Below, in pieces: positions 1-64,000 of a stretch of DNA of 64,000 nucleotides (positions are counted from its first letter, which is position 1; the number at the start of each line of letters is the position of its first letter). Under the pieces are notes generated by a model. The model was given only the letters and a program-made list of their open reading frames with translations. It was not told where the DNA came from and did not search any database. This DNA is from Alphaproteobacteria bacterium (lineage in GTDB: Bacteria; Pseudomonadota; Alphaproteobacteria; SP197), in the NCBI GenBank assembly GCA_964291265.2, contig OZ219747.1:1504001-1568000 (forward strand). The letters are read 5' to 3'. The translations under genes were made by a program, and so were the position numbers.

Positions 1-1
1 C

Positions 2-739
2 ATGGCCGACCGCGTCGTCTTCTTCCGCCGCATGGCTGGCGAATTCGCCAGGCGCCATGGCGGCTTTGCCTCGTTCATGCCCAAGCCCTTCGGCGACTAC
101 GCCGGAAGCGGTGCGCATTTCAACATGTCGCTCTACGACAGGGTGACCGGCGCCAACCTGTTCGTGGCGGACGACGATCCCAGGGGCTGCGGCCTCTCGG
201 CGCCAGGCTATCACTTCGTTGCCGGACTGCTGCGCCACCTGCCCGCCATGTCGGCGGTGGTGGCGCCGACCGTCAACAGCTACAAGCGCCTCATCCTCAA
301 GGGCAGCAATTCGGGGTTCACCTGGGCGCCCGTCTTCTGTTCGTACGGCAACAACAACAGGACCAACACCATCCGCATTCCCGGTGGCGGAGGACGCGTC
401 GAATTGCGCCTCGCCGACTCCTCGGGCAACCCCTATCTCGGTGCCGCCATGGTCCTGGCGGCCGGCCTGGAGGGCATTCGCGAGGAACTCGATCCCGGTG
501 AACCGCACCGCGAGAATCTCTACGTCACGAGTAAGGACGAGCGCCGGAAGGCCGGCGTCGGCACCCTGCCGCGCACGCTGGGCGAGGCTCTCGATGCCTT
601 CGCTGCAAGCGACCTGGCGAAGGCAACGTTCGGCGACGTCATGTTCGGGGCCTGGCTCGCCTACAAGCGTGACGAGTGGCTGGCCTATCTCAACCATGTC
701 AGCGACTGGGAGCGTGACCGTTACCTGCGCTTCTTCTGA
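2..739 (+). CDS. Glutamine synthetase-family protein, GlnT/GmaS (gamma-glutamylmethylamide synthetase)-like; 5' part lies outside the window
   Basis: Motifs FMPKPF...[39 protein letters not shown]; directly upstream of an Amt transporter. Confidence 0.85.
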
Positions 740-820
740 TATCCGCGGCCCGGCGGCCGGCTGATCCGAGGAGGGGCCGGAAAGGGAACATCCAACCCTG
801 GTCAAGGAGAGTTCACACAC

Positions 821-2122
821 ATGACTCCTGAAGAATTGCAAGCGGCGGTCGAATGGTCGACCGCAGTCAGCGCCGAGGCGTACTACTGGTGGTCGATCGG
901 TCTCATGATCGCCATTCACGCCGGGTTCCTGATGTATGAAATGGGCGCCTCGCGGGTCAAGAACACGCTGGCGTCGGGCTGCAAGAACATCCTCGCCTTT
1001 GCCTTCATCATTCCGACGATGTTCTTTTTTGGCTGGTGGGTCTATCTCGCCTTCCCGCACGGAATCATCCCCGACCTCGAGTACGGCCTGACCGCGGAGC
1101 CCTGGAATGAATTCATGGGTCCCAACCTCGCCGACAACATCACCGGAGTGGTCTGGGGCGCCTTCGTGCTGTTCTCGGCCACCACGGCCTCGATCATGTC
1201 GGGCTCGGTCATCGAGCGCATCCGCATGGGAGCCTTCATCATCCTTGCCGTGGTGCTGGGTTCCTTCGCCTGGCTGATTGCCGCCGCGTGGGGATGGCAT
1301 CCGGAAGGCTGGCTCGTCACCGAGTTCGGCTATCATGATGTCGGAGCCTCCGGCGTGGTGCACATCATTTCCGGCTTCTTCGCGCTCGGCGTCCTGATCA
1401 ACCTCGGGCCGCGCATCGGCAAGTTCGGTCCGGGGGGCCAGATCAACAATCTCCAGGGCCACAGTGTACCGATGACGATCGCTGGCCTGATGATCATCAT
1501 CATCGGCTTTGTCGGTTTCCTGGGCGCCTGCCTGCTCTACAACGGCACGTCGCAATGGGCGAACATCTACGGCGGTCCGATGACGCTGTCGTCGTTCGGA
1601 TTCAACATGCTGATGAGCTTTGCCGGCGGAATCATCGGGGCCTACGCGGTCACCCGTGATCCCTTCTGGATGATGTCGGGGGCGCTCGGCGGCATCTTCG
1701 CTGCCGCTGCCGGTCTCGATCTCTACTATCCACCCCTGGCCTTTGCGCTGGGCTTTGCCGGCGGCGTCCTGATTCCCTATGGTCAGCGCTTCCTGGAGAA
1801 ACTGGGGATCGACGATGCGGTCGGCGCCGTGTCGGTGCATGGCTTCTGCGGAATCCTCGGTGTCCTGGCCTGCGGCATCTTCCTCGACGGCTATCCGGCT
1901 GTCTCGGAGTCCATACCGGGCATCACCTTCTGGGGCCAGCTTGTCGGTTGCGTGGTCATGGTGCTCATCGGCTTCGTGCCCGGCTACGTGGTGTCGCTGA
2001 TTCTCAGGATGCTGGGCATCCTGCGCGCAAGCGACGACATCCAGCAGGTCGGCATGGATCTCGAGATCCCGTCTCCTGCCTATCCCGAGCAGATCACCTC
2101 ACACCTTCACTGGCGCGGCTGA
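821..2122 (+). CDS. Ammonium/methylammonium transporter, Amt family
   Basis: Polytopic hydrophobic ORF with SIMSGSVIER, HDVGASGVVH, LGPRIGKF and IDDAVGAVSVHG (twin-His); AGGAG RBS upstream. Confidence 0.92.
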   Translation: MTPEELQAAVEWSTAVSAEAYYWWSIGLMIAIHAGFLMYEMGASRVKNTLASGCKNILAFAFIIPTMFFFGWWVYLAFPHGIIPDLEYGLTAEPWNEFMGPNLADNITGVVWGAFVLFSATTASIMSGSVIERIRMGAFIILAVVLGSFAWLIAAAWGWHPEGWLVTEFGYHDVGASGVVHIISGFFALGVLINLGPRIGKFGPGGQINNLQGHSVPMTIAGLMIIIIGFVGFLGACLLYNGTSQWANIYGGPMTLSSFGFNMLMSFAGGIIGAYAVTRDPFWMMSGALGGIFAAAAGLDLYYPPLAFALGFAGGVLIPYGQRFLEKLGIDDAVGAVSVHGFCGILGVLACGIFLDGYPAVSESIPGITFWGQLVGCVVMVLIGFVPGYVVSLILRMLGILRASDDIQQVGMDLEIPSPAYPEQITSHLHWRG

Positions 2123-2160
2123 GCCGCGTTCAGGGCAGACAACCTGAAAGGAGTACAACC

Positions 2161-2349
2161 ATGTTCGGAGGAAGTCCGATAGAGTCCTGGGAAGGAGCCA
2201 CCGCGGTCTACAGTTATGCCGGATCCGGCGGCGCCCATCTCTTCCTGTGGATCGCCGTCCTCCTGTGTGTCGGCACGATCGTCGTGTCGATCATCGCGGA
2301 GAACCGGGCAGAGGCGGAAGCCACGCGTCTGCTCAAGGAACGCAAGTAG
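2161..2349 (+). CDS. Small single-pass membrane protein (62 aa)
   Basis: AAGGAG RBS just before ATG 2161; one hydrophobic stretch (LFLWIAVLLCVGTIVVSII); followed by a hairpin. Confidence 0.7.
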   Translation: MFGGSPIESWEGATAVYSYAGSGGAHLFLWIAVLLCVGTIVVSIIAENRAEAEATRLLKERK

Positions 2350-2362
2350 CGTCCCGCTGGAC

Positions 2363-2392
2363 ACAGGCAGCCGGTCGTGGCCGGCTGCCTGT
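2363..2392. terminator. GC-rich hairpin between convergent genes, probable bidirectional terminator
   Basis: ACAGGCAGCCGG-tcgtgg-CCGGCTGCCTGT, perfect 12-bp stem, no clear U-tract. Confidence 0.55.
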
Positions 2393-2398
2393 CCTGTC

Positions 2399-4438
2399 CT
2401 ACATGACGCCCACGAGGCGCACGGCGTCGTAGACCGCGGCGTGAATGTTGCGGCTCTCGACGGCATCGCCGAGGCGGAAGAGTCGGAAGGCGCCCTCCGG
2501 GTTCCTGCAGACCTCCTGGGGCCGTCGCCGGATCAGCGCCCCGTAGTCCACCTCTCCGCGATTGACCGACAGGTCGCGCAAGTCGAAATAGAGATCATCG
2601 GCGGGAAGGGTGCCGTGCTCGACCACCACCTGATCGACCAGGCGTTCGCCGATGTCGCTCCCGGTGAATTCACTGAACAGCGTCGCCCGCAGGCGGTTGC
2701 CCCGGCGCTCCAGCCTCGAGACCCTGGTGTTGATGGTGATCGTGACTCCATGCTCCTGGAAGAACTCGGCGTAGGGCGCATGGGTGAGCGCCCCCAGTTC
2801 GGGAGCGAAGGTGCGTTCCGGGGAGACAACCTCCACCCTTGATCCGGCGTCGGCCGCCAGCCAGGCGGCCTGCATGCCCGGCTGATGACCGTTGTCGTCG
2901 AAGACCAGGACCTCTGCCGCCGGAGCGACGGTTCCGGCGAGCAGGTCCCAGGAACTGACGGCAAGGCCGGAGCCCTCGTCGAGGATCTCCTTGTTGGGGA
3001 CACCGCCGGTACAGATGAGCACCACGTCGGGACCGAGGGCAAGCACGTCGTCCGCATCCGCCAGGATGTTGCAGCGCACGTCGACGCCGAGCCGCGCCAG
3101 GCGGGCAAGACGCCAGTCGACGATGCCGATCAGATCCTTGCGGTTGGGCGTGCGTGCCGCCAGGAGAATCTGGCCGCCAGGTCGGTTCGCCGCCTCCAGG
3201 ACGACCACGTCGTGGCCGCGTTCTGCGGCGACGCGGGCGGCTTCGAGGCCGGCCGGCCCGGCGCCCACCACGACGATGCGCCTCCCCGGCCCCGAACGCG
3301 GTTCCACCAACTGCGGCAGCGAGGTCTCGCGGCCGGTCGAGGGATTGTGGACACAGAGCGCGCCGGTTCCCGCATAGACGCTTTCGAGGCAGTAGGTGGC
3401 ACCGACACAGGGCCGGATGTCGTCCTCGCGTCCCTCGATGATGCGGTTGACGATATGGGGGTCGGCGATGTGGGCCCTGGTCATGCCCACCATGTCGAGC
3501 TGACCGGCAGCGATGGCATGGCGCGCCGTGGCGATGTCGGCGATCTTGTTGGCGTGGAACACCGGGAACCGGGTCTCGCTGCGGATGTCGCCGGCAAAGG
3601 CGAGATGGGGCGAGGCCGTCATGCCGGCGACCGGGATGATGTCGGTCAGCGCCCGGTCGTGGTCGATATGGCCCTTGATGACGTTCAGGAAATCGACCTT
3701 GCCCGTGGCGATGAACCGCCGGGCGATCTCCAGGCCCGTGGCACGCTCGTAGCCCTTGCGCCAGTTCTCGTCCAGGGACATGCGGATGCCGACGATGAAG
3801 TCGGGGCCGACGGCGCCGCGCACCTCGTCGAGCACCGCCATGGCGAAGCGCAGCCGGTTGTCGAGACTGCTGCCCCACCGATCGCGGCGCAGGTTCGTGG
3901 CGGGAGACCAGAACTGGTCCATCAGGTGGCCGTAGGCCTCGAACTCGATTCCGTCGAGTCCCGCCTCGGCCATGCGTGCGGCGGCCAGCCCGTAGTCCCG
4001 GATGACCCTCTCGATGTCCCAGTCCTCCATTTCCTTGGGAAAGGCGCGATGGGCCGGTTCGCGCACCATGGAGGGCGCGAGGACGGGGAGCCAGTGTTCC
4101 TTGTTCCAGTTGGTCCGCCGTCCGAGATGGGTGAGCTGGATCATCACCGCCGCGCCGTGGTCGTGGCAGGCGTCGGCAAGCCGGCGCAGTCCCGTCACCA
4201 CCTCGTCCTTCCACGCCTGGACGTTCATGAAGGCCTGGGCGGAGTCCCTCGAGACCACGGTGGAGCCGGCGATTATGGTGAGCGCGATACCACCCCTGGC
4301 CTTCTCCTCGTGGTAGCGCACGTAGCGCTCTCCCACGAGACCGTCCTCGGTGTAGCCCGGTTCATGCGCCGTCGACATGATCCGGTTCTTCAACTCGAGA
4401 CTCTTGAGTCGGTAGGGCTGCAGCAGGGGGTCACTCAT
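2399..4438 (-). CDS. NADH:flavin oxidoreductase (OYE/TMADH family), N-methylproline/dimethylglycine demethylase-like
   Basis: Starts MSDPLLQPY; LKNRIMSTAHEP, QLTHLGRRT, RPCVGATYC, VVGAGPAGLEAAR, ends RNIHAAVYDA. Confidence 0.85.
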   Translation of the reverse strand: MSDPLLQPYRLKSLELKNRIMSTAHEPGYTEDGLVGERYVRYHEEKARGGIALTIIAGSTVVSRDSAQAFMNVQAWKDEVVTGLRRLADACHDHGAAVMIQLTHLGRRTNWNKEHWLPVLAPSMVREPAHRAFPKEMEDWDIERVIRDYGLAAARMAEAGLDGIEFEAYGHLMDQFWSPATNLRRDRWGSSLDNRLRFAMAVLDEVRGAVGPDFIVGIRMSLDENWRKGYERATGLEIARRFIATGKVDFLNVIKGHIDHDRALTDIIPVAGMTASPHLAFAGDIRSETRFPVFHANKIADIATARHAIAAGQLDMVGMTRAHIADPHIVNRIIEGREDDIRPCVGATYCLESVYAGTGALCVHNPSTGRETSLPQLVEPRSGPGRRIVVVGAGPAGLEAARVAAERGHDVVVLEAANRPGGQILLAARTPNRKDLIGIVDWRLARLARLGVDVRCNILADADDVLALGPDVVLICTGGVPNKEILDEGSGLAVSSWDLLAGTVAPAAEVLVFDDNGHQPGMQAAWLAADAGSRVEVVSPERTFAPELGALTHAPYAEFFQEHGVTITINTRVSRLERRGNRLRATLFSEFTGSDIGERLVDQVVVEHGTLPADDLYFDLRDLSVNRGEVDYGALIRRRPQEVCRNPEGAFRLFRLGDAVESRNIHAAVYDAVRLVGVM

Positions 4439-5065
4439 GGGCCAGGATCCACGGAACCCGCCATGCATAGCACACCTGGCGAGGGGTTGAGCGCCCGGAA
4501 ACGTCGTGTTTTCCTTTTCACGGTACCGGGGTAAGCGCCATCCTCAAACCGAGCACGGGCAACGTTCATGACCGCGGCGTGTCGGCGGTTTGCCGTACGC
4601 ATCGTTTCTGCGTCAACGACGATGGTCCCCGTCGCAGGCCTGCCGACTGTTGATCAATGGTACGCGTGGAATTGTCTTGTCGTGTCTCGGGGTTCAGCGT
4701 CACAGCCTTCCCCCTGGTTACGTCGAAAGTTCGTCGTGATTTTCCGGGCAGAGCACTGTTTCGTGACGGGAGGGGGGTGACACTGCAGAGCGCTCTGGCC
4801 ACGCAGGGCAGCCCCTTCGGGCGGTGACCGTGGATGGGATGATCTCTGCGAAGGGCCGCTTCGCGGCCATGGGTGGCTGTGAAAGGGTCCTGTGCTGAGT
4901 GATCGACGAGAGTTGATCTGAGCGAGGCTTCATGTTTCCGGGTCTCCCGACGGTTCGGGAGGACAACCAACCAGGGAGCTTTCAATCGGACACGGTCAAG
5001 AGGCCGGGCCCGCTTCAGCATGGACCCGGCTCGTCGTCCATGCCGTTCACCTGCCCTGCGCACGG

Positions 5066-5886
5066 ATGGTCCCGCTCAGGTGGACCGCGGCCATGGTCCA
5101 GGCGCTGACCGCGCGAATGCCCTGCCAGACCACGCTTCCGGGCTTCGTCCCGCGCCTGCATCAGGCGTTGGAACCATGGCAGGCCAACGCAATCGATAAG
5201 GTCTTCGCCATACCCGTGCTGCACGTCAAGGCAACCTCGCTGCGGGTAGCAAGGAAGGAACCACCTGATCCACGTCTGCTCCGACAGGCCCCGCACGGGC
5301 AGGTCAGACCGGACAGGTGATTCTCCAGGCGCCAGGACAGGCGCATCGCACGATGCTGCATGTTCGAGGAGATCCTGGAGCTTGACCGACAGGGAGATGC
5401 CCGGGATCCCAAACAAGGGAAAAGGGCCGTTCCAGGATCGCTCGCCAAGCCCGATGCCCACAACCCCCCTCGAATACCCCGCCGCCCGGAGACGGAACGC
5501 TCTGCGCCTCGCAAGGCATGCCGGAATTCCGTTCTCCGACAGTCGCGCCGAGAGCGCGACTCCTGGGTGGTCAAGGTCAGGCAGAAGGCCTCCGGCTTTT
5601 TGCGAATCGCCGTCTTCGCACACGCCTGGTGCCGCATGTCCAGCTATATGCGAACCATGGCGGCGCTCGCATACAACCCGCTCGTCGCCATCGCCCTTCA
5701 AGGCAAGGCCGTCGACTGTCTCGATCAACACGTCTGATATCGGGGCAAGCGTAAGCGTTCAGACCAAGGGTGACGATGATGGACATGACCGTGGCAACCA
5801 CGCTCCGTCCCGGGCCTCGCCCGTATTCGCTCAGTTCCATCATGCCCTGTCACTGCGTGACCGAACGCTTACGGGCAAGTGGTTAC
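5066..5886 (+). pseudogene. Degraded IS66-family transposase remnant with its right end
   Basis: Fragments LHQALEPWQ...PVLHVKATSLRVA and VKVRQKASGF...AWCRMSSYMRTMAALAYNPLVAI match the intact transposase at 44224-45702; ends gggcaagtggttac (5886), resembling the IR ggtgagtagttac. Confidence 0.7.
5751..5872. mobile_element. 122-bp IS66-derived MITE-like element
   Basis: Termini GTAAGCGTTC...GAACGCTTAC; flanks gggcaagc (5743-5750) and gggcaagt (5873-5880) form a 7/8 TSD; last 18 bp identical to the IS end at 62207-62224. Confidence 0.7.
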
Positions 5887-5961
5887 CGGCCGGGGATGGT
5901 TAGGTGGAAGGATCCGGAATGGGTCGCTTCATGGTGTCTGTCAGGTGTTCGCGGGCACCGC

Positions 5962-7527
5962 TCATGCGGTCTCGGCGCGGATGTCGAGGAGGTTGCGCGC
6001 CTCGCGCCCGCAGGCCACGCCGACGAGGTGGACCGGGCCGCCGTGGTCGCGGTAGGTCTCGGCATAGCCCCGCTCGCGCATCTGCGCCAGCGCCGCATCC
6101 AGCGCCGCAGCGCCGTCCCCCTCGCCCTCGGCCATCTTGAACTCCAGCACGAAGACCTGACCGCCGAGGCGCACCACCATGTCCGCACGGCCGCGGTGCG
6201 AGGCCTCCTCCACGCTCAAATTCACCCCGACCGAACGCAGGCATATGTAGAGAAGGCTCGCATACCAGGCCTCGTAGCGCGCCAGGTCGCCCTTCGCATG
6301 CCACTGGTAGGGAATGCCCGCAAGCCAGGCGCGGAGCTTCTCGCCGAAGCCGGCGAAGTCGTTCGCCTCAAGCAGGGCGCAGAACTCGCGGCCCCGCTCC
6401 AGCGACTCGACGCCCTTCCTGCTCAGCCAGGCAAGCAGTCCGCGGTTCAGGCTGATCCGGACCTCGAGGTTGGGATAGTCCAGCCGGTAGAGAGCGTCGA
6501 ACTCGTCCCGCTCCTCCCCCGCGATGGTCAGGTAGCCGGTCTGGAAGAGCAGGGCCTCGATGGCGATGTCGCCGACATCGAACTTCGAGACCAGGGACGT
6601 GCCCGCCAGCCGTCCCTCCAGTTCCATCGGACTCACCGACTTCTCCATCAGCATACGGAACAGGAAGTCCGGCGACCCGGTCTCGAACCAGTAGGGACGG
6701 AACTCGCGGCTCCGCAGGAACAGCAACACATCGTAGGGATTGTAGACCCGCTCCCCGCCCCGCCAGTGGTAGCCGTTGTACCAGGTGCGAATCTCCTCGC
6801 GGTCCAGTCCGACAAGCTCAGGCCCGAACACACGGTCGAGATCCTCCTCGCGGTAGCCGCAGATCGTGGCGAAGCGCGGATCGAGACTGATGTCCTCGAG
6901 GTTGTTGAGCCCCGAGAACAGGCTGACCTTGGAGAACATGCTGACACCGGTGACGAAGACGAAGCGGACATGTTCGGCGCTGTCCTTGACGATGCCGTAG
7001 AAGCCGCGCAGGTAGTCCCGGTTGGCCGTCGCAAGACCGGGATCGTGGAGCACGTCGAGGATCGGCTTGTCGTACTCGTCCACCAGCACCACCACCTGCC
7101 GGCCGGTGGCGCAACGCAGGTGATAGAGGACATTCTGCAAACGCTCCGGACCCGTGTTGGCGACCGGCACCTCGTCGAGGCCGGCGCCATGTTCGATGAT
7201 CGCCAGCTGGTTGAGAATGTTGCGCTCGATGTCCCCGGGTTCGTTGTACTTGCCGCCGAAGCTCAGCCGCACCACAGGATGCGGCGCCGACCAGTCCCAG
7301 TGGGGATGGATGTCCAGGCCCCGGAACAGGGGTTCGTGGCAGGCAAAGAGCGACCGCAGGGTGTCGAGCAACAGGCTCTTGCCGAAGCGGCGCGGGCGGG
7401 ACAGGAAGTAGTGGCGCCCCTCGTCCACCAGACGCCGGACGAGCGAGGTCTTGTCGACGTAGTAGAAGTCCTCGCTGCGGATCGTCGGAAAGTCCTGGAT
7501 CCCGATCGGAAGACGGCGACGGCTCAT
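5962..7527 (-). CDS. AAA-ATPase-like plus C-terminal PD-(D/E)XK nuclease (DUF1703/PDDEXK_9 type), copy 1
   Basis: LPIGIQDF, YYVDKT, RPRRFGKS, VLVDEYDKP, GRADM...VLEFK; 521 aa from ATG 7527 with GGAGAG RBS. Confidence 0.9.
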   Translation of the reverse strand: MSRRRLPIGIQDFPTIRSEDFYYVDKTSLVRRLVDEGRHYFLSRPRRFGKSLLLDTLRSLFACHEPLFRGLDIHPHWDWSAPHPVVRLSFGGKYNEPGDIERNILNQLAIIEHGAGLDEVPVANTGPERLQNVLYHLRCATGRQVVVLVDEYDKPILDVLHDPGLATANRDYLRGFYGIVKDSAEHVRFVFVTGVSMFSKVSLFSGLNNLEDISLDPRFATICGYREEDLDRVFGPELVGLDREEIRTWYNGYHWRGGERVYNPYDVLLFLRSREFRPYWFETGSPDFLFRMLMEKSVSPMELEGRLAGTSLVSKFDVGDIAIEALLFQTGYLTIAGEERDEFDALYRLDYPNLEVRISLNRGLLAWLSRKGVESLERGREFCALLEANDFAGFGEKLRAWLAGIPYQWHAKGDLARYEAWYASLLYICLRSVGVNLSVEEASHRGRADMVVRLGGQVFVLEFKMAEGEGDGAAALDAALAQMRERGYAETYRDHGGPVHLVGVACGREARNLLDIRAETA

Positions 7528-7898
7528 CGGTCTCTCCCTTCGCGGCGCCGGAACCTGCGGCTGAGGCGGGAAGTGCCGGACCTCCCGTGTCGCGGCTCCG
7601 AATGTCCCGGAACGGTCATGTCTGAACACAACGGTCACGCTATCCGCCCGCCTGTCCATGAGCAAGGGAGAGGTACGACCAGGGCGAACATGAAGGGCAA
7701 CCCGCAGCCGTTGAAGCACCGTTCAGCTTGGCAACCCGGAGGCTCATGCTGCGAAGCGGCGCCGAGCATCGAAAGGCGCCTTGCAGCGTGAGCCGTTCGG
7801 CCCTGTCCTCCGAGAATGCCGTATCGGCCGGGAATGGTTCGGTGGAAGGATACGGAATGGGTCGCTTCGTGGTGCGGACAGGCGTTCGCGGGCGCCGC

Positions 7899-9464
7899 TC
7901 ATGCGGTCTCGGCGCGGATGTCGAGGAGGTTCCGCGCCTCGCGCCCGCAGGCCACGCCGACGAGGTGGACCGGGCCGCCGTGGTCGCGGTAGGTCTCGGC
8001 ATAGCCCCGCTCGCGCATCTGCGCCAGCGCCGCATCCAGCGCCGCAGCGCCGTCCCCCTCGCCCTCGGCCATCTTGAACTCCAGCACGAAGACCTGACCG
8101 CCGAGGCGCACCACCATGTCCGCACGACCACGGTGCGAGGCCTCCTCCACGCTCAAATTCACCCCGACCGAACGCAGGCACATGTAGAGAAGGCTCGCAT
8201 ACCAGGCCTCGTAGCGCGCCAGGTCGCCCTTCGCGTGCCACTGGTAGGGAATGCCCGCAAGCCAGGCGCGGAGCTTCTCGCCGAAGCCGGCGAAGTCGTT
8301 CGCCTCCAGCAGGGCGCAGAACTCGCGGCCCCGCTCCAGCGGCTCGACCCCCTGCCTGCCCAGCCAGGCAAGCAGTTCGTCGTTGAGGCTGAGCCGGACC
8401 TCGAGGTTGGGATAGTCCAGCCGGTAGAGGGTCCTGTGGCCCTGCTTCTCCTCCCCCGCGATGGTCAGGTAGCCGGTCTGGAAGAGCAGGGCCTCGATGG
8501 CGATGTCGTCGACATCGAACTTCGAGACCAGGGACGTGCCCGCCAGCCGTCCCTCCAGTTCCATCGGGCTCACCGACTTCTCCATCAGCATGCGGAACAG
8601 GAAGTCAGGAGATCCGGTCTCGAACCAGTAGGGACGAAACTCACGGCTCCGCAGGAACAGCAACACATCGTAGGGATTGTAGACCCGCACCCCGCCCCGC
8701 CAGTGGTAGCCGTTGTACCAGGTGCGGATCTCCTCGCGGTCCAGCCCGACCATCTCAGGGCCGAACACACGGTCGAGATCCTCCTCGCGGTAGCCGCAGA
8801 TCGTGGCAAAGCGCGGATCGAGGCTGATGTCCTCGAGGTTGTTGAGACCCGAGAACAGGCTGACTTTCGAGAACATGCTGACACCGGTGACGAAGACGAA
8901 ACGGACGTGTTCAGCGCTGTCCTTGACGATGCCGTAGAAGCCGCGCAGGTAGTCCCGGTTGGCCCTCGCAAGCTCGGGATCGTGGAGCACGTCAAGGATC
9001 GGCTTGTCGTACTCGTCCACCAGCACCACGACCTGCCGGCCGGTGGCGCCGTGCAGACGGTCAAGAAGATTCCGCAGACGCCTCGGACCGGTATCGGAGG
9101 TCCGAGCAGGCGGAAGATCATACCCGCGTTCCACGCTCTCCAGTTGCTCGATGATGTCCCCTTCGATCTCGCCCGGCTCGTTGTACTTCCCGCCGAAGCT
9201 CAGCCGCACCACCGGATGAGGTGCCGACCAGTCCCAGTGGGGGTGGATGTCGAGTCCCCGGAACAGGGGTTCGTGGCAGGCAAACAGCGACCGCAGGGTG
9301 TCGAGCAGCAGGCTCTTGCCGAAACGGCGCGGGCGGGACAGGAAGTAATGGTCACCCTGCTGGACCAAGTCTCGGATGAGAGGGGTCTTGTCGACATAGT
9401 AGCTGCCGGTCTCCCGGAGGCGCCGGAAGTCCTGGATCCCGATCGGAAGACGGCGGCGGATCAT
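7899..9464 (-). CDS. AAA-ATPase-like plus PD-(D/E)XK nuclease, copy 2 (tandem paralogue)
   Basis: Same motifs and same length (521 aa) as copy 1; long identical stretches. Confidence 0.9.
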   Translation of the reverse strand: MIRRRLPIGIQDFRRLRETGSYYVDKTPLIRDLVQQGDHYFLSRPRRFGKSLLLDTLRSLFACHEPLFRGLDIHPHWDWSAPHPVVRLSFGGKYNEPGEIEGDIIEQLESVERGYDLPPARTSDTGPRRLRNLLDRLHGATGRQVVVLVDEYDKPILDVLHDPELARANRDYLRGFYGIVKDSAEHVRFVFVTGVSMFSKVSLFSGLNNLEDISLDPRFATICGYREEDLDRVFGPEMVGLDREEIRTWYNGYHWRGGVRVYNPYDVLLFLRSREFRPYWFETGSPDFLFRMLMEKSVSPMELEGRLAGTSLVSKFDVDDIAIEALLFQTGYLTIAGEEKQGHRTLYRLDYPNLEVRLSLNDELLAWLGRQGVEPLERGREFCALLEANDFAGFGEKLRAWLAGIPYQWHAKGDLARYEAWYASLLYMCLRSVGVNLSVEEASHRGRADMVVRLGGQVFVLEFKMAEGEGDGAAALDAALAQMRERGYAETYRDHGGPVHLVGVACGREARNLLDIRAETA

Positions 9465-9496
9465 TGGTCTCTCCCTTCGTGACGCTGGAACCGGAC

Positions 9497-9528
9497 GCTA
9501 CTGATGCGGACCTGTCCATGAGCAAGGG
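9497..9528 (-). promoter_or_regulatory. Shared upstream motif/putative sigma70-type promoter of the AAA-nuclease genes (second copy at about 7637-7668)
   Basis: CCTGTCCATGAGCAAGGG at 7651-7668 and 9511-9528; on the minus strand TTGCTC followed 17 or 19 nt later by TAGCGT. Confidence 0.35.
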
Positions 9529-10408
9529 ACGAAGGATATGGCCGCGACAAGGAGTGCCTGTAACCCGAACTTCCGTCAGATTTTCGAGGTTTTGGCTGCC
9601 CCGTTCGAGGGACATTACGACGAATGCACCGCCCACCCTTGCGGCGCATGGCCTCATCATGGCTGCCCGGGCAGAGCATCGCTGTCGAGCGTCGTTCCGC
9701 ATGAAATTCAGACATCCTGACCTCGTCCGCCGGAAGGTGAGACGACTTTGGAGTGTTGTGCCATCACCGGGGAGATCTCCCTCGCCTCTCCCGTGGCCGC
9801 TGCGGTGCGTTGAAGGTTGCCTCGCCCCTGGCCTTCAGGAGCTTACGCCGTACGGTAGACAGTGGACCGCGAGACATTGAAGGCCCTGACCGGATCGACA
9901 CAACTCAACGCCGACGATCGTGAAGAACCTGGCGATGCGCAGGGCCTGGGTCCGAGCGTCATGGCAGTCAAAGGGCGCGAGATCGGAGAAGCGCCATGCC
10001 TGATCATCGATGACGGCCCATGAGAAGGAAGCTGGGATGGCTGTGGCATCGACTCCCTATAGTGGCAGGAAGGATATCACGACTTGGCACACTTGTCGTC
10101 AAATGTCGAGCGGAAACCGCGCCCAAACCAAGGCCTTCCCATGCTGGAATTCGCTTGATTTCACTTGACGTCAGGCGTTCGTATGTTGCACGCGCGCGGA
10201 CATTTCCCGCTGGCCATCCCGCTTGGGATGTGCGACGGTCCGGTCATGTTGTCGATTCGCAAGCGCATGGAAGCTGTCCCGATCCATCAGGAAGCTCCTG
10301 AGGGTTTTTCCCTGTCTGAGGTTCAGACGTCCTGACCTCAGTGAGTTGACTTGATCAGTCCGGCCCTTTTTTTTCCAACACAATGAACGCTTTTCCCAGT
10401 TTTTTTGC

Positions 10409-10437
10409 TTGACAACATAGCCGTGGGGTGATCCAAT
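10409..10437 (+). promoter_or_regulatory. Putative sigma70 promoter for the transposase
   Basis: TTGACA-17 nt-TCCAAT with upstream TG and a T-rich tract before the -35. Confidence 0.4.
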
Positions 10438-10471
10438 ATAACATGACGCCTATATTGGAGCAGTCCAGGCC

Positions 10472-12736
10472 ATGAACACGCTCGCAATGCACCCTCCCGA
10501 AGCCGTCCAGATCGGAACCTCGTGCTTCTCCCTTGCCGACCTCGACGGACAGACCGTCTACTTCTCGAACATGGAGCCCTTCGACTGCCACGACGAGGGC
10601 GACCGGCCGGCCATGCTGCTGCGGATCGCCAGGTTCGCCAGGCACGGCGTTCCTCAAGGAGACCTGCAGGCGGCCTTCGACGTGAGCCGCGCGACCGTGC
10701 AGCGGGCGGTGAGGAAGCTCCGGGACGAGGGTGAAGCGAGCTTCTACGAGCCGCGCAAGGGCCGTGGTCTCAGCGTGATCACAGGCGAGACGGCGGCCGC
10801 GGCGAACCGTCTCCTGGCCGAGGGCATGAACGCCGCGGCACTGGCCCGGGAACTGGGGATCGCGAGATCGACGGCGTACTACAACCTCAGCAACGGCTTC
10901 ATCGGCGGCGGAGAGCGGCCGCAGGCGGCGCAAGTCGACGAGGCCACGCGATGCCCGGACGATCTTCTCGGCCGCGGCGAACGGGACCGTCGCGACAGGG
11001 TCGCGCCGATGGGGCGCGGCGCGCGCGACAGCGCCGGGCGCGTCGCGGCCTCGACGGGAGCCATGAGCGAAGCGCCGCCGCGCTTCGACGAGCCACTCTC
11101 GGCGGTCGCCGGCGGCGGCGTCCTGGCGGCGCTGCCGGCGCTGCTGAAGGAGGGTCTCCTGGAGCACGCGGACAGGTTCCTGTCGCTGCCGAAAGGGTAC
11201 TACGGGCTGACGAGCGTGCTTCTCATGCTCGCCTTCCTGTTCATGGCCCGGATCCGCAACCCCGAGGCGCTGCGCCACGAGGCGCCCGGGGAACGGGGTG
11301 CGGTCCTGGGGCTCGACCGCTGCCCGGAGGTCAAGACGCTGCGGCGCAAGATCAGGGCGCTGGCGAGCGACCCGCAGCGGGTCCGGGACTGGCAGGACGC
11401 GCTGGCGAAGGACTGGATCGCGGAGGCGCCGGATGTCTGCGCGACACTGTCGGTGGACGGGCACGTGAAGGTATATTCGGGCCGCAAGGGTCGCCTGCCG
11501 AAGCACTTCGTGTCACGTCAGAAGCTCTGTCTGCCGGCCTCGACAGGCTATTGGGTCAACGCGCTCGGCGGCCGGCCGCTCCTGTGCCTGCACAAGGACC
11601 TCGATCCGACCATGACGCACGCGCTGGAGCACGACATCCTGCCCGCGCTGGAGCGGCTCGGCCTGCCGGGGCCGGAGGCGCCGGACCTCGCCAGGGGAGA
11701 GGCGGTCGCGCCGGGGCTGACGCTGGTGTTCGACCGCGAGGGCTGGAGCCCGGCGCTGTTCGCCCGCCTCGCTCGGCGCGGGGTGGCGGTGATCACCTGG
11801 CACAAGGGGTTCCGGAGCGGTCCCTGGCCACAGGGAGAGTTCCGCACGGTCCGGGTGCCGCTCCACTCACCAGGTGGCGTCCGCACCGCCGAGGTGCGGC
11901 TCGCACAGAGACGGATCACGCTGTCCGGCGGGCCGCAGGTGCGCCAGATCCGGCGTCTTCTGGACAGCGGCCGGCAGGTGCCGCTGATCACCACGGACAT
12001 GCACACGCCCATGGAGCGGGTCGCCGGCGCGCTGTTCTCGCGCTGGTCCCAGGAGAACTTCTTCAAGTACATGCGCCAGGAGTTCGGCCTCGACGCGCTG
12101 GCCGTGCACGGCCTTGTCGAGCAGGACCCCGAAGCGCGCGTCGTCCATCCGCACTGGCGCCGCTGCGACCGCCGCATCCGCCAGCTGCGCCAGAAGCTCG
12201 GCACACTGCGCAACCGCGTCGCCGACCTGCTCAAGGGCGCCTCGTCCGACACCGCCATCACGGCCGCCGCGACGCTGCAGGACAAGATCGTGACGCTCGA
12301 CGCCGAGCACGAGGCGCTCAAGGTCCGGCGTTCAGAAATCCCGAAACATGTCACCGTGGCCGAGCTCGACGAGAACGACAGGCTCGACGCCCTGCCCTCC
12401 AGCGAGAGGCTGCTGCTCGACATCGTTCGCATGATCGCCTACCGCGCCGAAACCCGGATGATGGCCGCCGTCGCCCAGGCCCAGGGCGCAAAGCAGCGTC
12501 CGCGACGCCCCCTCGCCGAACTGTTCCAGTCGGACGCCGACATCATCCCCGATCAGGAAAACCGCGTCCTGCGGGTGCGCTTCCTCGGCACCGCCAGCAA
12601 CGCGCGCGACGCCGACATCGCCGGACTGCTCGACGAACTCAACCAGACGCGCACGACCTTCCCAGGAACCGACCTGCGCATGATCTACGAAATGCCAGAC
12701 AACCCAGCCAAACTCGGCCCAGAAGCATCAAACTGA
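10472..12736 (+). CDS. Putative DDE transposase with N-terminal HTH domains (754 aa)
   Basis: Fills the IR-bounded element; SVDGH, VFDREG and RWSQENFFK give a D-D-E pattern; GGAG RBS. Confidence 0.85.
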   Translation: MNTLAMHPPEAVQIGTSCFSLADLDGQTVYFSNMEPFDCHDEGDRPAMLLRIARFARHGVPQGDLQAAFDVSRATVQRAVRKLRDEGEASFYEPRKGRGLSVITGETAAAANRLLAEGMNAAALARELGIARSTAYYNLSNGFIGGGERPQAAQVDEATRCPDDLLGRGERDRRDRVAPMGRGARDSAGRVAASTGAMSEAPPRFDEPLSAVAGGGVLAALPALLKEGLLEHADRFLSLPKGYYGLTSVLLMLAFLFMARIRNPEALRHEAPGERGAVLGLDRCPEVKTLRRKIRALASDPQRVRDWQDALAKDWIAEAPDVCATLSVDGHVKVYSGRKGRLPKHFVSRQKLCLPASTGYWVNALGGRPLLCLHKDLDPTMTHALEHDILPALERLGLPGPEAPDLARGEAVAPGLTLVFDREGWSPALFARLARRGVAVITWHKGFRSGPWPQGEFRTVRVPLHSPGGVRTAEVRLAQRRITLSGGPQVRQIRRLLDSGRQVPLITTDMHTPMERVAGALFSRWSQENFFKYMRQEFGLDALAVHGLVEQDPEARVVHPHWRRCDRRIRQLRQKLGTLRNRVADLLKGASSDTAITAAATLQDKIVTLDAEHEALKVRRSEIPKHVTVAELDENDRLDALPSSERLLLDIVRMIAYRAETRMMAAVAQAQGAKQRPRRPLAELFQSDADIIPDQENRVLRVRFLGTASNARDADIAGLLDELNQTRTTFPGTDLRMIYEMPDNPAKLGPEASN

Positions 12737-15186
12737 TTGGACAAATTCATAGCCGAGGTCAGGACGTCTGAGGTTGAGGTTCGCCTGGCGAGGCCGGAGG
12801 AGCGTCCGCTCCTGGACGCGCTGATGAACGAGTACCACGATCTCGGCTTCCGTCGCCTGGCGGGTCGCGGTCTGCGCTACCTTGCGACCTTCAGGGGCCA
12901 TTGGCTGGGTCTGGCGGCGTGGCAGAACGGCGCCTTCAAGTGCGCTCCCCGCGACCAGTGGACCGGCTGGAAGCCTTAAGCAGCAGTTCCAGCGGCTCGG
13001 GGTGGTGGCCAACAACACGCGGTTCTTGCTCCTCTCCAAGCCCGGGGTGTTTGCGAACCTTGCTTCTGAGTTTCCTTGCGTGCATGACGCGCCGGCTCTG
13101 TGACGACTGGCTGAAGGTGCACGGCCACGGGGTGCTGCTGGCGGAGACGTTGAAGCGATCCGGAGATCTTTGCCGGCACGATGTTGAAGGCTGCGGGCTG
13201 GACGTGTCTGGGTGAGACCAAGGGGTTTGCCCGCTCCAACGGGCGTTACACCGATCCTCACGGCAAGCCCAAGGATATCTACGTTACGGCACTGAGGCGC
13301 GATGCCCGGGCGCTGCTGTCGAGCCCACTGCCGCTTCCCCCCGACGTGGTGCCGCCCTCATGCCCCGAACTGGCGCCCCGGGACCCCAAGGTGCTGCGCT
13401 CGCTCTACGCTTAAGCGCGGCCATTCCCGACTTCCGCCGGGCGCAGGGAAGGAAGCATACCGCGGCATCGGTGCTCACCGTGCACGTGCTCGCCGAGTTC
13501 GCCAACATGAAGGGCTGTGTCGCCGCCGCGCAGTTCGCGCGGTCCCTGTCCCAGGAGGAGTTGGAGGCCATCGGCGCGTGGCTTAACCCGAAGACGGGGC
13601 TTCGCGAGCCCGTCTCCAAGTCCACCATCCACCGGGCCATCCACCGGGTTATCCAGTCGATCGACCCCGAGGCTCTGGAGGATGTGCTCGCCCGCTGGTC
13701 CCGGCCTCGGCTTCACCTCGCCCGTGCACTCGCCGCCGACGGCAAGCGCATCCGCGGCGCCAACCGCAACGGCGATGGCCGTCTGAGAGACCGTGGCCCT
13801 TGTCGACCATGAGACCGGCGCGCCCTTTTCCCTCCTGAACTTCAACGACGAAGGCGGCGAACTGGCGGCCATGCACGATCTCCTGGAGCGCAGCGACATC
13901 GGCGGCAAGGTGATCACCCTCGACGCGCTGCACACGACACGCCATACCGCGAAGCTGATCACACAACGCGCGGATTACGTCTTCGTCGTCAAGGGCAACG
14001 CCCCGGAGACCTTCGCCATCCTCGACAGCATCAATTGGCAAAAGGACGCCACCGGCCACTTCACGGAGCCGTTCGACAAGGCGCACGGTCGACTGGAACA
14101 GCGTTCAATCAGCGTCCTCGTCCCGCCCGCACGGTCTGATCAACTATCCGGGCGTCCGTCAGGTCGCCCGCATCACCCGCTATCGGGAGCCGTGGAAGAA
14201 AGGCCCCGGCGATGCCGGGAAGCAAGAAGAGAAGGGTTACACGGAAACCGATTACATCATCACCTCTCTCGATACGGGGGCCACATCGCCGGAAGAGTTG
14301 CTGCGACTGAACCGCCGCCACTGGGCCGTGGAAAATCTGAACCATCGACAAAGGGATTGCGTCTTCGGCGAAGACGCCTGCCTGACCCGCACCGACAACG
14401 GCCCGGCGAACCGGGCCAGCCTCAACAACATCGCGCTCGCGGTGATCTTCGCCAACCGCCGCGAGGCCGAAAGCCTCGCCGAAACCCGGCGCCGCCTACA
14501 ACTGGACCGTCGCGAGGCCATCAACGCCCTGACCCGGCCCTGAGGCGCCTTGAGCGTCCGGGGATCCCGGAACGCTGCCAGAACATCAAGAACCAGGCAT
14601 CCGGGCCGAAAACGCTGCCGGTGTCGCCATGCGGGCGGCACTGAAGCCACGGAATCCGTCCAGGACATCCCGATTCGGCCTCGATTCGTCGGCCTCGCGA
14701 AAGATCAGATGGCCGATTCGGGCGCGATTCATCGGCTTCCCGAAAAATCAGCCGTAGCGTAGGAAAGTCCTGGCGCCCAAACTCAAGCCGGAACCATGGG
14801 AAAACAGTGCCGATTCGCTTTCGGCGGCGCATGCGCATTGTGCATGTCGACCTGCATTGATGTGACGGCTTTCCTCTCGACTGCAGTGTCATGCTGGATG
14901 GCGTTTCCAACAGACTCGCTCGAAACGGATACCTCGAGGGTGCCTGTCCCGGCGGGTGGAAACGGTCATATCTCGTGGAGTTTCGAGATCGCTTCGTCAC
15001 GCACCGGCGCATGACCGGCATCCCCGTGAGGCTCACCCCGGCACCAGGCGACAGCAACCGCTGCACCAACGGGCAGAACAGCAGCTGGCTCGATGCCGCG
15101 CGTTGCGCGCAAAGCCTCGGGCCCGCTCTTGCCGTGGTTTCCTTCTTCGCTCAGACTTTTGCTCCTTGTCTGGAAAGGGGCGCGTT

Positions 15187-15963
15187 ATGGGAGGACGGCT
15201 GGACGGGAAAACGGCGCTCGTTACCGGGGGTGGACGCGGTATTGGAGCCGGTATCGCAAGGGTTTTCGCAAGCGAGGGCGCACGAGTCATGATCGCGACG
15301 CGCACCGTCCGTCGCGGAGAGGCGGTCGCCCGCCAGATCTCGAGGGCTGGCGGCGATGCTGAAGCGATGGCGATCGATGTCGCCGATGCGGGGCAGGTCA
15401 GGACGATGATCGACGATGCCCGAAAGCGCCTCGGCGCGATCGACATCGTCGCCCACAACGCAGGCGTTTTCCCGTCATCGACGATCGCGAAGATGAAGGA
15501 GGCCGAGTGGGATCACGTGCTCGATACGAACCTCAAGAGCCTCTTTCTGATTGCCAAGGCCGTTCTCCCCCACATGGTTCAGCGCCGCTACGGACGGATC
15601 GTCGTGACGTCATCGATCTCGGGTCCGCGCGTCGCCATGCCAGGCTGGAGTCACTACTGCGCCTCGAAGGCCGGTGTGAACGGCTTCATCAAGGCTGCCG
15701 CCCTGGAAGTTGCGAGGGAAGGCGTCACGATCAACGCCGTCGAGCCTGGAAACATCCTGATCCGCCGCCCCGGCTCGCGCGAGGCGCGTGAGCATGAAGC
15801 CGCAATGGTGCCCGCCATTCCCATGGGTGAACTCGGCATGCCGGAAGACATCGCCTATGCGGCGCTCTACCTGGCCAGCGATGAAGCACGTTACGTGACC
15901 GGCCAGACCATCATCGTCGACGGAGGCCAGGTTCTCCCCGAGAGCCAGTCCGGCGTGCCATAG
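15187..15963 (+). CDS. Short-chain dehydrogenase/reductase, FabG-like
   Basis: TGGGRGIG, HNAG, YCASK, INAVEPG, VTGQTIIVDGG. Confidence 0.9.
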   Translation: MGGRLDGKTALVTGGGRGIGAGIARVFASEGARVMIATRTVRRGEAVARQISRAGGDAEAMAIDVADAGQVRTMIDDARKRLGAIDIVAHNAGVFPSSTIAKMKEAEWDHVLDTNLKSLFLIAKAVLPHMVQRRYGRIVVTSSISGPRVAMPGWSHYCASKAGVNGFIKAAALEVAREGVTINAVEPGNILIRRPGSREAREHEAAMVPAIPMGELGMPEDIAYAALYLASDEARYVTGQTIIVDGGQVLPESQSGVP

Positions 15964-16887
15964 CCCGGCATTCGTCGTCGGTGGTTCTCGCCATGGAACG
16001 GTTCCAGGGGAGAGAACGTGCACCAGAGGCTGAGGGTTGAGACTCAGCGCGTGGCTTCCCAAGGAGATCGACTTCCGACTTGATACCGATCCTGCCATTG
16101 GGGGGGGGGGTCGGTATGAGGGCAGCGATTCCCTTGAGGGAGGATTTCGATGCCGCGCCGCTGTGTGGCTCGGCGCAATGAAGCCGGGATGGCGCGCGGA
16201 ACCGTCGACTTCTTGCGCTTGCGGTGACATGTGACGGTCATCGTCGTTCGTATGCGGCGCGCCTTGCCGGGGTGGGGCTTACGGATCATCCGGGACCGGG
16301 TTCTTCGCTTCAACGCGGAAGGCCCGGAGGGATTGAAGGATCGCAAGGCCTCAGGCCCGCCGCGCAAGTTGAATGCGAAGCAGCGTACGGCGCTGGCGGC
16401 GGTTGCGGGGAGCTGTCCGAACCCGGCGACCCACGGCGTGGTGCGTTGGCGGCGTTCAAAGAAACGTCCCGGAACGGCTGAGGTCGAGGCCCGCGTGCGG
16501 CAACAGAACAAGATGTCGGCGGCGATTTAGAACGGCGGGATATTGGCGGAGAACCGCTCTTTTGGGCGCTGATCGTGTGAGTGGGTGACCACGACAGGAG
16601 AACGTGCGGCATTGGACGAAGGTCCGCCCGGTCTTTGTTTTCTGCCTATTGTTGGATCCCATTGGTCTTGCATTGACGTTGACGATGTCGTTCCGGTCGG
16701 CGTTTTCTGGCGTTCGGCGTTTGTGGAACGTGATGTGGGAGGGGAGCTTCAGGCTTTTGCGCGTGGTTTCGTTCTGGCGTTCTCCGTCCTCGTCGTGGTT
16801 CGTCGGGCGGGACGATCTCGAGGCTGGAGAGCTGACGGTTTCTGTTGCGCTGGGCGAAGAGGCTGCGTGCGTTGCGGTTGCGGCGGC

Positions 16888-17608
16888 GCAGGGTGCGGCA
16901 GGCGTCGAGTGTTTTCGGGCGGATGCTGCGACCTGTGAGCCAGTCCGGCGGCGGATCGGGCGTTGCTGCGGCTCAGCGGCTGCGGCAGTCTCGTGATGTG
17001 GTGTCGTTTGGACGGCCCGGGGGTTTCCCGGGGAGGCTGAGAGGCGCGTCGGGGTGAGACGTTCTCATTCCTGGATGGTAACGCGTGACCGCGTTCAAGG
17101 GTCTTGCGAGATTACGTGTCCCTTCCGTAGCCGCGTGGCGGTTCGATGTCCTCGAGAGCCTCGATGTCGGCATCGGCGACGATCTGCAGGCGTTCTCCGT
17201 AAGGCGTGTCACGGAGGGTTTCGGGGATGCTGTCGAGGCGGTCACGCCATTCGTCCTGCAGGGTGCGGCAGGCGTTGAGTGTTTTCGGGCGGATGCTGCG
17301 ACCTGTAAGCCAGTCCGGCCAGCGGCTGCGGCAGTCTCGTGATGCGGTGTCGTTTGGACGGCCCGGGAGTTTCCCGGGGAGGCTGAGCGGCGCGTCGGGG
17401 TGAGACGTTCTCATTCCTGGATGGTAACGCGTGACCGCGTTCAAGGGTCTTGCGGGATCACGTATCCCTTCCGTAGCCGCGTGGCGGTTCGATGTCCTCG
17501 AGGGCCTCGATGTCGGCATCGGCGACGATCTGCAGGCGTTCTCCGTAAGGCGTGTCACGGAGGGTTTCGGGGATGCTGTCGAGGCGGTCACGCCATTCGT
17601 CCTGCAGG
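16888..17608. repeat. Near-identical tandem duplication (units of about 370 and 346 bp) inside the IS21 element
   Basis: Matching sequence at a 346-bp offset (17054/17400, 17112/17458, 17206/17552); the second unit lacks 24 bp. Confidence 0.85.
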
Positions 17609-17778
17609 GCGCGCAGTTCGGCCACGGCGTCGTTCCAGCGTTGCGGTCGCGAGCGCCGGTCACGATGCTTTGGGGTGTGGACGGGAGGGATGCCGGCCTT
17701 GCGCCGTTCCCGGTATCGCCGCTGCTTTTCGGCGGGCGTGAGGGGCATGAGTGGTCTCCTTGTGACGGACGTGGTCAT
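17458..17778 (-). CDS. Small basic/helical hypothetical protein of the IS21 element
   Basis: ATGA overlap with the Toprim gene stop; PLTPAEKQRRYRERRK...PPRGYGRD; alternative start 17748. Confidence 0.7.
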   Translation of the reverse strand: MTTSVTRRPLMPLTPAEKQRRYRERRKAGIPPVHTPKHRDRRSRPQRWNDAVAELRALQDEWRDRLDSIPETLRDTPYGERLQIVADADIEALEDIEPPRGYGRDT

Positions 17779-18668
17779 GATCTCGCTTGTGGTTCTTTGG
17801 TCCTGGCGTTGACGACGTCGTTCCAGTCGGCGTTTTCCGGCGGTCTGCGTCTGTGGAACGAGACGTGGGAGGGGAGCTTCATCTTTTTGCGCAGGGTTTC
17901 GGCCTGTCGCTCTCCGGCCTCGTCGTGGTCCTGGGCGAGGACGATGGTCCTGACGTTGGGCAGGCTGCTTGCGGCGAGGCTGATCTGTTCGTGCTGTCTT
18001 CGCGAGGGTGCCCCGGCGGTGGAGAGGAAGGCGTGGCTGGGGGGACATTGGTCGATCTGGGCCAGGCTGAGGGCGTCGACGGCGCTTTCGGTGATGACGA
18101 GGGCCTCGAGGTCCGCGGCGGTTCCGGCGCGGACGGCGAACAGGCTTCGGGTTCCACCGGTGGCGAAGCGTTTCGGTCCGTCGGGGGGACCGATCTCGAA
18201 GCCGGTGAGCTTTCGCTTCCTGTTGCGATGGGCGAAGAGGACGCGTCCGTTGTGGTCGCGGCGGACCAGGGGGCGGCAGGTGTCGAGGGTCTCCGGGAGG
18301 ATGCCGCGCCCGGTGAGCCAGTCCGGGGCCGCATCGGGCGTTGCCGCGGCCCAGAGGCTGCGGAAGTCGCGTGGCGCGGTGTCGGGTGCTGTGAAGCGGG
18401 TGCAGATGTCGGCGAAGGCCAGTCCGCGGTTGAGCATGAAGTCGATGACGGTTCCGTTGTCTTCATCGTTCTGGGTGTTGAAGTAGACCCAGTGTCCGTT
18501 GTTGAGGCACTTCGTGACGAGCTTCGGCAGGCCGGGTGCGCACAGGACGGGGTTGGCGCGTGTCGAGGCCTGTTCGTCGCGGACGTATCCCCAGTCGGCG
18601 GCGATGCGTTCGAACGGCATGCGCTTGACGGCGTCGAAGTCGACGCGGCGGGGTTTATCGGGTTTCAC
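17775..18668 (-). CDS. Toprim-domain primase-like protein (DUF3991/Toprim_2-like architecture)
   Basis: DNGTVIDF, WLTGRGI, GRVLFAH, ITESAVDALS, LSTAG, AQDHDEAG (DxD), DWND; GTG start overlapping the istB end. Confidence 0.8.
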   Translation of the reverse strand: MKPDKPRRVDFDAVKRMPFERIAADWGYVRDEQASTRANPVLCAPGLPKLVTKCLNNGHWVYFNTQNDEDNGTVIDFMLNRGLAFADICTRFTAPDTAPRDFRSLWAAATPDAAPDWLTGRGILPETLDTCRPLVRRDHNGRVLFAHRNRKRKLTGFEIGPPDGPKRFATGGTRSLFAVRAGTAADLEALVITESAVDALSLAQIDQCPPSHAFLSTAGAPSRRQHEQISLAASSLPNVRTIVLAQDHDEAGERQAETLRKKMKLPSHVSFHRRRPPENADWNDVVNARTKEPQARS

Positions 18669-19356
18669 GCCTGAGCCGCCAGGAGTCGCTGTCGATGGAG
18701 ATGAGGGTTGCGTCGTGCATGAGCCGGTCGACGGTGCCGGCGATGCCGGAGGCGCTGGGGAAGACGCGGTCCCACTGGGCGAAGGCGAGGCTTGTCGTGA
18801 CCATGGTCGAGCGGCGCTGATAGCGCCGCGAGACGATGGCGTAGAGGATGTCGGCATGGTGGCTTTCGAGGGTCACGTAGCCGATTTCGTCGAGGACGAG
18901 CAGGCGGGGCCTGGCGAGGATCGCGAGGCGGCGGCGCAGCTCGCTGCGCGAGACGGTCTCGGCGAGTGCCTCGAGCAGTTCCGGCGCCTTCTCGAAGCGG
19001 ACGGTGTGGCCGTGCAGCAGGGCCTGGTGCGCCACGTTGGCGGCGATCATGGTCTTTCCGGTGCCCTGCCCGCCGACGAGCACGGCGTTGTCCGCACGGT
19101 CGACGAAGCCGAGGCCGAGGAGCGCTTCGACATGAGCCCGGCTGATGTCGCGCGGCCATGTCCAGTCGAAGTCCGCCAGGGGCTTGAAGGCGGGCAGCCG
19201 CGCCGCGGCGCGGCGGCGCTCGTGGCTGCGGGCCCTGCGGGCCTGTTCCTCGCCGCTGACCACCTCCTCGATCCATGCGGTCCCGGCGACCTCGTCCCAG
19301 CGTTCGACGAGCCCGTGGAGGCCGAGCGCCCGGGCACGCTCCCTGAGCTCGCTCAT
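18655..19356 (-). CDS. istB: IS21-family ATP-binding helper protein IstB
   Basis: FDWTWP, GGQGTGKT, LVLDEIGY, DRLMH; ATGA overlap with istA. Confidence 0.92.
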   Translation of the reverse strand: MSELRERARALGLHGLVERWDEVAGTAWIEEVVSGEEQARRARSHERRRAAARLPAFKPLADFDWTWPRDISRAHVEALLGLGFVDRADNAVLVGGQGTGKTMIAANVAHQALLHGHTVRFEKAPELLEALAETVSRSELRRRLAILARPRLLVLDEIGYVTLESHHADILYAIVSRRYQRRSTMVTTSLAFAQWDRVFPSASGIAGTVDRLMHDATLISIDSDSWRLRRETR

Positions 19357-20846
19357 GTCTTGTTCCTGGCGCTGGCTTCGGGCCTGTCGTAGGCGTCGAG
19401 AGCGGTCCCCCGCGGCGTCGTGCCACGGCCGCCGCGGCCGTCGTCGGCGATGCTGAGGGGCGGCAGGCCCTGCTCCCGGCGGCGCTCTTCGATGATGACG
19501 CGCACGGTTTCGGGGTGGCACGAGCCGCGCTCCAGCGCCGTGGCGACAGCCCGGTCGAGAGCGTCGGCGCCGTGCGCGTTGAGAAGCGTCTCCAGCATCC
19601 GGGCGCAGGAGGCCACGTTGCGCCCGTTGGTCCCGGCGCGCGCCAGCATCTCCTCGGCCCGCGGCACGGTGCGCAGGACCCGGTCGCGGACGCTCATGGA
19701 GCGGGCCCGCCGCTTGCCCGCGGCGATCGCCCTGGCATGCTCCGGATCGGTGACGGCCTGCTTCCTGTCGTAGGAGCGTCGGTGGCGCGCGACCTCGTCG
19801 GCGCCGTCGAGGATGCGGACCTCGTCGCGGTCGGCGACCAGCGTCAGCAGGGCCTTGGAGAAGCTACCCGGAACGCTGTAGTCGTTGGTGTCGAAGCGGG
19901 CGTGGCAGGTCTTGTCGATGCGCACCGGGCGGACCTCGTGATGCGGGAAGGGGTCGACGGGAAGGACGATCAGGTGCTCCCTCTCCCGGGCGAAGGCGTC
20001 CCGCACCAGGAGACTGTCGTCGTCCGGCCAGGGCCGCTCCGCGGCGGCGCCGAAGCACCACTCCCGAACCGCGGCGTTGAGCTCGCCGAGCGGGACCGTG
20101 ATGTCGCGCCCGGCGAAGAACCCGGTGCGCGCGAAGCGCACACGGCGTTCCACGCGGCCCTTCTCCTGCGGGCTCCTGGGCCAGGCGGCGCTCGGTTCGA
20201 AGGCATAGTGGGCCGCGAGGCCGAGCAGCATCGGATGATAGGTGACCGCCTTGCCGCGGCGCGTCACCACGGCACTCTTCAGGTTGTCGTACAGAAGCCT
20301 CCGCGGCACACCCCCGAATGCCGCGAAAGCCTCGACATGGCCTTGCAGGAAGCTGGCCATCCGCGCGTCGTGGAACAGGCTCAGGACAGTCTGGCGCGAG
20401 TAGCTGAGGGTGACGAGAAGCCCCATGAGCCTGCGCTCCGCCCGGCCAATGCGGACCTTCCCGAACTCGGCCCAGTCAACCTGCGCCTGCTCGCCCGGAA
20501 GGAAGCTCAGCCGCAGCGACGGCTCGGGCCTCTTCACCGGCCTCAGCCCGAGGCGGCGCAGGTCGTGACGGAAGTGATCCTCGCCGCCGCGGTAGCCCAG
20601 GGCCACGACCTGTCGCCAGAGCGTGCTGGCCGGAAGGTCCGGCGACGCCTCAAGACGCTCCCCGAGGAAGGCAACGAAGGGGTCGATGAGCTTGGCCCGC
20701 GGCCGCCGCTCCTGCCCCGACGCCTTGAGCGCCCGCGTCACCGTGCCGTGGTGCACGCCGAGATGCCGGGCAATCGTCCCCACAGCCCAGCCCTCGGCCC
20801 GCGACAGCCGCACGATCGTCGCCCGCGTGTCCTCGTCGATCGCCAT
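19353..20846 (-). CDS. istA: IS21-family transposase IstA
   Basis: N-terminal HTH; PGEQAQVDW, LSYSR, LYDNLKSAV, EKGRVER; GGAG RBS. Confidence 0.95.
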   Translation of the reverse strand: MAIDEDTRATIVRLSRAEGWAVGTIARHLGVHHGTVTRALKASGQERRPRAKLIDPFVAFLGERLEASPDLPASTLWRQVVALGYRGGEDHFRHDLRRLGLRPVKRPEPSLRLSFLPGEQAQVDWAEFGKVRIGRAERRLMGLLVTLSYSRQTVLSLFHDARMASFLQGHVEAFAAFGGVPRRLLYDNLKSAVVTRRGKAVTYHPMLLGLAAHYAFEPSAAWPRSPQEKGRVERRVRFARTGFFAGRDITVPLGELNAAVREWCFGAAAERPWPDDDSLLVRDAFAREREHLIVLPVDPFPHHEVRPVRIDKTCHARFDTNDYSVPGSFSKALLTLVADRDEVRILDGADEVARHRRSYDRKQAVTDPEHARAIAAGKRRARSMSVRDRVLRTVPRAEEMLARAGTNGRNVASCARMLETLLNAHGADALDRAVATALERGSCHPETVRVIIEERRREQGLPPLSIADDGRGGRGTTPRGTALDAYDRPEASARNKT

Positions 20847-20878
20847 GAACTCCCTCCCTTTGGTTCCTCAACGCCGCA

Positions 20879-21409
20879 TCACAGGTCCCTCAGCACCACA
20901 TGCGTCACGACCCGTCCGCACCGGGCGCACCGAAGCGGCGATTCGCGTCGCTCTCGCGCCTTCACAACCGCAGGTAGGGAGGTCGGCAGCAGTCGGGAAG
21001 GGTGGTCCGTAACGATTTCTTCGGAACCGGCGTCTCCAGACACCGCCGGAACGTCGCCAAGCAGCACCACAGCAGACGTCTGCGTGCCCATGATCTCGGC
21101 AAGCATCGCCGCCCTGGCCTTCAACGCACGCGCCTCCTCCGCCTTGCGGAGCCGGTAACGCCGCTGGCGGTGACGGCCCGTCTCACGGCCCCTCAGCGTG
21201 CTCTGGTAGCGACGACGCGACGCGCGGCGCCGCTCGATCCGGGACCGCTCCCTGCACTCATCGGAGCAATACACATGCCCCCGGTCACACGACCGGCAGA
21301 GAACAACCTGCCGCTGACACCGCTTGCAGTTGAACAGTCGTCCCGTCGTGCACACGATCCGTCTCGAGAGCGGGGGTGGACCCGGACGCAAAATGGCTCG
21401 ACAATACAC
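20879..21409 (-). CDS. Cys-rich zinc-finger-like, Arg-rich protein upstream of istA (start may be GTG 21355)
   Basis: CKRC-x6-CRSC-x6-CSDEC, then an Arg-rich helix and a C-terminal CARC. Confidence 0.65.
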   Translation of the reverse strand: MYCRAILRPGPPPLSRRIVCTTGRLFNCKRCQRQVVLCRSCDRGHVYCSDECRERSRIERRRASRRRYQSTLRGRETGRHRQRRYRLRKAEEARALKARAAMLAEIMGTQTSAVVLLGDVPAVSGDAGSEEIVTDHPSRLLPTSLPAVVKARERRESPLRCARCGRVVTHVVLRDL

Positions 21410-22059
21410 GGGAGTTCGGTCCCCCGTGACCGGCTCGTCCGGGTGCTGCGCCGGGGGGCGTCATCACAACTCTGCCCGGCATCGCATCGCTCTTTCTTTC
21501 GATGCCGATCTAGCATCCACCCGGGGCGGCGGCAAAAACGCCGCCCCGGGACCGGACAACACGACCCAGACCACAGGGAAAACAGACGATCCCGCGAGTG
21601 CCTCGGAACCGAAACCCTCCCGGCAACCGTCACCAAGACCGAAGCAGAGGCCGACGGAACAATCCGAACCGGACCAAAACGACAATAGGAAAACGGGCGG
21701 CGCTCGGGGAGACAATCAGCCGAACACTGAACCCACGACAACAGGACGTGACAATAGGACCTGACAACAGGGAAGAAACACGACCCTGACAAAGCGCGGC
21801 AAATCGCCGAAATCCCGCCGTTCTATGCAGCCATCAACACAAGATCACCCGGCGCTGGGCAAAACGCGGCATCCGATCGTCAACCCCCAAGGACCGGGGG
21901 ACAGGCTCCGCCTGAGTCTTCGGCGCCATCTGCCCGAACCGTGGCAAGGTCGCCGGCCTCGTCATGCTCGACGCCAACACGGAGGCGCTGAACGCCCATG
22001 CCGCCGAGATCGGCTGCGCCGTCGAACCCGGCGCCCCATGCCACCACGCAGGGTGTCGT

Positions 22060-22450
22060 CGCCATCACCACCTGTTGAGCGTATCCAGACCCTTGCCACC
22101 CCGCAGCACCTTCCACGCCGGCGGACCCGCCGCTCAAGGCATCGTCGCCGTCGTCGTCCGGAGTGTCGCCGTCATCGTTGCCGTCCGGCGGCGCACCCTG
22201 TGCAGGAGCGTCCTCGTCGCCGCCCTCCGGCGGGGCAGCCTCGACGGGAAGGAACCGGCAGTCGTCCGCGCCAAGGGAGGCTGCCGGGCGCGCCGGCGAC
22301 CTCGATGATGTCTTCGGCCTCGAAACCGTTGATGTGGTCAGCCCCGTCGCCGCCATAGAGCGTGTCGTCGCCCCGAGGCCGTCCTTCAGCATGTCGTCGC
22401 CGTCGCCACCCGCCAGTGCGTCAGCACCGCCGGCCCACTCGATAGACATT
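22060..22450 (-). pseudogene. Remnant of an RTX/hemolysin-type Ca-binding repeat gene
   Basis: GGADALAGGDGDDML repeats and an AAPPEGG...AQGAPP linker similar to the gene at 62231-64000; frameshifted. Confidence 0.55.
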
Positions 22451-23090
22451 GCAACACCTGATCCTGTCACGGACGTAGACCTTAACTCCCGCCGGTCAAG
22501 CAGGTCGAAAAATGTGCCCTCATGGCGCCTGTTCGGCCGCGGGAGATGGTGATCCAGGTCCGGTCGGTCTCGTGTTCCGGCGCGTTTGGTCGGTGCTGCC
22601 GGCAGTCGGCTTGGAGTTCAGCCCGTGTCGCGGCAAGGCACGGCGCCGGGCGCCTGTGACGTTCTGCTCCGGGAATCCCTGAATCACCACCTGATACGAG
22701 CGGCAACAGACAAGAACCGATAAGCCTCTCTCGGCGGAGATGACCCCTTGCGGCACGGACCTCGGCTCAGGGCTCCGGCTACCGAGGGAGGCTCTGCTAT
22801 CGGTCCCAGTCAATGACCGGTCGACATCACCCTGCAATCAGAATGAATGGGTGAGCGCACTGCAAGCCTGCCTCGGTTCGAAGGAGGTCGCAGGGACCCC
22901 GGCGTCGCTGAGGTCCATCATGCGAAGGCAGCGTGGCGCGTTCCGGGGGCGTGCCAACGGCGCCCTGCTGGTTTCGAGTGCTGCGTGCCGATTCCACGTG
23001 GCCGGTGGTGGTGCAGACCGGCGCTGTCACCGGAGTGTCACAAACCGACCTTAAGGTCGCGGGGTTGTTCCTTCAATCTGGATTGGGGCG

Positions 23091-24103
23091 GTGGCGCGCA
23101 TAGCGGTCAACGGTCTTGGGCGTATCGGCAAGCTCTTCCTGCGGGCGCTCGACGCCGCCGGATGCCTGGATCAGGTCGTGCTGGCGAATGATCGTGCAGG
23201 CGATGCCGCCTCTCACGCGCATCTCCTCGAATTCGACACCGTGCATGGGCGCTGGGATGTCCGGATCGACCACCGGGAAGGCGCCGTCGTGGTCAACAGC
23301 CATGACATCGCGGTCGCCGGGACCGGGCGCATCGAGGAGTTGCCGCTGGCGGAGCACGGCATCGACCTCGTCGTGGATTGCACGGGCTGCTTCAGGACGA
23401 TGCGGGCCCTCAGGCCCTATCTTGATGCCGGTGTCGCCAAGGTCGTGGTGTCCGCGCCCGTCAAGGATGAGCGGCGCTCAACATCGTCTTCGGAGTGAAC
23501 CACCTGCTCTACGATCCCGATCGGTACGATGTGGTGACGGCGGCGAGTTGCACCACCAACTGCCTGGCGCCTGTTGTCAGGGTGCTGCATGAGGAAATCG
23601 GCATTCGGCACGGCTCGATCACGACGATCCACAACGTCACCAACAGCCAGACCCTCGTCGACCGGCCGTACCATGACCTGCGCCGGGCGCGCTCCGCACT
23701 CATCGCGCTTGTTCCGACAACGACGGGCTCGGCAACCGCCATCGGTTTCATCTATCCCGAGCTTGCGGGGCGGCTGAACGGTCATGCGGTACGGGTGCCG
23801 CTGCTGAACGCTTCCTTGACGGACTGCGTGTTCGAATTGGCGCGGGATAGCAACGCGGAGGAGATCAACACGCTTTTCGCCAGGTGGGCCGCCGGGCCGC
23901 TCGAGGGAATTCTCGGTTACGAAGCGCGACCGCTGGTCTCGACGGATTTCCTGGACGATCCGCGTTCGGCCGTGATCGACGGTCCGGCGACCATGGTCGT
24001 GAACGGTACGCAGGCCAAGATCTATGCCTGGTACGACAGTGAATGGGGCTACAGTTGCCGCCTGGCAGACGTCGTGGGTCTCGTGTCGGACAGCCTGGAG
24101 TGA
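23091..24103 (+). CDS. ArsJ-associated glyceraldehyde-3-phosphate dehydrogenase; apparent 1-nt frameshift near 23470
   Basis: [34 protein letters not shown]; the two ORFs join as [15 protein letters not shown]. Confidence 0.85.
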
Positions 24104-25402
24104 CCGTGGAACCGTCGGCGAGGCGCGGTGCCGTCGCCGCCTACATCGCCGTCACTGCAGCCTACTGGTCCTTCATGCTGACCGACGGCGCGCTCCGCAT
24201 GCTGGTTCTGCTGCACTTCCACACTCTCGGTTTTTCTCCCGTCCAACTCGCCTATCTTTTCCTGCTTTATGAGTTCATGGGCATTGTGACGAACCTGTCG
24301 GCGGGTTGGGTCGCAGCCCGTTTCGGGCTCACCTCCACGCTCCATGCCGGGCTCGCCCTCCAGGTCGTTGCCCTGGCGGCGCTGACGCAGCTCGACCCGG
24401 CCTGGGCGACGGCGCTTTCGGTCGCCTTCGTGATGGCGGCACAGGGCCTCTCCGGCATCGCCAAGGACCTCTCCAAGATGAGCGCCAAGAGCGCCGTCAG
24501 GATTCTCGCCCCGGCGACCGAGCAGGGTGCGCTGTTCCGCTGGACGGCGACGCTGACGGGCTCGAAGAACGCGGTGAAGGGCCTGGGCTTCCTCCTGGGC
24601 GCTGCCTTGTTGGCCCTGGCGGGCTTCGAGGCGTCGCTGGTCGGCATGGCGGCGGTCCTGGCGGTCATCCTCGCAGCCGTCATGGTCTGCATGCCGGCAG
24701 GCCTGCCGGGCGGCGACCGGAAGGCGACGTTCGGCGAGGTGTTCTCCAGGAGTCCGCTGGTGAACCGCTTGTCTGCGGGCTCGCCTGTTCCTCTTCGGTG
24801 CGCGCGATGTGTGGCTCGTCGTGGCGCTGCCCGTCTACTTCCACACCGTGCTGTCGGACGGAACGCTTGAATCGGACCGCGCCGCATTCTTCCTCGTCGG
24901 CAGCTTCATGGCGCTCTGGATCATTGGCTACGGGGTCATGCAGGTGCTGGCGCCGAAACTGTTGCGCGCGCGGGGGAGGAGCGCGGGCGACGTCATTCGA
25001 CTGGCGCGGTTCTGGGTCGGCGTGCTGACCCTGATTCCGGCCCTGCTGGCGGTGGCGGTCGCGGCCATGGAGGGGAGGGCGTTGACGGCTCTCCTGGTCG
25101 CGGCTCTGCTCGCCTTCGGCGCCGTGTTCGCCCTCAATTCCTCGCTCCACTCCTATCTGATCCTGGTGCTCGGCCGCACCGAACGCGTGACCATGGATGT
25201 CGGCTTCTACTACATGTCCAACGCCGCCGGACGCCTTGTCGGCACGCTGCTCTCCGGGCTCGGCTTCCAGGTCGGCGGCCTCGTCGCGAGCCTCGCGGTG
25301 GCGGCGGGCATGGCGGCGACGAGCCGGCTGTTTGCCGGCATGCTCGCCCGTCGCGCCTGCAGCGAGGAGGAACTGGGACATGAAACCGATGCACGGGAGT
25401 GA
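24100..25402 (+). CDS. arsJ: Organoarsenical efflux MFS transporter ArsJ; apparent 1-nt frameshift near 24778
   Basis: [58 protein letters not shown]; GTGA overlap with GAPDH. Confidence 0.88.
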
Positions 25403-26029
25403 GTCGCTGACATCTGGACTTGCGCTCCGGACATATTTCGGCGGAGCATACCTTCCGGCACCTGACGCGTGTGTGAGGCGTGTATCGATGGAGGGCGTTA
25501 CGGAGATCAGGCCGGTGCGACGTTTCCCTGACCTCTGTTTCGTTCCCGATCGCACATCCCGGCGGCGCTCCCCCGGTCGTCGGCACGCCGTTTGATGTGC
25601 ACCCTGCGCGGCTTGGCGTGGACATCGGGAGCATCACGGCAGGATTCGTGTTCGACAGTATTCTTGCCGGCGGCCTTGTCGCACGATATACGTCTGCCAC
25701 CATGACGCTGGCCGGGCGGGGCGTCGCTTGCCTCGGCCTGCTCCCCGAATCGTCGGTCTTGGCGTCAGGGTTCCTGCATGAGCTGATCTTGTTCGGTGCT
25801 TGCGTTTGCGTCGGCAACGGCATCATCATGCCGAGCAGGAGTTCCGGCGCCATGTCGGCACCACCCACCGGTTCGAGCGAGACCGGGCCGGGGGCCTCCA
25901 GCAGGCTTGGCTGATCTGGTGTCGGGAGCCCGAGTTATGAGCGACCGGCAAGCGCCGGCAGCGCCTTCGCCGCCGACACACACGGACATACCGCAAGCGT
26001 TTTCGCAGTTTCTGACGGGAGACCGGACG

Positions 26030-27358
26030 ATGCCGGATACACGAACGATCAGGGTTCTGCCGGTCAACGACACGACCAACGGATGGAGCCGCATTCTCGG
26101 GCCACGGACACCGCGTTCTCCGCTTGCCGGGGATGTGGTGGCCGATTGGGTGGTCGTGGGAGCGGGTTGGGCCGGGCTGGCGGCGGCGCGGCGCCTCGCC
26201 GAAAACAGGCCGGATGACAGCGTCATCCTTCTCGATGCCGGCGAAGCGGGGGAGAATGCATCGGGACGCAACAGCGGCTTTGCCATCGACCTTCCTCACA
26301 ACGTCGGCGATTCGCTGGCTGAACTCGAGGGCAGCCAGCGCTTCATGGCCCTGGCGCGCGCTGCCATCGATCACCTCGACGGAGCGGTCCGGGACCACGG
26401 CATCGCCTGCGACTGGAGCCGGCGCGGCAAGTACCATACCGCCCGTTCGGAACGCGGAAGAAGGGAGATTCTCGAGCCCTTCGCCCGGGAACTCGAGGCC
26501 CTCGGCGAGCCCTTCCGCTGGCTGGACCGGGATGAGCTTGCGGGCGAGGTCGGGACATCGGCGTTCCACGCGGCGGTCTACACGCCAGGCTGTGTCCTCT
26601 TCAATCCCGCGGCGCTGACCCGTGGTCTGGCCGACCACCTTCCCGAGGGAGTCCGCCTCTGCGAGAACACGCCTGTCATATCGATGACCTTGCGAAACGG
26701 GGTGGAGCTCGCCACCCCGGGAGGCACCGTCCGCGCGGCGCGCATGATTCTCGCCACCAACGGCTTTGCCGGCGAGTTCGGGTTCTTCCGGCGCCGCCTC
26801 GTGCCGATCGCTGCCCATGCCAGCCTGACGCGCGTCCTGAACGAGGCGGAGCGCCTGGCGCTCGGAGGCAAGGACGACTGGGGAATCACGCCGGCCAACG
26901 CCATTGCCGGCATCACCATGCGGTTCACCAGGGATCATCGGATCCTGATCCGCCAGGGCTTCCGCTACGCACCCGAATTCCGCGTCACGAGAGCCGAACA
27001 GATGGCGGCGCGGCGCGCTCACGAGGCGCGTTTCCGGTCCCGGTTCCCCATGCTCGGCGACGTGACGATGGAGCATACCTGGACCGGGTTCATATGCCTG
27101 TCACGCAACGGTGCGCCGGGCTTCGGTCAGGTCGCCGGCCATGTCTGGGCTGCCGTTTGCCAGAACGCGGTCGGTGTCACCAAGGGTACCATCAGCGGGT
27201 TGCTCGCCGCCGACATGGCCAGTGGGCGCGACAACGGCCTCATCGCCGACATGGAGAGTCTCGGGAGTCCCCGGGTGCTTCCTCCCGCCTTGCTCACGCG
27301 TCTTGGCGTCAGGCTGCGCCTGGCCAGGGAAATCTGGTTCAACCGGCACGAGAAATAG
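26030..27358 (+). CDS. FAD-dependent oxidoreductase, DAO/PuuB-like family
   Basis: VVGAGWAGL, ASGRNSGF, LATNGF, WTGFIC; GGAG RBS. Confidence 0.85.
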   Translation: MPDTRTIRVLPVNDTTNGWSRILGPRTPRSPLAGDVVADWVVVGAGWAGLAAARRLAENRPDDSVILLDAGEAGENASGRNSGFAIDLPHNVGDSLAELEGSQRFMALARAAIDHLDGAVRDHGIACDWSRRGKYHTARSERGRREILEPFARELEALGEPFRWLDRDELAGEVGTSAFHAAVYTPGCVLFNPAALTRGLADHLPEGVRLCENTPVISMTLRNGVELATPGGTVRAARMILATNGFAGEFGFFRRRLVPIAAHASLTRVLNEAERLALGGKDDWGITPANAIAGITMRFTRDHRILIRQGFRYAPEFRVTRAEQMAARRAHEARFRSRFPMLGDVTMEHTWTGFICLSRNGAPGFGQVAGHVWAAVCQNAVGVTKGTISGLLAADMASGRDNGLIADMESLGSPRVLPPALLTRLGVRLRLAREIWFNRHEK

Positions 27359-27371
27359 TGGCGCCGGGCCC

Positions 27372-28466
27372 TCATTCGATGCTCTCGAGGAGCATCCCGA
27401 CGCCTGCGTACTCGCTCGTCGACGGCTCGAAGAGATCCCGCAGGCGCGTCCACCGTTCGCGGGCGTCGTCGGCATCACCGCCCAGAGCCGCCGCAAGGCC
27501 GGTGATGTAGAGGGCATGGGGGTTGTCGGGCCGGGTCTCGAGCACCCGCTCCATGTCGGCCAGCACGACGGCGGACACACCGGTCGAGCGGTCGACGGGG
27601 GCGGCGACGGCGGCCGCGAAGCCGTCCGTGAGATCGGTGTCGCCGGGCGCCAGTTCGAGCGCCCGCTCGTAGGCCTGGCGCGCCTTCGGCCAGTCTTCCA
27701 GAACGGTGTAGGAGTGAGCGAGGCGCTTCCATCCCTCGAGGTCGTCCGGCTCATCCTCGAGTCGCCGGGCGAGGCCTTCGACCATGCCCGTGATCATCGC
27801 TAGGGTATCGTCGTCGGAATCGCCTGTCGTCTCCCCGGCATCCGCGATATGACGGCGCAGTTCGCCGATCCATGGCGCATCCACGGGTGAATCGGCGAGA
27901 AGATCGCGCCAGACGTCCAGTGCGCCTGCCGTGTCGCCGGCCTGCGCCAGGGCAACGCCGCCATAGAAGCGCGCGATCGGCTGGCTGGCGTCGATGCCCA
28001 GGGACTGCGCGAACAGGAGCCGTGCTGCGGGGGTCACCAGTCCGTCGTTGGCGAGCACGATGAACTCACCCTGCCGCGCGAGGTGTTCGTCGTTCCCGGG
28101 ATCGAGGGCGGCCGCCTCGGCCATGGCGAGTGCCGCTTCGTCGTAGCGCCGGGAAAGGCCCCGGGCATTGGCGATCCAGATCCAGGCATCGATATCCGTC
28201 GGCTCCTCCACCAGGCGGCTCCTGGCGCGCTCCAGGAGACCGGCAAGTTCGGGGTCGGTGGTGGCGACGGTGCGTTCGGCAAGGGGCCGGTCGGCGAGAT
28301 GCGGCGACCCGATCGCGGTATAGATGGCCATCGCTCCGGCGATGACGGCAAAGGAGGCCGCGACGATCAGGCTGCGGCGACGCAAGCCGTCGCCTTGCGA
28401 GAGGAGGGGCAGTGCCAGCAGGACAAGGGCCACCGCGATGATGTTGGCGAGCGCCAGGTGGATCAT
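27372..28466 (-). CDS. ccmI: Cytochrome c biogenesis TPR protein CcmI/CycH
   Basis: N-terminal TM segments, TPR-like repeats, MVEGLARRLEDEPDDLEGW; operon context. Confidence 0.8.
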   Translation of the reverse strand: MIHLALANIIAVALVLLALPLLSQGDGLRRRSLIVAASFAVIAGAMAIYTAIGSPHLADRPLAERTVATTDPELAGLLERARSRLVEEPTDIDAWIWIANARGLSRRYDEAALAMAEAAALDPGNDEHLARQGEFIVLANDGLVTPAARLLFAQSLGIDASQPIARFYGGVALAQAGDTAGALDVWRDLLADSPVDAPWIGELRRHIADAGETTGDSDDDTLAMITGMVEGLARRLEDEPDDLEGWKRLAHSYTVLEDWPKARQAYERALELAPGDTDLTDGFAAAVAAPVDRSTGVSAVVLADMERVLETRPDNPHALYITGLAAALGGDADDARERWTRLRDLFEPSTSEYAGVGMLLESIE

Positions 28467-28921
28467 GGCCGATCCTCGGCGTGCCGGTTGCGGCGCAGAG
28501 CGAAGAAGACCACCAGGGCGCCGCCCGCGAGTGCCACCAGCGGTGCTCCCCAGAGCAACGCCGTGTCACCGCGCAGGGGTGGCTTGAGAAGGACGTAGTC
28601 ACCGTAACGCTCGACGATCCAGGCCACGGCCGCCTCGTCGCTGTCCCCCACCTCGATGCGCTGGCGCAGGAGTACTCTCAGGTCACGCGCCAGGGGCGCA
28701 TCGGAATCCTCGATCGACTGGTTCTGGCAGACCAGGCAGCGCAGTTCGCGCCCCAGATCACGGGCGCGCGCCTCCCTGGCCGGATCGGCGAGAATCTCGT
28801 CGGGCTCCACGGCATGGAGAGGATCCGGCGCGGTGAGGATGAGCAGAGCGGTAAGGGGAAGGGTGCGCAGCATGGCCCGCCAGGCGTTTCGAGGCACCCG
28901 GCGTCGGTGGCGGCCGATCAT
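28463..28921 (-). CDS. ccmH: Cytochrome c biogenesis protein CcmH/CycL
   Basis: LRCLVCQNQSIEDSDA, RYGDYVLLKPP; ATGA overlaps on both sides. Confidence 0.9.
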   Translation of the reverse strand: MIGRHRRRVPRNAWRAMLRTLPLTALLILTAPDPLHAVEPDEILADPAREARARDLGRELRCLVCQNQSIEDSDAPLARDLRVLLRQRIEVGDSDEAAVAWIVERYGDYVLLKPPLRGDTALLWGAPLVALAGGALVVFFALRRNRHAEDRP

Positions 28922-30855
28922 GGCGGCATCCCTCTCCGGCGGACAAGTCCGATGGCGCCTCCTGCCGCCATCAGCAGGGCGCCGCCCCAGATCCACGGGA
29001 CCAGGGGGTTGTGGTAGAGGCGCACGACATGGGCGCCGTCGCCGACGGCATCGCCGATGACGACGTAGAGATCGGCGAAGAGAGTGGTGTGAATGGCGGC
29101 TTCCGTCGTCTGCGTCGCCTGGACGAGATAGGCGCGGCGTTCCGGTTCGAGGCGGGTGATGTAGCGGCCGCCTGCCGTCACGAGGAATGTGCCGCGCTCG
29201 GCATCGTAGTTGGGTCCCGCAACCATCTCCACTCCTTCGAAGACGAGCGTGTATCCGGCGATGTCCTGGCGATCGCCCGCCGCCATGGTGCGGATGATCT
29301 CCGTCTGCCAGGCCGACGACGCCGTCACGCCGGCGACAAGCACAGCCAGACCGAGGTGGGCGAGGCTCATCGCATGGGACGCCGCCGGCAGTGTTCGGGC
29401 CCGTTGCCAGCTTTGTCGCAGAGGACTTCGCAAGACCCTGATTCGCTCCCCGTACTCGAGGACCACCGACCCGGCGATCCAGACCGAGAGTGCGATACCG
29501 AAGGCCGGGAGAGGCGATGTCTGCAGTGTCCGCCACCACACGACGCCCAGGGTCGCCACCGAGACCAGCGCCAGCAGCTTGAGGCGCCCCAGCACTCCGG
29601 CGAGATCGGCCCGTTTCCAAGGCGCCATCATGCCGAGGGCCACGAGGAGCAGGAGCGGAACCATGAGCGGGACGAAGACGATCTCGTAGTAGGGCGGCCC
29701 GACGGATACGGTGGCGCCGCCCAGGACATCGAGGAGCAGGGGATAGAGGGTTCCCGTCAGCACCGTGAAGCAGCCGGCGGCGAGGAAGAGATTGTTGAGG
29801 ACCAGCGCTCCCTCGCGGCTCACCGGAGCGAAGAGGCCGCCCGGCCGCAGCGACGGCGCCCGCATCGCATAGAGCGCCAGGGCGCCGCCGATGGCTGCCG
29901 TCAGGATGGCGAGAATGAAGACGCCGCGCGCCGGATCGACCGCGAAGGCATGGACGGAGGTGAGGACGCCGGAGCGCACCAGGAACGTGCCGAGCAGGCT
30001 GAGCGAGAATGCGAGGATCGCCAGCAGGATGGTCCAACTCTTCAGAGCCTCCCGTTTGTCGGTCACGATCGTGGAATGAAGAAGGGCGGTGGCCGCCAGC
30101 CACGGCATGAAGGAGGCGTTCTCCACGGGATCCCAGAACCACCATCCGCCCCATCCGAGTTCGTAGTAGGCCCACCAGCTGCCCAGAGCGATCCCCGTGG
30201 TGAGGAAAGTCCATGACGCGAGCGTGAAGGGGCGCACCCACCTGGCCCAGCGCCGGTCGACCCGGCCCTCGATGAGGGCCGCCACGGCAAAGGCGAAGGT
30301 CACCGACAGACCGACATAGCCGAGATAGAGAAACGGCGGGTGGAAGGCGAGGCCGGGGTCCTGGAGGATGGGGTTGAGATCGCGGCCGTCGGCGGGCGGC
30401 GGGTCGAGGCGTTCGAAGGGATTGGAGGTGAAAAGGGAAAACGCGAGGAAGCCGGCCGCGATGAGCCCGAGGACGCCGAGAACCCTTGCCTTCGTCTCCA
30501 GTGGCAGGCGTTCGCCGCGAAGGGCGACCGCGAGGCCGAAGAGGGCGAGGATCAGGACCCAGAGGACGAGGGAGCCCTCGTGATTGCCCCACACGCCGGT
30601 CACCTTGTAGAGCATCGGCTTCAGGGAATGGGAGTTCTCGAAGACGTTGCGCAGCGAGAAGTCCGAGTGGATGTAGGCCAGGGTGAGGGCGGTGAAGGCG
30701 ATCATCGTCATGGCTGCCTGGGCGAGCGCGGCGCCGCCTGCCAGTTTCATCCACGCTTCGTGGCCGCGGGCCGCGCCGGCAATCGGCAGCGTGCCCTGAA
30801 GCAGGGCAAGGACGAAGGCCACGATCAGTGCAAAATGACCGGTTTCGGCAATCAA
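28918..30855 (-). CDS. ccmF: Heme lyase CcmF
   Basis: WGNHEGS, HPPFLYLGY, WAYYELGWGGWWFWDPVEN, RSGVLTSVHAF. Confidence 0.96.
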   Translation of the reverse strand: MIAETGHFALIVAFVLALLQGTLPIAGAARGHEAWMKLAGGAALAQAAMTMIAFTALTLAYIHSDFSLRNVFENSHSLKPMLYKVTGVWGNHEGSLVLWVLILALFGLAVALRGERLPLETKARVLGVLGLIAAGFLAFSLFTSNPFERLDPPPADGRDLNPILQDPGLAFHPPFLYLGYVGLSVTFAFAVAALIEGRVDRRWARWVRPFTLASWTFLTTGIALGSWWAYYELGWGGWWFWDPVENASFMPWLAATALLHSTIVTDKREALKSWTILLAILAFSLSLLGTFLVRSGVLTSVHAFAVDPARGVFILAILTAAIGGALALYAMRAPSLRPGGLFAPVSREGALVLNNLFLAAGCFTVLTGTLYPLLLDVLGGATVSVGPPYYEIVFVPLMVPLLLLVALGMMAPWKRADLAGVLGRLKLLALVSVATLGVVWWRTLQTSPLPAFGIALSVWIAGSVVLEYGERIRVLRSPLRQSWQRARTLPAASHAMSLAHLGLAVLVAGVTASSAWQTEIIRTMAAGDRQDIAGYTLVFEGVEMVAGPNYDAERGTFLVTAGGRYITRLEPERRAYLVQATQTTEAAIHTTLFADLYVVIGDAVGDGAHVVRLYHNPLVPWIWGGALLMAAGGAIGLVRRRGMPP

Positions 30856-30871
30856 GGCGCCACGTTGCCTG

Positions 30872-31396
30872 TCAACGCAGTTTCTTCAGGTAGAGATAGT
30901 AGGCGCCATCGCCTCCGTGCTGCGGTCTGGCCGGGGCGAGGGCGACGATGCGGCGGCGCATGGAGGGCTCGTTGAGCCATTCGGGTACCAGACGGCGGAG
31001 AACACCGGTGCGTTCCTCGAGGGGCCCCCTTTGTCCCTTGCCGGTGATCAGGAGAACAACCCGGTAGTTGCGTTCCTGGGAGTGGGCAAGAAAGGCCTGA
31101 AGTTCGGCATGGGCCTCGCGCTGGGTGAATCCGTGGAGATCGAGGCGATTCTCGATGGCAAGCTGGCCGCGCTTGAACCGATCCGCCTGCCGGCGGTCGA
31201 GCCCGTCGACGACACCGGGAGCAAGCGGCCTCGCAACCGTCTTGCGGGGTGTGCTCCCTGTCGGTTGCCGGTGGCGGGCGGTGACGGCCGGCCGGGGCGG
31301 CTCTGCTGGCGGATCGGCGACCGGCGACCGGTTCCTGAGCGGTGTCACCGAACGTGTCACCCGGAGCCACAGGGTGGTGTCATCATCGCACTTCAT
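30872..31396 (-). CDS. Smr/MutS2 C-terminal domain protein
   Basis: RLDLHG, LITGKG, HGGDGAYY. Confidence 0.88.
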   Translation of the reverse strand: MKCDDDTTLWLRVTRSVTPLRNRSPVADPPAEPPRPAVTARHRQPTGSTPRKTVARPLAPGVVDGLDRRQADRFKRGQLAIENRLDLHGFTQREAHAELQAFLAHSQERNYRVVLLITGKGQRGPLEERTGVLRRLVPEWLNEPSMRRRIVALAPARPQHGGDGAYYLYLKKLR

Positions 31397-32463
31397 GCCA
31401 GCCTCCTGGCGAGATGGCGCCGGAACTCCCACAGGGTCACCTCCCTGGGGCACAAGGATCCCGGTCCGTGGTGATCACTCCTGAGGTTGCGGGCGATCGA
31501 CTCGACGTTTCGCCTGACTTCGGGATTCACGACATTGAATGTTCTCTTCATGTCGTCCCGGAAGGCGGCATATCCGGCGTCATCCGCCGGGACCACGGAT
31601 CGTGCCGTGGTCCCGTCCCACGGCGCCCCGGCGTGATCGACATCCTCGGGTTGCCATGACATCCAGTATCCGCGCTGCAGGTTGGTGGAGGCCACGTCAC
31701 CCGGGTAGATGTGCATGAGGGGAAAGCGTCGGTGGGCCTGGTCGCTGGCATCCGGCCGGGTGAGGTCCATCCAGTGGGTGATCCGGTCCGCTTCTCCCGG
31801 TTCACAGTGCACGCCCGGGGTCGGGGGGCAGGGCTGCAGGGTCTCCCGGTGACTGGAGAAGAGGTGATAGCTCTCCGTGATGTTCTCTGCAGGAGTCGTC
31901 CAGTTGCAGGCCCTGACCTCGTTGGCGCGCAACACCATGGCCTGGTCTGCCGGGTACCATGGGGTGATCCGTGACGACAGCAGTGTCACGTTGGCATCGA
32001 GCGTGACGTAGATCCACCCCTCCCGGAGGTCCTTGTGCACCTGCGGCGGCGCGATGGACCAAGGACCGGCCCTGTCACCGCTGAACGGCGCCCCAGGCAG
32101 GGTGCCTGTGAGATCATGGGGCCAGGCGTGGCAGGGACAGACGATTCGTTCGGCGTCACCGCACCCTTCGAGAAGTTCGGTGCCGCGATGGCGGCAGAAG
32201 TTGACCAGGGCCGTGAGGGAGCTGGCCCGCTGGTGGATCACAGCCACGGGCGTGTCGACGATGCGGTGGGTGATGCAGTCGCCGACCTCGGGGATCTCGT
32301 TCAGGCGGCCGACGCAGACCCAGTCTCCGAGGAACAGCCGACGGGTCTTCAGGGGAGCGAAGTCTGGATTGACACAGGCCCCACGGGACAATGTCACGGC
32401 ATCTGCAACGGACCGTGCGGCAGTGCTGGCGACAGACGTCGGAAGGTCGTCGATTCCGGGCAT
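31393..32463 (-). CDS. Rieske aromatic-ring-hydroxylating oxygenase alpha subunit, possibly decaying
   Basis: CRHRG...CPCHAW Rieske ligands and ENITESYHLFSSH; several conserved residues altered. Confidence 0.7.
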   Translation of the reverse strand: MPGIDDLPTSVASTAARSVADAVTLSRGACVNPDFAPLKTRRLFLGDWVCVGRLNEIPEVGDCITHRIVDTPVAVIHQRASSLTALVNFCRHRGTELLEGCGDAERIVCPCHAWPHDLTGTLPGAPFSGDRAGPWSIAPPQVHKDLREGWIYVTLDANVTLLSSRITPWYPADQAMVLRANEVRACNWTTPAENITESYHLFSSHRETLQPCPPTPGVHCEPGEADRITHWMDLTRPDASDQAHRRFPLMHIYPGDVASTNLQRGYWMSWQPEDVDHAGAPWDGTTARSVVPADDAGYAAFRDDMKRTFNVVNPEVRRNVESIARNLRSDHHGPGSLCPREVTLWEFRRHLARRLA

Positions 32464-32485
32464 GAAGGCGCGCCTCCGACGGCTG

Positions 32486-33154
32486 TCACGTCTCCTTCAC
32501 AAGCACAACGTGAAGGTGTCGCGGCCCGTGCACACCGGTCTGGATGATCTGCTCGATGTCACCGGTACGACTGACGCCGGTGATCATGTTGACGGTACGG
32601 GGCAGGGACCCTGCCGAGGCATGACCGGAGGCTCTCAGCCGGTCCCAGACATCCTCGGCGGCGCTGACTATATCGCTTTCCTTCAGGACGGCAATATGCG
32701 TCTCCGGCAGGAAGTTCATCGTCGACGGGCTGTCGGGGCCCGAGATCATGATGAGCGTGCCCGTTTCGGCGACCGCGCAGAAGACCCGGTTAACCCCGCA
32801 GTGATCGCTGTCGACGGGCTTGCGCCGTTCGGCGGTGATGGTCATCGCCGCCCAGTTCATGGCTTCGAGATCGTCATGGGGGGCGACGGCCACATGTGCC
32901 GGAAGATTGCGCTGGCGCAGGTAGCGGGACACTTCCCACGGCACGCCTTCGAGGCCCGTCACGCGCACCACGCTCGCCTGGACAGCCTCGGCCTTCTTGA
33001 TGAACGTGTTGATGAGATCGACATCTGAAGTCAGGGCGCACTCGGGTTGCAGATTGCGCCGGTGCTCCCTGAGCCGCGCCGCTGCGTCGCGTTCCCGGCC
33101 GGCCGGCCGGGTCTCTCGGATGCGCGACAGGATGAACCGTCGGGCGTCGCTCAT
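32486..33154 (-). CDS. lutC: Lactate utilization protein C (LUD domain)
   Basis: AVAETGT, LPETHIAV, MITGVSRTGDIEQ...GVHGP. Confidence 0.88.
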   Translation of the reverse strand: MSDARRFILSRIRETRPAGRERDAAARLREHRRNLQPECALTSDVDLINTFIKKAEAVQASVVRVTGLEGVPWEVSRYLRQRNLPAHVAVAPHDDLEAMNWAAMTITAERRKPVDSDHCGVNRVFCAVAETGTLIMISGPDSPSTMNFLPETHIAVLKESDIVSAAEDVWDRLRASGHASAGSLPRTVNMITGVSRTGDIEQIIQTGVHGPRHLHVVLVKET

Positions 33155-34575
33155 GGACGTTCCCCTGCCTTCCACCGGCTCTGGAAGGTGGCGCCGGCAG
33201 GGCTCGCGAGATTCCTTGTCCGTGTCCATGCACGCGTGAAGGGCAGATGCGGGAGGTGTCCCCGGCGACGTCCCATGGCGGCGAGGAAGCGCGTCGTCAG
33301 CGACGTGAGGGGGCGATAGAGCCATGGCCGGGAAGCGATCACGGACCACATCTGAAGTCCGGTGCGCATGACCGGCGGCGATGCGCCGCGCCGTGCCTCC
33401 TCGTCGCGCAGGCGGCGCAGGATACCGGGCAAGGGGATCCTCATCGGGCAGACTTCCTCGCAGCGTCCACACAAGGACGAGGCGTTGGGCAGGTGCGAGG
33501 TGTTTGCGAGCCCGGCGAGAGACGGTGTCAGCGCAGCGCCGATCGGACCGGAGTAGGGAGAGCCGTAGGCATGCCCGCCAACCCTGGCATAGACCGGGCA
33601 GGCATTGAGACAGCACCCGCAACGGATACAGCGCAGGAGATCACGATTCGGCCCGCCGATGAGGTCCGAGCGCCCGTTGTCGACCAGGACGACATGAAAG
33701 GCCTCGGGACCGTCATGGTCCGCGTGGCGCCGGGGTCCGGCGGAGAGGGTCGTGTAGGACGTCATGTCCTGGCCGGTCGCCGACCGGGCAAGAAGGCGCA
33801 ACAGGGTGGAGGTGTCCTCAAGAGTGGGGACGATCTTCTCGATCCCGGCCAGCACCACATGGACACCTGAGAGAAGTTGCGTGAGGTCTCCGTTGCCCTC
33901 GTTGGTCACGATCACCGTCTGGCCGGTTTCGGCGATGAGGAAATTGGCGCCGGTGATGCCGACATCGGCCGCCATGAAGCGGCCGCGCAGCATCTGTCTC
34001 GCATCGGCGAGAAGGCCGTCGAGGTCCTCGGATTCTCGGTCGGGCAAGTCCTTGTGATGGTGGTTGAAGAGGGCGCTGATCTGGCGGCGGTTCTTGTGAA
34101 TGGCGGGGGCGATGATGTGGCTGGGAGTCTCGCCGGCCAGCTGCACGATGTACTCGCCCAGATCGGTCTCCACCGCCTCGATGCCGGCCTGTTCGAGCCA
34201 GGCGTTGAGACCGATTTCCTCGCTCACCATGGTCTTTCCCTTGGTGACCGTCGATGCTCCGGCAGCGCGGCAGATCTGCAGCACGATCCGGCGCGCCTCG
34301 GCGTCGTCACGCGCCCAGTGGACATGGCCCCCCGAAGCCTCGACGGCCTCCTCGAAGGCGACGAGATAGGTGTCGAGGTGATCCAGGACGTGGTTCTTGA
34401 TGCCGACCGCCTCGTCGACAAGGGCGTCGAACTCCGGCAACGAGTCCCGGGCCCTTGCCCGTCGTGCCAGGAAATTGTCCCTGAGCCTGGAGAGATTGGC
34501 CTGCAGCTCGGAATCCGCGAGGGCCTCATCGGCGCCTTCGCGAAACCGCTCGCTTGCAAGCCGGTGGAGCGTCAC
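33151..34575 (-). CDS. lutB: Lactate utilization Fe-S protein B
   Basis: ETDLGEYIVQL, PSHIIAPAIH, CIRCGCCLNACP, SSLCGRCEEVCP. Confidence 0.93.
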   Translation of the reverse strand: MTLHRLASERFREGADEALADSELQANLSRLRDNFLARRARARDSLPEFDALVDEAVGIKNHVLDHLDTYLVAFEEAVEASGGHVHWARDDAEARRIVLQICRAAGASTVTKGKTMVSEEIGLNAWLEQAGIEAVETDLGEYIVQLAGETPSHIIAPAIHKNRRQISALFNHHHKDLPDRESEDLDGLLADARQMLRGRFMAADVGITGANFLIAETGQTVIVTNEGNGDLTQLLSGVHVVLAGIEKIVPTLEDTSTLLRLLARSATGQDMTSYTTLSAGPRRHADHDGPEAFHVVLVDNGRSDLIGGPNRDLLRCIRCGCCLNACPVYARVGGHAYGSPYSGPIGAALTPSLAGLANTSHLPNASSLCGRCEEVCPMRIPLPGILRRLRDEEARRGASPPVMRTGLQMWSVIASRPWLYRPLTSLTTRFLAAMGRRRGHLPHLPFTRAWTRTRNLASPAGATFQSRWKAGERP

Positions 34576-35333
34576 GGTTCCGCCTCGCCGATGGCCGGTC
34601 CTGTCGCGTCATCGGCCAGTACCTCGGCGACATGCCGTGCCTTCATGGGCGAACCCTGGCGCCGCAGAATCCCGGCAATGTTGAGCAGGCAGCCGAGATC
34701 GGCCGAGAGAACCGTGTCGGCGCCGGTTTCCTCGAGCCGCGCGGCCTTGTCCTGCGCCATGGCGGTGGAGATGGCTGGATACTTGACGCAGAAGGTGCCA
34801 CCGAATCCGCAACACACCTCCCGGTCCTTCGCCTCCTTGAGGAGCGTGCCCTCGACGGCTCCGAGCAGGACCCTCGGGGCTTGTCTGGCGCCCGCCTCGC
34901 GCAGGCACGAGCATGAATCGTGCCAGGTGATCGTTCCTTCGAAGCGGCTTCCTGTCGTCGTGGCGCCCCGGACCTCGACGAGAAAGCGGGTGAGCTCGAT
35001 GGTTCGCGAGGCAAGGGCGCGGGCGCGCCCCTCGTCACGAGTGCCCTCGAACAGGGTGGGGTAGTGCCGTGCCACCATCCCGGTGCACGAGCCCGAGGGC
35101 GCCACCACGTAGTCATACCCCTCCAGGGAATCGAGCATGGTCCGGGCGACCTTCTTGGCAAGGTGCCGCTCGCCGGAATTGTAGGCCGGCTGTCCGCAGC
35201 ACGACTGCACCGGGACCTCGACATCGCACCCGGCGCCCTCGAGCAGGCGCACCGCGGCAAATCCGACCGATGGACGGAAGAGATCGACGAGACAGGTGAC
35301 GAGAAGCGCCACCCGCGGGCGGGTCGGCGTCAT
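34572..35333 (-). CDS. lutA: Lactate utilization Fe-S protein A (CCG domains)
   Basis: TCLVDLF, CCGQPAYNSG, HDSCS, CCGFGGTF. Confidence 0.92.
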   Translation of the reverse strand: MTPTRPRVALLVTCLVDLFRPSVGFAAVRLLEGAGCDVEVPVQSCCGQPAYNSGERHLAKKVARTMLDSLEGYDYVVAPSGSCTGMVARHYPTLFEGTRDEGRARALASRTIELTRFLVEVRGATTTGSRFEGTITWHDSCSCLREAGARQAPRVLLGAVEGTLLKEAKDREVCCGFGGTFCVKYPAISTAMAQDKAARLEETGADTVLSADLGCLLNIAGILRRQGSPMKARHVAEVLADDATGPAIGEAEP

Positions 35334-36427
35334 GGTTCGGCAGAGGCCATGAGCGAGACCGCAATGGTCGTCGGCAGCAGGATCCAGGAGCGCCCGGGTG
35401 CTTTCATGGCGCCGGCCATCCGTGCGGCCCACTCGCCGGCGCCGAAGAAGATGTCGCCGCGCACCGCGCCGGTGATGGCGCTGCCGGTGTCCTGGGCGAT
35501 CATGAGGCGCTGCCACGGGGCGCCGTCGGGCAGCGTTGTCTCCAGCCAGACAGGCACTCCGTAGGCGAAGAAGGCATCATCCACGGCGAGACTGCGCCCC
35601 GGCGTCAGAGGTACGCCCTGGGCTCCCACCGGTCCCTCGCCCTCGAGTTCGCGGAAGAAGACATAGCTGCGGTTGACGGCCATCAGGCCGGCTGCCTCGT
35701 CCGGATGGGAGGCAAGCCAGGCCCGGATCGACGCCATGGACATGTCATCGGCCGCGATCTCGCCGCGCCGGATGAGTTCCTTGCCGATCGAGGTATAGGG
35801 GTATCCGTTGCCGCCGGCATACCCGAGACGGACCTCGCTGCCGTCTTCGAGGCGCACCCGGCCGCTTCCCTGGACATGTAGGAAGAAGGCATCGACGGGG
35901 TCGTCGACCCAGAGAAGCTCGAGACTCAGGCCGTCAAGGGCGCCGGCATCGATGGCGGCGCGGTCAGGGAGTGGTGACAGGCCGTCCGGCATCCGGTAGA
36001 CCGGCCAGCGCCAGGGTCCGGCCCTTGTCCTGGAACCCGCGAGGAGGGGTTCGAAGTACCCGGTGAAGAGACTGCCACCGATCCCGGTGATGCGCCAGGG
36101 CCGGAACCAGGCCTCGAAGAAGGCCCTGGCGTCGTTGCCGGAGGTGTTGCGGGCCAGCCGGCATCGTTCCTGCCACAGCGGCACGGTGGCCATGGCTGGC
36201 ATGCGACCAAGCGAGGTGTCGGGATCCTGCCCTTCGATGGCCTCGCAGGATCTCACAAAGGCGGCCAGGGCCTCTGCGTGGTCGTCCTCGTCCCAGCCCG
36301 GGATCTCGGCAAATCGCGCATCCTCGAGGGCGAAGGCCGGAAGGCGGTTTCCTCCGTGACCACACCCGTTGACGGCGAGCATGAGGCCGATGAGCGCCGG
36401 GACGGCCAGCCGGCGGAAGCCCGACAC
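35330..36427 (-). CDS. mltA: Membrane-bound lytic murein transglycosylase A (lipoprotein)
   Basis: LAVNGC lipobox-like, FTGYFEP, LHVQGSG, NRSYVFF, AQDTGSAI; start approximate. Confidence 0.9.
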   Translation of the reverse strand: MSGFRRLAVPALIGLMLAVNGCGHGGNRLPAFALEDARFAEIPGWDEDDHAEALAAFVRSCEAIEGQDPDTSLGRMPAMATVPLWQERCRLARNTSGNDARAFFEAWFRPWRITGIGGSLFTGYFEPLLAGSRTRAGPWRWPVYRMPDGLSPLPDRAAIDAGALDGLSLELLWVDDPVDAFFLHVQGSGRVRLEDGSEVRLGYAGGNGYPYTSIGKELIRRGEIAADDMSMASIRAWLASHPDEAAGLMAVNRSYVFFRELEGEGPVGAQGVPLTPGRSLAVDDAFFAYGVPVWLETTLPDGAPWQRLMIAQDTGSAITGAVRGDIFFGAGEWAARMAGAMKAPGRSWILLPTTIAVSLMASAEP

Positions 36428-36428
36428 G

Positions 36429-37094
36429 TCAGGCGGGGCTGCGGGTGGCGACCAGCAGCCAGTTGGGATCGCGTGCACGGGTGTCGCGGCAGAAGGTCCA
36501 GATATCCGTCACCTCGATGGCGTTCGTCGGGTCTCCGGCGATGATCCGGTTCTCGCCGTCCTTCACCACGTCGATCTGGTTGGAGCGAAAGCGCACCGTG
36601 ATGCTCGCCTGGTGGCCGCTCATGACGGCTTCGATGGCCTCGCAGTCGACGATGGCCACCAGTTCGATCTGCCTCGTCGTGCCGTGCTGGTCGCGGTTCG
36701 CGATGGCCTGGCTGAAACTGCGATGGACCTCGTCGTCGAGGAACGCCCGGACAGGCTCGAGGTCGCCCGCGTGGAATGCATCGAGGATCATGCCGAAGGC
36801 CTGGCGCGCTCCGGCGTGAAACTCGTCCACCTTGAAGCCGCGATCGACGCGCCCGATCCTGTCGAGGCCCCGGGCCACCGGATCTTCCGGACCGTCCGCC
36901 CTGCCGTCTTCGTTTTCCTCGCGCCTGAAGGGAAGTACGGTTCCCTGATCATCGTTGTCGGCGACCGGACCGGGCCTCGGCGCTGGCGGCGGCTGTTCGT
37001 TTCCGGTCCGCCGCCCGAGGACATTGAACAGTTTGAAGAAGATCACTGCCGCCAGCACGGCGAAGATCAGAATGTCCACGAGTCCGCCCGCCAC
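36429..37094 (-). CDS. Tim44/TimA-like protein
   Basis: N-terminal TM then VLGRRTG, DIWTFCRD...DPNWLLVAT. Confidence 0.85.
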   Translation of the reverse strand: MAGGLVDILIFAVLAAVIFFKLFNVLGRRTGNEQPPPAPRPGPVADNDDQGTVLPFRREENEDGRADGPEDPVARGLDRIGRVDRGFKVDEFHAGARQAFGMILDAFHAGDLEPVRAFLDDEVHRSFSQAIANRDQHGTTRQIELVAIVDCEAIEAVMSGHQASITVRFRSNQIDVVKDGENRIIAGDPTNAIEVTDIWTFCRDTRARDPNWLLVATRSPA

Positions 37095-37203
37095 ATCGAA
37101 TCGTCGTCCGGCAGCATGCACGACGCCGCCTCTCCCGCAATCTAGTCCCTTGCCGCGCCGGGGTCGAGTCGCCTGTGGCGCAACCGGGCCAACATCCCTA
37201 TAG

Positions 37204-37653
37204 ATGAGCGCCATGCCCGTCCTTCTTCTCGCCCTCTCCATCGGCCTCCCCCTCGTCGAGGTGTGGCTGCTCGTCGAGGTCGGCGGTTTCGTCGGCGCCT
37301 GGTGGACGGTGGCGTCCTGTGTCGCGACGGCCGTTGCCGGAGCGGCCATCGTGCGCCGCCAGGGCCGCTCGACTCTCGAAAGGCTGTACTCCAAGCTGCG
37401 TCAGGGCGGGTTGCCGCTCGGCGACATGTTCGCCGGCGCTTGCATACTCGTCGCCGGCGTGTTGCTCCTGGTCCCGGGTTTCTTCAGCGATGCGGCGGGG
37501 TTCCTGCTCCTCCTGCCCCCGTTCCGCGGCATCCTCTTTCTCGCTTTCGGACGCTACATCGACGCCGCGCAGTCCCGTCACGGCGGCCACACCATCGAAG
37601 CCGAGTGGGAGTCCCTCGATGAGCCCCCGAACGGCCGTCTCGACCGTCCCTGA
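37204..37653 (+). CDS. fxsA: FxsA family membrane protein
   Basis: PLVEVWLL, RRQG, GVLLLVPGFFSDAAG; divergent from tim44. Confidence 0.88.
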   Translation: MSAMPVLLLALSIGLPLVEVWLLVEVGGFVGAWWTVASCVATAVAGAAIVRRQGRSTLERLYSKLRQGGLPLGDMFAGACILVAGVLLLVPGFFSDAAGFLLLLPPFRGILFLAFGRYIDAAQSRHGGHTIEAEWESLDEPPNGRLDRP

Positions 37654-38177
37654 ACTCCACGGCCCGGGAACGACGCGGCGTCTCCGGTTGGCCGCGACCC
37701 TTGCGGATGACGAAGCGAGGGATCCCGGACCCGCCCAGCCCATGACGTACAGGGGCCAACCATCAGCTGTTCGTCTCCGTCATTGGCCGCCAACGTGTTG
37801 GGATGAGCCGTCGCTGATGGGGAGCGAACGACGATGTCTGGCGCGGGAGCCGTCTGTGGTGCCGATCTCGAAGGAGGACAGAGAGTCGTTGCGACGGCCA
37901 GCTCATCCATGCCCGCACGGACACGCGGGCCGAACTCTCATGGAACCTCATCATTTCCGAAGCGCCTGGATTTGTGCACGCTCCCGGAATAATCGGCAGG
38001 TTGACGGCCTGAACAACCAAGCCCACGAAATGTAGTGCCTGGCAGGCCTCCTTGCCATCGCCACATGCCAGGCAAGAACTGCACCGGGTCAACCGGAAAC
38101 ATCGGAAACAATCGACTTCCTGGCGGGTGCGAGGTATCTCCCGCGGGGGAAATCAGGTCGGAACGTCTGAAACTCCT

Positions 38178-39110
38178 ATGAAAGGTCCTCTCTGCATCGA
38201 GCCAAGGCAGCATGGCTCCGCACTCCGCCGCGCTTGGGGAGGCCGCTTGCGAACGTATCGGCCGAAACTGACCGGCGGCGAACCGCGCTTCCATGCGATC
38301 CGCAAGGCCTTGGTCCGGGGGGAGCTTGTCCTGAACGGCTTCAACCGCTGGCGGCTCCTGCCGGCGACCAGCCCCGCGACCGGCTGGACCTTCGTGGAGG
38401 CGGGGAGGACGGAGGACGCAGGCAACACCGAAATCGGCATCGTCCGGCGCGAGATCGATACGCTGCGCATCGTCACAATGGACGAATCGACCGCCGAGGA
38501 GGTGGCAATGCGGCTTGAGGAAGAGGACGAGCGTTCACATCTCCTTGTCGCGCGACGGGACTGGGGCCAGCATCCTGCGCCCTGTCCGGCATTCCGGCGT
38601 GTTGTTGCATCTGCGAGAAGGCGCGGAATGGTGGTGCACGTCATCGCGGCCTTCGGAACCGAGGTATGCGTCGACGACGAGCTGTTCCGCGAGGCGCGGC
38701 AACGTTGGCGATTCGATAGAGAAACACTGTACCGGCCGCCACCACGGAGCTCGAGCATTGAACGACGATTCGGCGAGATGCTGGTCGCCGCTGGGTTCGA
38801 TCCGATCCCTCAGCATCCGGTAGCCCGCTACTTCCTGGACTTCTCCGTTGTCGGTCATGCGGACGGACTTCCCGTCAGGCTGGACATTGAGGTCGACGGG
38901 CGGCGCTGGCACGAGGAATTGCCGGGTCGCTACCGGGTCGAAGACGAGCGCCGAGATCGAATTCTGAAGTTGCTCGGATGGAGGCCCGTACGATTCTGGA
39001 CCGACGAGATCGAGCAGGACGAAGCGGGATCCATCGAACGAGTCCGCAGGGAAGCGGCGTCGGCGATGCCGCCCGCATCACGGAACACCATCATGGAGGA
39101 GGAGCCATGA
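38178..39110 (+). CDS. DUF559/Vsr-like endonuclease with an uncharacterised N-terminal domain (start uncertain, ORF open from 38052)
   Basis: SSIERRF, QHPVARYFLDF, IEVDGRRWH, DERRD..L..LGWRPVRFW; ATGA overlap with next gene. Confidence 0.8.
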   Translation: MKGPLCIEPRQHGSALRRAWGGRLRTYRPKLTGGEPRFHAIRKALVRGELVLNGFNRWRLLPATSPATGWTFVEAGRTEDAGNTEIGIVRREIDTLRIVTMDESTAEEVAMRLEEEDERSHLLVARRDWGQHPAPCPAFRRVVASARRRGMVVHVIAAFGTEVCVDDELFREARQRWRFDRETLYRPPPRSSSIERRFGEMLVAAGFDPIPQHPVARYFLDFSVVGHADGLPVRLDIEVDGRRWHEELPGRYRVEDERRDRILKLLGWRPVRFWTDEIEQDEAGSIERVRREAASAMPPASRNTIMEEEP

Positions 39111-40357
39111 CGACATCGGAGCCGACCCGCCGACAACGTCGCACAACGGGACTCTCGGTTGCGCTGCTCGCACTTGCGACCGTGGCGCTCGCGATCGCGT
39201 TCTCGGCAGTTGGCCAGGAGATTCTGACACTGCCGGACAGCCGGCAGGAGGCGGCAGAGATTGCTGCACGTCTGCCCGTGCTGCGGGCGGATCGGGATGC
39301 GCTGCTTGACGAGGTCGCGGCGCACAAGGCCGAGCTGTCGAGCCTGCGAACGAGGGTCGAAGAAGCTCGCGACATTGCTGGCAGGTTGCCGGACCTGCGC
39401 GCCGAGGAAACCAGAGCACGTGCCGAACGTGATCGCCTGACCAGGGAGGTGTCAGCCCTCGTCGCCGATCGGGATTCGCTGCGTGGAACGGTCGATCAGC
39501 TTGTTGAGCGGAGAAGGGGCTTCGAGGACGAGCACCAGAATCTCGTCGATAGATCCAAGGCGGATCGGGATGCGCTGCTTGACGAGGTCGCGGCGCACAA
39601 GGCCGAGCTGTCGAGCCTGCGAACGAGGGTCGAAGAAGCTCGCGACATTGCTGGCAGGTTGCCGGACCTGCGCGCCGAGGAAACCAGAGCACGTGCCGAA
39701 CGTGATCGCCTGACCAGGGAGGTGTCAGCCCTCGTCGCCGATCGGGATTCGCTGCGTGGAACGGTCGATCAGCTTGTTGAGCGGAGAAGGGGCTTCGAGG
39801 ACGAGCACCAGAATCTCGTCGATAGATCCGAGGCGGAACGGAAACGCTTGGATGAGGTTCGGCAGGCAGTCGGTGAAGGGCGAGCGTCCCTCACGCAGAT
39901 CAGGGACGAGCACGCCGCGCAGACCCAGAAACTCGCCCAGCTCATGACTGACCTCGCGGATACGGACCGGCTGCTCGAATCCAAGCGTGCGGAACTCAAG
40001 AGCCTTACCATCGAGGAGCAGGACTTGCGCACTCGAGTTGCGCGACTGCAGGAGGAAGGGGAGAAGCTTGAGATCGGGAACCAGCAGGCGGCGGATCAGT
40101 CGGCCACCCTTCACGAAGAACTTGCCAAGACACGCACCGCACTGACGACGATACAGGGACAACGCGACCAGGCCAGGGACGAGCTGGCCAGAGCCAGGGC
40201 GATGCGGGATGTCGAGCAAGCCAATCTGGAGACGGTGTCCATCCGGCTCCAGCATCTGACAAGCCTCGAAGCTCGGGCACAGCAGCAACTCCGCGCCATG
40301 ATTGAGGATCTGAGCGCAGTGGAACAGACCCGCACCGAATCGGAGTCGTCACAGTGA
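39107..40357 (+). CDS. Long coiled-coil protein with an N-terminal membrane anchor
   Basis: GGAGGAG RBS; hydrophobic LSVALLALATVALAIAFSAV then L/E/R/A heptads to the end. Confidence 0.85.
   Translation: MTTSEPTRRQRRTTGLSVALLALATVALAIAFSAVGQEILTLPDSRQEAAEIAARLPVLRADRDALLDEVAAHKAELSSLRTRVEEARDIAGRLPDLRAEETRARAERDRLTREVSALVADRDSLRGTVDQLVERRRGFEDEHQNLVDRSKADRDALLDEVAAHKAELSSLRTRVEEARDIAGRLPDLRAEETRARAERDRLTREVSALVADRDSLRGTVDQLVERRRGFEDEHQNLVDRSEAERKRLDEVRQAVGEGRASLTQIRDEHAAQTQKLAQLMTDLADTDRLLESKRAELKSLTIEEQDLRTRVARLQEEGEKLEIGNQQAADQSATLHEELAKTRTALTTIQGQRDQARDELARARAMRDVEQANLETVSIRLQHLTSLEARAQQQLRAMIEDLSAVEQTRTESESSQ
39286..39831 (+). repeat. In-frame 273-bp (91-aa) tandem duplication
   Basis: 39286-39558 and 39559-39831 are identical except one base near the unit end. 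Confidence 0.95.
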
Positions 40358-42345
40358 CAGTCGGCGAACTGGGTATCGGCGTCAATTTCGTCGGTATCGC
40401 GCTCATCGTGACCTTGGTCGCTCTGCTCGCGGCTGCATTCGTCATCGGGCGACTCGATCGGCAGAAACGCCATGGTGCGGAGGAGCGCTTGACTCAGGCA
40501 CTGCGGCTGGAACGAGCCAGGGAGGAAGTGCAGATTGACAACCTGCGCAAGGAGAAGGAAGGCATCCTGAAGGCGGCCCTTCGGGCGGAGGACGCGCAGG
40601 AGCGTTGGGAGACGGTCAAGCGCGATCACGAGCAGCTCGAGGCAATGCGCCGGGAACTGGACGACTTCGAACGGGAGGAATCGAAACGTATCGACGAACT
40701 CGAACGACACCGGGTCGAAGCCGCACGGCGGCTCGGAGATGTCCAGGCGGCCCTCGATCAGTACCCGCCGGAAATCGTCGGGAACGAGAGCATCTGGGAT
40801 GAGGTGATTGCCAGGCGCAAGGAGGACTTCGATCGGCTGCGAGAGCATATCGATGCCGCCGAGAAGGAGTACGAGGAAGCCGACGCTCGGCGCACGCGGG
40901 CGGCAAGCGAAACGGAATATCTCGAAGGAAAGAAGTCACGCCTCGACGGAGAAATCGAAGAGGCCCGAGGTCTGCTCGACCAGATTACGCAAGGCCAGAT
41001 CGACGGATTGAAGCCGCTCAACGAGCGGCTCGTCGAAGAGGCGAAGCGGCTTCAGAACGAGATCGAGGGCCTGCAAGAGAAGTGGAACACGATGCAGAAA
41101 GATCTCAAGAACGCCACAGGCTCACAGGTCGGGCGTGTCATCGAGAAGCTCGCCGCGTTCCGGAGCACACCGGATTGCCTGCTGGGATTCGAGGAGGCGC
41201 GGCCGGAGACCGAAACCGATGAAGACATGTTGCTGAGCACATTCGAGGATGCCTTGAGGGATCGCGGACTACAATACTCGAAGCGAATCATCCGGGCCTT
41301 TCACACGGCCCTGAAGGTGAACGATCTCTCTCCGCTGACGGTGCTGAGTGGACTGAGCGGAACCGGAAAGAGCCAGCTCCCCAGAGCCTATGCCCGGTTC
41401 TTCGGGATTCATTTCCTGCACGTGCCAGTCGAACCCGGTTGGGACTCGCCGCAGGATCTCCTCGGTTTCTACGATTTCGTGGCGGAACGCTACCGGCCCA
41501 CGGACCGAGCCCGCGCCCTTGGCCATTTCGACAGCCGATTCGCGAAGGAGATCGGGATCGCGGAAGGCCGCAATTGGAACGAAAGGATGCTCATCATCCT
41601 GCTCGACGAGATGAATCTCGCACGCACGGAGTACTACTTCTCCGAGTTTCTCTCGAGGCTCGAGATGCGGGGGCCACGGGGTGGCGAGCAGGCCGAGGGC
41701 AGCCTCGGGGACGCGCAGATCGCCATCGATCTGCCCTACGCCGAAAACGAGCCTCCGAAACACCTTTATGTCCCGCACAACATCCTCTGGGTCGGGACCC
41801 TGAACGAGGATGAGACAACTCAGGCACTCTCGGACAAGGTTCTGGACCGGGCAAACTCCATCCGCTTCGCACCCCCCGAGCCCAACACCCTTCGCTCGCA
41901 CAGCAAGGCACCGGAATCCGGAATCGCGCCAGCTTCCGGCTACCTGCCCTACCAGCGATGGCTCACATGGTCCAACCGCGGTACGACGGTCGAAATGGGA
42001 GCCGGAGAACAGGTCGACAAAACCCTCGAAACCCTCGCGCGCTGTATGCAGGAAGCGAAACGGGGGTTCGGCTACCGAATCGTACAGAGCATCAGGGCCT
42101 ATATCGAGCACTATCCCGGCCAGGATTGGCGTCAGCCCATGGTCGATCAGATCAACATGCGCCTTCTCCCGAAGCTCTCCGGCGCGGAGATGAGCGAATG
42201 CCACGACAGCCTGGAAGAGCTGAAGCGGACTTGCGAGGAAGAGCTTGGCGATGATGACTTCGCGGAAGCGTTGCAGCGTGCCGTGACCGAGTCCCAATTC
42301 TCGCAGATCTTCACGTGGCCCGGTTATTCTTACAAGCAGGAATAG
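40354..42345 (+). CDS. McrB-like AAA+ NTPase with N-terminal TM helix and long coiled coil
   Basis: GLSGTGKS, VEPGWDSPQDLLG, LLDEMNLARTEYYFSEFLSRLE, GTLNEDET (NxD), DKVLDRAN; GTGA overlap. Confidence 0.9.
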   Translation: MTVGELGIGVNFVGIALIVTLVALLAAAFVIGRLDRQKRHGAEERLTQALRLERAREEVQIDNLRKEKEGILKAALRAEDAQERWETVKRDHEQLEAMRRELDDFEREESKRIDELERHRVEAARRLGDVQAALDQYPPEIVGNESIWDEVIARRKEDFDRLREHIDAAEKEYEEADARRTRAASETEYLEGKKSRLDGEIEEARGLLDQITQGQIDGLKPLNERLVEEAKRLQNEIEGLQEKWNTMQKDLKNATGSQVGRVIEKLAAFRSTPDCLLGFEEARPETETDEDMLLSTFEDALRDRGLQYSKRIIRAFHTALKVNDLSPLTVLSGLSGTGKSQLPRAYARFFGIHFLHVPVEPGWDSPQDLLGFYDFVAERYRPTDRARALGHFDSRFAKEIGIAEGRNWNERMLIILLDEMNLARTEYYFSEFLSRLEMRGPRGGEQAEGSLGDAQIAIDLPYAENEPPKHLYVPHNILWVGTLNEDETTQALSDKVLDRANSIRFAPPEPNTLRSHSKAPESGIAPASGYLPYQRWLTWSNRGTTVEMGAGEQVDKTLETLARCMQEAKRGFGYRIVQSIRAYIEHYPGQDWRQPMVDQINMRLLPKLSGAEMSECHDSLEELKRTCEEELGDDDFAEALQRAVTESQFSQIFTWPGYSYKQE

Positions 42346-42371
42346 AGGGCTCGGGCGAGAGACCGACCGCC

Positions 42372-43838
42372 ATGTGGCTGTATGAGTCCTATCGAGAATT
42401 CAGTCGCGAGGCGGCGGGAGTTGCCGTAGCGAAAACCCGGCCCATCGTTGCCGAAAAAACAACACGGCTGTGTCTAGTCGGTACAGACGGGCCGCCCGTC
42501 ATCGTTGCTGCGACCGGGGAGATACCACAAGGCTACCCGATGCTGGAAGGCCCGCACCGCCAGACGCTGCCCCGGGTGCCCGGTCGGTTGCGTGGTCGAA
42601 TCGTTGCGGGCACCTCCGAGGGACAGGAAATCCCCGACCGGCCTCTCGATGCGTGGCTCGTCCCCTGGGGCGTCGGCGAACAACGGACGATGCGCGTCAC
42701 CGTGAAGCCGGGGACCGTGCTCGACATGAATGTCGAGGGGTGGCGCAAGCATGGAGAGGAACGGAAGAGAGACCGAGTTCTGAGAAGGGCGGCCAAGGTT
42801 CTCGATATGACACCCGACGTATTTGCGGCGCAACCGGCGGTCGGGATCGCTTATGAGCAGCTGGAGGACATCTGGAACGATTCGAGCCTGGAGGAAGGGG
42901 ATCCGCAGGGTGAACTGCTCGCGAGGCACGCGAGACACCTGCGGCGCGTGCTTGAAGATCTCGGCGCTCGTCCGCGCGTCGCGCTTCGTACCGAACACCG
43001 ATTGCTCAAGCTTCAAACGGTTCACAGGACCGACGCGAAGACACTCCGGTGGCTCTCCGCTCAGCCCGGGCGAAACACCGCCGAACGGGCCGGCGTCCGA
43101 CAGAGGATGAAGGCTCCGAAACGCTACGAGACGCTCGCGACTCTCGAGAATCGGGTGCTGCGGGCGTTCGCGGCATTGACGGTACGGGAGACGAAGACCT
43201 GGCTCGAGAACACTGGTTCCAACGAGAACAGGGACGCAATCCTGGCCCACCAGCGCCGCACGCGCCGAATCGAGTCCGTTCTAAGAGATCGTCAGGTACC
43301 CGAAGCGAAACCTCCCGTTCGGCCCAACTTCGCCCTTCGCTTCGACCCGCGTTACCGGGAGATCTGGCGCGCCTGGATGGAGCTGCGGGCGCTGAACACC
43401 GCGACCGAACTTCAGTGGATGTGGCAACAGCGGACGTTCATGGAGCTTCTCGAATTCCGTGCGGCGATGAAGCTTCAGCAAGCAGTCCGGGACGGAAGGG
43501 ACGGCGGTACGCTTTCGCATGCTCCCGTGCTGAAGGCAAGGCATCCGCCGAATCAGGGACGCTACCTTCACGATGCCGGCATCCGTGCGACTTTCGGGAT
43601 CGTCGCCGATGGCACTGTCCGCGTCATCGAGTACGGAACGCTCGACGACAACCGGCCGCTCGGTGCTGTGGCACACACCGAGTCGGAGACCGCAGTCTGG
43701 TGGGACGTGGAGGACCTCCAAACAGGGCGGGAAGGTTCGGTCGGCGAGCTCCCCTGGACGGCCGGGCACGCGTGGGACACCGCCTTGCGCAGCTGGGCCG
43801 CAAGAGCCGCCACCCGAGATGAGCCCGGCCCGAGATGA
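42372..43838 (+). CDS. DUF2357-domain McrC-like partner
   Basis: TLENRVLRAF and PNFALRFDPRYREIWRAW follow the McrB-like gene; no clear C-terminal PD-(D/E)xK motif. Confidence 0.75.
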   Translation: MWLYESYREFSREAAGVAVAKTRPIVAEKTTRLCLVGTDGPPVIVAATGEIPQGYPMLEGPHRQTLPRVPGRLRGRIVAGTSEGQEIPDRPLDAWLVPWGVGEQRTMRVTVKPGTVLDMNVEGWRKHGEERKRDRVLRRAAKVLDMTPDVFAAQPAVGIAYEQLEDIWNDSSLEEGDPQGELLARHARHLRRVLEDLGARPRVALRTEHRLLKLQTVHRTDAKTLRWLSAQPGRNTAERAGVRQRMKAPKRYETLATLENRVLRAFAALTVRETKTWLENTGSNENRDAILAHQRRTRRIESVLRDRQVPEAKPPVRPNFALRFDPRYREIWRAWMELRALNTATELQWMWQQRTFMELLEFRAAMKLQQAVRDGRDGGTLSHAPVLKARHPPNQGRYLHDAGIRATFGIVADGTVRVIEYGTLDDNRPLGAVAHTESETAVWWDVEDLQTGREGSVGELPWTAGHAWDTALRSWAARAATRDEPGPR

Positions 43839-44223
43839 GTCGGTTCGTCACGGTCGACCTTAACGGCTGGCTTGATCATCTGGTCGACGAGGACAGGCAG
43901 GTGCGGACACTCGGTTTCCGGTCCTGCCTGTACAAACATGAGGGCACCTGGCTCTGCGGCGCCCAGGCGCTGGCCGCGGCCAGGGATTCCCGGATGGATC
44001 AACCGCTTGTCGTCGGAGCCGAGGCCCTGGACGGGGCGGCCGGACAGGGGATGAACCCGCCGGAGGGGCACGACGCTCTGCCGGCAGCCTTGTGGCAGCT
44101 TGCGGCAGACGCAGCCAGCAGGTCTCCGTCCGGCGGACCGATTCATCTGGCCCTCGTCATTCCGGACGATCAACATCTGGGGAGCGTGGAACCAGGCAAG
44201 ACAGGCAAAACAGCGGTAACTAC

Positions 44224-45702
44224 TCACCCCTTGTTAGGGTCTGGTTGTCCGTAGTGCTGGTTGAGGATGTCTACGGCCTTTCCGTCGAGGGCGATGTGGA
44301 TGGCGACGTGAGGGTTGTAGCCGAGTGCGTCCATGGTGGTGAGGTAGCTTGAGCCGCGGCACCATGCTTTGGCGTGGGGCATGGTACGGAAACATCCGGA
44401 CACCTTGATCTTGACCTTTGTCATCCTGATCTTCTGCTCTCCGGTATTATTTGTGAAACTGACATTGGGGTCCTTCATGAAGCGCAGGACGGACTTCTCG
44501 TGTTTCACGAGACGTTCATGCAGGTTGTGCGCGTCGGACTTTGCGATGCGTCCCCGTTTTCCTTTCGTCCGTGGCGGGATGTCGGGCAGTTCCCTGGCGC
44601 CCTGGGTGAGGATGGTGCGGTAGCGCTTGCGCACGGCCCGGCGGTCGGCCTCGTTCAAGGTCTTGGATGCGCTCTTGTTGACCCTGCGGGAGACCTCGCG
44701 CAGCAGGCTTTTCATCAGTCGCGCCCAGCGGTAGCCGTTGGACTCGACGACGAAGGTCAGTTCGCGCAGGAGATGGCTGCCGCACAGTTGGTGGCGGCAT
44801 TGATCGTAGCCCATGTAGGCAGCCCAGCAGTCGTGGATCAGGACGCCCTTGTAGCGCGGGATGATGCCGATCTCTTCGATCGCCTCCCGGCCGCGCTTGG
44901 GGTGCGGGAACTTGCACGTCAGGGTGCCGTCGGTGACGACATGGAGCCATTGGGTCTTGCCGGCGACCCGGAAGCCGGTCTCGTCGACATGCAGGGCCGG
45001 TTGTTGCAGGAGATGGGCCACGGCGGCCTCCTCCCATGATGCGAGGGCATCGTGAAAGCGCCGGACATAGCCGAGGCAGGTCGCCTCGGAGAGCTTGATG
45101 CCGGAGATCGCGTGCACGAGCGAGACGGCACGACGCAGGGACAGCATCTGGGCGATCAGCAGGTTGATGACGAGGGCCTGGATGCTGACGCCATACTGCA
45201 GGGGGCCCGGCATGTTGTCTGGGAACCGGCCCTTGGTCCGGGTCCGGCACTTCGGGCATTCCTTGATCTCGGCTTCGACGCGGCGCTCGACGACTTCGAA
45301 CACGATGTCGTAGAGGACGCGGCACTCCCGGTCGACGGGGTCGACATCGTGGAGGTCGGCGCCGCAGGCGTCGCAGGCATCGACGACGATCGTCTCCTCG
45401 ACGGTGGTCGTGCGCAGGTTGTCGCCCGTCTGCTGGTTCGGTTTCGGGCCCTTGCCGTGGCTCCCGGTGCGCCTCGCGCTCTCGTCCTTGTCAGTCTGCG
45501 ATGGCGGCAGACCGGAGTTCCGGCTTGTCTTGCGTGTGATCTTCTCCATGAGCACGGTCAGCAACAGCTTTATCAGCATCAGCATGCCGCGGAAGAGCTC
45601 CTCGCACTCCTGGTTGACCTTGCCCTGCTTGCGGAGATCCTGGAACTGCTTCTGGAAGACGTCGGCCTCCTGGCGCACAGACGTGCCGTTCACGCTCGCC
45701 AT
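44224..45702 (-). CDS. IS66-family transposase (single-ORF type)
   Basis: SRNSGLPPSQ, CDAC/CPKC, LHVDETG, LIHDCW, HQLCGSHLLREL, FTNNTGEQKIR. Confidence 0.93.
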   Translation of the reverse strand: MASVNGTSVRQEADVFQKQFQDLRKQGKVNQECEELFRGMLMLIKLLLTVLMEKITRKTSRNSGLPPSQTDKDESARRTGSHGKGPKPNQQTGDNLRTTTVEETIVVDACDACGADLHDVDPVDRECRVLYDIVFEVVERRVEAEIKECPKCRTRTKGRFPDNMPGPLQYGVSIQALVINLLIAQMLSLRRAVSLVHAISGIKLSEATCLGYVRRFHDALASWEEAAVAHLLQQPALHVDETGFRVAGKTQWLHVVTDGTLTCKFPHPKRGREAIEEIGIIPRYKGVLIHDCWAAYMGYDQCRHQLCGSHLLRELTFVVESNGYRWARLMKSLLREVSRRVNKSASKTLNEADRRAVRKRYRTILTQGARELPDIPPRTKGKRGRIAKSDAHNLHERLVKHEKSVLRFMKDPNVSFTNNTGEQKIRMTKVKIKVSGCFRTMPHAKAWCRGSSYLTTMDALGYNPHVAIHIALDGKAVDILNQHYGQPDPNKG

Positions 45703-46364
45703 GACGACGCCTCCACCGCCATGACAGCCGCCAGCACGGCGAGCCGCTCGCCTTCGGGCATCGTCCGGTAGCGCCGCGCCCAGCTCTCTGCGAGGCGCTT
45801 GATGCGCTGGCGGTCGATCGAGTTCCTGCCCGCACACGTATGCCAGTGCGGCCGGCCCGGTGCGAAGTTGAACCACAGCTTCTCGGTGACAACGCAGGCC
45901 TGGTTGTTGACCTGGACCTCGGCCGAGCGCCAGCCGGCGAGGTGCGTGTCGTAGAGCCGCGAGGGATAGCCGGAGATCATCACCTGGCAGGGCAGCGACG
46001 TCAGGATGTCGAGGAGCGCAACATGGTCATCGTCCGTGCAGTCGAAGCGGTAGCGGCGCTGCGACCGGCGCGTCGACTGCACGTAAGGCGGGTCGCAGTA
46101 GACCAGCTCGCGGCCCTGGAAGGCGAAGGTCTCGAGAAAACGCAGGGCGCAGCCTTGGTGAAGCTCCACCGGATAGTCACAGCGGAAGGTGTCGATCGCC
46201 CGTCGGTTGAGGTCGATGCCGATGCTGCGTAGCGCCGGAGGCTTGCGCTTCATGATCGCGCCGCCCCCAAGGAACGCCTCGATGTACACGTCATGCGGCG
46301 GCATGGCCGCGACGATCGCCTGGCTCAGACCCGTCGTCGCCTTCGATCCGTACCATGCCGCCAT
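45690..46364 (-). CDS. DNA adenine methyltransferase (Dam/D12-like, short form)
   Basis: YGSK, YIEAFLGGGA (SAM binding), VYCDPPY (catalytic), MISGY, TEKLWFN. Confidence 0.85.
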   Translation of the reverse strand: MAAWYGSKATTGLSQAIVAAMPPHDVYIEAFLGGGAIMKRKPPALRSIGIDLNRRAIDTFRCDYPVELHQGCALRFLETFAFQGRELVYCDPPYVQSTRRSQRRYRFDCTDDDHVALLDILTSLPCQVMISGYPSRLYDTHLAGWRSAEVQVNNQACVVTEKLWFNFAPGRPHWHTCAGRNSIDRQRIKRLAESWARRYRTMPEGERLAVLAAVMAVEASSWRA

Positions 46365-48904
46365 CAATATCTCCGACGCAAACCGCCCCGATGGCCAGCA
46401 TGTAGAGTGCCCCTCCTACAATGTCAAGCGCATATCTCCAGAGGATTGGAAAGGCAGCCAACCGCTGTGGATGATTGCATCATCACGGGGACAAAACCTG
46501 GTCATACAAGGCCGGAACGTGGAGCTGAAGCCGAAGATCGATCCGCTTCTTGTCAGTCGGAACACGCACATCCGATCATCGGCAGCGAGCAAGTGAAGGC
46601 GGCAAGAGAAAATGCCGGATCCGAACCCGTCAGGAAAAACGATCCGTCATCAGTAGGGGGTGAGTAGTTACAAACAGCGCTCGAAACCCTCCATGAATCC
46701 ATCGAGAGCTCACGCCCCCATGCGCTTGCCGGGAACCGCGTTGAACTCGTGTGGCGCTCCGTGGCGGCGCTCAAGGCGATCATGAATCAGGGGAGGCTCG
46801 GGGGCGCGCCGGGCGCCGTCCTCGTGATCAGCGTCAACCGGAAGACGTACTGGACGGTCCTGGAGTTCCGCCCATGGTCCCGGGACGGTCAAGTCGGCGA
46901 CTCCCTCCATATCGTCCGAAGTCCCGTGATGGAGGATTGCGAGGAGAGCGAGGCGTGGACAGCCAGCAGGGCGCAGGCCATCCAGAACACGATGGACGCC
47001 CGGGGCATCGGCCACCGCGATCAGATTGGCCAATGGACGCGGTGGGTCGAGATCCTGGCGACGGGAATGGAAGCGAAGTCGCTCGCGAAGTTCGGAATCG
47101 ATGCCGACGCTATCGAGCATCGGAGCTGGCCGAAGCCGAACGGCGGATGGGAGATATGGTCCGGTACGCTGCCGATCACGGTGGCCATCCCGGTATCAGA
47201 CTCACTTCCGAGTGCGCTCGCGAAGAGGATCGAGAGCTTCCGAGACGGCTACGAGGGACCTCCCCTCGCGATCGTTGTCGATAGCCCCGCCGGGCCCGAG
47301 ATGATCGCTGCGTTCGAGACACGAGTTCGACAGCTTGCCGAGAGTGTCCCAGTCTATCGCGTGACGGGAGCTGACACAGCCCGGGCAGCAGGATGTCTCG
47401 CCGAGGCCCTGGGGCGGGATCCGGAGGCGCCCGCGTGGCTCGACGCGGTACCCGGCATCGAGATCGAGGTCCGCAAGGCAACGAAGGACGGTTCGACCGA
47501 GTCCAAAACCGAATGGATGACCGTCGTCCCCGGAACGGAGGCGATTCCGGCGGGCGAGGTCTACCGGACCCGCACCGATCCGAACCGGCACGTCACCCTG
47601 GCACCCGGCATCGAGCATGTGCACCTGCACCTTCGCCGAGGCCGGGATCATGAGTGGGACGAGCGGTACAGCGGTAGGGACACGGGACACACGATCCATC
47701 CCAGTGATCATGTCCGCATCGTGGAACCCCTCGCCCGAGTGCGACCGCTGTCGGGTGAAGCCCGGATAGAGATCGTCGAGCATCGTCCGGATGGCGAGGT
47801 GGAAGCGCTGCCTGGGTCGATGGGCATCAAGTGGAGCGACATGAGCAAGAAGCGCCCCGATGCACTCCGAAGCATCCCCGATCTGTACATTTTCCGGTCG
47901 GATGAAGGCGCATGGAATGAGCTGGAGTGTCTGCTCCGTCGAGTCATCGAAGAGAACAGCACTGACAAGGGAATCAGCCTCGATCTGAAGGATCGATTGT
48001 ACGAGTGCACGCAGAAGCAATGGCGAGAGCGGGTGTTTCCGCTGGGCTCGGACGGTGCGCCGCCCCGCGCCGACAATCCGCAACGCTACCGGAATTCGGA
48101 AAGGCTCCTGGTCGAATCGACCAATGCACTGCTCTCCGATCTTGAAAGGAACGTGGCGAGCAGCCGAAAGATCCAGGCAAAGGAGGCAAACCGGTTGCAC
48201 CTGCCGCTTACCTGGCTCTTCACTGGTTGTCCGGAGCGGACGATCGAAATCCTGCTCGACGCGATCGGAGATCCGGAAGGTCCCGCGGGGCGTGTGCTCC
48301 ACATGGAGAACGAGTTCTCCGCCTGGTCGATCTACTCGGGCGTCGGGCGAGCGGCGCGCAGCGAAGAAACATTGCGGGTTATATTCGACACGTTGATAGG
48401 GGCGTGGGAGAACAGGAAGAATCTGCCTCAGGACAGATTCCTGCTCGCTGCGGTGACGCATCCCATGGCGCGAAGAGTCGCGGTACGAAGAGTCCTCGGC
48501 GAGAGCCGGGAACGGTTCGATCGGGCAGGGCGCTTCCTGCGTCGGCATCTCGAGAACCTGCGGGAAGGCAATCACGATCCTCGGCCGCGATCCAGCCGGC
48601 GGAACGGGACGAATCCGAGCCTTGAGCTGCGATACGTGACGATGGGATACCGAGGGCTGTGCCAGATCAGGCATGTCAGACCGGACTGGTTCGATGCCGA
48701 CGGAGAAGACGCGAGGGACCTTTGCACGATGCTTCGTCAAGCCCGAAGAATTGGACGTCTTTTCGAGCAGGAGCTCGTGGACCGGACCGCACCTTATCTG
48801 ATCGGTAAAGGGGAGGATCCTTCGATGCCCGGGGGATTCTGATGAGACCGGTGGTATCCGAGTACGGACGACGTCGATGCAGCCCCCGGACTCATGACCC
48901 ACTT

Positions 48905-48960
48905 CAGACATCCTGACCTCGTCCAACAACAGGTGAGATGATTCCGGAGTGTTGCGCCGT
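48905..48960. mobile_element. Solo IS terminus related to the element at 10324-12770 (a second one at about 9709-9765)
   Basis: CAGACATCCTGACCTCGTCC at 9709 and 48905, one mismatch to the 16-bp IR; the two copies stay similar for about 55 bp. Confidence 0.65.
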
Positions 48961-49311
48961 CGATGTCTTGGGCGATGAGCAGAACCCGGACACGTCTGCA
49001 TGTCGACGCCGGCACGGCGCGGCCTTCGTCCAAACCCGCTTAGTGACGGCGCTCCGGCCGTCACTAACCAGAATCTTGCCGTCCAGCCCCCGAGGTAGGA
49101 GCCGGATGGATGAGCGTCCATGTCCGGATCTGTGCGCAGCAATGCGCATTCCTGCTGCGACCGCGCAGGGGGCACGCAAGATCCCGTCTACCCGGCATAC
49201 GCGCAGCGCGGGGTGCTGGGTAAGCAATGTGTTCACAGTGCTTGCGGAGTCACCGCTCCTGGTGGTGAGGTCTCTCGTGCCCGAGCACGGCGATGGAACC
49301 CCATCGCTTGC

Positions 49312-50202
49312 TCATGGCGCTTGATCTTTGAATACCTCTTTCCGGTGCCATGCGACAAATGCTGGAGCCGGCGTGTCAAGGACAAGCGTGGGCGTGAGCA
49401 GGGGCTTGGTGGCGTATTGCCCGAGTACGTCTTCCATGCCGTGTCCCTCCACCAATCTGGACACCTGGACCGTGCCCTCCTGCGCAGTGAAGGCACCGTC
49501 ATCAAAGAGCCTGTGATGGAGATTGCAAAGTGACAGTCCGTTGCGAACCTCGTCGGGGCCATTGGCCTCATGCCACTTGATGTGGGCTGCTTCGAGGGCT
49601 ATCGGCGAATCAACCATGAAAATCGAAAGTTCGCAGACGGCACATCGATAGCCATAGGCTTCAAGCACTCTGGGACGAAACGACGGATCACGCGCCCTGC
49701 GTCTCGACATCACGTATTCAGCCTCAACTCCGGCCGCTTCGAGGACTTCGTTCTGCAGGGTGTCTGGGAAGTGCTCATCCACCAGCTCAAGGGCAATCCG
49801 GAGAGCGCGTTCCTTGTCCTTTCGCAGTTCATCAAAGATGACTTTCGTAAAACCACCTCTGGCATTGTGTTCTCGGAGAGAGCCTATTTTTGCATCCTTG
49901 CTGGCGGTTTCTTCGATGAGATGCGCTTCCGGCACCTCCCACACGTTGTCATTGCGCAGTCGCCAGAATGGCTGTTCGGTGTGGATCCCGCGAGGTGGTC
50001 CGAATCGAGACCACAGTCTCCGCAACTCACGGTCAGCTTCGCCATACGAAACAAGACGCTCCTTGCCGGCGATGCATCGCCCGATCATCCACACGACAAG
50101 GAGTGGCTTCTGGGGAGCCCGCGTCGGACCCTCCTTCCATTTCCGGAGTGACCGGAACTGCCTCTCAAGATCAGGCTTCGATGTGGTATCGCGGATTGTC
50201 AT
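49312..50202 (-). CDS. SBD-HNH endonuclease, phosphorothioate-dependent restriction enzyme-like
   Basis: RAPQKPLL...EQPFWRLRNDNVWEV N-domain; RARDPSFR, CAVC, LEAAHIKW, NGLSLCNLHHRLFD. Confidence 0.8.
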   Translation of the reverse strand: MTIRDTTSKPDLERQFRSLRKWKEGPTRAPQKPLLVVWMIGRCIAGKERLVSYGEADRELRRLWSRFGPPRGIHTEQPFWRLRNDNVWEVPEAHLIEETASKDAKIGSLREHNARGGFTKVIFDELRKDKERALRIALELVDEHFPDTLQNEVLEAAGVEAEYVMSRRRARDPSFRPRVLEAYGYRCAVCELSIFMVDSPIALEAAHIKWHEANGPDEVRNGLSLCNLHHRLFDDGAFTAQEGTVQVSRLVEGHGMEDVLGQYATKPLLTPTLVLDTPAPAFVAWHRKEVFKDQAP

Positions 50203-50534
50203 CCTGATCGGCCATGACGCACCAGTTGTTGGCGGCAATCCTAACTGTCTGGCGGTCGGTACGCGACTGCCTGTGGTCGTATCAGGACCGGTCAATGCAG
50301 AACACACTGCCTTGCAACGCGCCAGAAGGGTCCTTGTGCCTGAGACAGTCGTCATCCCTTTCCGGACGGTGATCATGATCCGTGTGGTCCGTCGAAACGC
50401 AAGGGGGCAAGCAAGAGGGGGGCGAGCGGTGTTCAGATGCCAGCGTGCGGTGTCGGGCAACGCCGGGATCCACCCGGCTCCGTGCCTGGTGGCCGCCGCG
50501 CACGATGCTCGTGCCGTACCTGGTTTGCCTCCCG

Positions 50535-51569
50535 CTACGCCGCCAGGCTGTAGAGCCTTATCGGCTCGGACCGGCCGCGCAGTTCGATCGATCCGAGGTC
50601 GGTGAAATCGCACCCGGCGACGCCAGCGAGCCGGTCGGCAAGGTCTGCCGAGATGAGAATGTCCGCGTCGAGATCCTTGCAGGCGACTTCGATGCGCGCC
50701 GTCGTGTTCACGGTATCGCCGAGGTACACGATGGCCTGCTTCACCAGCCCCATTTCGCCCGCCGCCACCGTTCCAACATGAAGGGCGGCGCGAATCCTCG
50801 GCTCCACGCCGTAGGCTTTCGCATAGGCGTCACTCTGTGCTTCCAGGGCCCGGCGGATATTGCCGAAACAGTGCACGCAGCGCCCCTGTTTCAGGCCGCG
50901 CTCGGGTTTCCAGGTGACGATGATTTCGTCGCCGACATAGTCGTGGATCTCGCCGTGCGCGGCCAGGATCGGTTCCGTGGCGTCGCGAATGAAATCGTTC
51001 AGCAGCCGGTGGAACGCGACATGGCCGATGCGCTCGGCCATTGCGGTCGAGCCGACCAGATCGACGAACATGAAAATCCGCTCTTCCTCGCGCGGGCGGT
51101 AATAGTAGCCGGTGAGGAACTTGACGAGCACGCCGCGGCCCAGCATCTGGCCGATCCTGACGACGGCGTTGGCTGCGATGCTGGCGGCAAACGAAGCCGC
51201 GACGGCGATCAGGAAATCGGCCTCCCGCCAGCCCCACCCTTCGAACCCGACGCCCATGACGAGAAAGCCCGAACGGATCACCAAGGCAAAGACCGCGAGA
51301 TAGAACGCCGAGCGCAGAAGGACGTTGACGAGGAACGGGGCGCGGTTGAGCCAGGACCGCGCTGCGGCGCGCCGCGAATGCAATTCGAAGCCGGCGATGA
51401 GCAGGCTGATCAGAAAGCCGTTCCAGGCGCCGATCATCGCCGGCCGGGGATCGACCATGACATTCCAGCCGGTCATGGCGGAGCCGAAGGCGGCGCCGCC
51501 GAGCGTCGAACACCCCACGACGAAGGCGAGGGTTCGAAGGCCGTTCCGGTCCGTCGCGGTCAGGCGCAT
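50535..51569 (-). CDS. Membrane-bound class III adenylate/guanylate cyclase
   Basis: About four TM segments; FMFVDLVGST, DYVGDEI, GDTVNTTARIE. Confidence 0.9.
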   Translation of the reverse strand: MRLTATDRNGLRTLAFVVGCSTLGGAAFGSAMTGWNVMVDPRPAMIGAWNGFLISLLIAGFELHSRRAAARSWLNRAPFLVNVLLRSAFYLAVFALVIRSGFLVMGVGFEGWGWREADFLIAVAASFAASIAANAVVRIGQMLGRGVLVKFLTGYYYRPREEERIFMFVDLVGSTAMAERIGHVAFHRLLNDFIRDATEPILAAHGEIHDYVGDEIIVTWKPERGLKQGRCVHCFGNIRRALEAQSDAYAKAYGVEPRIRAALHVGTVAAGEMGLVKQAIVYLGDTVNTTARIEVACKDLDADILISADLADRLAGVAGCDFTDLGSIELRGRSEPIRLYSLAA

Positions 51570-51613
51570 GTCGCACTGCTCCCCGATCTGTCGCGCTGCC
51601 TGTGCACGAGTGC

Positions 51614-53137
51614 CTAGCCGCTGACGAAAGCGCCGTGGAAGCCGAACGGCAGCGGATAGGGCAGCCATGCCTGGGCGACGGGACCGGCCGCGACGGCCCG
51701 CGCGTCGAACAGCGACAGGCCGGTTACCCCCTTCTTCCAGTCCAGCACCGTGCCGATCAGCCAGCCGTCGTCCTCGCGCCGGCCGCCCGGTTTCGGTACG
51801 AAGACATGCTCCTCCGTGATCAGGCCGGGGCCGTAGTCGAAGCTCTCCGCCTCGCCGCGTTCGAGGTCGCGCTTGACCACGGTGCGGAAGCGCCAGCCAT
51901 CCGGATTGTCCGGGACGCCCAGCGTGTAGACAAAGCGGTGCCGCCGGCCGACGACAGCGGGTGCCACCTTGGCGAACTCCGCTTCGTCCCCAGGGTTTTG
52001 GATCCGGCCGTCGCCCTTCGGCGGCAGGACGATCCGGGCATAACGCAGCGGCGCCGAGGGGCGGAACTCGCCCTTCATCGCATAGCGCAGCGTTTCGGTG
52101 ACGATGCCGGGGTCGTCGGCGAGGCAATGGTCGAGCCGGATCGTGCCGTCGGCCTCTTCCCAGCCGTTGCCGTAATGGAAGCCGAAACAGGCCGGAAGGG
52201 CATGCCAGCGGCGCTTGCCGAAATCGGCCTTGTCGACCACCAGTGCGCGGGTTTCCGTCCGCGGATTCCAGACATGGCCGTCCAGAATGCTCGCATTTGC
52301 CGCCCGTGCAGGATCGAAGAGGAACGGCTGGATCAGGATCACCAGCGACTTGTGCGTGACGACGAAATCGTGGATCAGCCCCATCGGTCCGGCGTCGACC
52401 AAGGCGGCTTTCACCAGCCTGCCGTTGCTGTCGATATGGTAGAGCACGAGCGCCGGCCGCGGCAGCAGCGCGCAGCCGATGTTCCACAGGGTGCCGTCGG
52501 GATCCACTTTCGGATGGGCCGAGAAGGGGACGCCGCCGAGGTGCGGACTCCAGCTCTTGAAGCCGCGCGTCGCCAGCGTCGCCTCGTCGAGCCGCGTCGC
52601 GGAGCCGCCCTCCCACAGCGCCAGCAGTTCGCCGCCGTGATGCAGGACGGAGATGTTCGCGGCATTCAGGTTGTCCGGCCCGCGGACCGGCGCGGCGCCT
52701 TCCAGATGGGTGCCGTAGCCGTTGTAGAGCCGCCGGCCGGCCGCGTCCTCCCGGTCGAGCTTCGGTGTGCGGACAACGCGTCCGCGATGAGCGATCCAGC
52801 CGCCGTCGAGGGCGAATTCCTGGATCATGCCGTCGCCGTCGAACCAGTGCCGGTAGCGCATGCCGAACCGGTCGTGGATCGACGGGCCGTTGCGGAAAAA
52901 GCGGCCTTTCAGCCCGGCGGGCCATGTGCCCGTGACGGCGAGTGACGCGCTGTCCAGGCGGTCCGGCGGCGTCTTCCAGCCGAGCAGCATCGGGTTGCGC
53001 CCGAGGGCCGCGGCGAAGACCTCGCCCCAATCGCTGCCGGATGCCGAGAGCGCCGGCCCAGAGGGCGCGAGGCCGACCGCGACGAAAGCTGCCGAAGCGG
53101 CGAGGAAGGCGCGGCGCGGAACTTCTCCGCCGGTCAT
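51614..53137 (-). CDS. Carotenoid oxygenase (RPE65/CCD family) with a Tat signal peptide
   Basis: PRRAFL twin-arginine leader; FRNGP, HWFDGDG, FSAHP, IHDF, FHYGN, FGFHG. Confidence 0.9.
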   Translation of the reverse strand: MTGGEVPRRAFLAASAAFVAVGLAPSGPALSASGSDWGEVFAAALGRNPMLLGWKTPPDRLDSASLAVTGTWPAGLKGRFFRNGPSIHDRFGMRYRHWFDGDGMIQEFALDGGWIAHRGRVVRTPKLDREDAAGRRLYNGYGTHLEGAAPVRGPDNLNAANISVLHHGGELLALWEGGSATRLDEATLATRGFKSWSPHLGGVPFSAHPKVDPDGTLWNIGCALLPRPALVLYHIDSNGRLVKAALVDAGPMGLIHDFVVTHKSLVILIQPFLFDPARAANASILDGHVWNPRTETRALVVDKADFGKRRWHALPACFGFHYGNGWEEADGTIRLDHCLADDPGIVTETLRYAMKGEFRPSAPLRYARIVLPPKGDGRIQNPGDEAEFAKVAPAVVGRRHRFVYTLGVPDNPDGWRFRTVVKRDLERGEAESFDYGPGLITEEHVFVPKPGGRREDDGWLIGTVLDWKKGVTGLSLFDARAVAAGPVAQAWLPYPLPFGFHGAFVSG

Positions 53138-53628
53138 CGGTTGCTCTCCCGCTCCGGCGTTCCGGCGGAACCGGCATAGTCGATCGGCAGCCGGATCGTC
53201 GCCGCTTCCTTGAGGACGATCGAGGACGCATCGAAGCTCGCCGGGCCGAACAGTCCGGTCGCGCCATTGCCGAATCCGTAGCCTTCTGTCGGAATACCGA
53301 GCAGGTTGGTATCGAGGTCGCCGTCGTCGTCGGTATCGTGAAATCCGTTGACGGCGTAGCGGCCGGGCTCCAGCCCGGCGAAGGTGACGCTGAAGCCGCC
53401 CCTGCGTGCCGCGAACCAGACGCCGGCAACCGCGCCTCTCTGGTCGGGGAACTTCACGTCGGCGTCGGTGTGGTGCAGGGCGACGTAGATCCGACCCTGG
53501 TCGGAATTGACGCCGCTCACGGCGATCGTCAGTTCGGCCTGCACCGCGCTGCCTTTCTCCGCCGCCGCCATGACCGGCAGCCCGGTGAGAATGGCGCCGG
53601 CGGCGAGAACAGTGAAAATGTGCTTCAT
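53134..53628 (-). CDS. DUF2141 secreted protein
   Basis: Signal peptide; PGRYAV..FHDTDDDGDLDTNLLGIPTEGYGFGN; ATGA overlap with the oxygenase. Confidence 0.85.
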   Translation of the reverse strand: MKHIFTVLAAGAILTGLPVMAAAEKGSAVQAELTIAVSGVNSDQGRIYVALHHTDADVKFPDQRGAVAGVWFAARRGGFSVTFAGLEPGRYAVNGFHDTDDDGDLDTNLLGIPTEGYGFGNGATGLFGPASFDASSIVLKEAATIRLPIDYAGSAGTPERESNR

Positions 53629-54101
53629 GACTGGGTGCTCCTTTTCGAGTGCGCACTGTGCGTGAATGAATGGAGCACGGCGGACGGAGATGGCCAACGG
53701 CGGCTACGCAAACGGGCCGGAAACTTCGCGAACGGTGCGGGAAACGCCGTTCGCGCTTCGCGAATGGCTCACCTGGTGAGCGGAGGTGCTGGTATCTGGC
53801 CACGTTCACCGTTGTGACTCTGGTCCCCGGCCATCTGGCACCTGCGTTGGTGGTCGTTCCACGGACGGATGGCCTGCGTCCCGCCAGCGACGGCGCGGTT
53901 CAGCGGTAAGCCTGCCGACCATCGCCTGCGTCCTTGATCGTCCGGGGAATCATCAAGAAACCGATGCGGCAGTCAGGCGGTGCCCTTTCATCGGGTCCAC
54001 CCGCTGCGGAATGGCCAGACAGCGCTGTGCTCCTGCTGGAACGGCTACCAGCTGATCGAACATCTGCGCCCGGAGATGGCGGGCTGTGTCGTCTTGACGC
54101 T

Positions 54102-54773
54102 TCATTCGAGGACGCTGAGAACCTCAGTGCCTCGCTTGACGACAACGCGCCTTACGTGGTCGCGGATGTCGTCGACCGAATGATCGACGGCCAGTTCAAC
54201 CACGCGCTCCTGACGACCTCGCCGTTTGCGCCAGTGAGCGTAGGGATAATCGCGGATGCGCGCGAAGATCGTCTCGTCCCTGGAATGCGGCATCGGCTTG
54301 GTGCAACCGCTGTTGATGGGACAGAGCCAAATCGCCTCCCGATGTGCTTCAATCAGCGACATGGTATCGACTTCGAGAACATCGTGCTCCCGATCACGAT
54401 AGGCTCTGGCTCCGGTCAGTTTGTGGAGGCGTTCTTCCGAAAGCCAGAAGAAGGCCTTGGCGTTCAGCAATTCATACCAGTCCACCGGAGAAAGGCGGTC
54501 GGGCAGAGCCCTTTCAAGACCCGAATCGCTCATGGGCATTTGGTCGCGTACAACGGCTCGAGGCAGACCGACACCCGTCAGTTCAATGCTTTCCGGTCGG
54601 TGTCGGCTTTCGATCTCGGTCCGTTCTGGTGGCTCGACAGCGTAGAGATCCAGGAGGGCGCTGGTGCTCAGCAGGCCGTAACACTTGATCGATTCCCATG
54701 AACCCCGCTCCGCCATGTGATACAGCGTGGGACAGTCGGTCAACAGCTCGTCAAGTTCCGCTTCGGTCACCAC
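54102..54773 (-). CDS. Hypothetical protein with DarT-like ADP-ribosyltransferase-fold motifs
   Basis: LYHM...SI..YGLLS N-terminal motif, AFFW, INSG, C-terminal VVEL; GGAG RBS before GTG. Confidence 0.55.
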   Translation of the reverse strand: MVTEAELDELLTDCPTLYHMAERGSWESIKCYGLLSTSALLDLYAVEPPERTEIESRHRPESIELTGVGLPRAVVRDQMPMSDSGLERALPDRLSPVDWYELLNAKAFFWLSEERLHKLTGARAYRDREHDVLEVDTMSLIEAHREAIWLCPINSGCTKPMPHSRDETIFARIRDYPYAHWRKRRGRQERVVELAVDHSVDDIRDHVRRVVVKRGTEVLSVLE

Positions 54774-55521
54774 GCTCTCCGATCAATGACGTTGCGCCAG
54801 TTGAAATCCGGTCGACATGATGTTCTTTCGACCTCCTCCACGAAGCTGATGGCGTCCTCGAAAGGCTGCCCAAGGCAACAGGTCCTTCACGTGTTGACCT
54901 CGCGATCATCGACATGATTCTGGTGGGTGACAGCTGCAGCGCCGTCACCCACCAGAATCATGGTGTGATCGACTCCTTGCTGTCTCAGCATTGCCCTTCA
55001 ACGGCAGTTCCGGCATTCACGACGGTGCACGCGGCAAGAAGATCCTGCTTGCAGGGAGCGTTGCTGTCCACTGCGTGGTGGCGGAGGGTGAACTGGATTG
55101 ATGCTGATCAAACCCGTTCTTTCCGTTCTTGTTGCGGGTGCTGAGGTCGGAGACGATGACGCCGTCGGTTTCCTGAAAACCTGTGTCGAGGACTGCACCG
55201 CCATTGATCACGCCGCCGCACAGGTAACCGGCGGCAGCCTCAAGGTCGTTGTCACCGTCATGGACGCCACCGATGGACCGTTCGCCTTGCGAGCGCATTG
55301 ACCGTGACCTGTGATGTCACGTCGAAGGCCCTTGGACAGGATTCCACGCTGGAATCGCCCTGCGTGGCCGGGGATGCCGCGGATCAGTGGTATGCAATGT
55401 TGCGGGCGCGTTGGTCGGCGTGGCCGGTTCATGTACCCATGATGTCAGCCAGCTATCCAGACGGCGGCTCGGTCGCCATGATGACGGACTGCGCCTGGCG
55501 CCGCCAGGCAGAAAGGAAAGG

Positions 55522-56337
55522 ATGACAGTCATGACCAGTGAAGTGCTGTGCGGGATTGAAGGCAAGGTTGCCACGTTGACCATCAACCGGGCGTCGAAGA
55601 TGAACTCCATCAATCCGCCGTTCATGAAGGAACTCTCCGATGCCCTTCGGGAACTCGACGACAACCCCGGTGTATCGGTCATCGTCCTGACCGGTGCGGG
55701 ATCGCACTTTGGAGCGGGATATGATCTGAAGTATGCTTGGGGCGAGACCTATGGGCGGGGTCCGATGGGTGCGCGCAAGATGCTGAAGGACTGCGCGGAC
55801 TTCGAGTTCGGGCCCTGGGACTGTTCGAAACCGGTCATCGCCATGGTGCGGGGATACTGCCTTGCCGGGTCGTGCGAACTCGCCATGATGTGCTGCATCA
55901 CCTACGCCAGCGACACAGCGATGTTCGGCGAACCGGAAATCCGCTTCTCGACGGCTCCGCCGGCAGTCATCATGCCCTGGATCATCGGTCTCAAGCGGAC
56001 CCGTGAACTCCTCTACACCGGTGACATGATCACGGCAGAGGAGGCGCGCGATTTCGGCATGGTGAACAAGGTGTTTCCCGATGACCGCCTCGAGGAGGAG
56101 ACCATGCGCTATGCCCGACGGGCGGCAGCCATCTCCCTTGAAGGCCTGCAGACCACCAAGGCCGCCATCAACCAGGGAGCCGAGATCGCCGGCCTGAGAA
56201 GCGCCATCACGTATGGCGTCGAAGTGGGCGGCATCCTCGATTCGGCCGAGACGGAGCAGTACAGGCAGTTCGAGGCGGTGAAGAAGGAAAAGGGGCTGAG
56301 TGCCGCCATCAGGTGGCGGGAAAGCCAGTTCGAGTAG
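55522..56337 (+). CDS. Enoyl-CoA hydratase/isomerase family protein
   Basis: LTINR..KMN, FGAGYDL, KPVIAMVRGYCLAGSCEL, FGEPEI. Confidence 0.9.
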   Translation: MTVMTSEVLCGIEGKVATLTINRASKMNSINPPFMKELSDALRELDDNPGVSVIVLTGAGSHFGAGYDLKYAWGETYGRGPMGARKMLKDCADFEFGPWDCSKPVIAMVRGYCLAGSCELAMMCCITYASDTAMFGEPEIRFSTAPPAVIMPWIIGLKRTRELLYTGDMITAEEARDFGMVNKVFPDDRLEEETMRYARRAAAISLEGLQTTKAAINQGAEIAGLRSAITYGVEVGGILDSAETEQYRQFEAVKKEKGLSAAIRWRESQFE

Positions 56338-56418
56338 GCAGCATCCACCATCGACACAGGGTTCGCTGTCGAGCGCTCCTGGGTCCTGACAGTCGCGTCT
56401 TGCGACCGCAAGGGGAGG

Positions 56419-56943
56419 CTATTGCGGGACCGTCCGGGGATCCACGCCCCACAGGGTCTCCATCGCCATCCATCCCCTGGTGCCGGCAACGGTGACCTGA
56501 CACCAGCCTCCCTCGCAGGGTCCGAGCTTGGCGATGACGCCAGGCTCCGCCCGGAAGACAGGAGCACTTGCCGCATCGGGACGGTCGTGGGCGGTTGCCA
56601 GCGTTGATCCGGCGACGATCACGGTCCGTGTGCCCGACAGCATCACCCGGTGAATCCAGCCCTCCTCTCCGTCGACGTCGCGGACAAGGCGCCAGACATG
56701 CTTCTCATCGGTGATCTGGATCGGCATGTCCTTGCGCACATAGACCCACTTGACCGGATAGTCCTTGCCCGGCCCGACACGCATGTAGACCTCGTCAGCC
56801 TTGAGCGAGGCGAACCGTGGCAACGCCGCCGGATCGTCGGCCGCCAGGGGATGCGCCAGGGCGACGCAGAGACCAAGGCACGGCAGCAGGAACAACGCTC
56901 CGCGTTGCCTGTCGGCCCGGCATCTGGTAGGAATCGCGGCCAC
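56419..56943 (-). CDS. Bacterial SH3-domain protein (SH3_4/DUF1058 type); start uncertain
   Basis: LPRFASLKADEVYMRVGPG.DYP, GEEGWIH, GTRGWM...LWGV. Confidence 0.82.
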   Translation of the reverse strand: MAAIPTRCRADRQRGALFLLPCLGLCVALAHPLAADDPAALPRFASLKADEVYMRVGPGKDYPVKWVYVRKDMPIQITDEKHVWRLVRDVDGEEGWIHRVMLSGTRTVIVAGSTLATAHDRPDAASAPVFRAEPGVIAKLGPCEGGWCQVTVAGTRGWMAMETLWGVDPRTVPQ

Positions 56944-56986
56944 GGGAGCTCGCTTGTTCCCGGTCGTCAAGGCAGTGAAACAGCAC

Positions 56987-57976
56987 ATGGCCCGACCCAG
57001 AAAACCCGTTGTCATTGTCACCAGAAAACTCCCCGACGTCATCGAAACGCGCATGATGGAGTTGTTCGACACCAGGCTCAATGACGATGATCATCCCATG
57101 CCGCGTGAGGAGCTGGTCGAGGCGGTCAGAACGGCCGACATTCTCGTGCCGACGCTCACCGACCGGATCGACAAGGGCATTCTGGCGCAGGCTGGCGATA
57201 GCTTGAGACTGATCGCGAACTTCGGCACCGGCGTCGACCACATTGACCTTGCCGCGGCCCGCGAACGGGGTGTCACCGTCACCAACACGCCCGGCGTCCT
57301 CACGGAAGACACCGCCGACATGACGATGGCCCTCATCCTCGATGTGATTCGCCGGGTAAGTCAGGGGGAACGGCTGATTCGCAACGGCATGTGGTCAGGA
57401 TGGAGTCCCACCCATATGCTTGGCCACCGCCTGTGGGGCAAGCGCCTCGGTATCGTCGGCATGGGACGTATCGGTTCGGCGGTGGCGCGGCGCGCCAGGG
57501 GGTTCGGCCTGTCGATCCACTACCACAACCGGCGGCGGTTGCCGGACTATGCCGAACAGGAGCTCGAGGCGACCTGGTGGGAGAGTCTCGACCAGATGCT
57601 GGCCCGCATGGACATCGTCTCCGTCAACTGTCCCCACACGCCGGCGACATTCCATCTCCTGTCGGCCCGCCGCCTCAAGTTGCTGAAACCCACATCCGTC
57701 ATCGTCAACACCTCGCGCGGCGAGGTCATCGACGAGCAGGCGATGATTCGCATGCTCAAGGCCAACCAGATCGCCGGGGCCGGTCTCGATGTCTTCGAGC
57801 ACGAGCCTGCAGTCAGTCCGATGCTCATGGCCCTCGAGAACGTGGTGCTCCTGCCTCACATGGGCTCGGCGACGATCGAAGGCCGGATCGACATGGGCGA
57901 GAAGGTCCTCATCAACATCAAGACCTTCGCCGACGGCCACAAACCACCCGATCGCGTCATCGACACGCTCCTCTAA
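56987..57976 (+). CDS. D-2-hydroxyacid dehydrogenase (glyoxylate reductase/D-glycerate dehydrogenase)
   Basis: NFGTGVDHID, GIVGMGRIG, NTSRG, GLDVFEHEP, LPHMGSAT. Confidence 0.92.
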   Translation: MARPRKPVVIVTRKLPDVIETRMMELFDTRLNDDDHPMPREELVEAVRTADILVPTLTDRIDKGILAQAGDSLRLIANFGTGVDHIDLAAARERGVTVTNTPGVLTEDTADMTMALILDVIRRVSQGERLIRNGMWSGWSPTHMLGHRLWGKRLGIVGMGRIGSAVARRARGFGLSIHYHNRRRLPDYAEQELEATWWESLDQMLARMDIVSVNCPHTPATFHLLSARRLKLLKPTSVIVNTSRGEVIDEQAMIRMLKANQIAGAGLDVFEHEPAVSPMLMALENVVLLPHMGSATIEGRIDMGEKVLINIKTFADGHKPPDRVIDTLL

Positions 57977-57985
57977 GCACCCATC

Positions 57986-58936
57986 TCACGGCGCGTCTCG
58001 TGTTTCCTGTTGCTGGAAACGATCGGGAAACTGATTGACGAGATGACGGGCGTAGCTCACCCGCTCGCCCGATGGTGGTGCGACGACTGTATCGAAGTCG
58101 GGTTCGATGAAGATACCCATCGAACACCGATCGACATCCTCCCCGCCCAGAACCTGGTGCGGGGTGGCCTTCAGGCGCCGATTGCTCGGCACCTCCATGA
58201 GATCTCCGCAATGAACCGACAGTCCGTCGGCGACGACAGGCACGTCGCGCCATCTGCCGTCCGGTCCCTGCATCTGAAGCCCGCCGGTACGGTCCTGCCA
58301 GATGATGGAGAGAATGCCGGTATCGACGTGACAGTTCGTGATGACATGGGGACCCTCGTCGGTTCCGGTGACATCGCCGTGAAGGAGACGCAGGGTTGCA
58401 TTGCGCCCCCTTGCCGATGAAACCATGACGTCCTCGTCGAGACCCAGCCCCCGCGACACTGCGGCAAGCAGGGTCACGCCGACATCACGCAGGTCATTGA
58501 GCATGGCGAGAGTCGCCTTGCGCCAGCCCGGCCAGGGTTCGTCCCCTGGCCAGATGTTGGGTTCGCGAAAGGACCCGGCGCCCGGCACGTCCGGCGATGT
58601 CATCGGCGGTTCAGGACCGACATCGAAGGATTCCCGCCTCGACCACGATTCGTTCTCCGTCATTGGATAGTAGCCCCGGTAGATGTTCCGGTTCTGCGGA
58701 CGGAAGCGGCTGACGGCGCACGATTCCTTCGCAGCGTTCGTCATGCGGAAGAAGGCGCAGAGCCGGGAGGCCTGACAGTCGATGCCCGGCCAGGCGCCGC
58801 TGGCGACGAAGCTGCCATGTGTCTCGAGAGCGCGTGCAACGATACGGTCCGTCCGCTCGTTACGCGAGCGGGGTGACGTGCCGAAGAGCGGGCTGACATC
58901 GATGATGGGGGTCAACTCGCGGGTCGGGCGGTTCAT
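57986..58936 (-). CDS. 2OG-Fe(II) oxygenase, isopenicillin N synthase-like
   Basis: PIIDVSPL, YRGY, PNIWP, HVDTG, ATPHQV, RCS. Confidence 0.82.
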   Translation of the reverse strand: MNRPTRELTPIIDVSPLFGTSPRSRNERTDRIVARALETHGSFVASGAWPGIDCQASRLCAFFRMTNAAKESCAVSRFRPQNRNIYRGYYPMTENESWSRRESFDVGPEPPMTSPDVPGAGSFREPNIWPGDEPWPGWRKATLAMLNDLRDVGVTLLAAVSRGLGLDEDVMVSSARGRNATLRLLHGDVTGTDEGPHVITNCHVDTGILSIIWQDRTGGLQMQGPDGRWRDVPVVADGLSVHCGDLMEVPSNRRLKATPHQVLGGEDVDRCSMGIFIEPDFDTVVAPPSGERVSYARHLVNQFPDRFQQQETRDAP

Positions 58937-58955
58937 CGGTGCCTCCCCTTCGCCT

Positions 58956-59345
58956 TCAGAAACTGACGATCTCGCCGTGGTCGATGGCATGGATGAGCGT
59001 CACGAGTCCTGCCACCTCGACTTCGGTGTCGTCACGCAGGGCGTTGGCATCCCATCCCGTTGCGCGCAGACCACTTTCACACACGATGAAGGACACATCG
59101 AGTGCTCGACATGCCTCAAGCAGGGTTTCGATATCGGCGACACCCCTTGCCTTCATGTCGCCATCGCGCGAGGCGCCGTCGAGTCGCCGCCATCCTTCAG
59201 AGCGCAGGAGGAGCGTAACGGCATCCATGGTGACAAAGAAGACAACCCGGCGATCGATGGAAGCGGCGGCCACTGCCGTCATCAGCGCAACGTGGACGCG
59301 GAGGTAGTCGCCCGAAAGGACGATGAGACCAAGGGGGGGCTTCAC
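58956..59345 (-). CDS. DsrE/DsrF-like family protein
   Basis: SGDYLRVH.AL...AAAS, FFVTM, FIVCESG, VAGLVT. Confidence 0.7.
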   Translation of the reverse strand: MKPPLGLIVLSGDYLRVHVALMTAVAAASIDRRVVFFVTMDAVTLLLRSEGWRRLDGASRDGDMKARGVADIETLLEACRALDVSFIVCESGLRATGWDANALRDDTEVEVAGLVTLIHAIDHGEIVSF

Positions 59346-59346
59346 G

Positions 59347-60381
59347 TCAACGGGCGACCTGTCGGTCGGGGTCAAACCAGGTTTCCGCGCGGCCGTCGAC
59401 GTGCATGCCGTCGTCTCCGTAGTAGCGCCCCTGGTTTGCGACGACGGGCCGGGGCGGGTCAGCTTTCAGCCACAGGCGCAGAAGGAGGCGTTTCCTGTCG
59501 TCCTGCGGCCAGTCCTCGAAGGCGGTGCGCGAATGGAGCACCGTGTAGTTGTTGATGAAGGAGGCCCACCCCGGGCGCAGGTGGAAGCGGAACTGCATCG
59601 CGTCGCGTTCGATCACCTGCGTGAACACGTCAAGGGCCTCGTTCTGCTGCACGTCGAGCGGAGTGCCGGTCTCCTCGGCCGCCATGCGGATGAACTCCCG
59701 CAGGAAGACACACGAGAGCCGGCCGTCCGCGTAGCCGAAGACGGGAACGGGGTAGTCCGTCACCGGCCCCTGGCCGGGAGGCTGTTCACCGAACCAGTGG
59801 TAGTGGTATCCGGCGAAGAGGGGTTCGAGAAGATCGGGCCGCTCGCGTACGATCTCGTTGTAGACGGCGACAGAACTCACTAGCCGGCTCTCGCCACCCG
59901 ACATCGCCTCGCGAAGGCACAGAAGGCTCACGATGTCGTCCGAATCCGTGTGGAGGTCGAGTTCCTTGGCGCTGCGGTATCCGCGTTCCCGCCTGCCGGG
60001 TTCCGACACGTCGGTCACATGACCGAGCCGGTCACCCATCGGACTCTGCGAGACCCCACGCCCGAAACCGGAGCCGAAGGCCCAGTAGGCCATGCCCAGT
60101 TCGTCATGGGTCATCTCGTCGATGGGCCATCCACGCACCAGGAGGAGACCGCGCCCCTCCATCAGTTCATGACGCAACGCCCCGAGGTCCTCCGCGATTT
60201 CCGGCATCGCAGTCTCCGCTTCGGTCAGTTCCTGAAGGGAGCGTCCGGATTTCCGTGCCCGGCGGATGACCGACCAAAGCGCATCCCTGTGCCGATCCTC
60301 GAGATCGAAGGAGACGTCATCGGGGCTGGCGAAATCGCTCCCCCTCCATGCGGACGGATGGTCGATGATGGCGGTGTGCAC
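59347..60381 (-). CDS. TauD/TfdA family dioxygenase
   Basis: SAWRG, LHTDSDD, LLCLR, NNYTVLHSRTAFED, RLLLRLW. Confidence 0.88.
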   Translation of the reverse strand: MHTAIIDHPSAWRGSDFASPDDVSFDLEDRHRDALWSVIRRARKSGRSLQELTEAETAMPEIAEDLGALRHELMEGRGLLLVRGWPIDEMTHDELGMAYWAFGSGFGRGVSQSPMGDRLGHVTDVSEPGRRERGYRSAKELDLHTDSDDIVSLLCLREAMSGGESRLVSSVAVYNEIVRERPDLLEPLFAGYHYHWFGEQPPGQGPVTDYPVPVFGYADGRLSCVFLREFIRMAAEETGTPLDVQQNEALDVFTQVIERDAMQFRFHLRPGWASFINNYTVLHSRTAFEDWPQDDRKRLLLRLWLKADPPRPVVANQGRYYGDDGMHVDGRAETWFDPDRQVAR

Positions 60382-60648
60382 GTCGTTGAGTCCCCGGCCT
60401 TGTCTGCAGGGCCAGTATGCGTCCGCGGTCAGGCAAATGCCAGACCGGACGCTTCCGGTTCAGGGAAGGGGATTGTCCTTGCATGGCTGCTGACGCCGGT
60501 TCTCCTGCGATATACGTTGTCGAAGCGGAAGCAGGCGCATTCCGCCCCCGGTTCTGCAGATGACCGCCCGAACATCGCGCGGTTTCTTGACGTTTCGCTG
60601 CCTACGTGACGACGTTGCCCGTTTCCTGGCGGTAGGCGGTCCCGGTGC

Positions 60649-60694
60649 ATGGCACGAACCAGCATCGATATCGATGACGAGACCTGCCTGGAGG
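60649..60694 (+). pseudogene. N-terminal stub of a VapB-like antitoxin cut by an IS66 end
   Basis: MARTSIDIDDE resembles the RTxIDIDD start of VapB antitoxins; abuts GTAACTGCCC at 60695. Confidence 0.4.
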
Positions 60695-61514
60695 GTAACT
60701 GCCCAGGTCTGATTTCGCCGAGTCCTGACGGGAGGTGGATTGATGGCTGCGGTCTGATGGCGCCGAGGAGGGATGTCAGAAGCGCAGTTTCGGGATCAGC
60801 TGTATGGGATCGGGGTGGGCCAGTGTTTCGAGGACATTCCAGCCCTGTTTTCGGGCGATGGAGATGACGGATCGCAGCTTGGCGAAGTCCCATGCGCCCT
60901 GCATGGATCGGAAGCCGCCCGAGATTTTCTGGCGCAGCTTGCTCATGCGGAAGTCTTGCTCGGCCTGGTTGTTGGAGAACGGGACTTGCGGGTTGGTGAG
61001 GAAGCGCAGGCAGCCGTCCTTATGTTTGTGAAGGCGGAGCGCGAGGTTGTGGCCGATGCGGCGTTTTCGTCGTCCGCGCTTTCCGGGCTGGAGCGGCGAC
61101 CTCTGTTCGTGGGAAGCGATGGCCTGCTCGAGGATCCTGTCCCAGGCTTGCGAGATGCGGGCGAGGAGTGAAGCGGGGATGTCGCGGTCGTTCTTGCGGG
61201 CGAAGCGGGCGGCTCTGTTGGCACGGATGAGGAGCCTGTGCATGGCGGTGGCCCAGTCTTCCTTCTCGATCTCGATCAGAGCCTGGAGTTCGCGCGAGCG
61301 ATGGGCGTTGCAGGCACCGTGGCGCACGCCTTCGAGAGTGAAGTAAGTGGCCAAGTCGTCATGGATGACGATGCCGTTGAGTGTCTCGTCGATGTGTTTG
61401 CGCCCGGTGGCGATGCGCAGGATGGTGAGCAAGGGGGTGCACAGCACATGGAGCCAGTGGGTCTGGCCGTTGATGCGGATACCGGTCTCGTCGAGGTGTT
61501 TGACCGGTGCTTGG
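60695..61514 (-). pseudogene. IS66-family transposase 3' half with its right end
   Basis: VKHLDETG, IHDD, CNAH..REL, FSNNQAEQDFRM (stop at 60776); IR-like GTAACTGCCCA at 60695. Confidence 0.82.
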
Positions 61515-61727
61515 GTGCGGTGTGCCAGGTGAACTGGCGGAAGGTAGGGGGTGAAAGTCCCCTGGAACGAAGGAGTAACCAAACCACGTTTCTCCGCGAG
61601 CCGTGCGTCGGTTCCCGCGAGGGGGCAGGCGAAGCGTCGGTAGCGGTGCGGATGGGCGGGGCTAATGAGCACCGAAAAAGCAGTCATCCGGGGTGCCGAG
61701 GCTTTCGTACCGGTCGAAGGCAACATC
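61515..61727 (+). ncRNA. Truncated group II intron 5' region (domain I), antisense to the IS66 transposase
   Basis: Begins GTGCG at the point where transposase similarity stops; contains GGTGAAAGTCCC, GAGCCGTGCGTC...CGCGAGGG...GGCGAAGCGT and GGGTGCCGA...GAAGGCAACAT; no RT ORF or domain V follows. Confidence 0.7.
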
Positions 61728-62224
61728 GCAGGCATCGGCACCCTTGCCATGAACGGCATCAACGTTCGGCGCTGGCTTCATGAGTGGCTTGATGCCTGCG
61801 CGCAGAACGGCGGCAAGCCGCCGGATGACCTCGACCCGTGGCTGCCATGGTCGATGAGCCCGGAGCGCCGACGGGACCTCACGGAACCGGGGTGATCGAG
61901 TGCCGTTACGACGGCCGTGACTTCACCGCGCACGAGATGGCGCTGTTGCGCTCCCTGATCACCCAGCACCCCACCCGTGCGGCCATCGCCCGCGCCTTCT
62001 GCCGCGAGACCGGCTGATACAAGCCCGACGGCGGCCTCAAGAACATGATGGCGAGTGTCACCTTCCTGGCCATGCACCGCGACGGCCTCATCACCCTGCC
62101 GCCACCCAAACACCCGCCGGTCCGGCCCAAGCCCATCGTCTTCGGACCCGACAGCGAACCGCCTCTCAAACGCATCCTCAACCGGTGAATATCACCAACA
62201 ATCACAGCGTGACCGAACGCTTAC
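61728..62224 (+). pseudogene. IS66 transposase C-terminal tail plus DUF4338 N-terminal remnant and IS right end
   Basis: NGINVRRWL...WLPWSM; RYDGRDFT...FCRETG*YKPDGGLK...MHRDGLITLPPP; terminus GCGTGACCGAACGCTTAC. Confidence 0.7.
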
Positions 62225-62230
62225 GGCGCA

Positions 62231-64000
62231 TCAGCCGACGAAGTCGAAATCGGCCTCGGTCAGTTGCGACGCCTGGACCCCCTCCAGGGTGACAGTACCC
62301 GACCACCAAGTGATGACGGCACCGCTGTCGGTCTGCCGGATATCGAGGTCGTCGAAGCCGAGTTCCGAGTCGACCGAATAGAAGGCGATGCGGTCACTCA
62401 CGAGCCTCCCGTTCTCGAAGTCGAGGATCGTGTCGTCGCCACCATACGTGAATCCGAACCGGTCGCTGAAGCCCGCACGGCCCCGGAGCGTGTCATCACC
62501 CATGCTGTCGTCGAGTATCAAGTGGGGTTCGTTTAATTCGACCGGAACGTGGGCAAAGACATCGGCCTTGCTCAGTTGCCACGCCTGAATCCCCTCCAGG
62601 GTGATGGTCCCCAGGGACCAGGTGATGACGGTGTCACTGCCGGACTGCTGGATCTCGAGGTCGTCGAAGCGGTACTCCCCATCGACCGAGCCGAGGACGA
62701 TGTAGTCCGTCCCGTCCTCGAAGTCGAGGATCGTGTCGTCGCCACCATCCTTGAATCCCCACTTGCTGGCGTAGCCCTCCGTTCCGAAAACGAAATAGTC
62801 GTTGCCCTCCCCGCCCCGGAGCGTGTCATTGCCCAGACCACCCGAGAGCCAATCCCAGCCTTTGCCACCTTCCAGCAGGTCGTCGCCGTCACGACCTCTC
62901 AGCGTGTCGTTGCCATCGCCGCCCCAGAGCTCATCGTCACCCGAGTTGCCGCGGAGGAGGTCTCTCCCCGCGCCGCCATAGATCTTGTCATCGCCTTTTC
63001 GACCGTAGAGCTTGTCGTCACCCGAGTTGCCGTAGATCGTGTCGTCGCACGCGGTGCCAAAGAGCGATTCGGCGCCCGCGCCGCCATGAATGGTCTCACC
63101 GCAGTCCTCGACGTCGAGCGGTTCATCGCCCGAAGTGCCCGGGATCGTGTCTTCGTCGTTGTTGGCATTCGGGTCGCCGCCGTCGTTGTCGTTGTCGAGG
63201 GGGTTGCCGCCGTCATTGTCGTCGTCGCTCGTACTGGCGCCGTACACGACCGTTTCACCGCCGCCACCGCCGGCCGGCAGGATGAAGTCGTCCGCGTCCA
63301 AGCCGCCCACCGACACACCCGACAGTCTGATCGTGTCGCCGCTGTCGCCATAACCGATGACGGCATCGCCGTCGTCCTGCTCGATGATCAGCGCCTCAAA
63401 CCCGCCGGATACGCCATCCAGGCGAATCCTGTCGCCACCCCCGAAGTCGGTAATGGTGTCGGCCCCGTCTCCCGCCGCGAACACGAAAGTGTCGCTGCCC
63501 TTGCCGCCAGCCAGCGTGTCGTCGCCGGCCCCGCCGGTCAGCGTGTCGGCGCCCCTGGCGCCACGCAGGGTGTCGTCGCCAGCTCCGCCCATCAGCGTGT
63601 CATTGCCCTTGCCGCCCCCCAGGGTGTCGTCGCCAGCCCCGCCGGTCAGCGTGTCGGCGCCCAGGCCGCCATAGAGGAGGTCGTCGCCGGCCCCACCGGT
63701 CAGCGTGTCGGCGCCCCTGTAGCCACGCAGGGTGTCGTCGCCATCACCGCCGGTCAGCGTGTCGGCGCCCTTGCCGCCCTTCAGTACCTCGCCGCCAGCA
63801 GGCCCGCCGCTCGAGGCGTCGCCGGACGCGCCCTCCGGCGGTGCACCCTGTGCCAGGGCGTCCGGCGAGACAGCCTCCTCGCCGCCAGCCTCCGGCGGTG
63901 CGGTCCCGGCATCCGGAAACCGGAAGTCGTCCGCGCCCAGGGAGGACGCCGTCACGTTCTCCAGCGTGATCGTGTCGCCGTCACCGTAGCGGATGACGGT
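62231..64000 (-). CDS. RTX/hemolysin-type calcium-binding repeat protein, 3' part (start beyond the window)
   Basis: Many GGxGxDxLx nonapeptides and repeated DTI.DF...D.I / ITLEG modules; frame open to the window edge. Confidence 0.9.
   Translation of the reverse strand, partial: TVIRYGDGDTITLENVTASSLGADDFRFPDAGTAPPEAGGEEAVSPDALAQGAPPEGASGDASSGGPAGGEVLKGGKGADTLTGGDGDDTLRGYRGADTLTGGAGDDLLYGGLGADTLTGGAGDDTLGGGKGNDTLMGGAGDDTLRGARGADTLTGGAGDDTLAGGKGSDTFVFAAGDGADTITDFGGGDRIRLDGVSGGFEALIIEQDDGDAVIGYGDSGDTIRLSGVSVGGLDADDFILPAGGGGGETVVYGASTSDDDNDGGNPLDNDNDGGDPNANNDEDTIPGTSGDEPLDVEDCGETIHGGAGAESLFGTACDDTIYGNSGDDKLYGRKGDDKIYGGAGRDLLRGNSGDDELWGGDGNDTLRGRDGDDLLEGGKGWDWLSGGLGNDTLRGGEGNDYFVFGTEGYASKWGFKDGGDDTILDFEDGTDYIVLGSVDGEYRFDDLEIQQSGSDTVITWSLGTITLEGIQAWQLSKADVFAHVPVELNEPHLILDDSMGDDTLRGRAGFSDRFGFTYGGDDTILDFENGRLVSDRIAFYSVDSELGFDDLDIRQTDSGAVITWWSGTVTLEGVQASQLTEADFDFVG

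Follow-up and report, generated by a model that had tools for sequence, protein, structure and literature searches.

The element, its genes and its insertion site

The window analysed here, a 64,000-nt stretch of contig OZ219747.1 from an alphaproteobacterial genome, contains an IS21-family transposon of 5,326 bp (16514-21839) with TG...CA ends. All of its genes lie on the minus strand, in the order Cys-rich ORF, istA, istB, a gene for a DUF3991-Toprim protein (called toprim below) and a small ORF. The features of the element and its flanks are the following.

16231..16513, plus strand: interrupted transposase relic, 5' part (HTH_32 E 1e-7, HTH_29 E 2e-5); the frame resumes beyond the element
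16509..16513, plus strand: left CAAGA of the target-site duplication; a contig of run X2 shows the empty site
16514..16562, minus strand: right terminal inverted repeat (gene-strand end ...CA)
16674..17318, minus strand: degenerate second copies of parts of toprim and of the small ORF (81-97% against the intact genes); this region varies most among copies
17458..17748, minus strand: small ORF, 96 aa, accessory; no family above cut-off
17775..18668, minus strand: DUF3991-Toprim protein, 297 aa from GTG 18668; T7 gp4/DnaG-type primase fold (model)
18655..19356, minus strand: istB, 233 aa, an AAA+ ATPase with intact Walker A/B and with Ser189 in place of the sensor-I Asn
19353..20846, minus strand: istA, IS21 DDE transposase, 497 aa; D124, D187, E233
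20879..21409, minus strand: Cys-rich ORF, putative zinc-binding; likely start GTG 21355; no Pfam match
21445..21485, minus strand: conserved 10-bp palindrome with a ~20-nt spacer, upstream of the Cys-rich ORF
21791..21839, minus strand: left terminal inverted repeat (gene-strand start TG...)
21840..21844, plus strand: target-site duplication CAAGA, right copy
21845..21917, plus strand: interrupted transposase relic, 3' continuation to the first stop

The TG...CA ends, matched inverted repeats and CAAGA duplication described in the first-pass annotation are all confirmed: both CAAGA copies flank the element, and the longest inverted repeat among 604 within 15.5-23 kb pairs 16528-16562 with 21791-21825 (35 nt, 77%). 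Excision in silico of the element and one CAAGA restores a single reading frame across QNK/ITRRWAKRG, as had been claimed; the name IS630-like is presumptive and comes from a motif, family matches being limited to HTH_32 and HTH_29 in the left part. The rejoined frame soon hits a stop, and the target, a single-copy sequence in this genome, is therefore a relic. The empty insertion site is present in a contig of public run X2.

About 750 nt at the right end consist of degenerate toprim and small-ORF duplicates, which had been overlooked. Judging from its sequence, the palindrome at the other end is a putative operator or hairpin. The 440-nt leader as a whole folds no better than shuffles (z -1.06), no sigma-70-type promoter match was found for the element, and Rfam gave no match in or near it at E 0.1.

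IstA matches NF033546 (E 9e-66, 222 bits, cut-off 160) and IstB matches PF01695 (E 4e-50, 171 bits, cut-off 24); IstB also scores 191 bits with NF038214, slightly below the cut-off of 200, and E 7e-31 with the IstB of IS5376. This resembles IS21 and IS5376, for which the available part of PMC11208146 describes a DDE transposase and an AAA+ helper whose genes overlap in one operon, terminal inverted repeats ending in CA and mostly 5-bp duplications. The element differs from them in its length of 5.3 kb (its relatives measure 4.0-4.7 kb), in the conserved Cys-rich gene before istA and the primase-fold gene after istB, in its nested copies and in an IstB without the sensor-I Asn.

The last four genes had been read as one overlapping, coupled unit. 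This holds for istA/istB (4 nt) and istB/toprim (14 nt), but not for the small ORF: its overlap with toprim requires ATG 17778, whereas the alternative ATG 17748 has an AGGAG Shine-Dalgarno and coincides with the start of a small-ORF homologue, so that a 26-nt gap is more likely. Neither does the small ORF belong to the conserved unit. It is intact in 28/32 copies and, among the remaining lineages of the element, was found in just one. Homologues of it (78%) lie at four further sites in this genome, and the site that was looked at adjoins another transposase. The conserved core comprises four genes, namely the Cys-rich ORF, istA, istB and toprim. No helicase or Rep/initiator gene was found among the five ORFs scanned between the element ends.

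Copies, co-descent and sister elements

The genome holds 34 paired copies, some nested inside others, a multiplicity missed by the first reading. Target duplications flank 28 of them (22 of 5 bp, 4 of 6 bp and 2 of 7 bp) and comprise 26 different sequences. Since the element occupies 4.1% of the genome, the role of toprim, whatever it is, accompanies strong expansion. Some short derivatives lack an intact toprim, and one of these has a 5-bp duplication. A replichore bias in strand orientation was considered and rejected (16/33).

In the aligned copies toprim is intact in 31 of 32. Its dN/dS is 0.39, against 0.365 for IstA and 0.325 for IstB (21 pairs, 7 elements), and its pairwise distances track those of IstA (rho 0.90) and IstB (0.92) over 10 elements. 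Primase-bearing elements form one clade in the trees of IstA (94/95), IstB (96/100) and toprim (95/95). As to istA-istB-Toprim synteny, toprim lies directly after istB in 40/40 loci with a near-complete toprim. Loci were also collected by IstA only (49-70% identity), and in all seven of them in which istB and an entire gene behind it are preserved, that gene is toprim. Being intact, under selection like that on IstA and co-descending with IstA and IstB in one clade, toprim is not a one-off capture, the outcome that would have counted against the first-pass reading; it is kept across close IstA relatives. Such relatives are sparse (3/400 genomes in the class; 2/400 in Paracoccaceae besides the centre genome), close elements also occur in distant families, and viral contigs gave only distant matches.

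IstB shows changes specific to this clade: the sensor-I Asn is gone in 25/26 sequences, the C-terminus is ~30 aa shorter, and the stem branch measures 0.88, against 0.25 for IstA. Sister IS21 elements lack the primase but share the Cys-rich ORF, and most hold in the same slot a ~70-aa protein that ends like an SSB tail. At the istB stop, 7/9 have an ORF of 63-76 aa, ending in an acidic stretch plus Phe in 6/7; one sister (L208) has no fourth gene. Among 42 homologues of one slot protein, the last residue is F in 33 and the last two are [PS]F in 30, tails that are not independent because all are homologues of one query; among 4,734 long host ORFs the counts are 73 and 16.

Predicted fold and active site of the Toprim protein

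The protein carries the domain pair DUF3991 + Toprim_2, as do the DUF3991-Toprim proteins of plasmids and ICEs; PF13155 scores above its cut-off (E 4e-13) and DUF3991 below its own (E 6e-4). Whereas a single-sequence fold was useless (pLDDT 35.7), a fold from a 68-row alignment reached pLDDT 91.6. This model superposes on T7 primase with Z 15.5 and rmsd 3.2 over 176 aligned residues, and on Aquifex DnaG with Z 13.6. Model residues 104-299 match T7 gp4 at Z 15.5 and DnaG at Z 12-13.6, against Z <=11 for Toprim-only matches. Likeness to T7 gp4/DnaG extends over ~180 residues at Z 12-15.5 and includes the acidic active-site pattern. The primase fold on which the first-pass interpretation depended is thus present in the model, as an RNA-polymerase-domain fold made of an N-terminal beta subdomain and the Toprim, and the protein is predicted to be a T7/DnaG-type primase.

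Its acidic residues are E201, D205, D254, D256 and D288; this numbering begins at 18689, and counting from the GTG at 18668 gives values lower by 7. The first four align to T7 E157, D161, D207 and D209; D288 is presumably the counterpart of T7 D237, by motif. E201, D254, D256 and D288 are invariant in 31/31 close homologues (identity down to 50%), which makes a metal-independent role hard to square; D205 is Asn in 15/31. In T7 primase K122 and R124 are important residues. The corresponding positions are Glu and Gly in this protein, the R124 position being K/R in 37/37 distant homologues and G/A/S/T in 31/31 close ones; from the sequence, R174 and R181 may stand in for the basic cleft residues. 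Unlike T7 gp4 and DnaG, the protein is transposon-borne, has altered basic residues, lacks a helicase or helicase-binding domain and, although its N-terminal domain is present, shows no conserved zinc-ligand Cys set there. For this last reason, and with no NCBIfam match, it is not a DnaG orthologue. A defence-gene reading was rejected, since all that PADLOC returned was a weak match (E 7e-6) to a DRT model, in its Toprim part. The literature searched yielded no activity test of any DUF3991 protein.

Origin and possible role in copy-out transposition

A conjugative element is the probable source of the primase. Its closest outside relatives (28-40%) are found in an ICE-like region (L057) that also has TrbI, an S26 peptidase, a topoisomerase and an integrase at tRNA-Lys, and 445 plasmid records match the protein, 293 of them predicted conjugative. 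In a rhizobium, a DUF3991 gene rises together with tra genes (PMC13055273, available part). A second multicopy transposon in this genome encodes a DDE transposase, an AAA+ ATPase, an AAA_25 helicase and a DUF3991-Toprim protein 33% identical to that of the IS21 element. Independent capture by the two families is unsupported, since a weak branch (81/74) leaves both on the same side. The second transposon is a relative of the Tn6049 type, which likewise combines a transposase with an AAA+ ATPase (GspA/ExeA-like) in multiple copies. The IS21 element differs from that type in its transposase and ATPase families; Tn6049-type duplications are of 4 bp, and the accessible part of PMC2864759 names no primase.

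In copy-out transposition, for which IS21 is listed or proposed, replication converts a figure-eight into a circle; the sources (PMC7780238, PMC3299598 and PMC11208146, each in the part available) ascribe this step to the host and present the pathway for IS21 as a proposal. IEE, a primase-type protein, is described as acting on copy-out/paste-in IS families (bioRxiv 10.1101/2023.06.07.543989, available part). The Toprim protein would share that tie but is encoded inside the element, whereas IEE is an AEP PrimPol-helicase promoting excision or abortive transposition of other elements.

Chances seem about even that the primase-fold gene of this many-copy IS21 element primes synthesis across the element during copy-out, the slot behind istB supplying replication help. 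IstA would connect the two ends of the element through a single strand to give the figure-eight; the coupled primase would lay an RNA primer on the exposed strand, a host polymerase would complete the double-stranded circle, and IstA-IstB would insert it with a 5-7-bp duplication. The primase would have come from a conjugative element into the slot where sister elements have a small SSB-tail-like protein. Formation of the IS911 circle reportedly depends on DnaG. Against the priming reading weigh the Asn at D205 and the altered basic residues in close homologues, the lack of zinc ligands, the sister with no fourth gene, the short derivatives, the even strand orientation and the host's own DnaG and PriA; a host lacking DnaG or PriA is ruled out, both being present at full length. 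A right-end/left-end circle or tandem junction was not found in the assembly, nor is there a circle junction among the three joints listed for four runs, contigs being a form of data that drops rare forms. Of the two parts of the first-pass proposal, help in copying the element is favoured by fold, conservation and co-descent, while autonomous replication is unsupported, the element having no gene for a helicase.

Other readings weigh the same observations differently. A protein that aids transposition without making primers, by binding single-stranded or branched DNA or by docking on IstA/IstB or the host replisome, with a primase fold put to such use as in Twinkle, is unlikely yet worth keeping in mind: Twinkle is the top Foldseek row, the basic ridge has changed, half of the clade has Asn for Asp, and IstB has diverged along with it, but the four invariant acidic residues argue against it. 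Help in cell-to-cell spread, by second-strand priming on DNA entering single-stranded as the ICE and plasmid relatives probably do, is quite unlikely; the conjugative relatives, the rhizobial gene and the occurrence of close elements in distant families fit it, whereas neither a relaxase nor a transfer gene is present in the element, toprim is translationally coupled to istB, and it is retained in copies that multiplied within one genome.

It is improbable that toprim is a passenger captured once and kept for host benefit or by linkage. The single origin in the trees, the uptake of a clearly accessory small ORF and the finding that IstA and IstB suffice for IS21 in vitro (PMC11208146, available part) would agree with that, but selection matches that on the transposase over a divergence taking IstA to 49% identity, the sister slot holds a replication-type tail, and this protein family recurs in a second family of transposons. 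Very improbable is a circle that replicates by itself, a mini-replicon for which the primase would do the priming and IstB the loading. In its favour, IstB is a DnaC-like ATPase, and element contigs in run X1 have a depth of ~2,000 against ~17 for their flanks, but contig depth does not measure copy number, and further organisms or strains contribute to it in that run; the lack of a helicase gene and of circle junctions also speaks against replication of this kind.

Returning to priming in copy-out, the sister slot protein would, from its tail sequence, recruit host replication proteins for the same step. We tentatively consider, with some doubt, that an IS21 branch has an exchangeable replication slot behind istB, filled by an SSB-tail mimic in some lineages and by a working primase in this one, that the second transposon family pairs the same primase family with a helicase, and that copy-out is here self-started. 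A literature search found no published description of an IS21 element carrying its own primase. Priming is the job that IS21-type elements are thought to leave to the host, and the presence of a predicted priming enzyme, an SSB-like tail or nothing in the slot offers a natural three-way comparison in which the replication step becomes testable.

Structure, insertion site and copies of the element

Its IstA, its IstB, its terminal repeats and its short target-site duplication place the element in the IS21 family. As the first-pass annotation had proposed, it carries TG...CA ends, inverted repeats and a target-site duplication, and it splits a transposase reading frame; this relic is single-copy in the genome, and one contig of public run X2 spans the insertion site with the element absent and no other letter added, so that close populations differ in whether they carry the insertion. 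The 35-nt inverted repeat (77%) of the element is the longest in the region.

16514-21839, genes on the minus strand: 5,326-bp element with CAAGA on either side
17458-17748, minus strand: small ORF (96 aa)
18655-19356, minus strand: IstB
21445-21485: 10-bp palindrome with a spacer of ~20 nt, before the Cys-rich ORF, conserved in 12 elements

The gene order on the minus strand is Cys-rich ORF, istA, istB, toprim (a DUF3991-Toprim gene) and small ORF. The overlap originally claimed for the last four genes stands for istA/istB (4 nt) and istB/toprim (14 nt), but for the small ORF a start 26 nt past the toprim stop is more likely. The right end has ~750 nt of duplicated pieces of toprim and the small ORF, now decayed.

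Transposition has been frequent and recent. The 4.83-Mb genome holds 49 left-end and 40 right-end matches, of which 34 pair within 9 kb, and the element makes up 4.1% of it. The suggested search for copies with other duplications was productive: 28 of the 34 paired copies are flanked by 5-7-bp duplications, with 26 different sequences; among the remaining six are copies that lie nested within others or are rearranged with them. Among the 32 copies of 4.9-5.4 kb that were aligned, the Cys-rich ORF, istA and istB are intact in all, toprim in 31 and the small ORF in 28. The left flank consists of repeated DNA in 19/34 copies versus 103/400 random windows; on the chromosome at large, roughly one in four random 150-nt windows is repeated DNA. 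Some five copies sit within the element's other copies or directly against them (G000:C2:295923-308929, 4058043-4075257, 4144635-4152391 and 4237410-4258495, source-genome coordinates), and target immunity thus looks weak or absent.

Raw contig depth in public run X1 (window 16492-21867) is ~2,000 on the element versus ~17 on both flanks, with no single-copy-gene reference, and exceeds what the 34 assembled copies would give. Other multicopy stretches of the window, with 20-66 genome matches each, are 5887-9509, 10128-14775, 44215-46673 and 60694-62226. Another genome contains non-autonomous derivatives of 445-635 bp (loci L044, L045, L047 and L048, about 6760-7390) that have both ends along with a 3' piece of toprim, the one at L045 having a 5-bp duplication.

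The four-gene core as a lineage

The four-gene core is a lineage and no accident. When species genomes were scanned with the Toprim protein, 52 loci turned up in 15 assemblies whose titles name Paracoccaceae or other Alphaproteobacteria. The istA-istB-toprim synteny put forward for checking was recovered, istB or its 3' end lying directly upstream in 40/40 loci with near-complete toprim. All four genes occur in order in eight assemblies (two broken) and fragments only in the other seven; the small ORF is confined to one assembly. Copies in these genomes measure 4.0-4.7 kb, have TG...CA ends and are flanked by duplications of their own. Since this set was chosen by toprim, a second search was run from IstA (60 relatives, 11 stretches fetched): toprim is present in 7/7 stretches whose IstA is at 49-70% and whose downstream gene is intact. 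The remaining four are a broken copy with the first third of toprim, one cut inside istA, a distant IS21, and one with 47% IstA in which istB is followed by the element end, without a fourth gene. Within the clade, a one-off capture is contradicted by the ten toprim-bearing elements, which a single branch sets apart in the IstA (94/95), IstB (96/100) and toprim (95/95) trees, and by pairwise distances that correlate across their genes (rho 0.90-0.92).

The Cys-rich gene, but not toprim, is also present in sister elements (IstA 42-48%). Nine were examined (four of the 30 plasmid matches listed, four genomic ones and one on a viral contig). Directly behind istB, the 'slot' holds a 63-76-aa ORF beginning at the istB stop in seven, a different 101-aa ORF in one and no gene in one; six of the seven ORFs terminate in an acidic stretch and a Phe. 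Of 42 proteins homologous to one slot protein, 33 have a C-terminal F and 30 a C-terminal [PS]F; the corresponding counts for 4,734 long host ORFs are 73 and 16. The E. coli SSB tail, DDDIPF, docks replication proteins, and we take the slot-protein tails to resemble it.

The clade also differs in IstB, which is ~30 aa shorter than in sisters; at the position of IS5376 sensor-I Asn199 the IstB of this element has Ser (Ser/Thr in 25/26 clade proteins, Asn in 15/16 sister proteins). One pair of the palindrome changes on both sides in 5/12 elements; the palindrome could be an operator, a hairpin or a priming site and, being present in L208, a sister without a primase, is not primase-specific. The small ORF has four 78% copies elsewhere (G000:C2:2592786, 2595314, 2669492 and 3033533), the examined one adjoining a different transposase, presumably IS110-like by its motifs, which suggests a mobile passenger common to different IS types.

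The Toprim protein and its relatives

The anticipated primase-like fold is borne out in a predicted structure (68 homologues, pLDDT 91.6), whose top matches are Twinkle, Aquifex DnaG and T7 gp4. Residues 104-299 align with T7 primase over 176 residues (Z 15.5, rmsd 3.2), a score that Toprim-only matches fall well short of. Independently of the model, a profile search finds T7 gp4 at E 8e-10, placing E201, D205, D254 and D256 on T7 E157, D161, D207 and D209. E201, D254, D256 and D288 are invariant in 31 close homologues. Full activity is argued against by D205, which is Asn in 15/31 of these, by the T7 R124 position, basic in 37/37 distant and 0/31 close homologues, and by the absence of a zinc-ligand set from the protein.

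A second multicopy transposon of the same genome also carries a DUF3991-Toprim gene with E/DxD motifs. It is 5.16 kb long with 4-bp duplications (L212, G000:C2:47062-52222) and encodes in addition a Cys-rich ORF, an rve (DDE) transposase, an ExeA-type AAA+ ATPase and an AAA_25 helicase; its core is Tn6049-like. Besides the query, five more copies, whole or interrupted once, and one fragment were found (C2:460796, 2281092, 2547096, 3192044 and 4052073 among the positions), two copies being interrupted by the IS21 element. Related Toprims lie beside ExeA-type ATPase genes in other genomes. A same-genus genome has a chimera (L209:3847-5495) in which the 5' third of the IS21 toprim runs in frame into the ExeA-type ATPase of the second transposon type, with the helicase gene of that type coming next.

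The nearest non-transposon relatives are 28-40% identical. None of 80 such loci, many on short contigs, has istA alongside, the one annotated is ICE-like and 6/12 longer ones have a tRNA nearby; toprim was therefore likely captured from a conjugative element, though the tree is unrooted.

Possible roles in transposition

IS21 is described as encoding two essential proteins, and a copy-out/paste-in pathway is proposed for it (PMC11208146); the figure-eight of this pathway is described as becoming a circle via host replication (PMC7780238, PMC3299598). A primase made together with IstA and IstB would provide local priming for this synthesis. In IS911, the figure-eight-to-circle step reportedly needs DnaG. 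That the Toprim protein primes for transposition has, in our estimate, an even chance of being right. Local priming is only inferred, because no end-to-end junction occurs in the assembly or among joints listed for public-run contigs (contigs drop rare forms), the host has both DnaG and PriA, copies show no strand bias in the genome and one mobile sister has nothing in its slot.

A non-catalytic helper of transposition, to which the substituted D205 and R124 positions would be suited and the invariant acidic residues less so, is rather unlikely. Help after conjugative entry, in keeping with the probable source of the gene, is less likely still. That toprim is a passenger is a slimmer prospect again; its dN/dS (Nei-Gojobori, seven elements) is 0.39, beside 0.365 for IstA, 0.325 for IstB and 0.58 for the Cys-rich ORF, values of which only the comparison counts since high G+C inflates all four. 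An autonomous circle, against which the missing junctions count, is very improbable.

No published IS21 with a primase gene was found in sources that were mainly open-access main texts and abstracts; the ISfinder and TnCentral catalogues may list such elements. The closest published parallel is IEE (bioRxiv 10.1101/2023.06.07.543989), which differs in being an unrelated PrimPol and in acting on other elements. The locus offers an intact acidic active site, co-descent of the primase with istAB and its placement, in one tree, beside sisters with SSB-like tails.

What the first reader, a model, noticed from the sequence alone, without database searches (positions are those of the whole stretch)
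44216..46671. IS66 carrying its own DNA adenine methyltransferase, inserted in an McrBC-like operon
Seen: within perfect IRs and an 8-bp TSD, a DPPY-type methyltransferase gene overlaps the transposase start by 13 nt, in the position where classical IS66 has tnpA/tnpB. Both genes are intact and the TSD is perfect, suggesting a recent event. Inference: the MTase may protect transposition intermediates from restriction, regulate the ends or alter the host methylome. Its insertion into a relative of modification-dependent restriction systems may have been selected.
Basis: partly seen in the sequence, partly recalled or inferred. Interest (0 to 1): 0.72.

Follow-up and report, generated by a model that had tools for sequence, protein, structure and literature searches.

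The report
Jumping gene with methylase-like self-repressor
This is a real, recently multiplying bacterial jumping gene whose 'DNA methylase' likely acts as an off-switch on its own promoter rather than as a genome-wide methylase, its binding site sits beside restriction-enzyme-type sites that may let it sense the host's methylation, and its landing in an anti-phage operon is likely chance.

Summary
Anatomy confirmed: 15-bp perfect IRs, 8-bp duplication, two intact genes, 13-nt overlap. The element has at least 17 insertion sites in this genome and always carries the methylase-like gene; the empty site exists in two other runs. That protein is a full-length homolog (42%) of plasmid Upf31, a published autorepressor with no detected methylation. 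It keeps the Dam fold and DPPY but lacks Dam's target-recognition domain. A palindrome (TAG-N10-CTA) lies over its promoter in 92 distinct relatives, and residues 182/183 of its C-terminal helix co-vary with that palindrome. The module has moved between transposase lineages and coexists with tnpB, so it does not replace tnpA/B. Restriction-type sites abut these operators: 72 of 90 IS promoters, and all 6 PstI sites of pBP136. The interrupted operon resembles a helicase-less type III-B CoCoNuT, not classical McrBC; nothing indicates the insertion was selected. The scan reported this IS module before on other genomes (six notes). The specificity co-variation and the restriction-site adjacency were not in the few lines of those notes that I saw. 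Verdict: new variant of IS66; mechanism inferred, not shown.

The parts
44208..44215 (.). Target-site duplication, copy 1 (AAACAGCG)
44216..44230 (-). Right terminal inverted repeat (15 bp); the transposase stop codon lies inside it
44224..45702 (-). IS66 transposase, 492 aa, single-gene (ISBst12-like) type; likely catalytic D240, D291, E422 (motif assignment recalled)
   Evidence: PF03050 E 4e-42; NF033517 above cut-off; motif positions
45690..46364 (-). Upf31-family methylase-like protein, 224 aa: Dam-fold core (1-168) without a target-recognition domain, plus a two-helix C-terminal domain (182-223)
   Evidence: 42% identity to Upf31, E 1e-61; model pLDDT 84.7; EcoDam Z 17.5, rmsd 2.4, 149 aligned
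46371..46374 (-). Likely ribosome-binding site (GGAG) 6 nt before the ATG at 46364
   Evidence: sequence; inference
46392..46397 (.). TGGCCA palindrome (MscI-type site; enzyme name recalled) 3 nt beyond the operator, near the predicted transcription start; the only one in the element
   Evidence: family-wide enrichment
46401..46420 (.). Predicted operator TGTAG-N10-CTACA; the right arm overlaps the predicted -10 box (46404-46399)
   Evidence: conserved in 92 distinct upstream sequences with a non-pairing spacer; only TAG-N10-CTA in the element
46422..46427 (-). -35 box TTGACA of the predicted promoter driving the methylase-like gene and the transposase
   Evidence: The consensus scanner did not call it because the -10 box lacks the last T.
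46657..46671 (-). Left terminal inverted repeat (15 bp)
46672..46679 (.). Target-site duplication, copy 2
43835..44215 (+). 5' part (127 codons) of the interrupted cnuD-like gene
46680..48842 (+). 3' part (720 codons) of the interrupted cnuD-like gene
   Evidence: profile of three intact relatives, E 1e-13 among 5 test sequences; Hsp70-like is only a lead
42315..43838 (+). cnuC/McrC-like gene (DUF2357)
40354..42345 (+). cnuB/McrB-like GTPase with coiled coil and NxD motif (GTLNEDETT)
38978..40357 (+). cnuA-like coiled-coil protein (true start uncertain)
38052..39110 (+). Vsr-like nuclease matching only the C-terminal tail of the helicase-Vsr fusion of intact relatives (true start uncertain)

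Best explanation
This is an active single-transposase IS66 whose first gene encodes a Upf31-family, Dam-fold protein that likely binds, probably as a dimer, the palindrome TGTAG-N10-CTACA lying across the element's predicted promoter and so would repress both its own gene and the coupled transposase. Shown: anatomy, copy number, homology, the fold of the model, loss of the Dam target-recognition domain, conservation of promoter and operator, and module exchange between transposases. Inferred: the C-terminal basic helix (residues about 181-200), not the methylase core, reads the operator; repression works in trans across copies and lifts when the element reaches a cell without repressor, giving a transposase burst. 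Open: whether the conserved DPPY pocket methylates, or only probes, the restriction-type site beside the operator. The insertion into the CoCoNuT-like operon is likely one neutral hop among many.
For: Upf31 homology over 220 aa including the C-terminal domain. Upf31 repressed its own promoter (4.76 to 0.09 XylE units) and needed that domain. Same promoter design in pBP136 (TTGACA-G-CATCG-N10-CGAGA) and here. 156 of 164 loci could be anchored on the -35 box; among 92 distinct sequences the TAG positions are 96-98% and the CTA positions 90-99% conserved, while spacer pairs match only 26-33%. The window's operator differs from consensus at both outer pairs yet stays a perfect palindrome. Residue 182 has the highest mutual information with operator position 25: His with C in 18 of 18; Phe with T or G in 68 of 70; the window has Ser with C and is nested in a Phe clade, so at least two separate shifts. 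FR-type proteins go with CATCG operators and FT-type with CATAG. A second IS66 lineage in this genome has five copies sharing a frameshift in the gene, two of them identical at different sites, so an intact copy in cis is not needed to jump. dN/dS is 0.10-0.35 in 15 pairs.
Against: No binding or repression was measured for this protein. DPPY is kept in 141 of 150 distant representatives, which is hard to explain if catalysis is irrelevant. The window protein has Ser-Ile where most relatives have Phe-Thr, and Upf31 F185A lost repression, so this lineage could be a weak repressor. His182 may have a single origin (1-3 changes). The right arm doubles as the -10 box, so part of its conservation is promoter-driven. 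In phage homologs perfect operators are a minority (FT 3 of 5, FR 1 of 7, YN 13 of 68). Intact copies could supply a required function in trans to the frameshifted ones.
Confidence: 0.55

Rival explanations
1. Tethered active methylase: the C-terminal helix anchors the enzyme at the operator, the core methylates a base in or beside it, and that mark (lost on replication or transfer) is the switch, a self-contained version of Dam control of IS10/IS50 (recalled).
For: Motif I, D51 and DPPY are nearly invariant. Dam-like fold. The SMRT test of Upf31 used an expression vector in ER2796, without pBP136 and its operator clusters. GATC starts at +32 in 28 of 91 IS promoters.
Against: No adenine is common to all operator types (the YN type reads ACCG/CGGT), and some adjacent sites have no adenine (GGGCCC, CGGCCG, GGCC). 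JM110 carrying pBP136Km showed no GATC methylation in bulk genomic DNA. Cys72 is invariant in the IS clade where Upf31 has Asp (motif III role recalled).
Confidence: 0.22
2. Broad-specificity protective methylase: a burst on arrival in a new host methylates the element or transposition intermediates against restriction, then autorepression shuts it off.
For: A core without a target-recognition domain could be non-specific. The family rides on plasmids, prophage-like contigs and IS elements, often as a lone cassette without a conserved downstream partner (59 clusters among 118 downstream ORFs). Operators sit beside restriction-type sites.
Against: IPTG-induced Upf31 gave no SMRT signal and caused no fitness cost without the plasmid. 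Frameshifted copies still moved.
Confidence: 0.13
3. Transposition accessory that replaces TnpA/TnpB or acts on the element's ends.
For: It occupies the upstream position and overlaps the transposase start; no tnpB was found in this genome.
Against: It coexists with tnpB in 3.2-kb relatives. It is swapped between transposases only 22-28% identical and occurs with an IS4-family transposase inside that element's own IRs and 9-bp duplication. No operator-like site lies at the ends. ISDge4, a single-ORF IS66, transposes without it.
Confidence: 0.04
4. Inert cargo.
For: Some copies of the second lineage are frameshifted.
Against: Purifying selection as strong as on the transposase; a dedicated promoter and operator; 77 of 80 genome loci and 67 of 80 metagenome loci are followed by a transposase.
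Confidence: 0.03
5. Separate question: this particular insertion was selected because it disables a defence system that would attack methylated DNA.
For: It interrupts cnuD at codon 127 of 847 and may be polar.
Against: One of 17 sites; of 13 other sites scanned, 6 gave Pfam hits (Fic, IS4-type transposase, integrase, two IS66 transposases, TauD) and none was a restriction family. The empty allele persists in two runs. Type III CoCoNuT CnuC lacks the nuclease motif and is predicted to act on RNA. The helicase is absent at this locus, also in contigs of the runs that hold the empty site.
Confidence: 0.08

Closest known systems
Upf31 (upf31.0) of IncP-1beta plasmids pBP136/R751 (Elg et al. 2025, PMC11997246)
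   Same: 42% identical over the whole length, same two-domain build and DPPY, same TTGACA + N10-spaced palindrome promoter, restriction-type site beside the operator.
   Different: Here it sits in an IS, coupled to a transposase, with one operator rather than four clusters. The operator is TGTAG/CTACA instead of CATCG/CGATG, and the C-terminal motif is NSID instead of NFRE. No KorB partner is evident. The paper has 0 occurrences of 'insertion sequence'.
IS66 family, ISBst12 group (e.g. ISDge4, PMC12898284)
   Same: Single DDE transposase of about 450-490 aa, GTAAC-type IRs, 8-bp duplication, no tnpB.
   Different: An extra, conserved regulatory gene with its own promoter and operator precedes the transposase.
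E. coli Dam, T4 Dam, DpnM (D12 class)
   Same: Catalytic fold (Z 16.5-17.5) and motif order I then IV. EcoDam has been proposed as a methylation-independent repressor (PMC4417163).
   Different: About 95 residues of Dam, the region holding Y119/R124, have no counterpart, so the GTYTA-binding mode described there does not carry over. A helical C-terminal domain is added.
Transporter IS (tIS) with passenger genes (term as in PMC9330008)
   Same: A non-transposase gene inside the IRs.
   Different: It appears to be a regulator of the element, not host-benefit cargo. That methyltransferase passengers occur in other IS families is recalled, not checked.
CoCoNuT type III-B (Bell et al. 2024, PMC11090510) - the interrupted operon
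   Same: Vsr-like nuclease, coiled-coil cnuA, NxD cnuB, DUF2357 cnuC and separate cnuD, in the order found in intact relatives.
   Different: The SF1 helicase normally fused to the Vsr domain is missing at this locus, and cnuD is interrupted.

Membership tests
IS66 family | IS66-type DDE transposase | tested here: met
   PF03050 144.9 bits, NF033517 251.9 bits
IS66 family | 8-bp target duplication and short IRs beginning GTAA | tested here: met
   16 of 17 sites with a perfect 8-bp duplication; ISDge4 IRs and DR for comparison
Classical three-gene IS66 | tnpA and tnpB accessory genes | tested here: not met
   No PF05717 match in the genome scored as 100% complete; none in the element
IS66 ISBst12 group | single transposase gene without accessory tnp genes | tested here: met
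IS66 ISBst12 group | catalogued in ISfinder with this architecture | not testable with these tools
   ISfinder not available; the family reviews were not held
Upf31 family | full-length homology including the C-terminal domain | tested here: met
   93 of 220 identical, E 1e-61; alignment
Upf31 family | inverted repeat in its own promoter | tested here: met
Upf31 family | represses its own promoter | not testable with these tools
   shown for Upf31 only
Dam-type (D12) DNA adenine methyltransferases | SAM-binding motif I, DPPY motif IV and fold | tested here: met
Dam-type (D12) DNA adenine methyltransferases | target-recognition domain between motifs I and IV | tested here: not met
   Model residues 2-168 span EcoDam 7-270 with 149 aligned; DPPY at 91 versus about 181 in the Pfam profile; TIGR00571 38.8 bits, cut-off 114.85
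Dam-type (D12) DNA adenine methyltransferases | methylates DNA | not testable with these tools
   negative for Upf31 under the conditions tried
CoCoNuT type III-B | McrB-like GTPase with NxD motif and coiled coil | tested here: met
   GTLNEDETT; 40% identity to CnuB of intact loci
CoCoNuT type III-B | separate coiled-coil CnuA, DUF2357 CnuC and separate CnuD | tested here: met
   the Hsp70-like nature of CnuD is only a lead here (Atlas 0.81-0.83)
CoCoNuT type III-B | SF1 helicase fused to a Vsr-like nuclease | tested here: not met
   Only the Vsr tail is at the locus; two helicase-Vsr genes lie elsewhere in the genome
Classical McrBC (modification-dependent DNA restriction) | NxxD GTPase motif | tested here: not met
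   NxD variant
Classical McrBC (modification-dependent DNA restriction) | active PD-(D/E)xK McrC nuclease | tested here: inconclusive
   No McrC nuclease family hit; not modelled

The most novel reading that the evidence does not exclude
Upf31-family proteins are methylation-sensing switches: a C-terminal helix with a small residue code (positions 182/183) docks the dimer on an N10-spaced operator so that the Dam-type pocket faces an adjacent restriction-modification site. IS elements, plasmids and prophages would use this cassette to read whether, and by which system, the host has methylated them, and IS66/IS4 elements would gate transposase expression on that reading. This would also explain the unexplained IncP-1beta repeat clusters.
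Probability: 0.2. Interest if true: 0.87.

Novelty: new variant of a known kind. Interest (0 to 1): 0.6.

Why it matters
IS66 regulation is poorly described, and a portable repressor cassette shared by several transposase lineages would be a distinct way for an IS to limit its own copy number. The family-level pattern makes a standing puzzle testable. Elg et al. state that the IncP-1beta inverted repeats have no explained purpose; here the same operators are shown to abut restriction-type sites (all 6 CTGCAG sites of the 41-kb pBP136), and a residue-operator code gives direct swap experiments. It also warns that many proteins annotated 'DNA adenine methylase' in IS elements may be regulators (3,098 homologs). 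The single insertion itself matters little.

Tried and rejected

Expression: no RNA holder listed.

RNA hairpin reading of the palindrome: rejected, since the spacer does not pair and the motif lies upstream of the predicted start.

Universal target adenine at the -11 position: I entertained this after and dropped it when YN-type operators lacked that adenine.

EcoDam GTYTA binding as the mechanism: some plasmid operators contain TAGAC/GTCTA, but the Dam residues involved lie in the missing domain.

Genome-wide use or avoidance of TAG-N10-CTA: 48 sites versus 38 expected, many of them IS promoters, and spacings 16 and 18 are as frequent. TGGCCA is not clearly avoided in the host (0.93).

Toxin partner downstream of phage homologs: no conserved partner; those ORFs were not scanned against families.

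cnuD in relatives: not found with this query in 60 related genomes. The module was found in 3 of 401 genomes of the phylum and the element in 7 of 23 of the genus.

IS701 association (L102, L126): no IRs found, and L126 has an IS66-like left end, so left unresolved.

Sequence search of the PDB gave only DpnM (E 0.005) and two repeat-protein chance hits.

Literature: ten full-text searches (listings only) showed no paper on a Upf31-like gene in IS elements or on restriction sites beside these operators. One search used habitat words as a guess; no habitat is claimed. Five reviews or papers were not held, and I recall that clustering of restriction sites near IncP-1beta repeats was noted in older work, so absence from print is not established.
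Full report
Observation. The overlap length is lineage-specific: relatives mostly use 4-nt overlaps or short gaps.

It is a multicopy, recently active IS. The 4.83-Mb genome holds 10 uninterrupted full-length copies (three identical, including this one), six two-ended copies broken by later insertions, one decayed two-ended copy and many fragments. 16 of these 17 sites have a perfect 8-bp duplication, each different. Twelve copies encode the full methylase-like protein with 0-4 substitutions. No tnpB was found in the genome. Contigs from two other runs of the same study join 44207 to 46672, i.e. the empty site; run X1 holds the filled junction and may be the source sample.

The gene is a Upf31 homolog. 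An earlier scan note pointed to Upf31 and I tested it: pBP136 Upf31 is 42% identical over 220 residues, E 1e-61. In Elg et al. (PMC11997246; I read the abstract, Results parts 2-4 of 4, the Discussion, the methylation methods and searched passages, not the supplements), Upf31 gave no GATC or SMRT methylation, repressed its own promoter and needed its C-terminal domain, with F185A abolishing repression. The SMRT test was done without pBP136, and the authors leave methylation possible. The AlphaFold2 model (pLDDT 84.7, pTM 0.74) matches EcoDam best (Z 17.5, rmsd 2.4, 149 aligned), with residues 2-168 spanning Dam 7-270, so Dam's target-recognition domain is absent; two helices (182-200, 204-223) follow. 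DPPY is kept in 141 of 150 distant representatives and dN/dS is 0.10-0.35 in 15 pairs.

Promoter and operator. Of 164 loci with enough upstream DNA, 156 could be anchored on a TTGACA-like box. The 92 distinct sequences give TTGACA-N-CATAG-N10-CTAYG, with inner pairs 90-96% complementary and spacer pairs 26-33% (one row, L085, was mis-anchored). The right arm overlaps the -10 hexamer at 17-bp spacing. The window has TGTAG-N10-CTACA at 46420-46401, the only such site in the element. pBP136 has CATCG-N10-CGAGA in the same place.

A specificity code. In 91 protein-operator pairs, residue 182 (Upf31 F185) is the top co-varying column for operator position 25: His with C in 18 of 18; Phe with T in 58, G in 10 and C in 2; the window's Ser with C (L001 was mistranslated there, and one search shows it has Ser-Ile). 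On a 56-row tree His/C needs 1-3 origins and the window lies inside a Phe clade, so there are at least two independent shifts. The next residue tracks the inner base: FR with CATCG (Upf31, two chromosomal homologs), FT with CATAG, YN with CACCG, although perfect operators are a minority in the phage set. I infer that the C-terminal helix reads the DNA.

A portable module. 77 of 80 genome loci are followed by an IS66 transposase (52 TnpC-type, 25 like this one). Of 80 metagenome loci, 64 are followed by IS66, 2 by IS701-like and 1 by IS4 transposases; 8 had no match and 5 ended too soon. The genome set is dominated by many copies from about 20 genomes. The window's protein is sister (100/94) to proteins paired with transposases only 22-28% identical to its own, while 72%-identical transposases carry more distant proteins. 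In the two TnpC-type loci read in full, tnpB and a tnpA-like ORF run inwards from the other end. The IS4 case has its own IRs and a 9-bp duplication. A second IS66 lineage in this genome (transposase 33% identical) carries the module; five of eight long copies share one frameshift in the gene, two of them identical at different sites.

Restriction-type sites beside the operator. In phage and plasmid loci, 87 of 159 distinct operators are followed within 0-5 nt by a 6-bp palindrome (CTGCAG 24, CAGCTG 16, GGTACC 13, TGGCCA 12) against an 8.5% background. 80 of 162 have it at offset 0-1, while control spacings give 0 of 17, 2 of 19, 2 of 26 and 1 of 37. In pBP136 all 6 CTGCAG, both CTCGAG, 3 of 4 GTCGAC and the single TCTAGA abut operators. 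In IS promoters 72 of 90 have GATC, GCWGC, GGWCC, GGCC or GANTC just after the operator (column shuffles 36.5 +/- 3.9, maximum 50; spacer control 34). Caveats: that motif set was chosen after seeing the data; the unselected palindrome test gave 64 of 91 versus 39.3 +/- 4.3, with spacer controls of 38 and 48; GCWGC overlaps the -10 box; many loci are kin. The window has TGGCCA there. The purpose is unknown; sensing host methylation or local methylation are the leading ideas.

The target operon. Three related loci show helicase-Vsr, cnuA, cnuB, cnuC, cnuD (in one of them the helicase gene is in two pieces), matching type III-B CoCoNuT as described in PMC11090510 (section 9 part 1 and searched passages). 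The window has the NxD GTPase, DUF2357 and a cnuD homolog interrupted at codon 127 of 847, but only the Vsr tail of the helicase gene. Contigs in all three runs show the same helicase-less join, so it predates the insertion. Of 13 other insertion sites scanned, six gave families: Fic, an IS4-type transposase, an integrase, two IS66 transposases and TauD. Selection for this insertion is unsupported.

Mechanism and comparison. Best reading (0.55): a binding autorepressor that throttles the coupled transposase. Rivals: tethered methylation switch (0.22), burst of protective methylation (0.13), transposition accessory (0.04), inert cargo (0.03). It is an ISBst12-type IS66 (ISDge4 comparison from passages of PMC12898284), a transporter IS in form (passages of PMC9330008) and a Upf31-family member; it is not a complete Dam-type methylase. 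EcoDam's proposed methylation-independent repression (passages of PMC4417163) is an analogy only.

Novelty. Ten searches showed no paper on this architecture, but ISfinder and key reviews were unavailable. Six earlier scan notes report the same module on other genomes; they are leads, not support. I rate it a new variant of a known kind, interest 0.6.

Noticed in passing
G000:C2:611342-613783 and 1235822-1238263 (and about six more long copies): Second IS66 lineage (2,442 bp, transposase 33% identical) with the same module; five copies share a frameshift in the methylase-like gene.
   Followed up: partly
L025:3888-7099; L013: 3.2-kb IS66 with unusual layout: methylase-like gene then tnpC from one end, tnpA-like and tnpB genes converging from the other end; 22 copies in one genome.
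   Followed up: partly
L362 (pBP136) 18-170, 6080-6220, 9271-9470, 25191-25255, 26990-27145; L202-L361: Operator arrays interleaved with 6-bp restriction-type sites on plasmids and prophage-like contigs (likely P2-like, recalled from an Ogr-like ORF, not tested); one pBP136 cluster lies near the annotated antirestriction gene.
   Followed up: partly
L083:3167, L084:3227, L085:3170: Plasmid homologs carry an extra operator inside their own coding sequence.
   Followed up: no
L088, L089, L137: The methylase-like gene is followed by an N-glycosylase/DNA lyase-like gene (NF002305 hit for L089 and L137; similar ORF in L088) instead of a transposase.
   Followed up: no
L154, L171: The module precedes an unclassified transposase-like ORF of about 450-500 aa (no Pfam hit for the L154 piece).
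   Followed up: partly
G000:C1:67410-69774 and C2:860127-864855: Non-autonomous elements with the same IS66-type ends carrying what looks like an AAA-ATPase-nuclease gene (by inspection, not scanned) and no transposase of their own.
   Followed up: no
window 49312-50373 (-): Phosphorothioated-DNA-binding HNH restriction endonuclease (NF045808, above cut-off) just downstream of the operon.
   Followed up: no
window 54102-54773 (-): DUF7002 protein.
   Followed up: no
G000:C2 about 1,059,000-1,061,300 and 2,295,900-2,298,200: Two helicase-Vsr genes elsewhere in the genome that could partner the helicase-less operon in trans.
   Followed up: no
P0179, P0240: Family members fused to a C5-cytosine methylase or to DpdA.
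   Followed up: no
window 45690-46364: Weak PADLOC hit to PD-Lambda-5_B (E 6e-6).
   Followed up: no
window 46616-46629 (-): Terminator-like hairpin inside the left end that might block read-in transcription; no more than chance in shuffles.
   Followed up: no
window 48925-49241: A high-copy repeat (very high contig depth, loose ends at 49076) between cnuD and the HNH gene, probably a miniature element.
   Followed up: no
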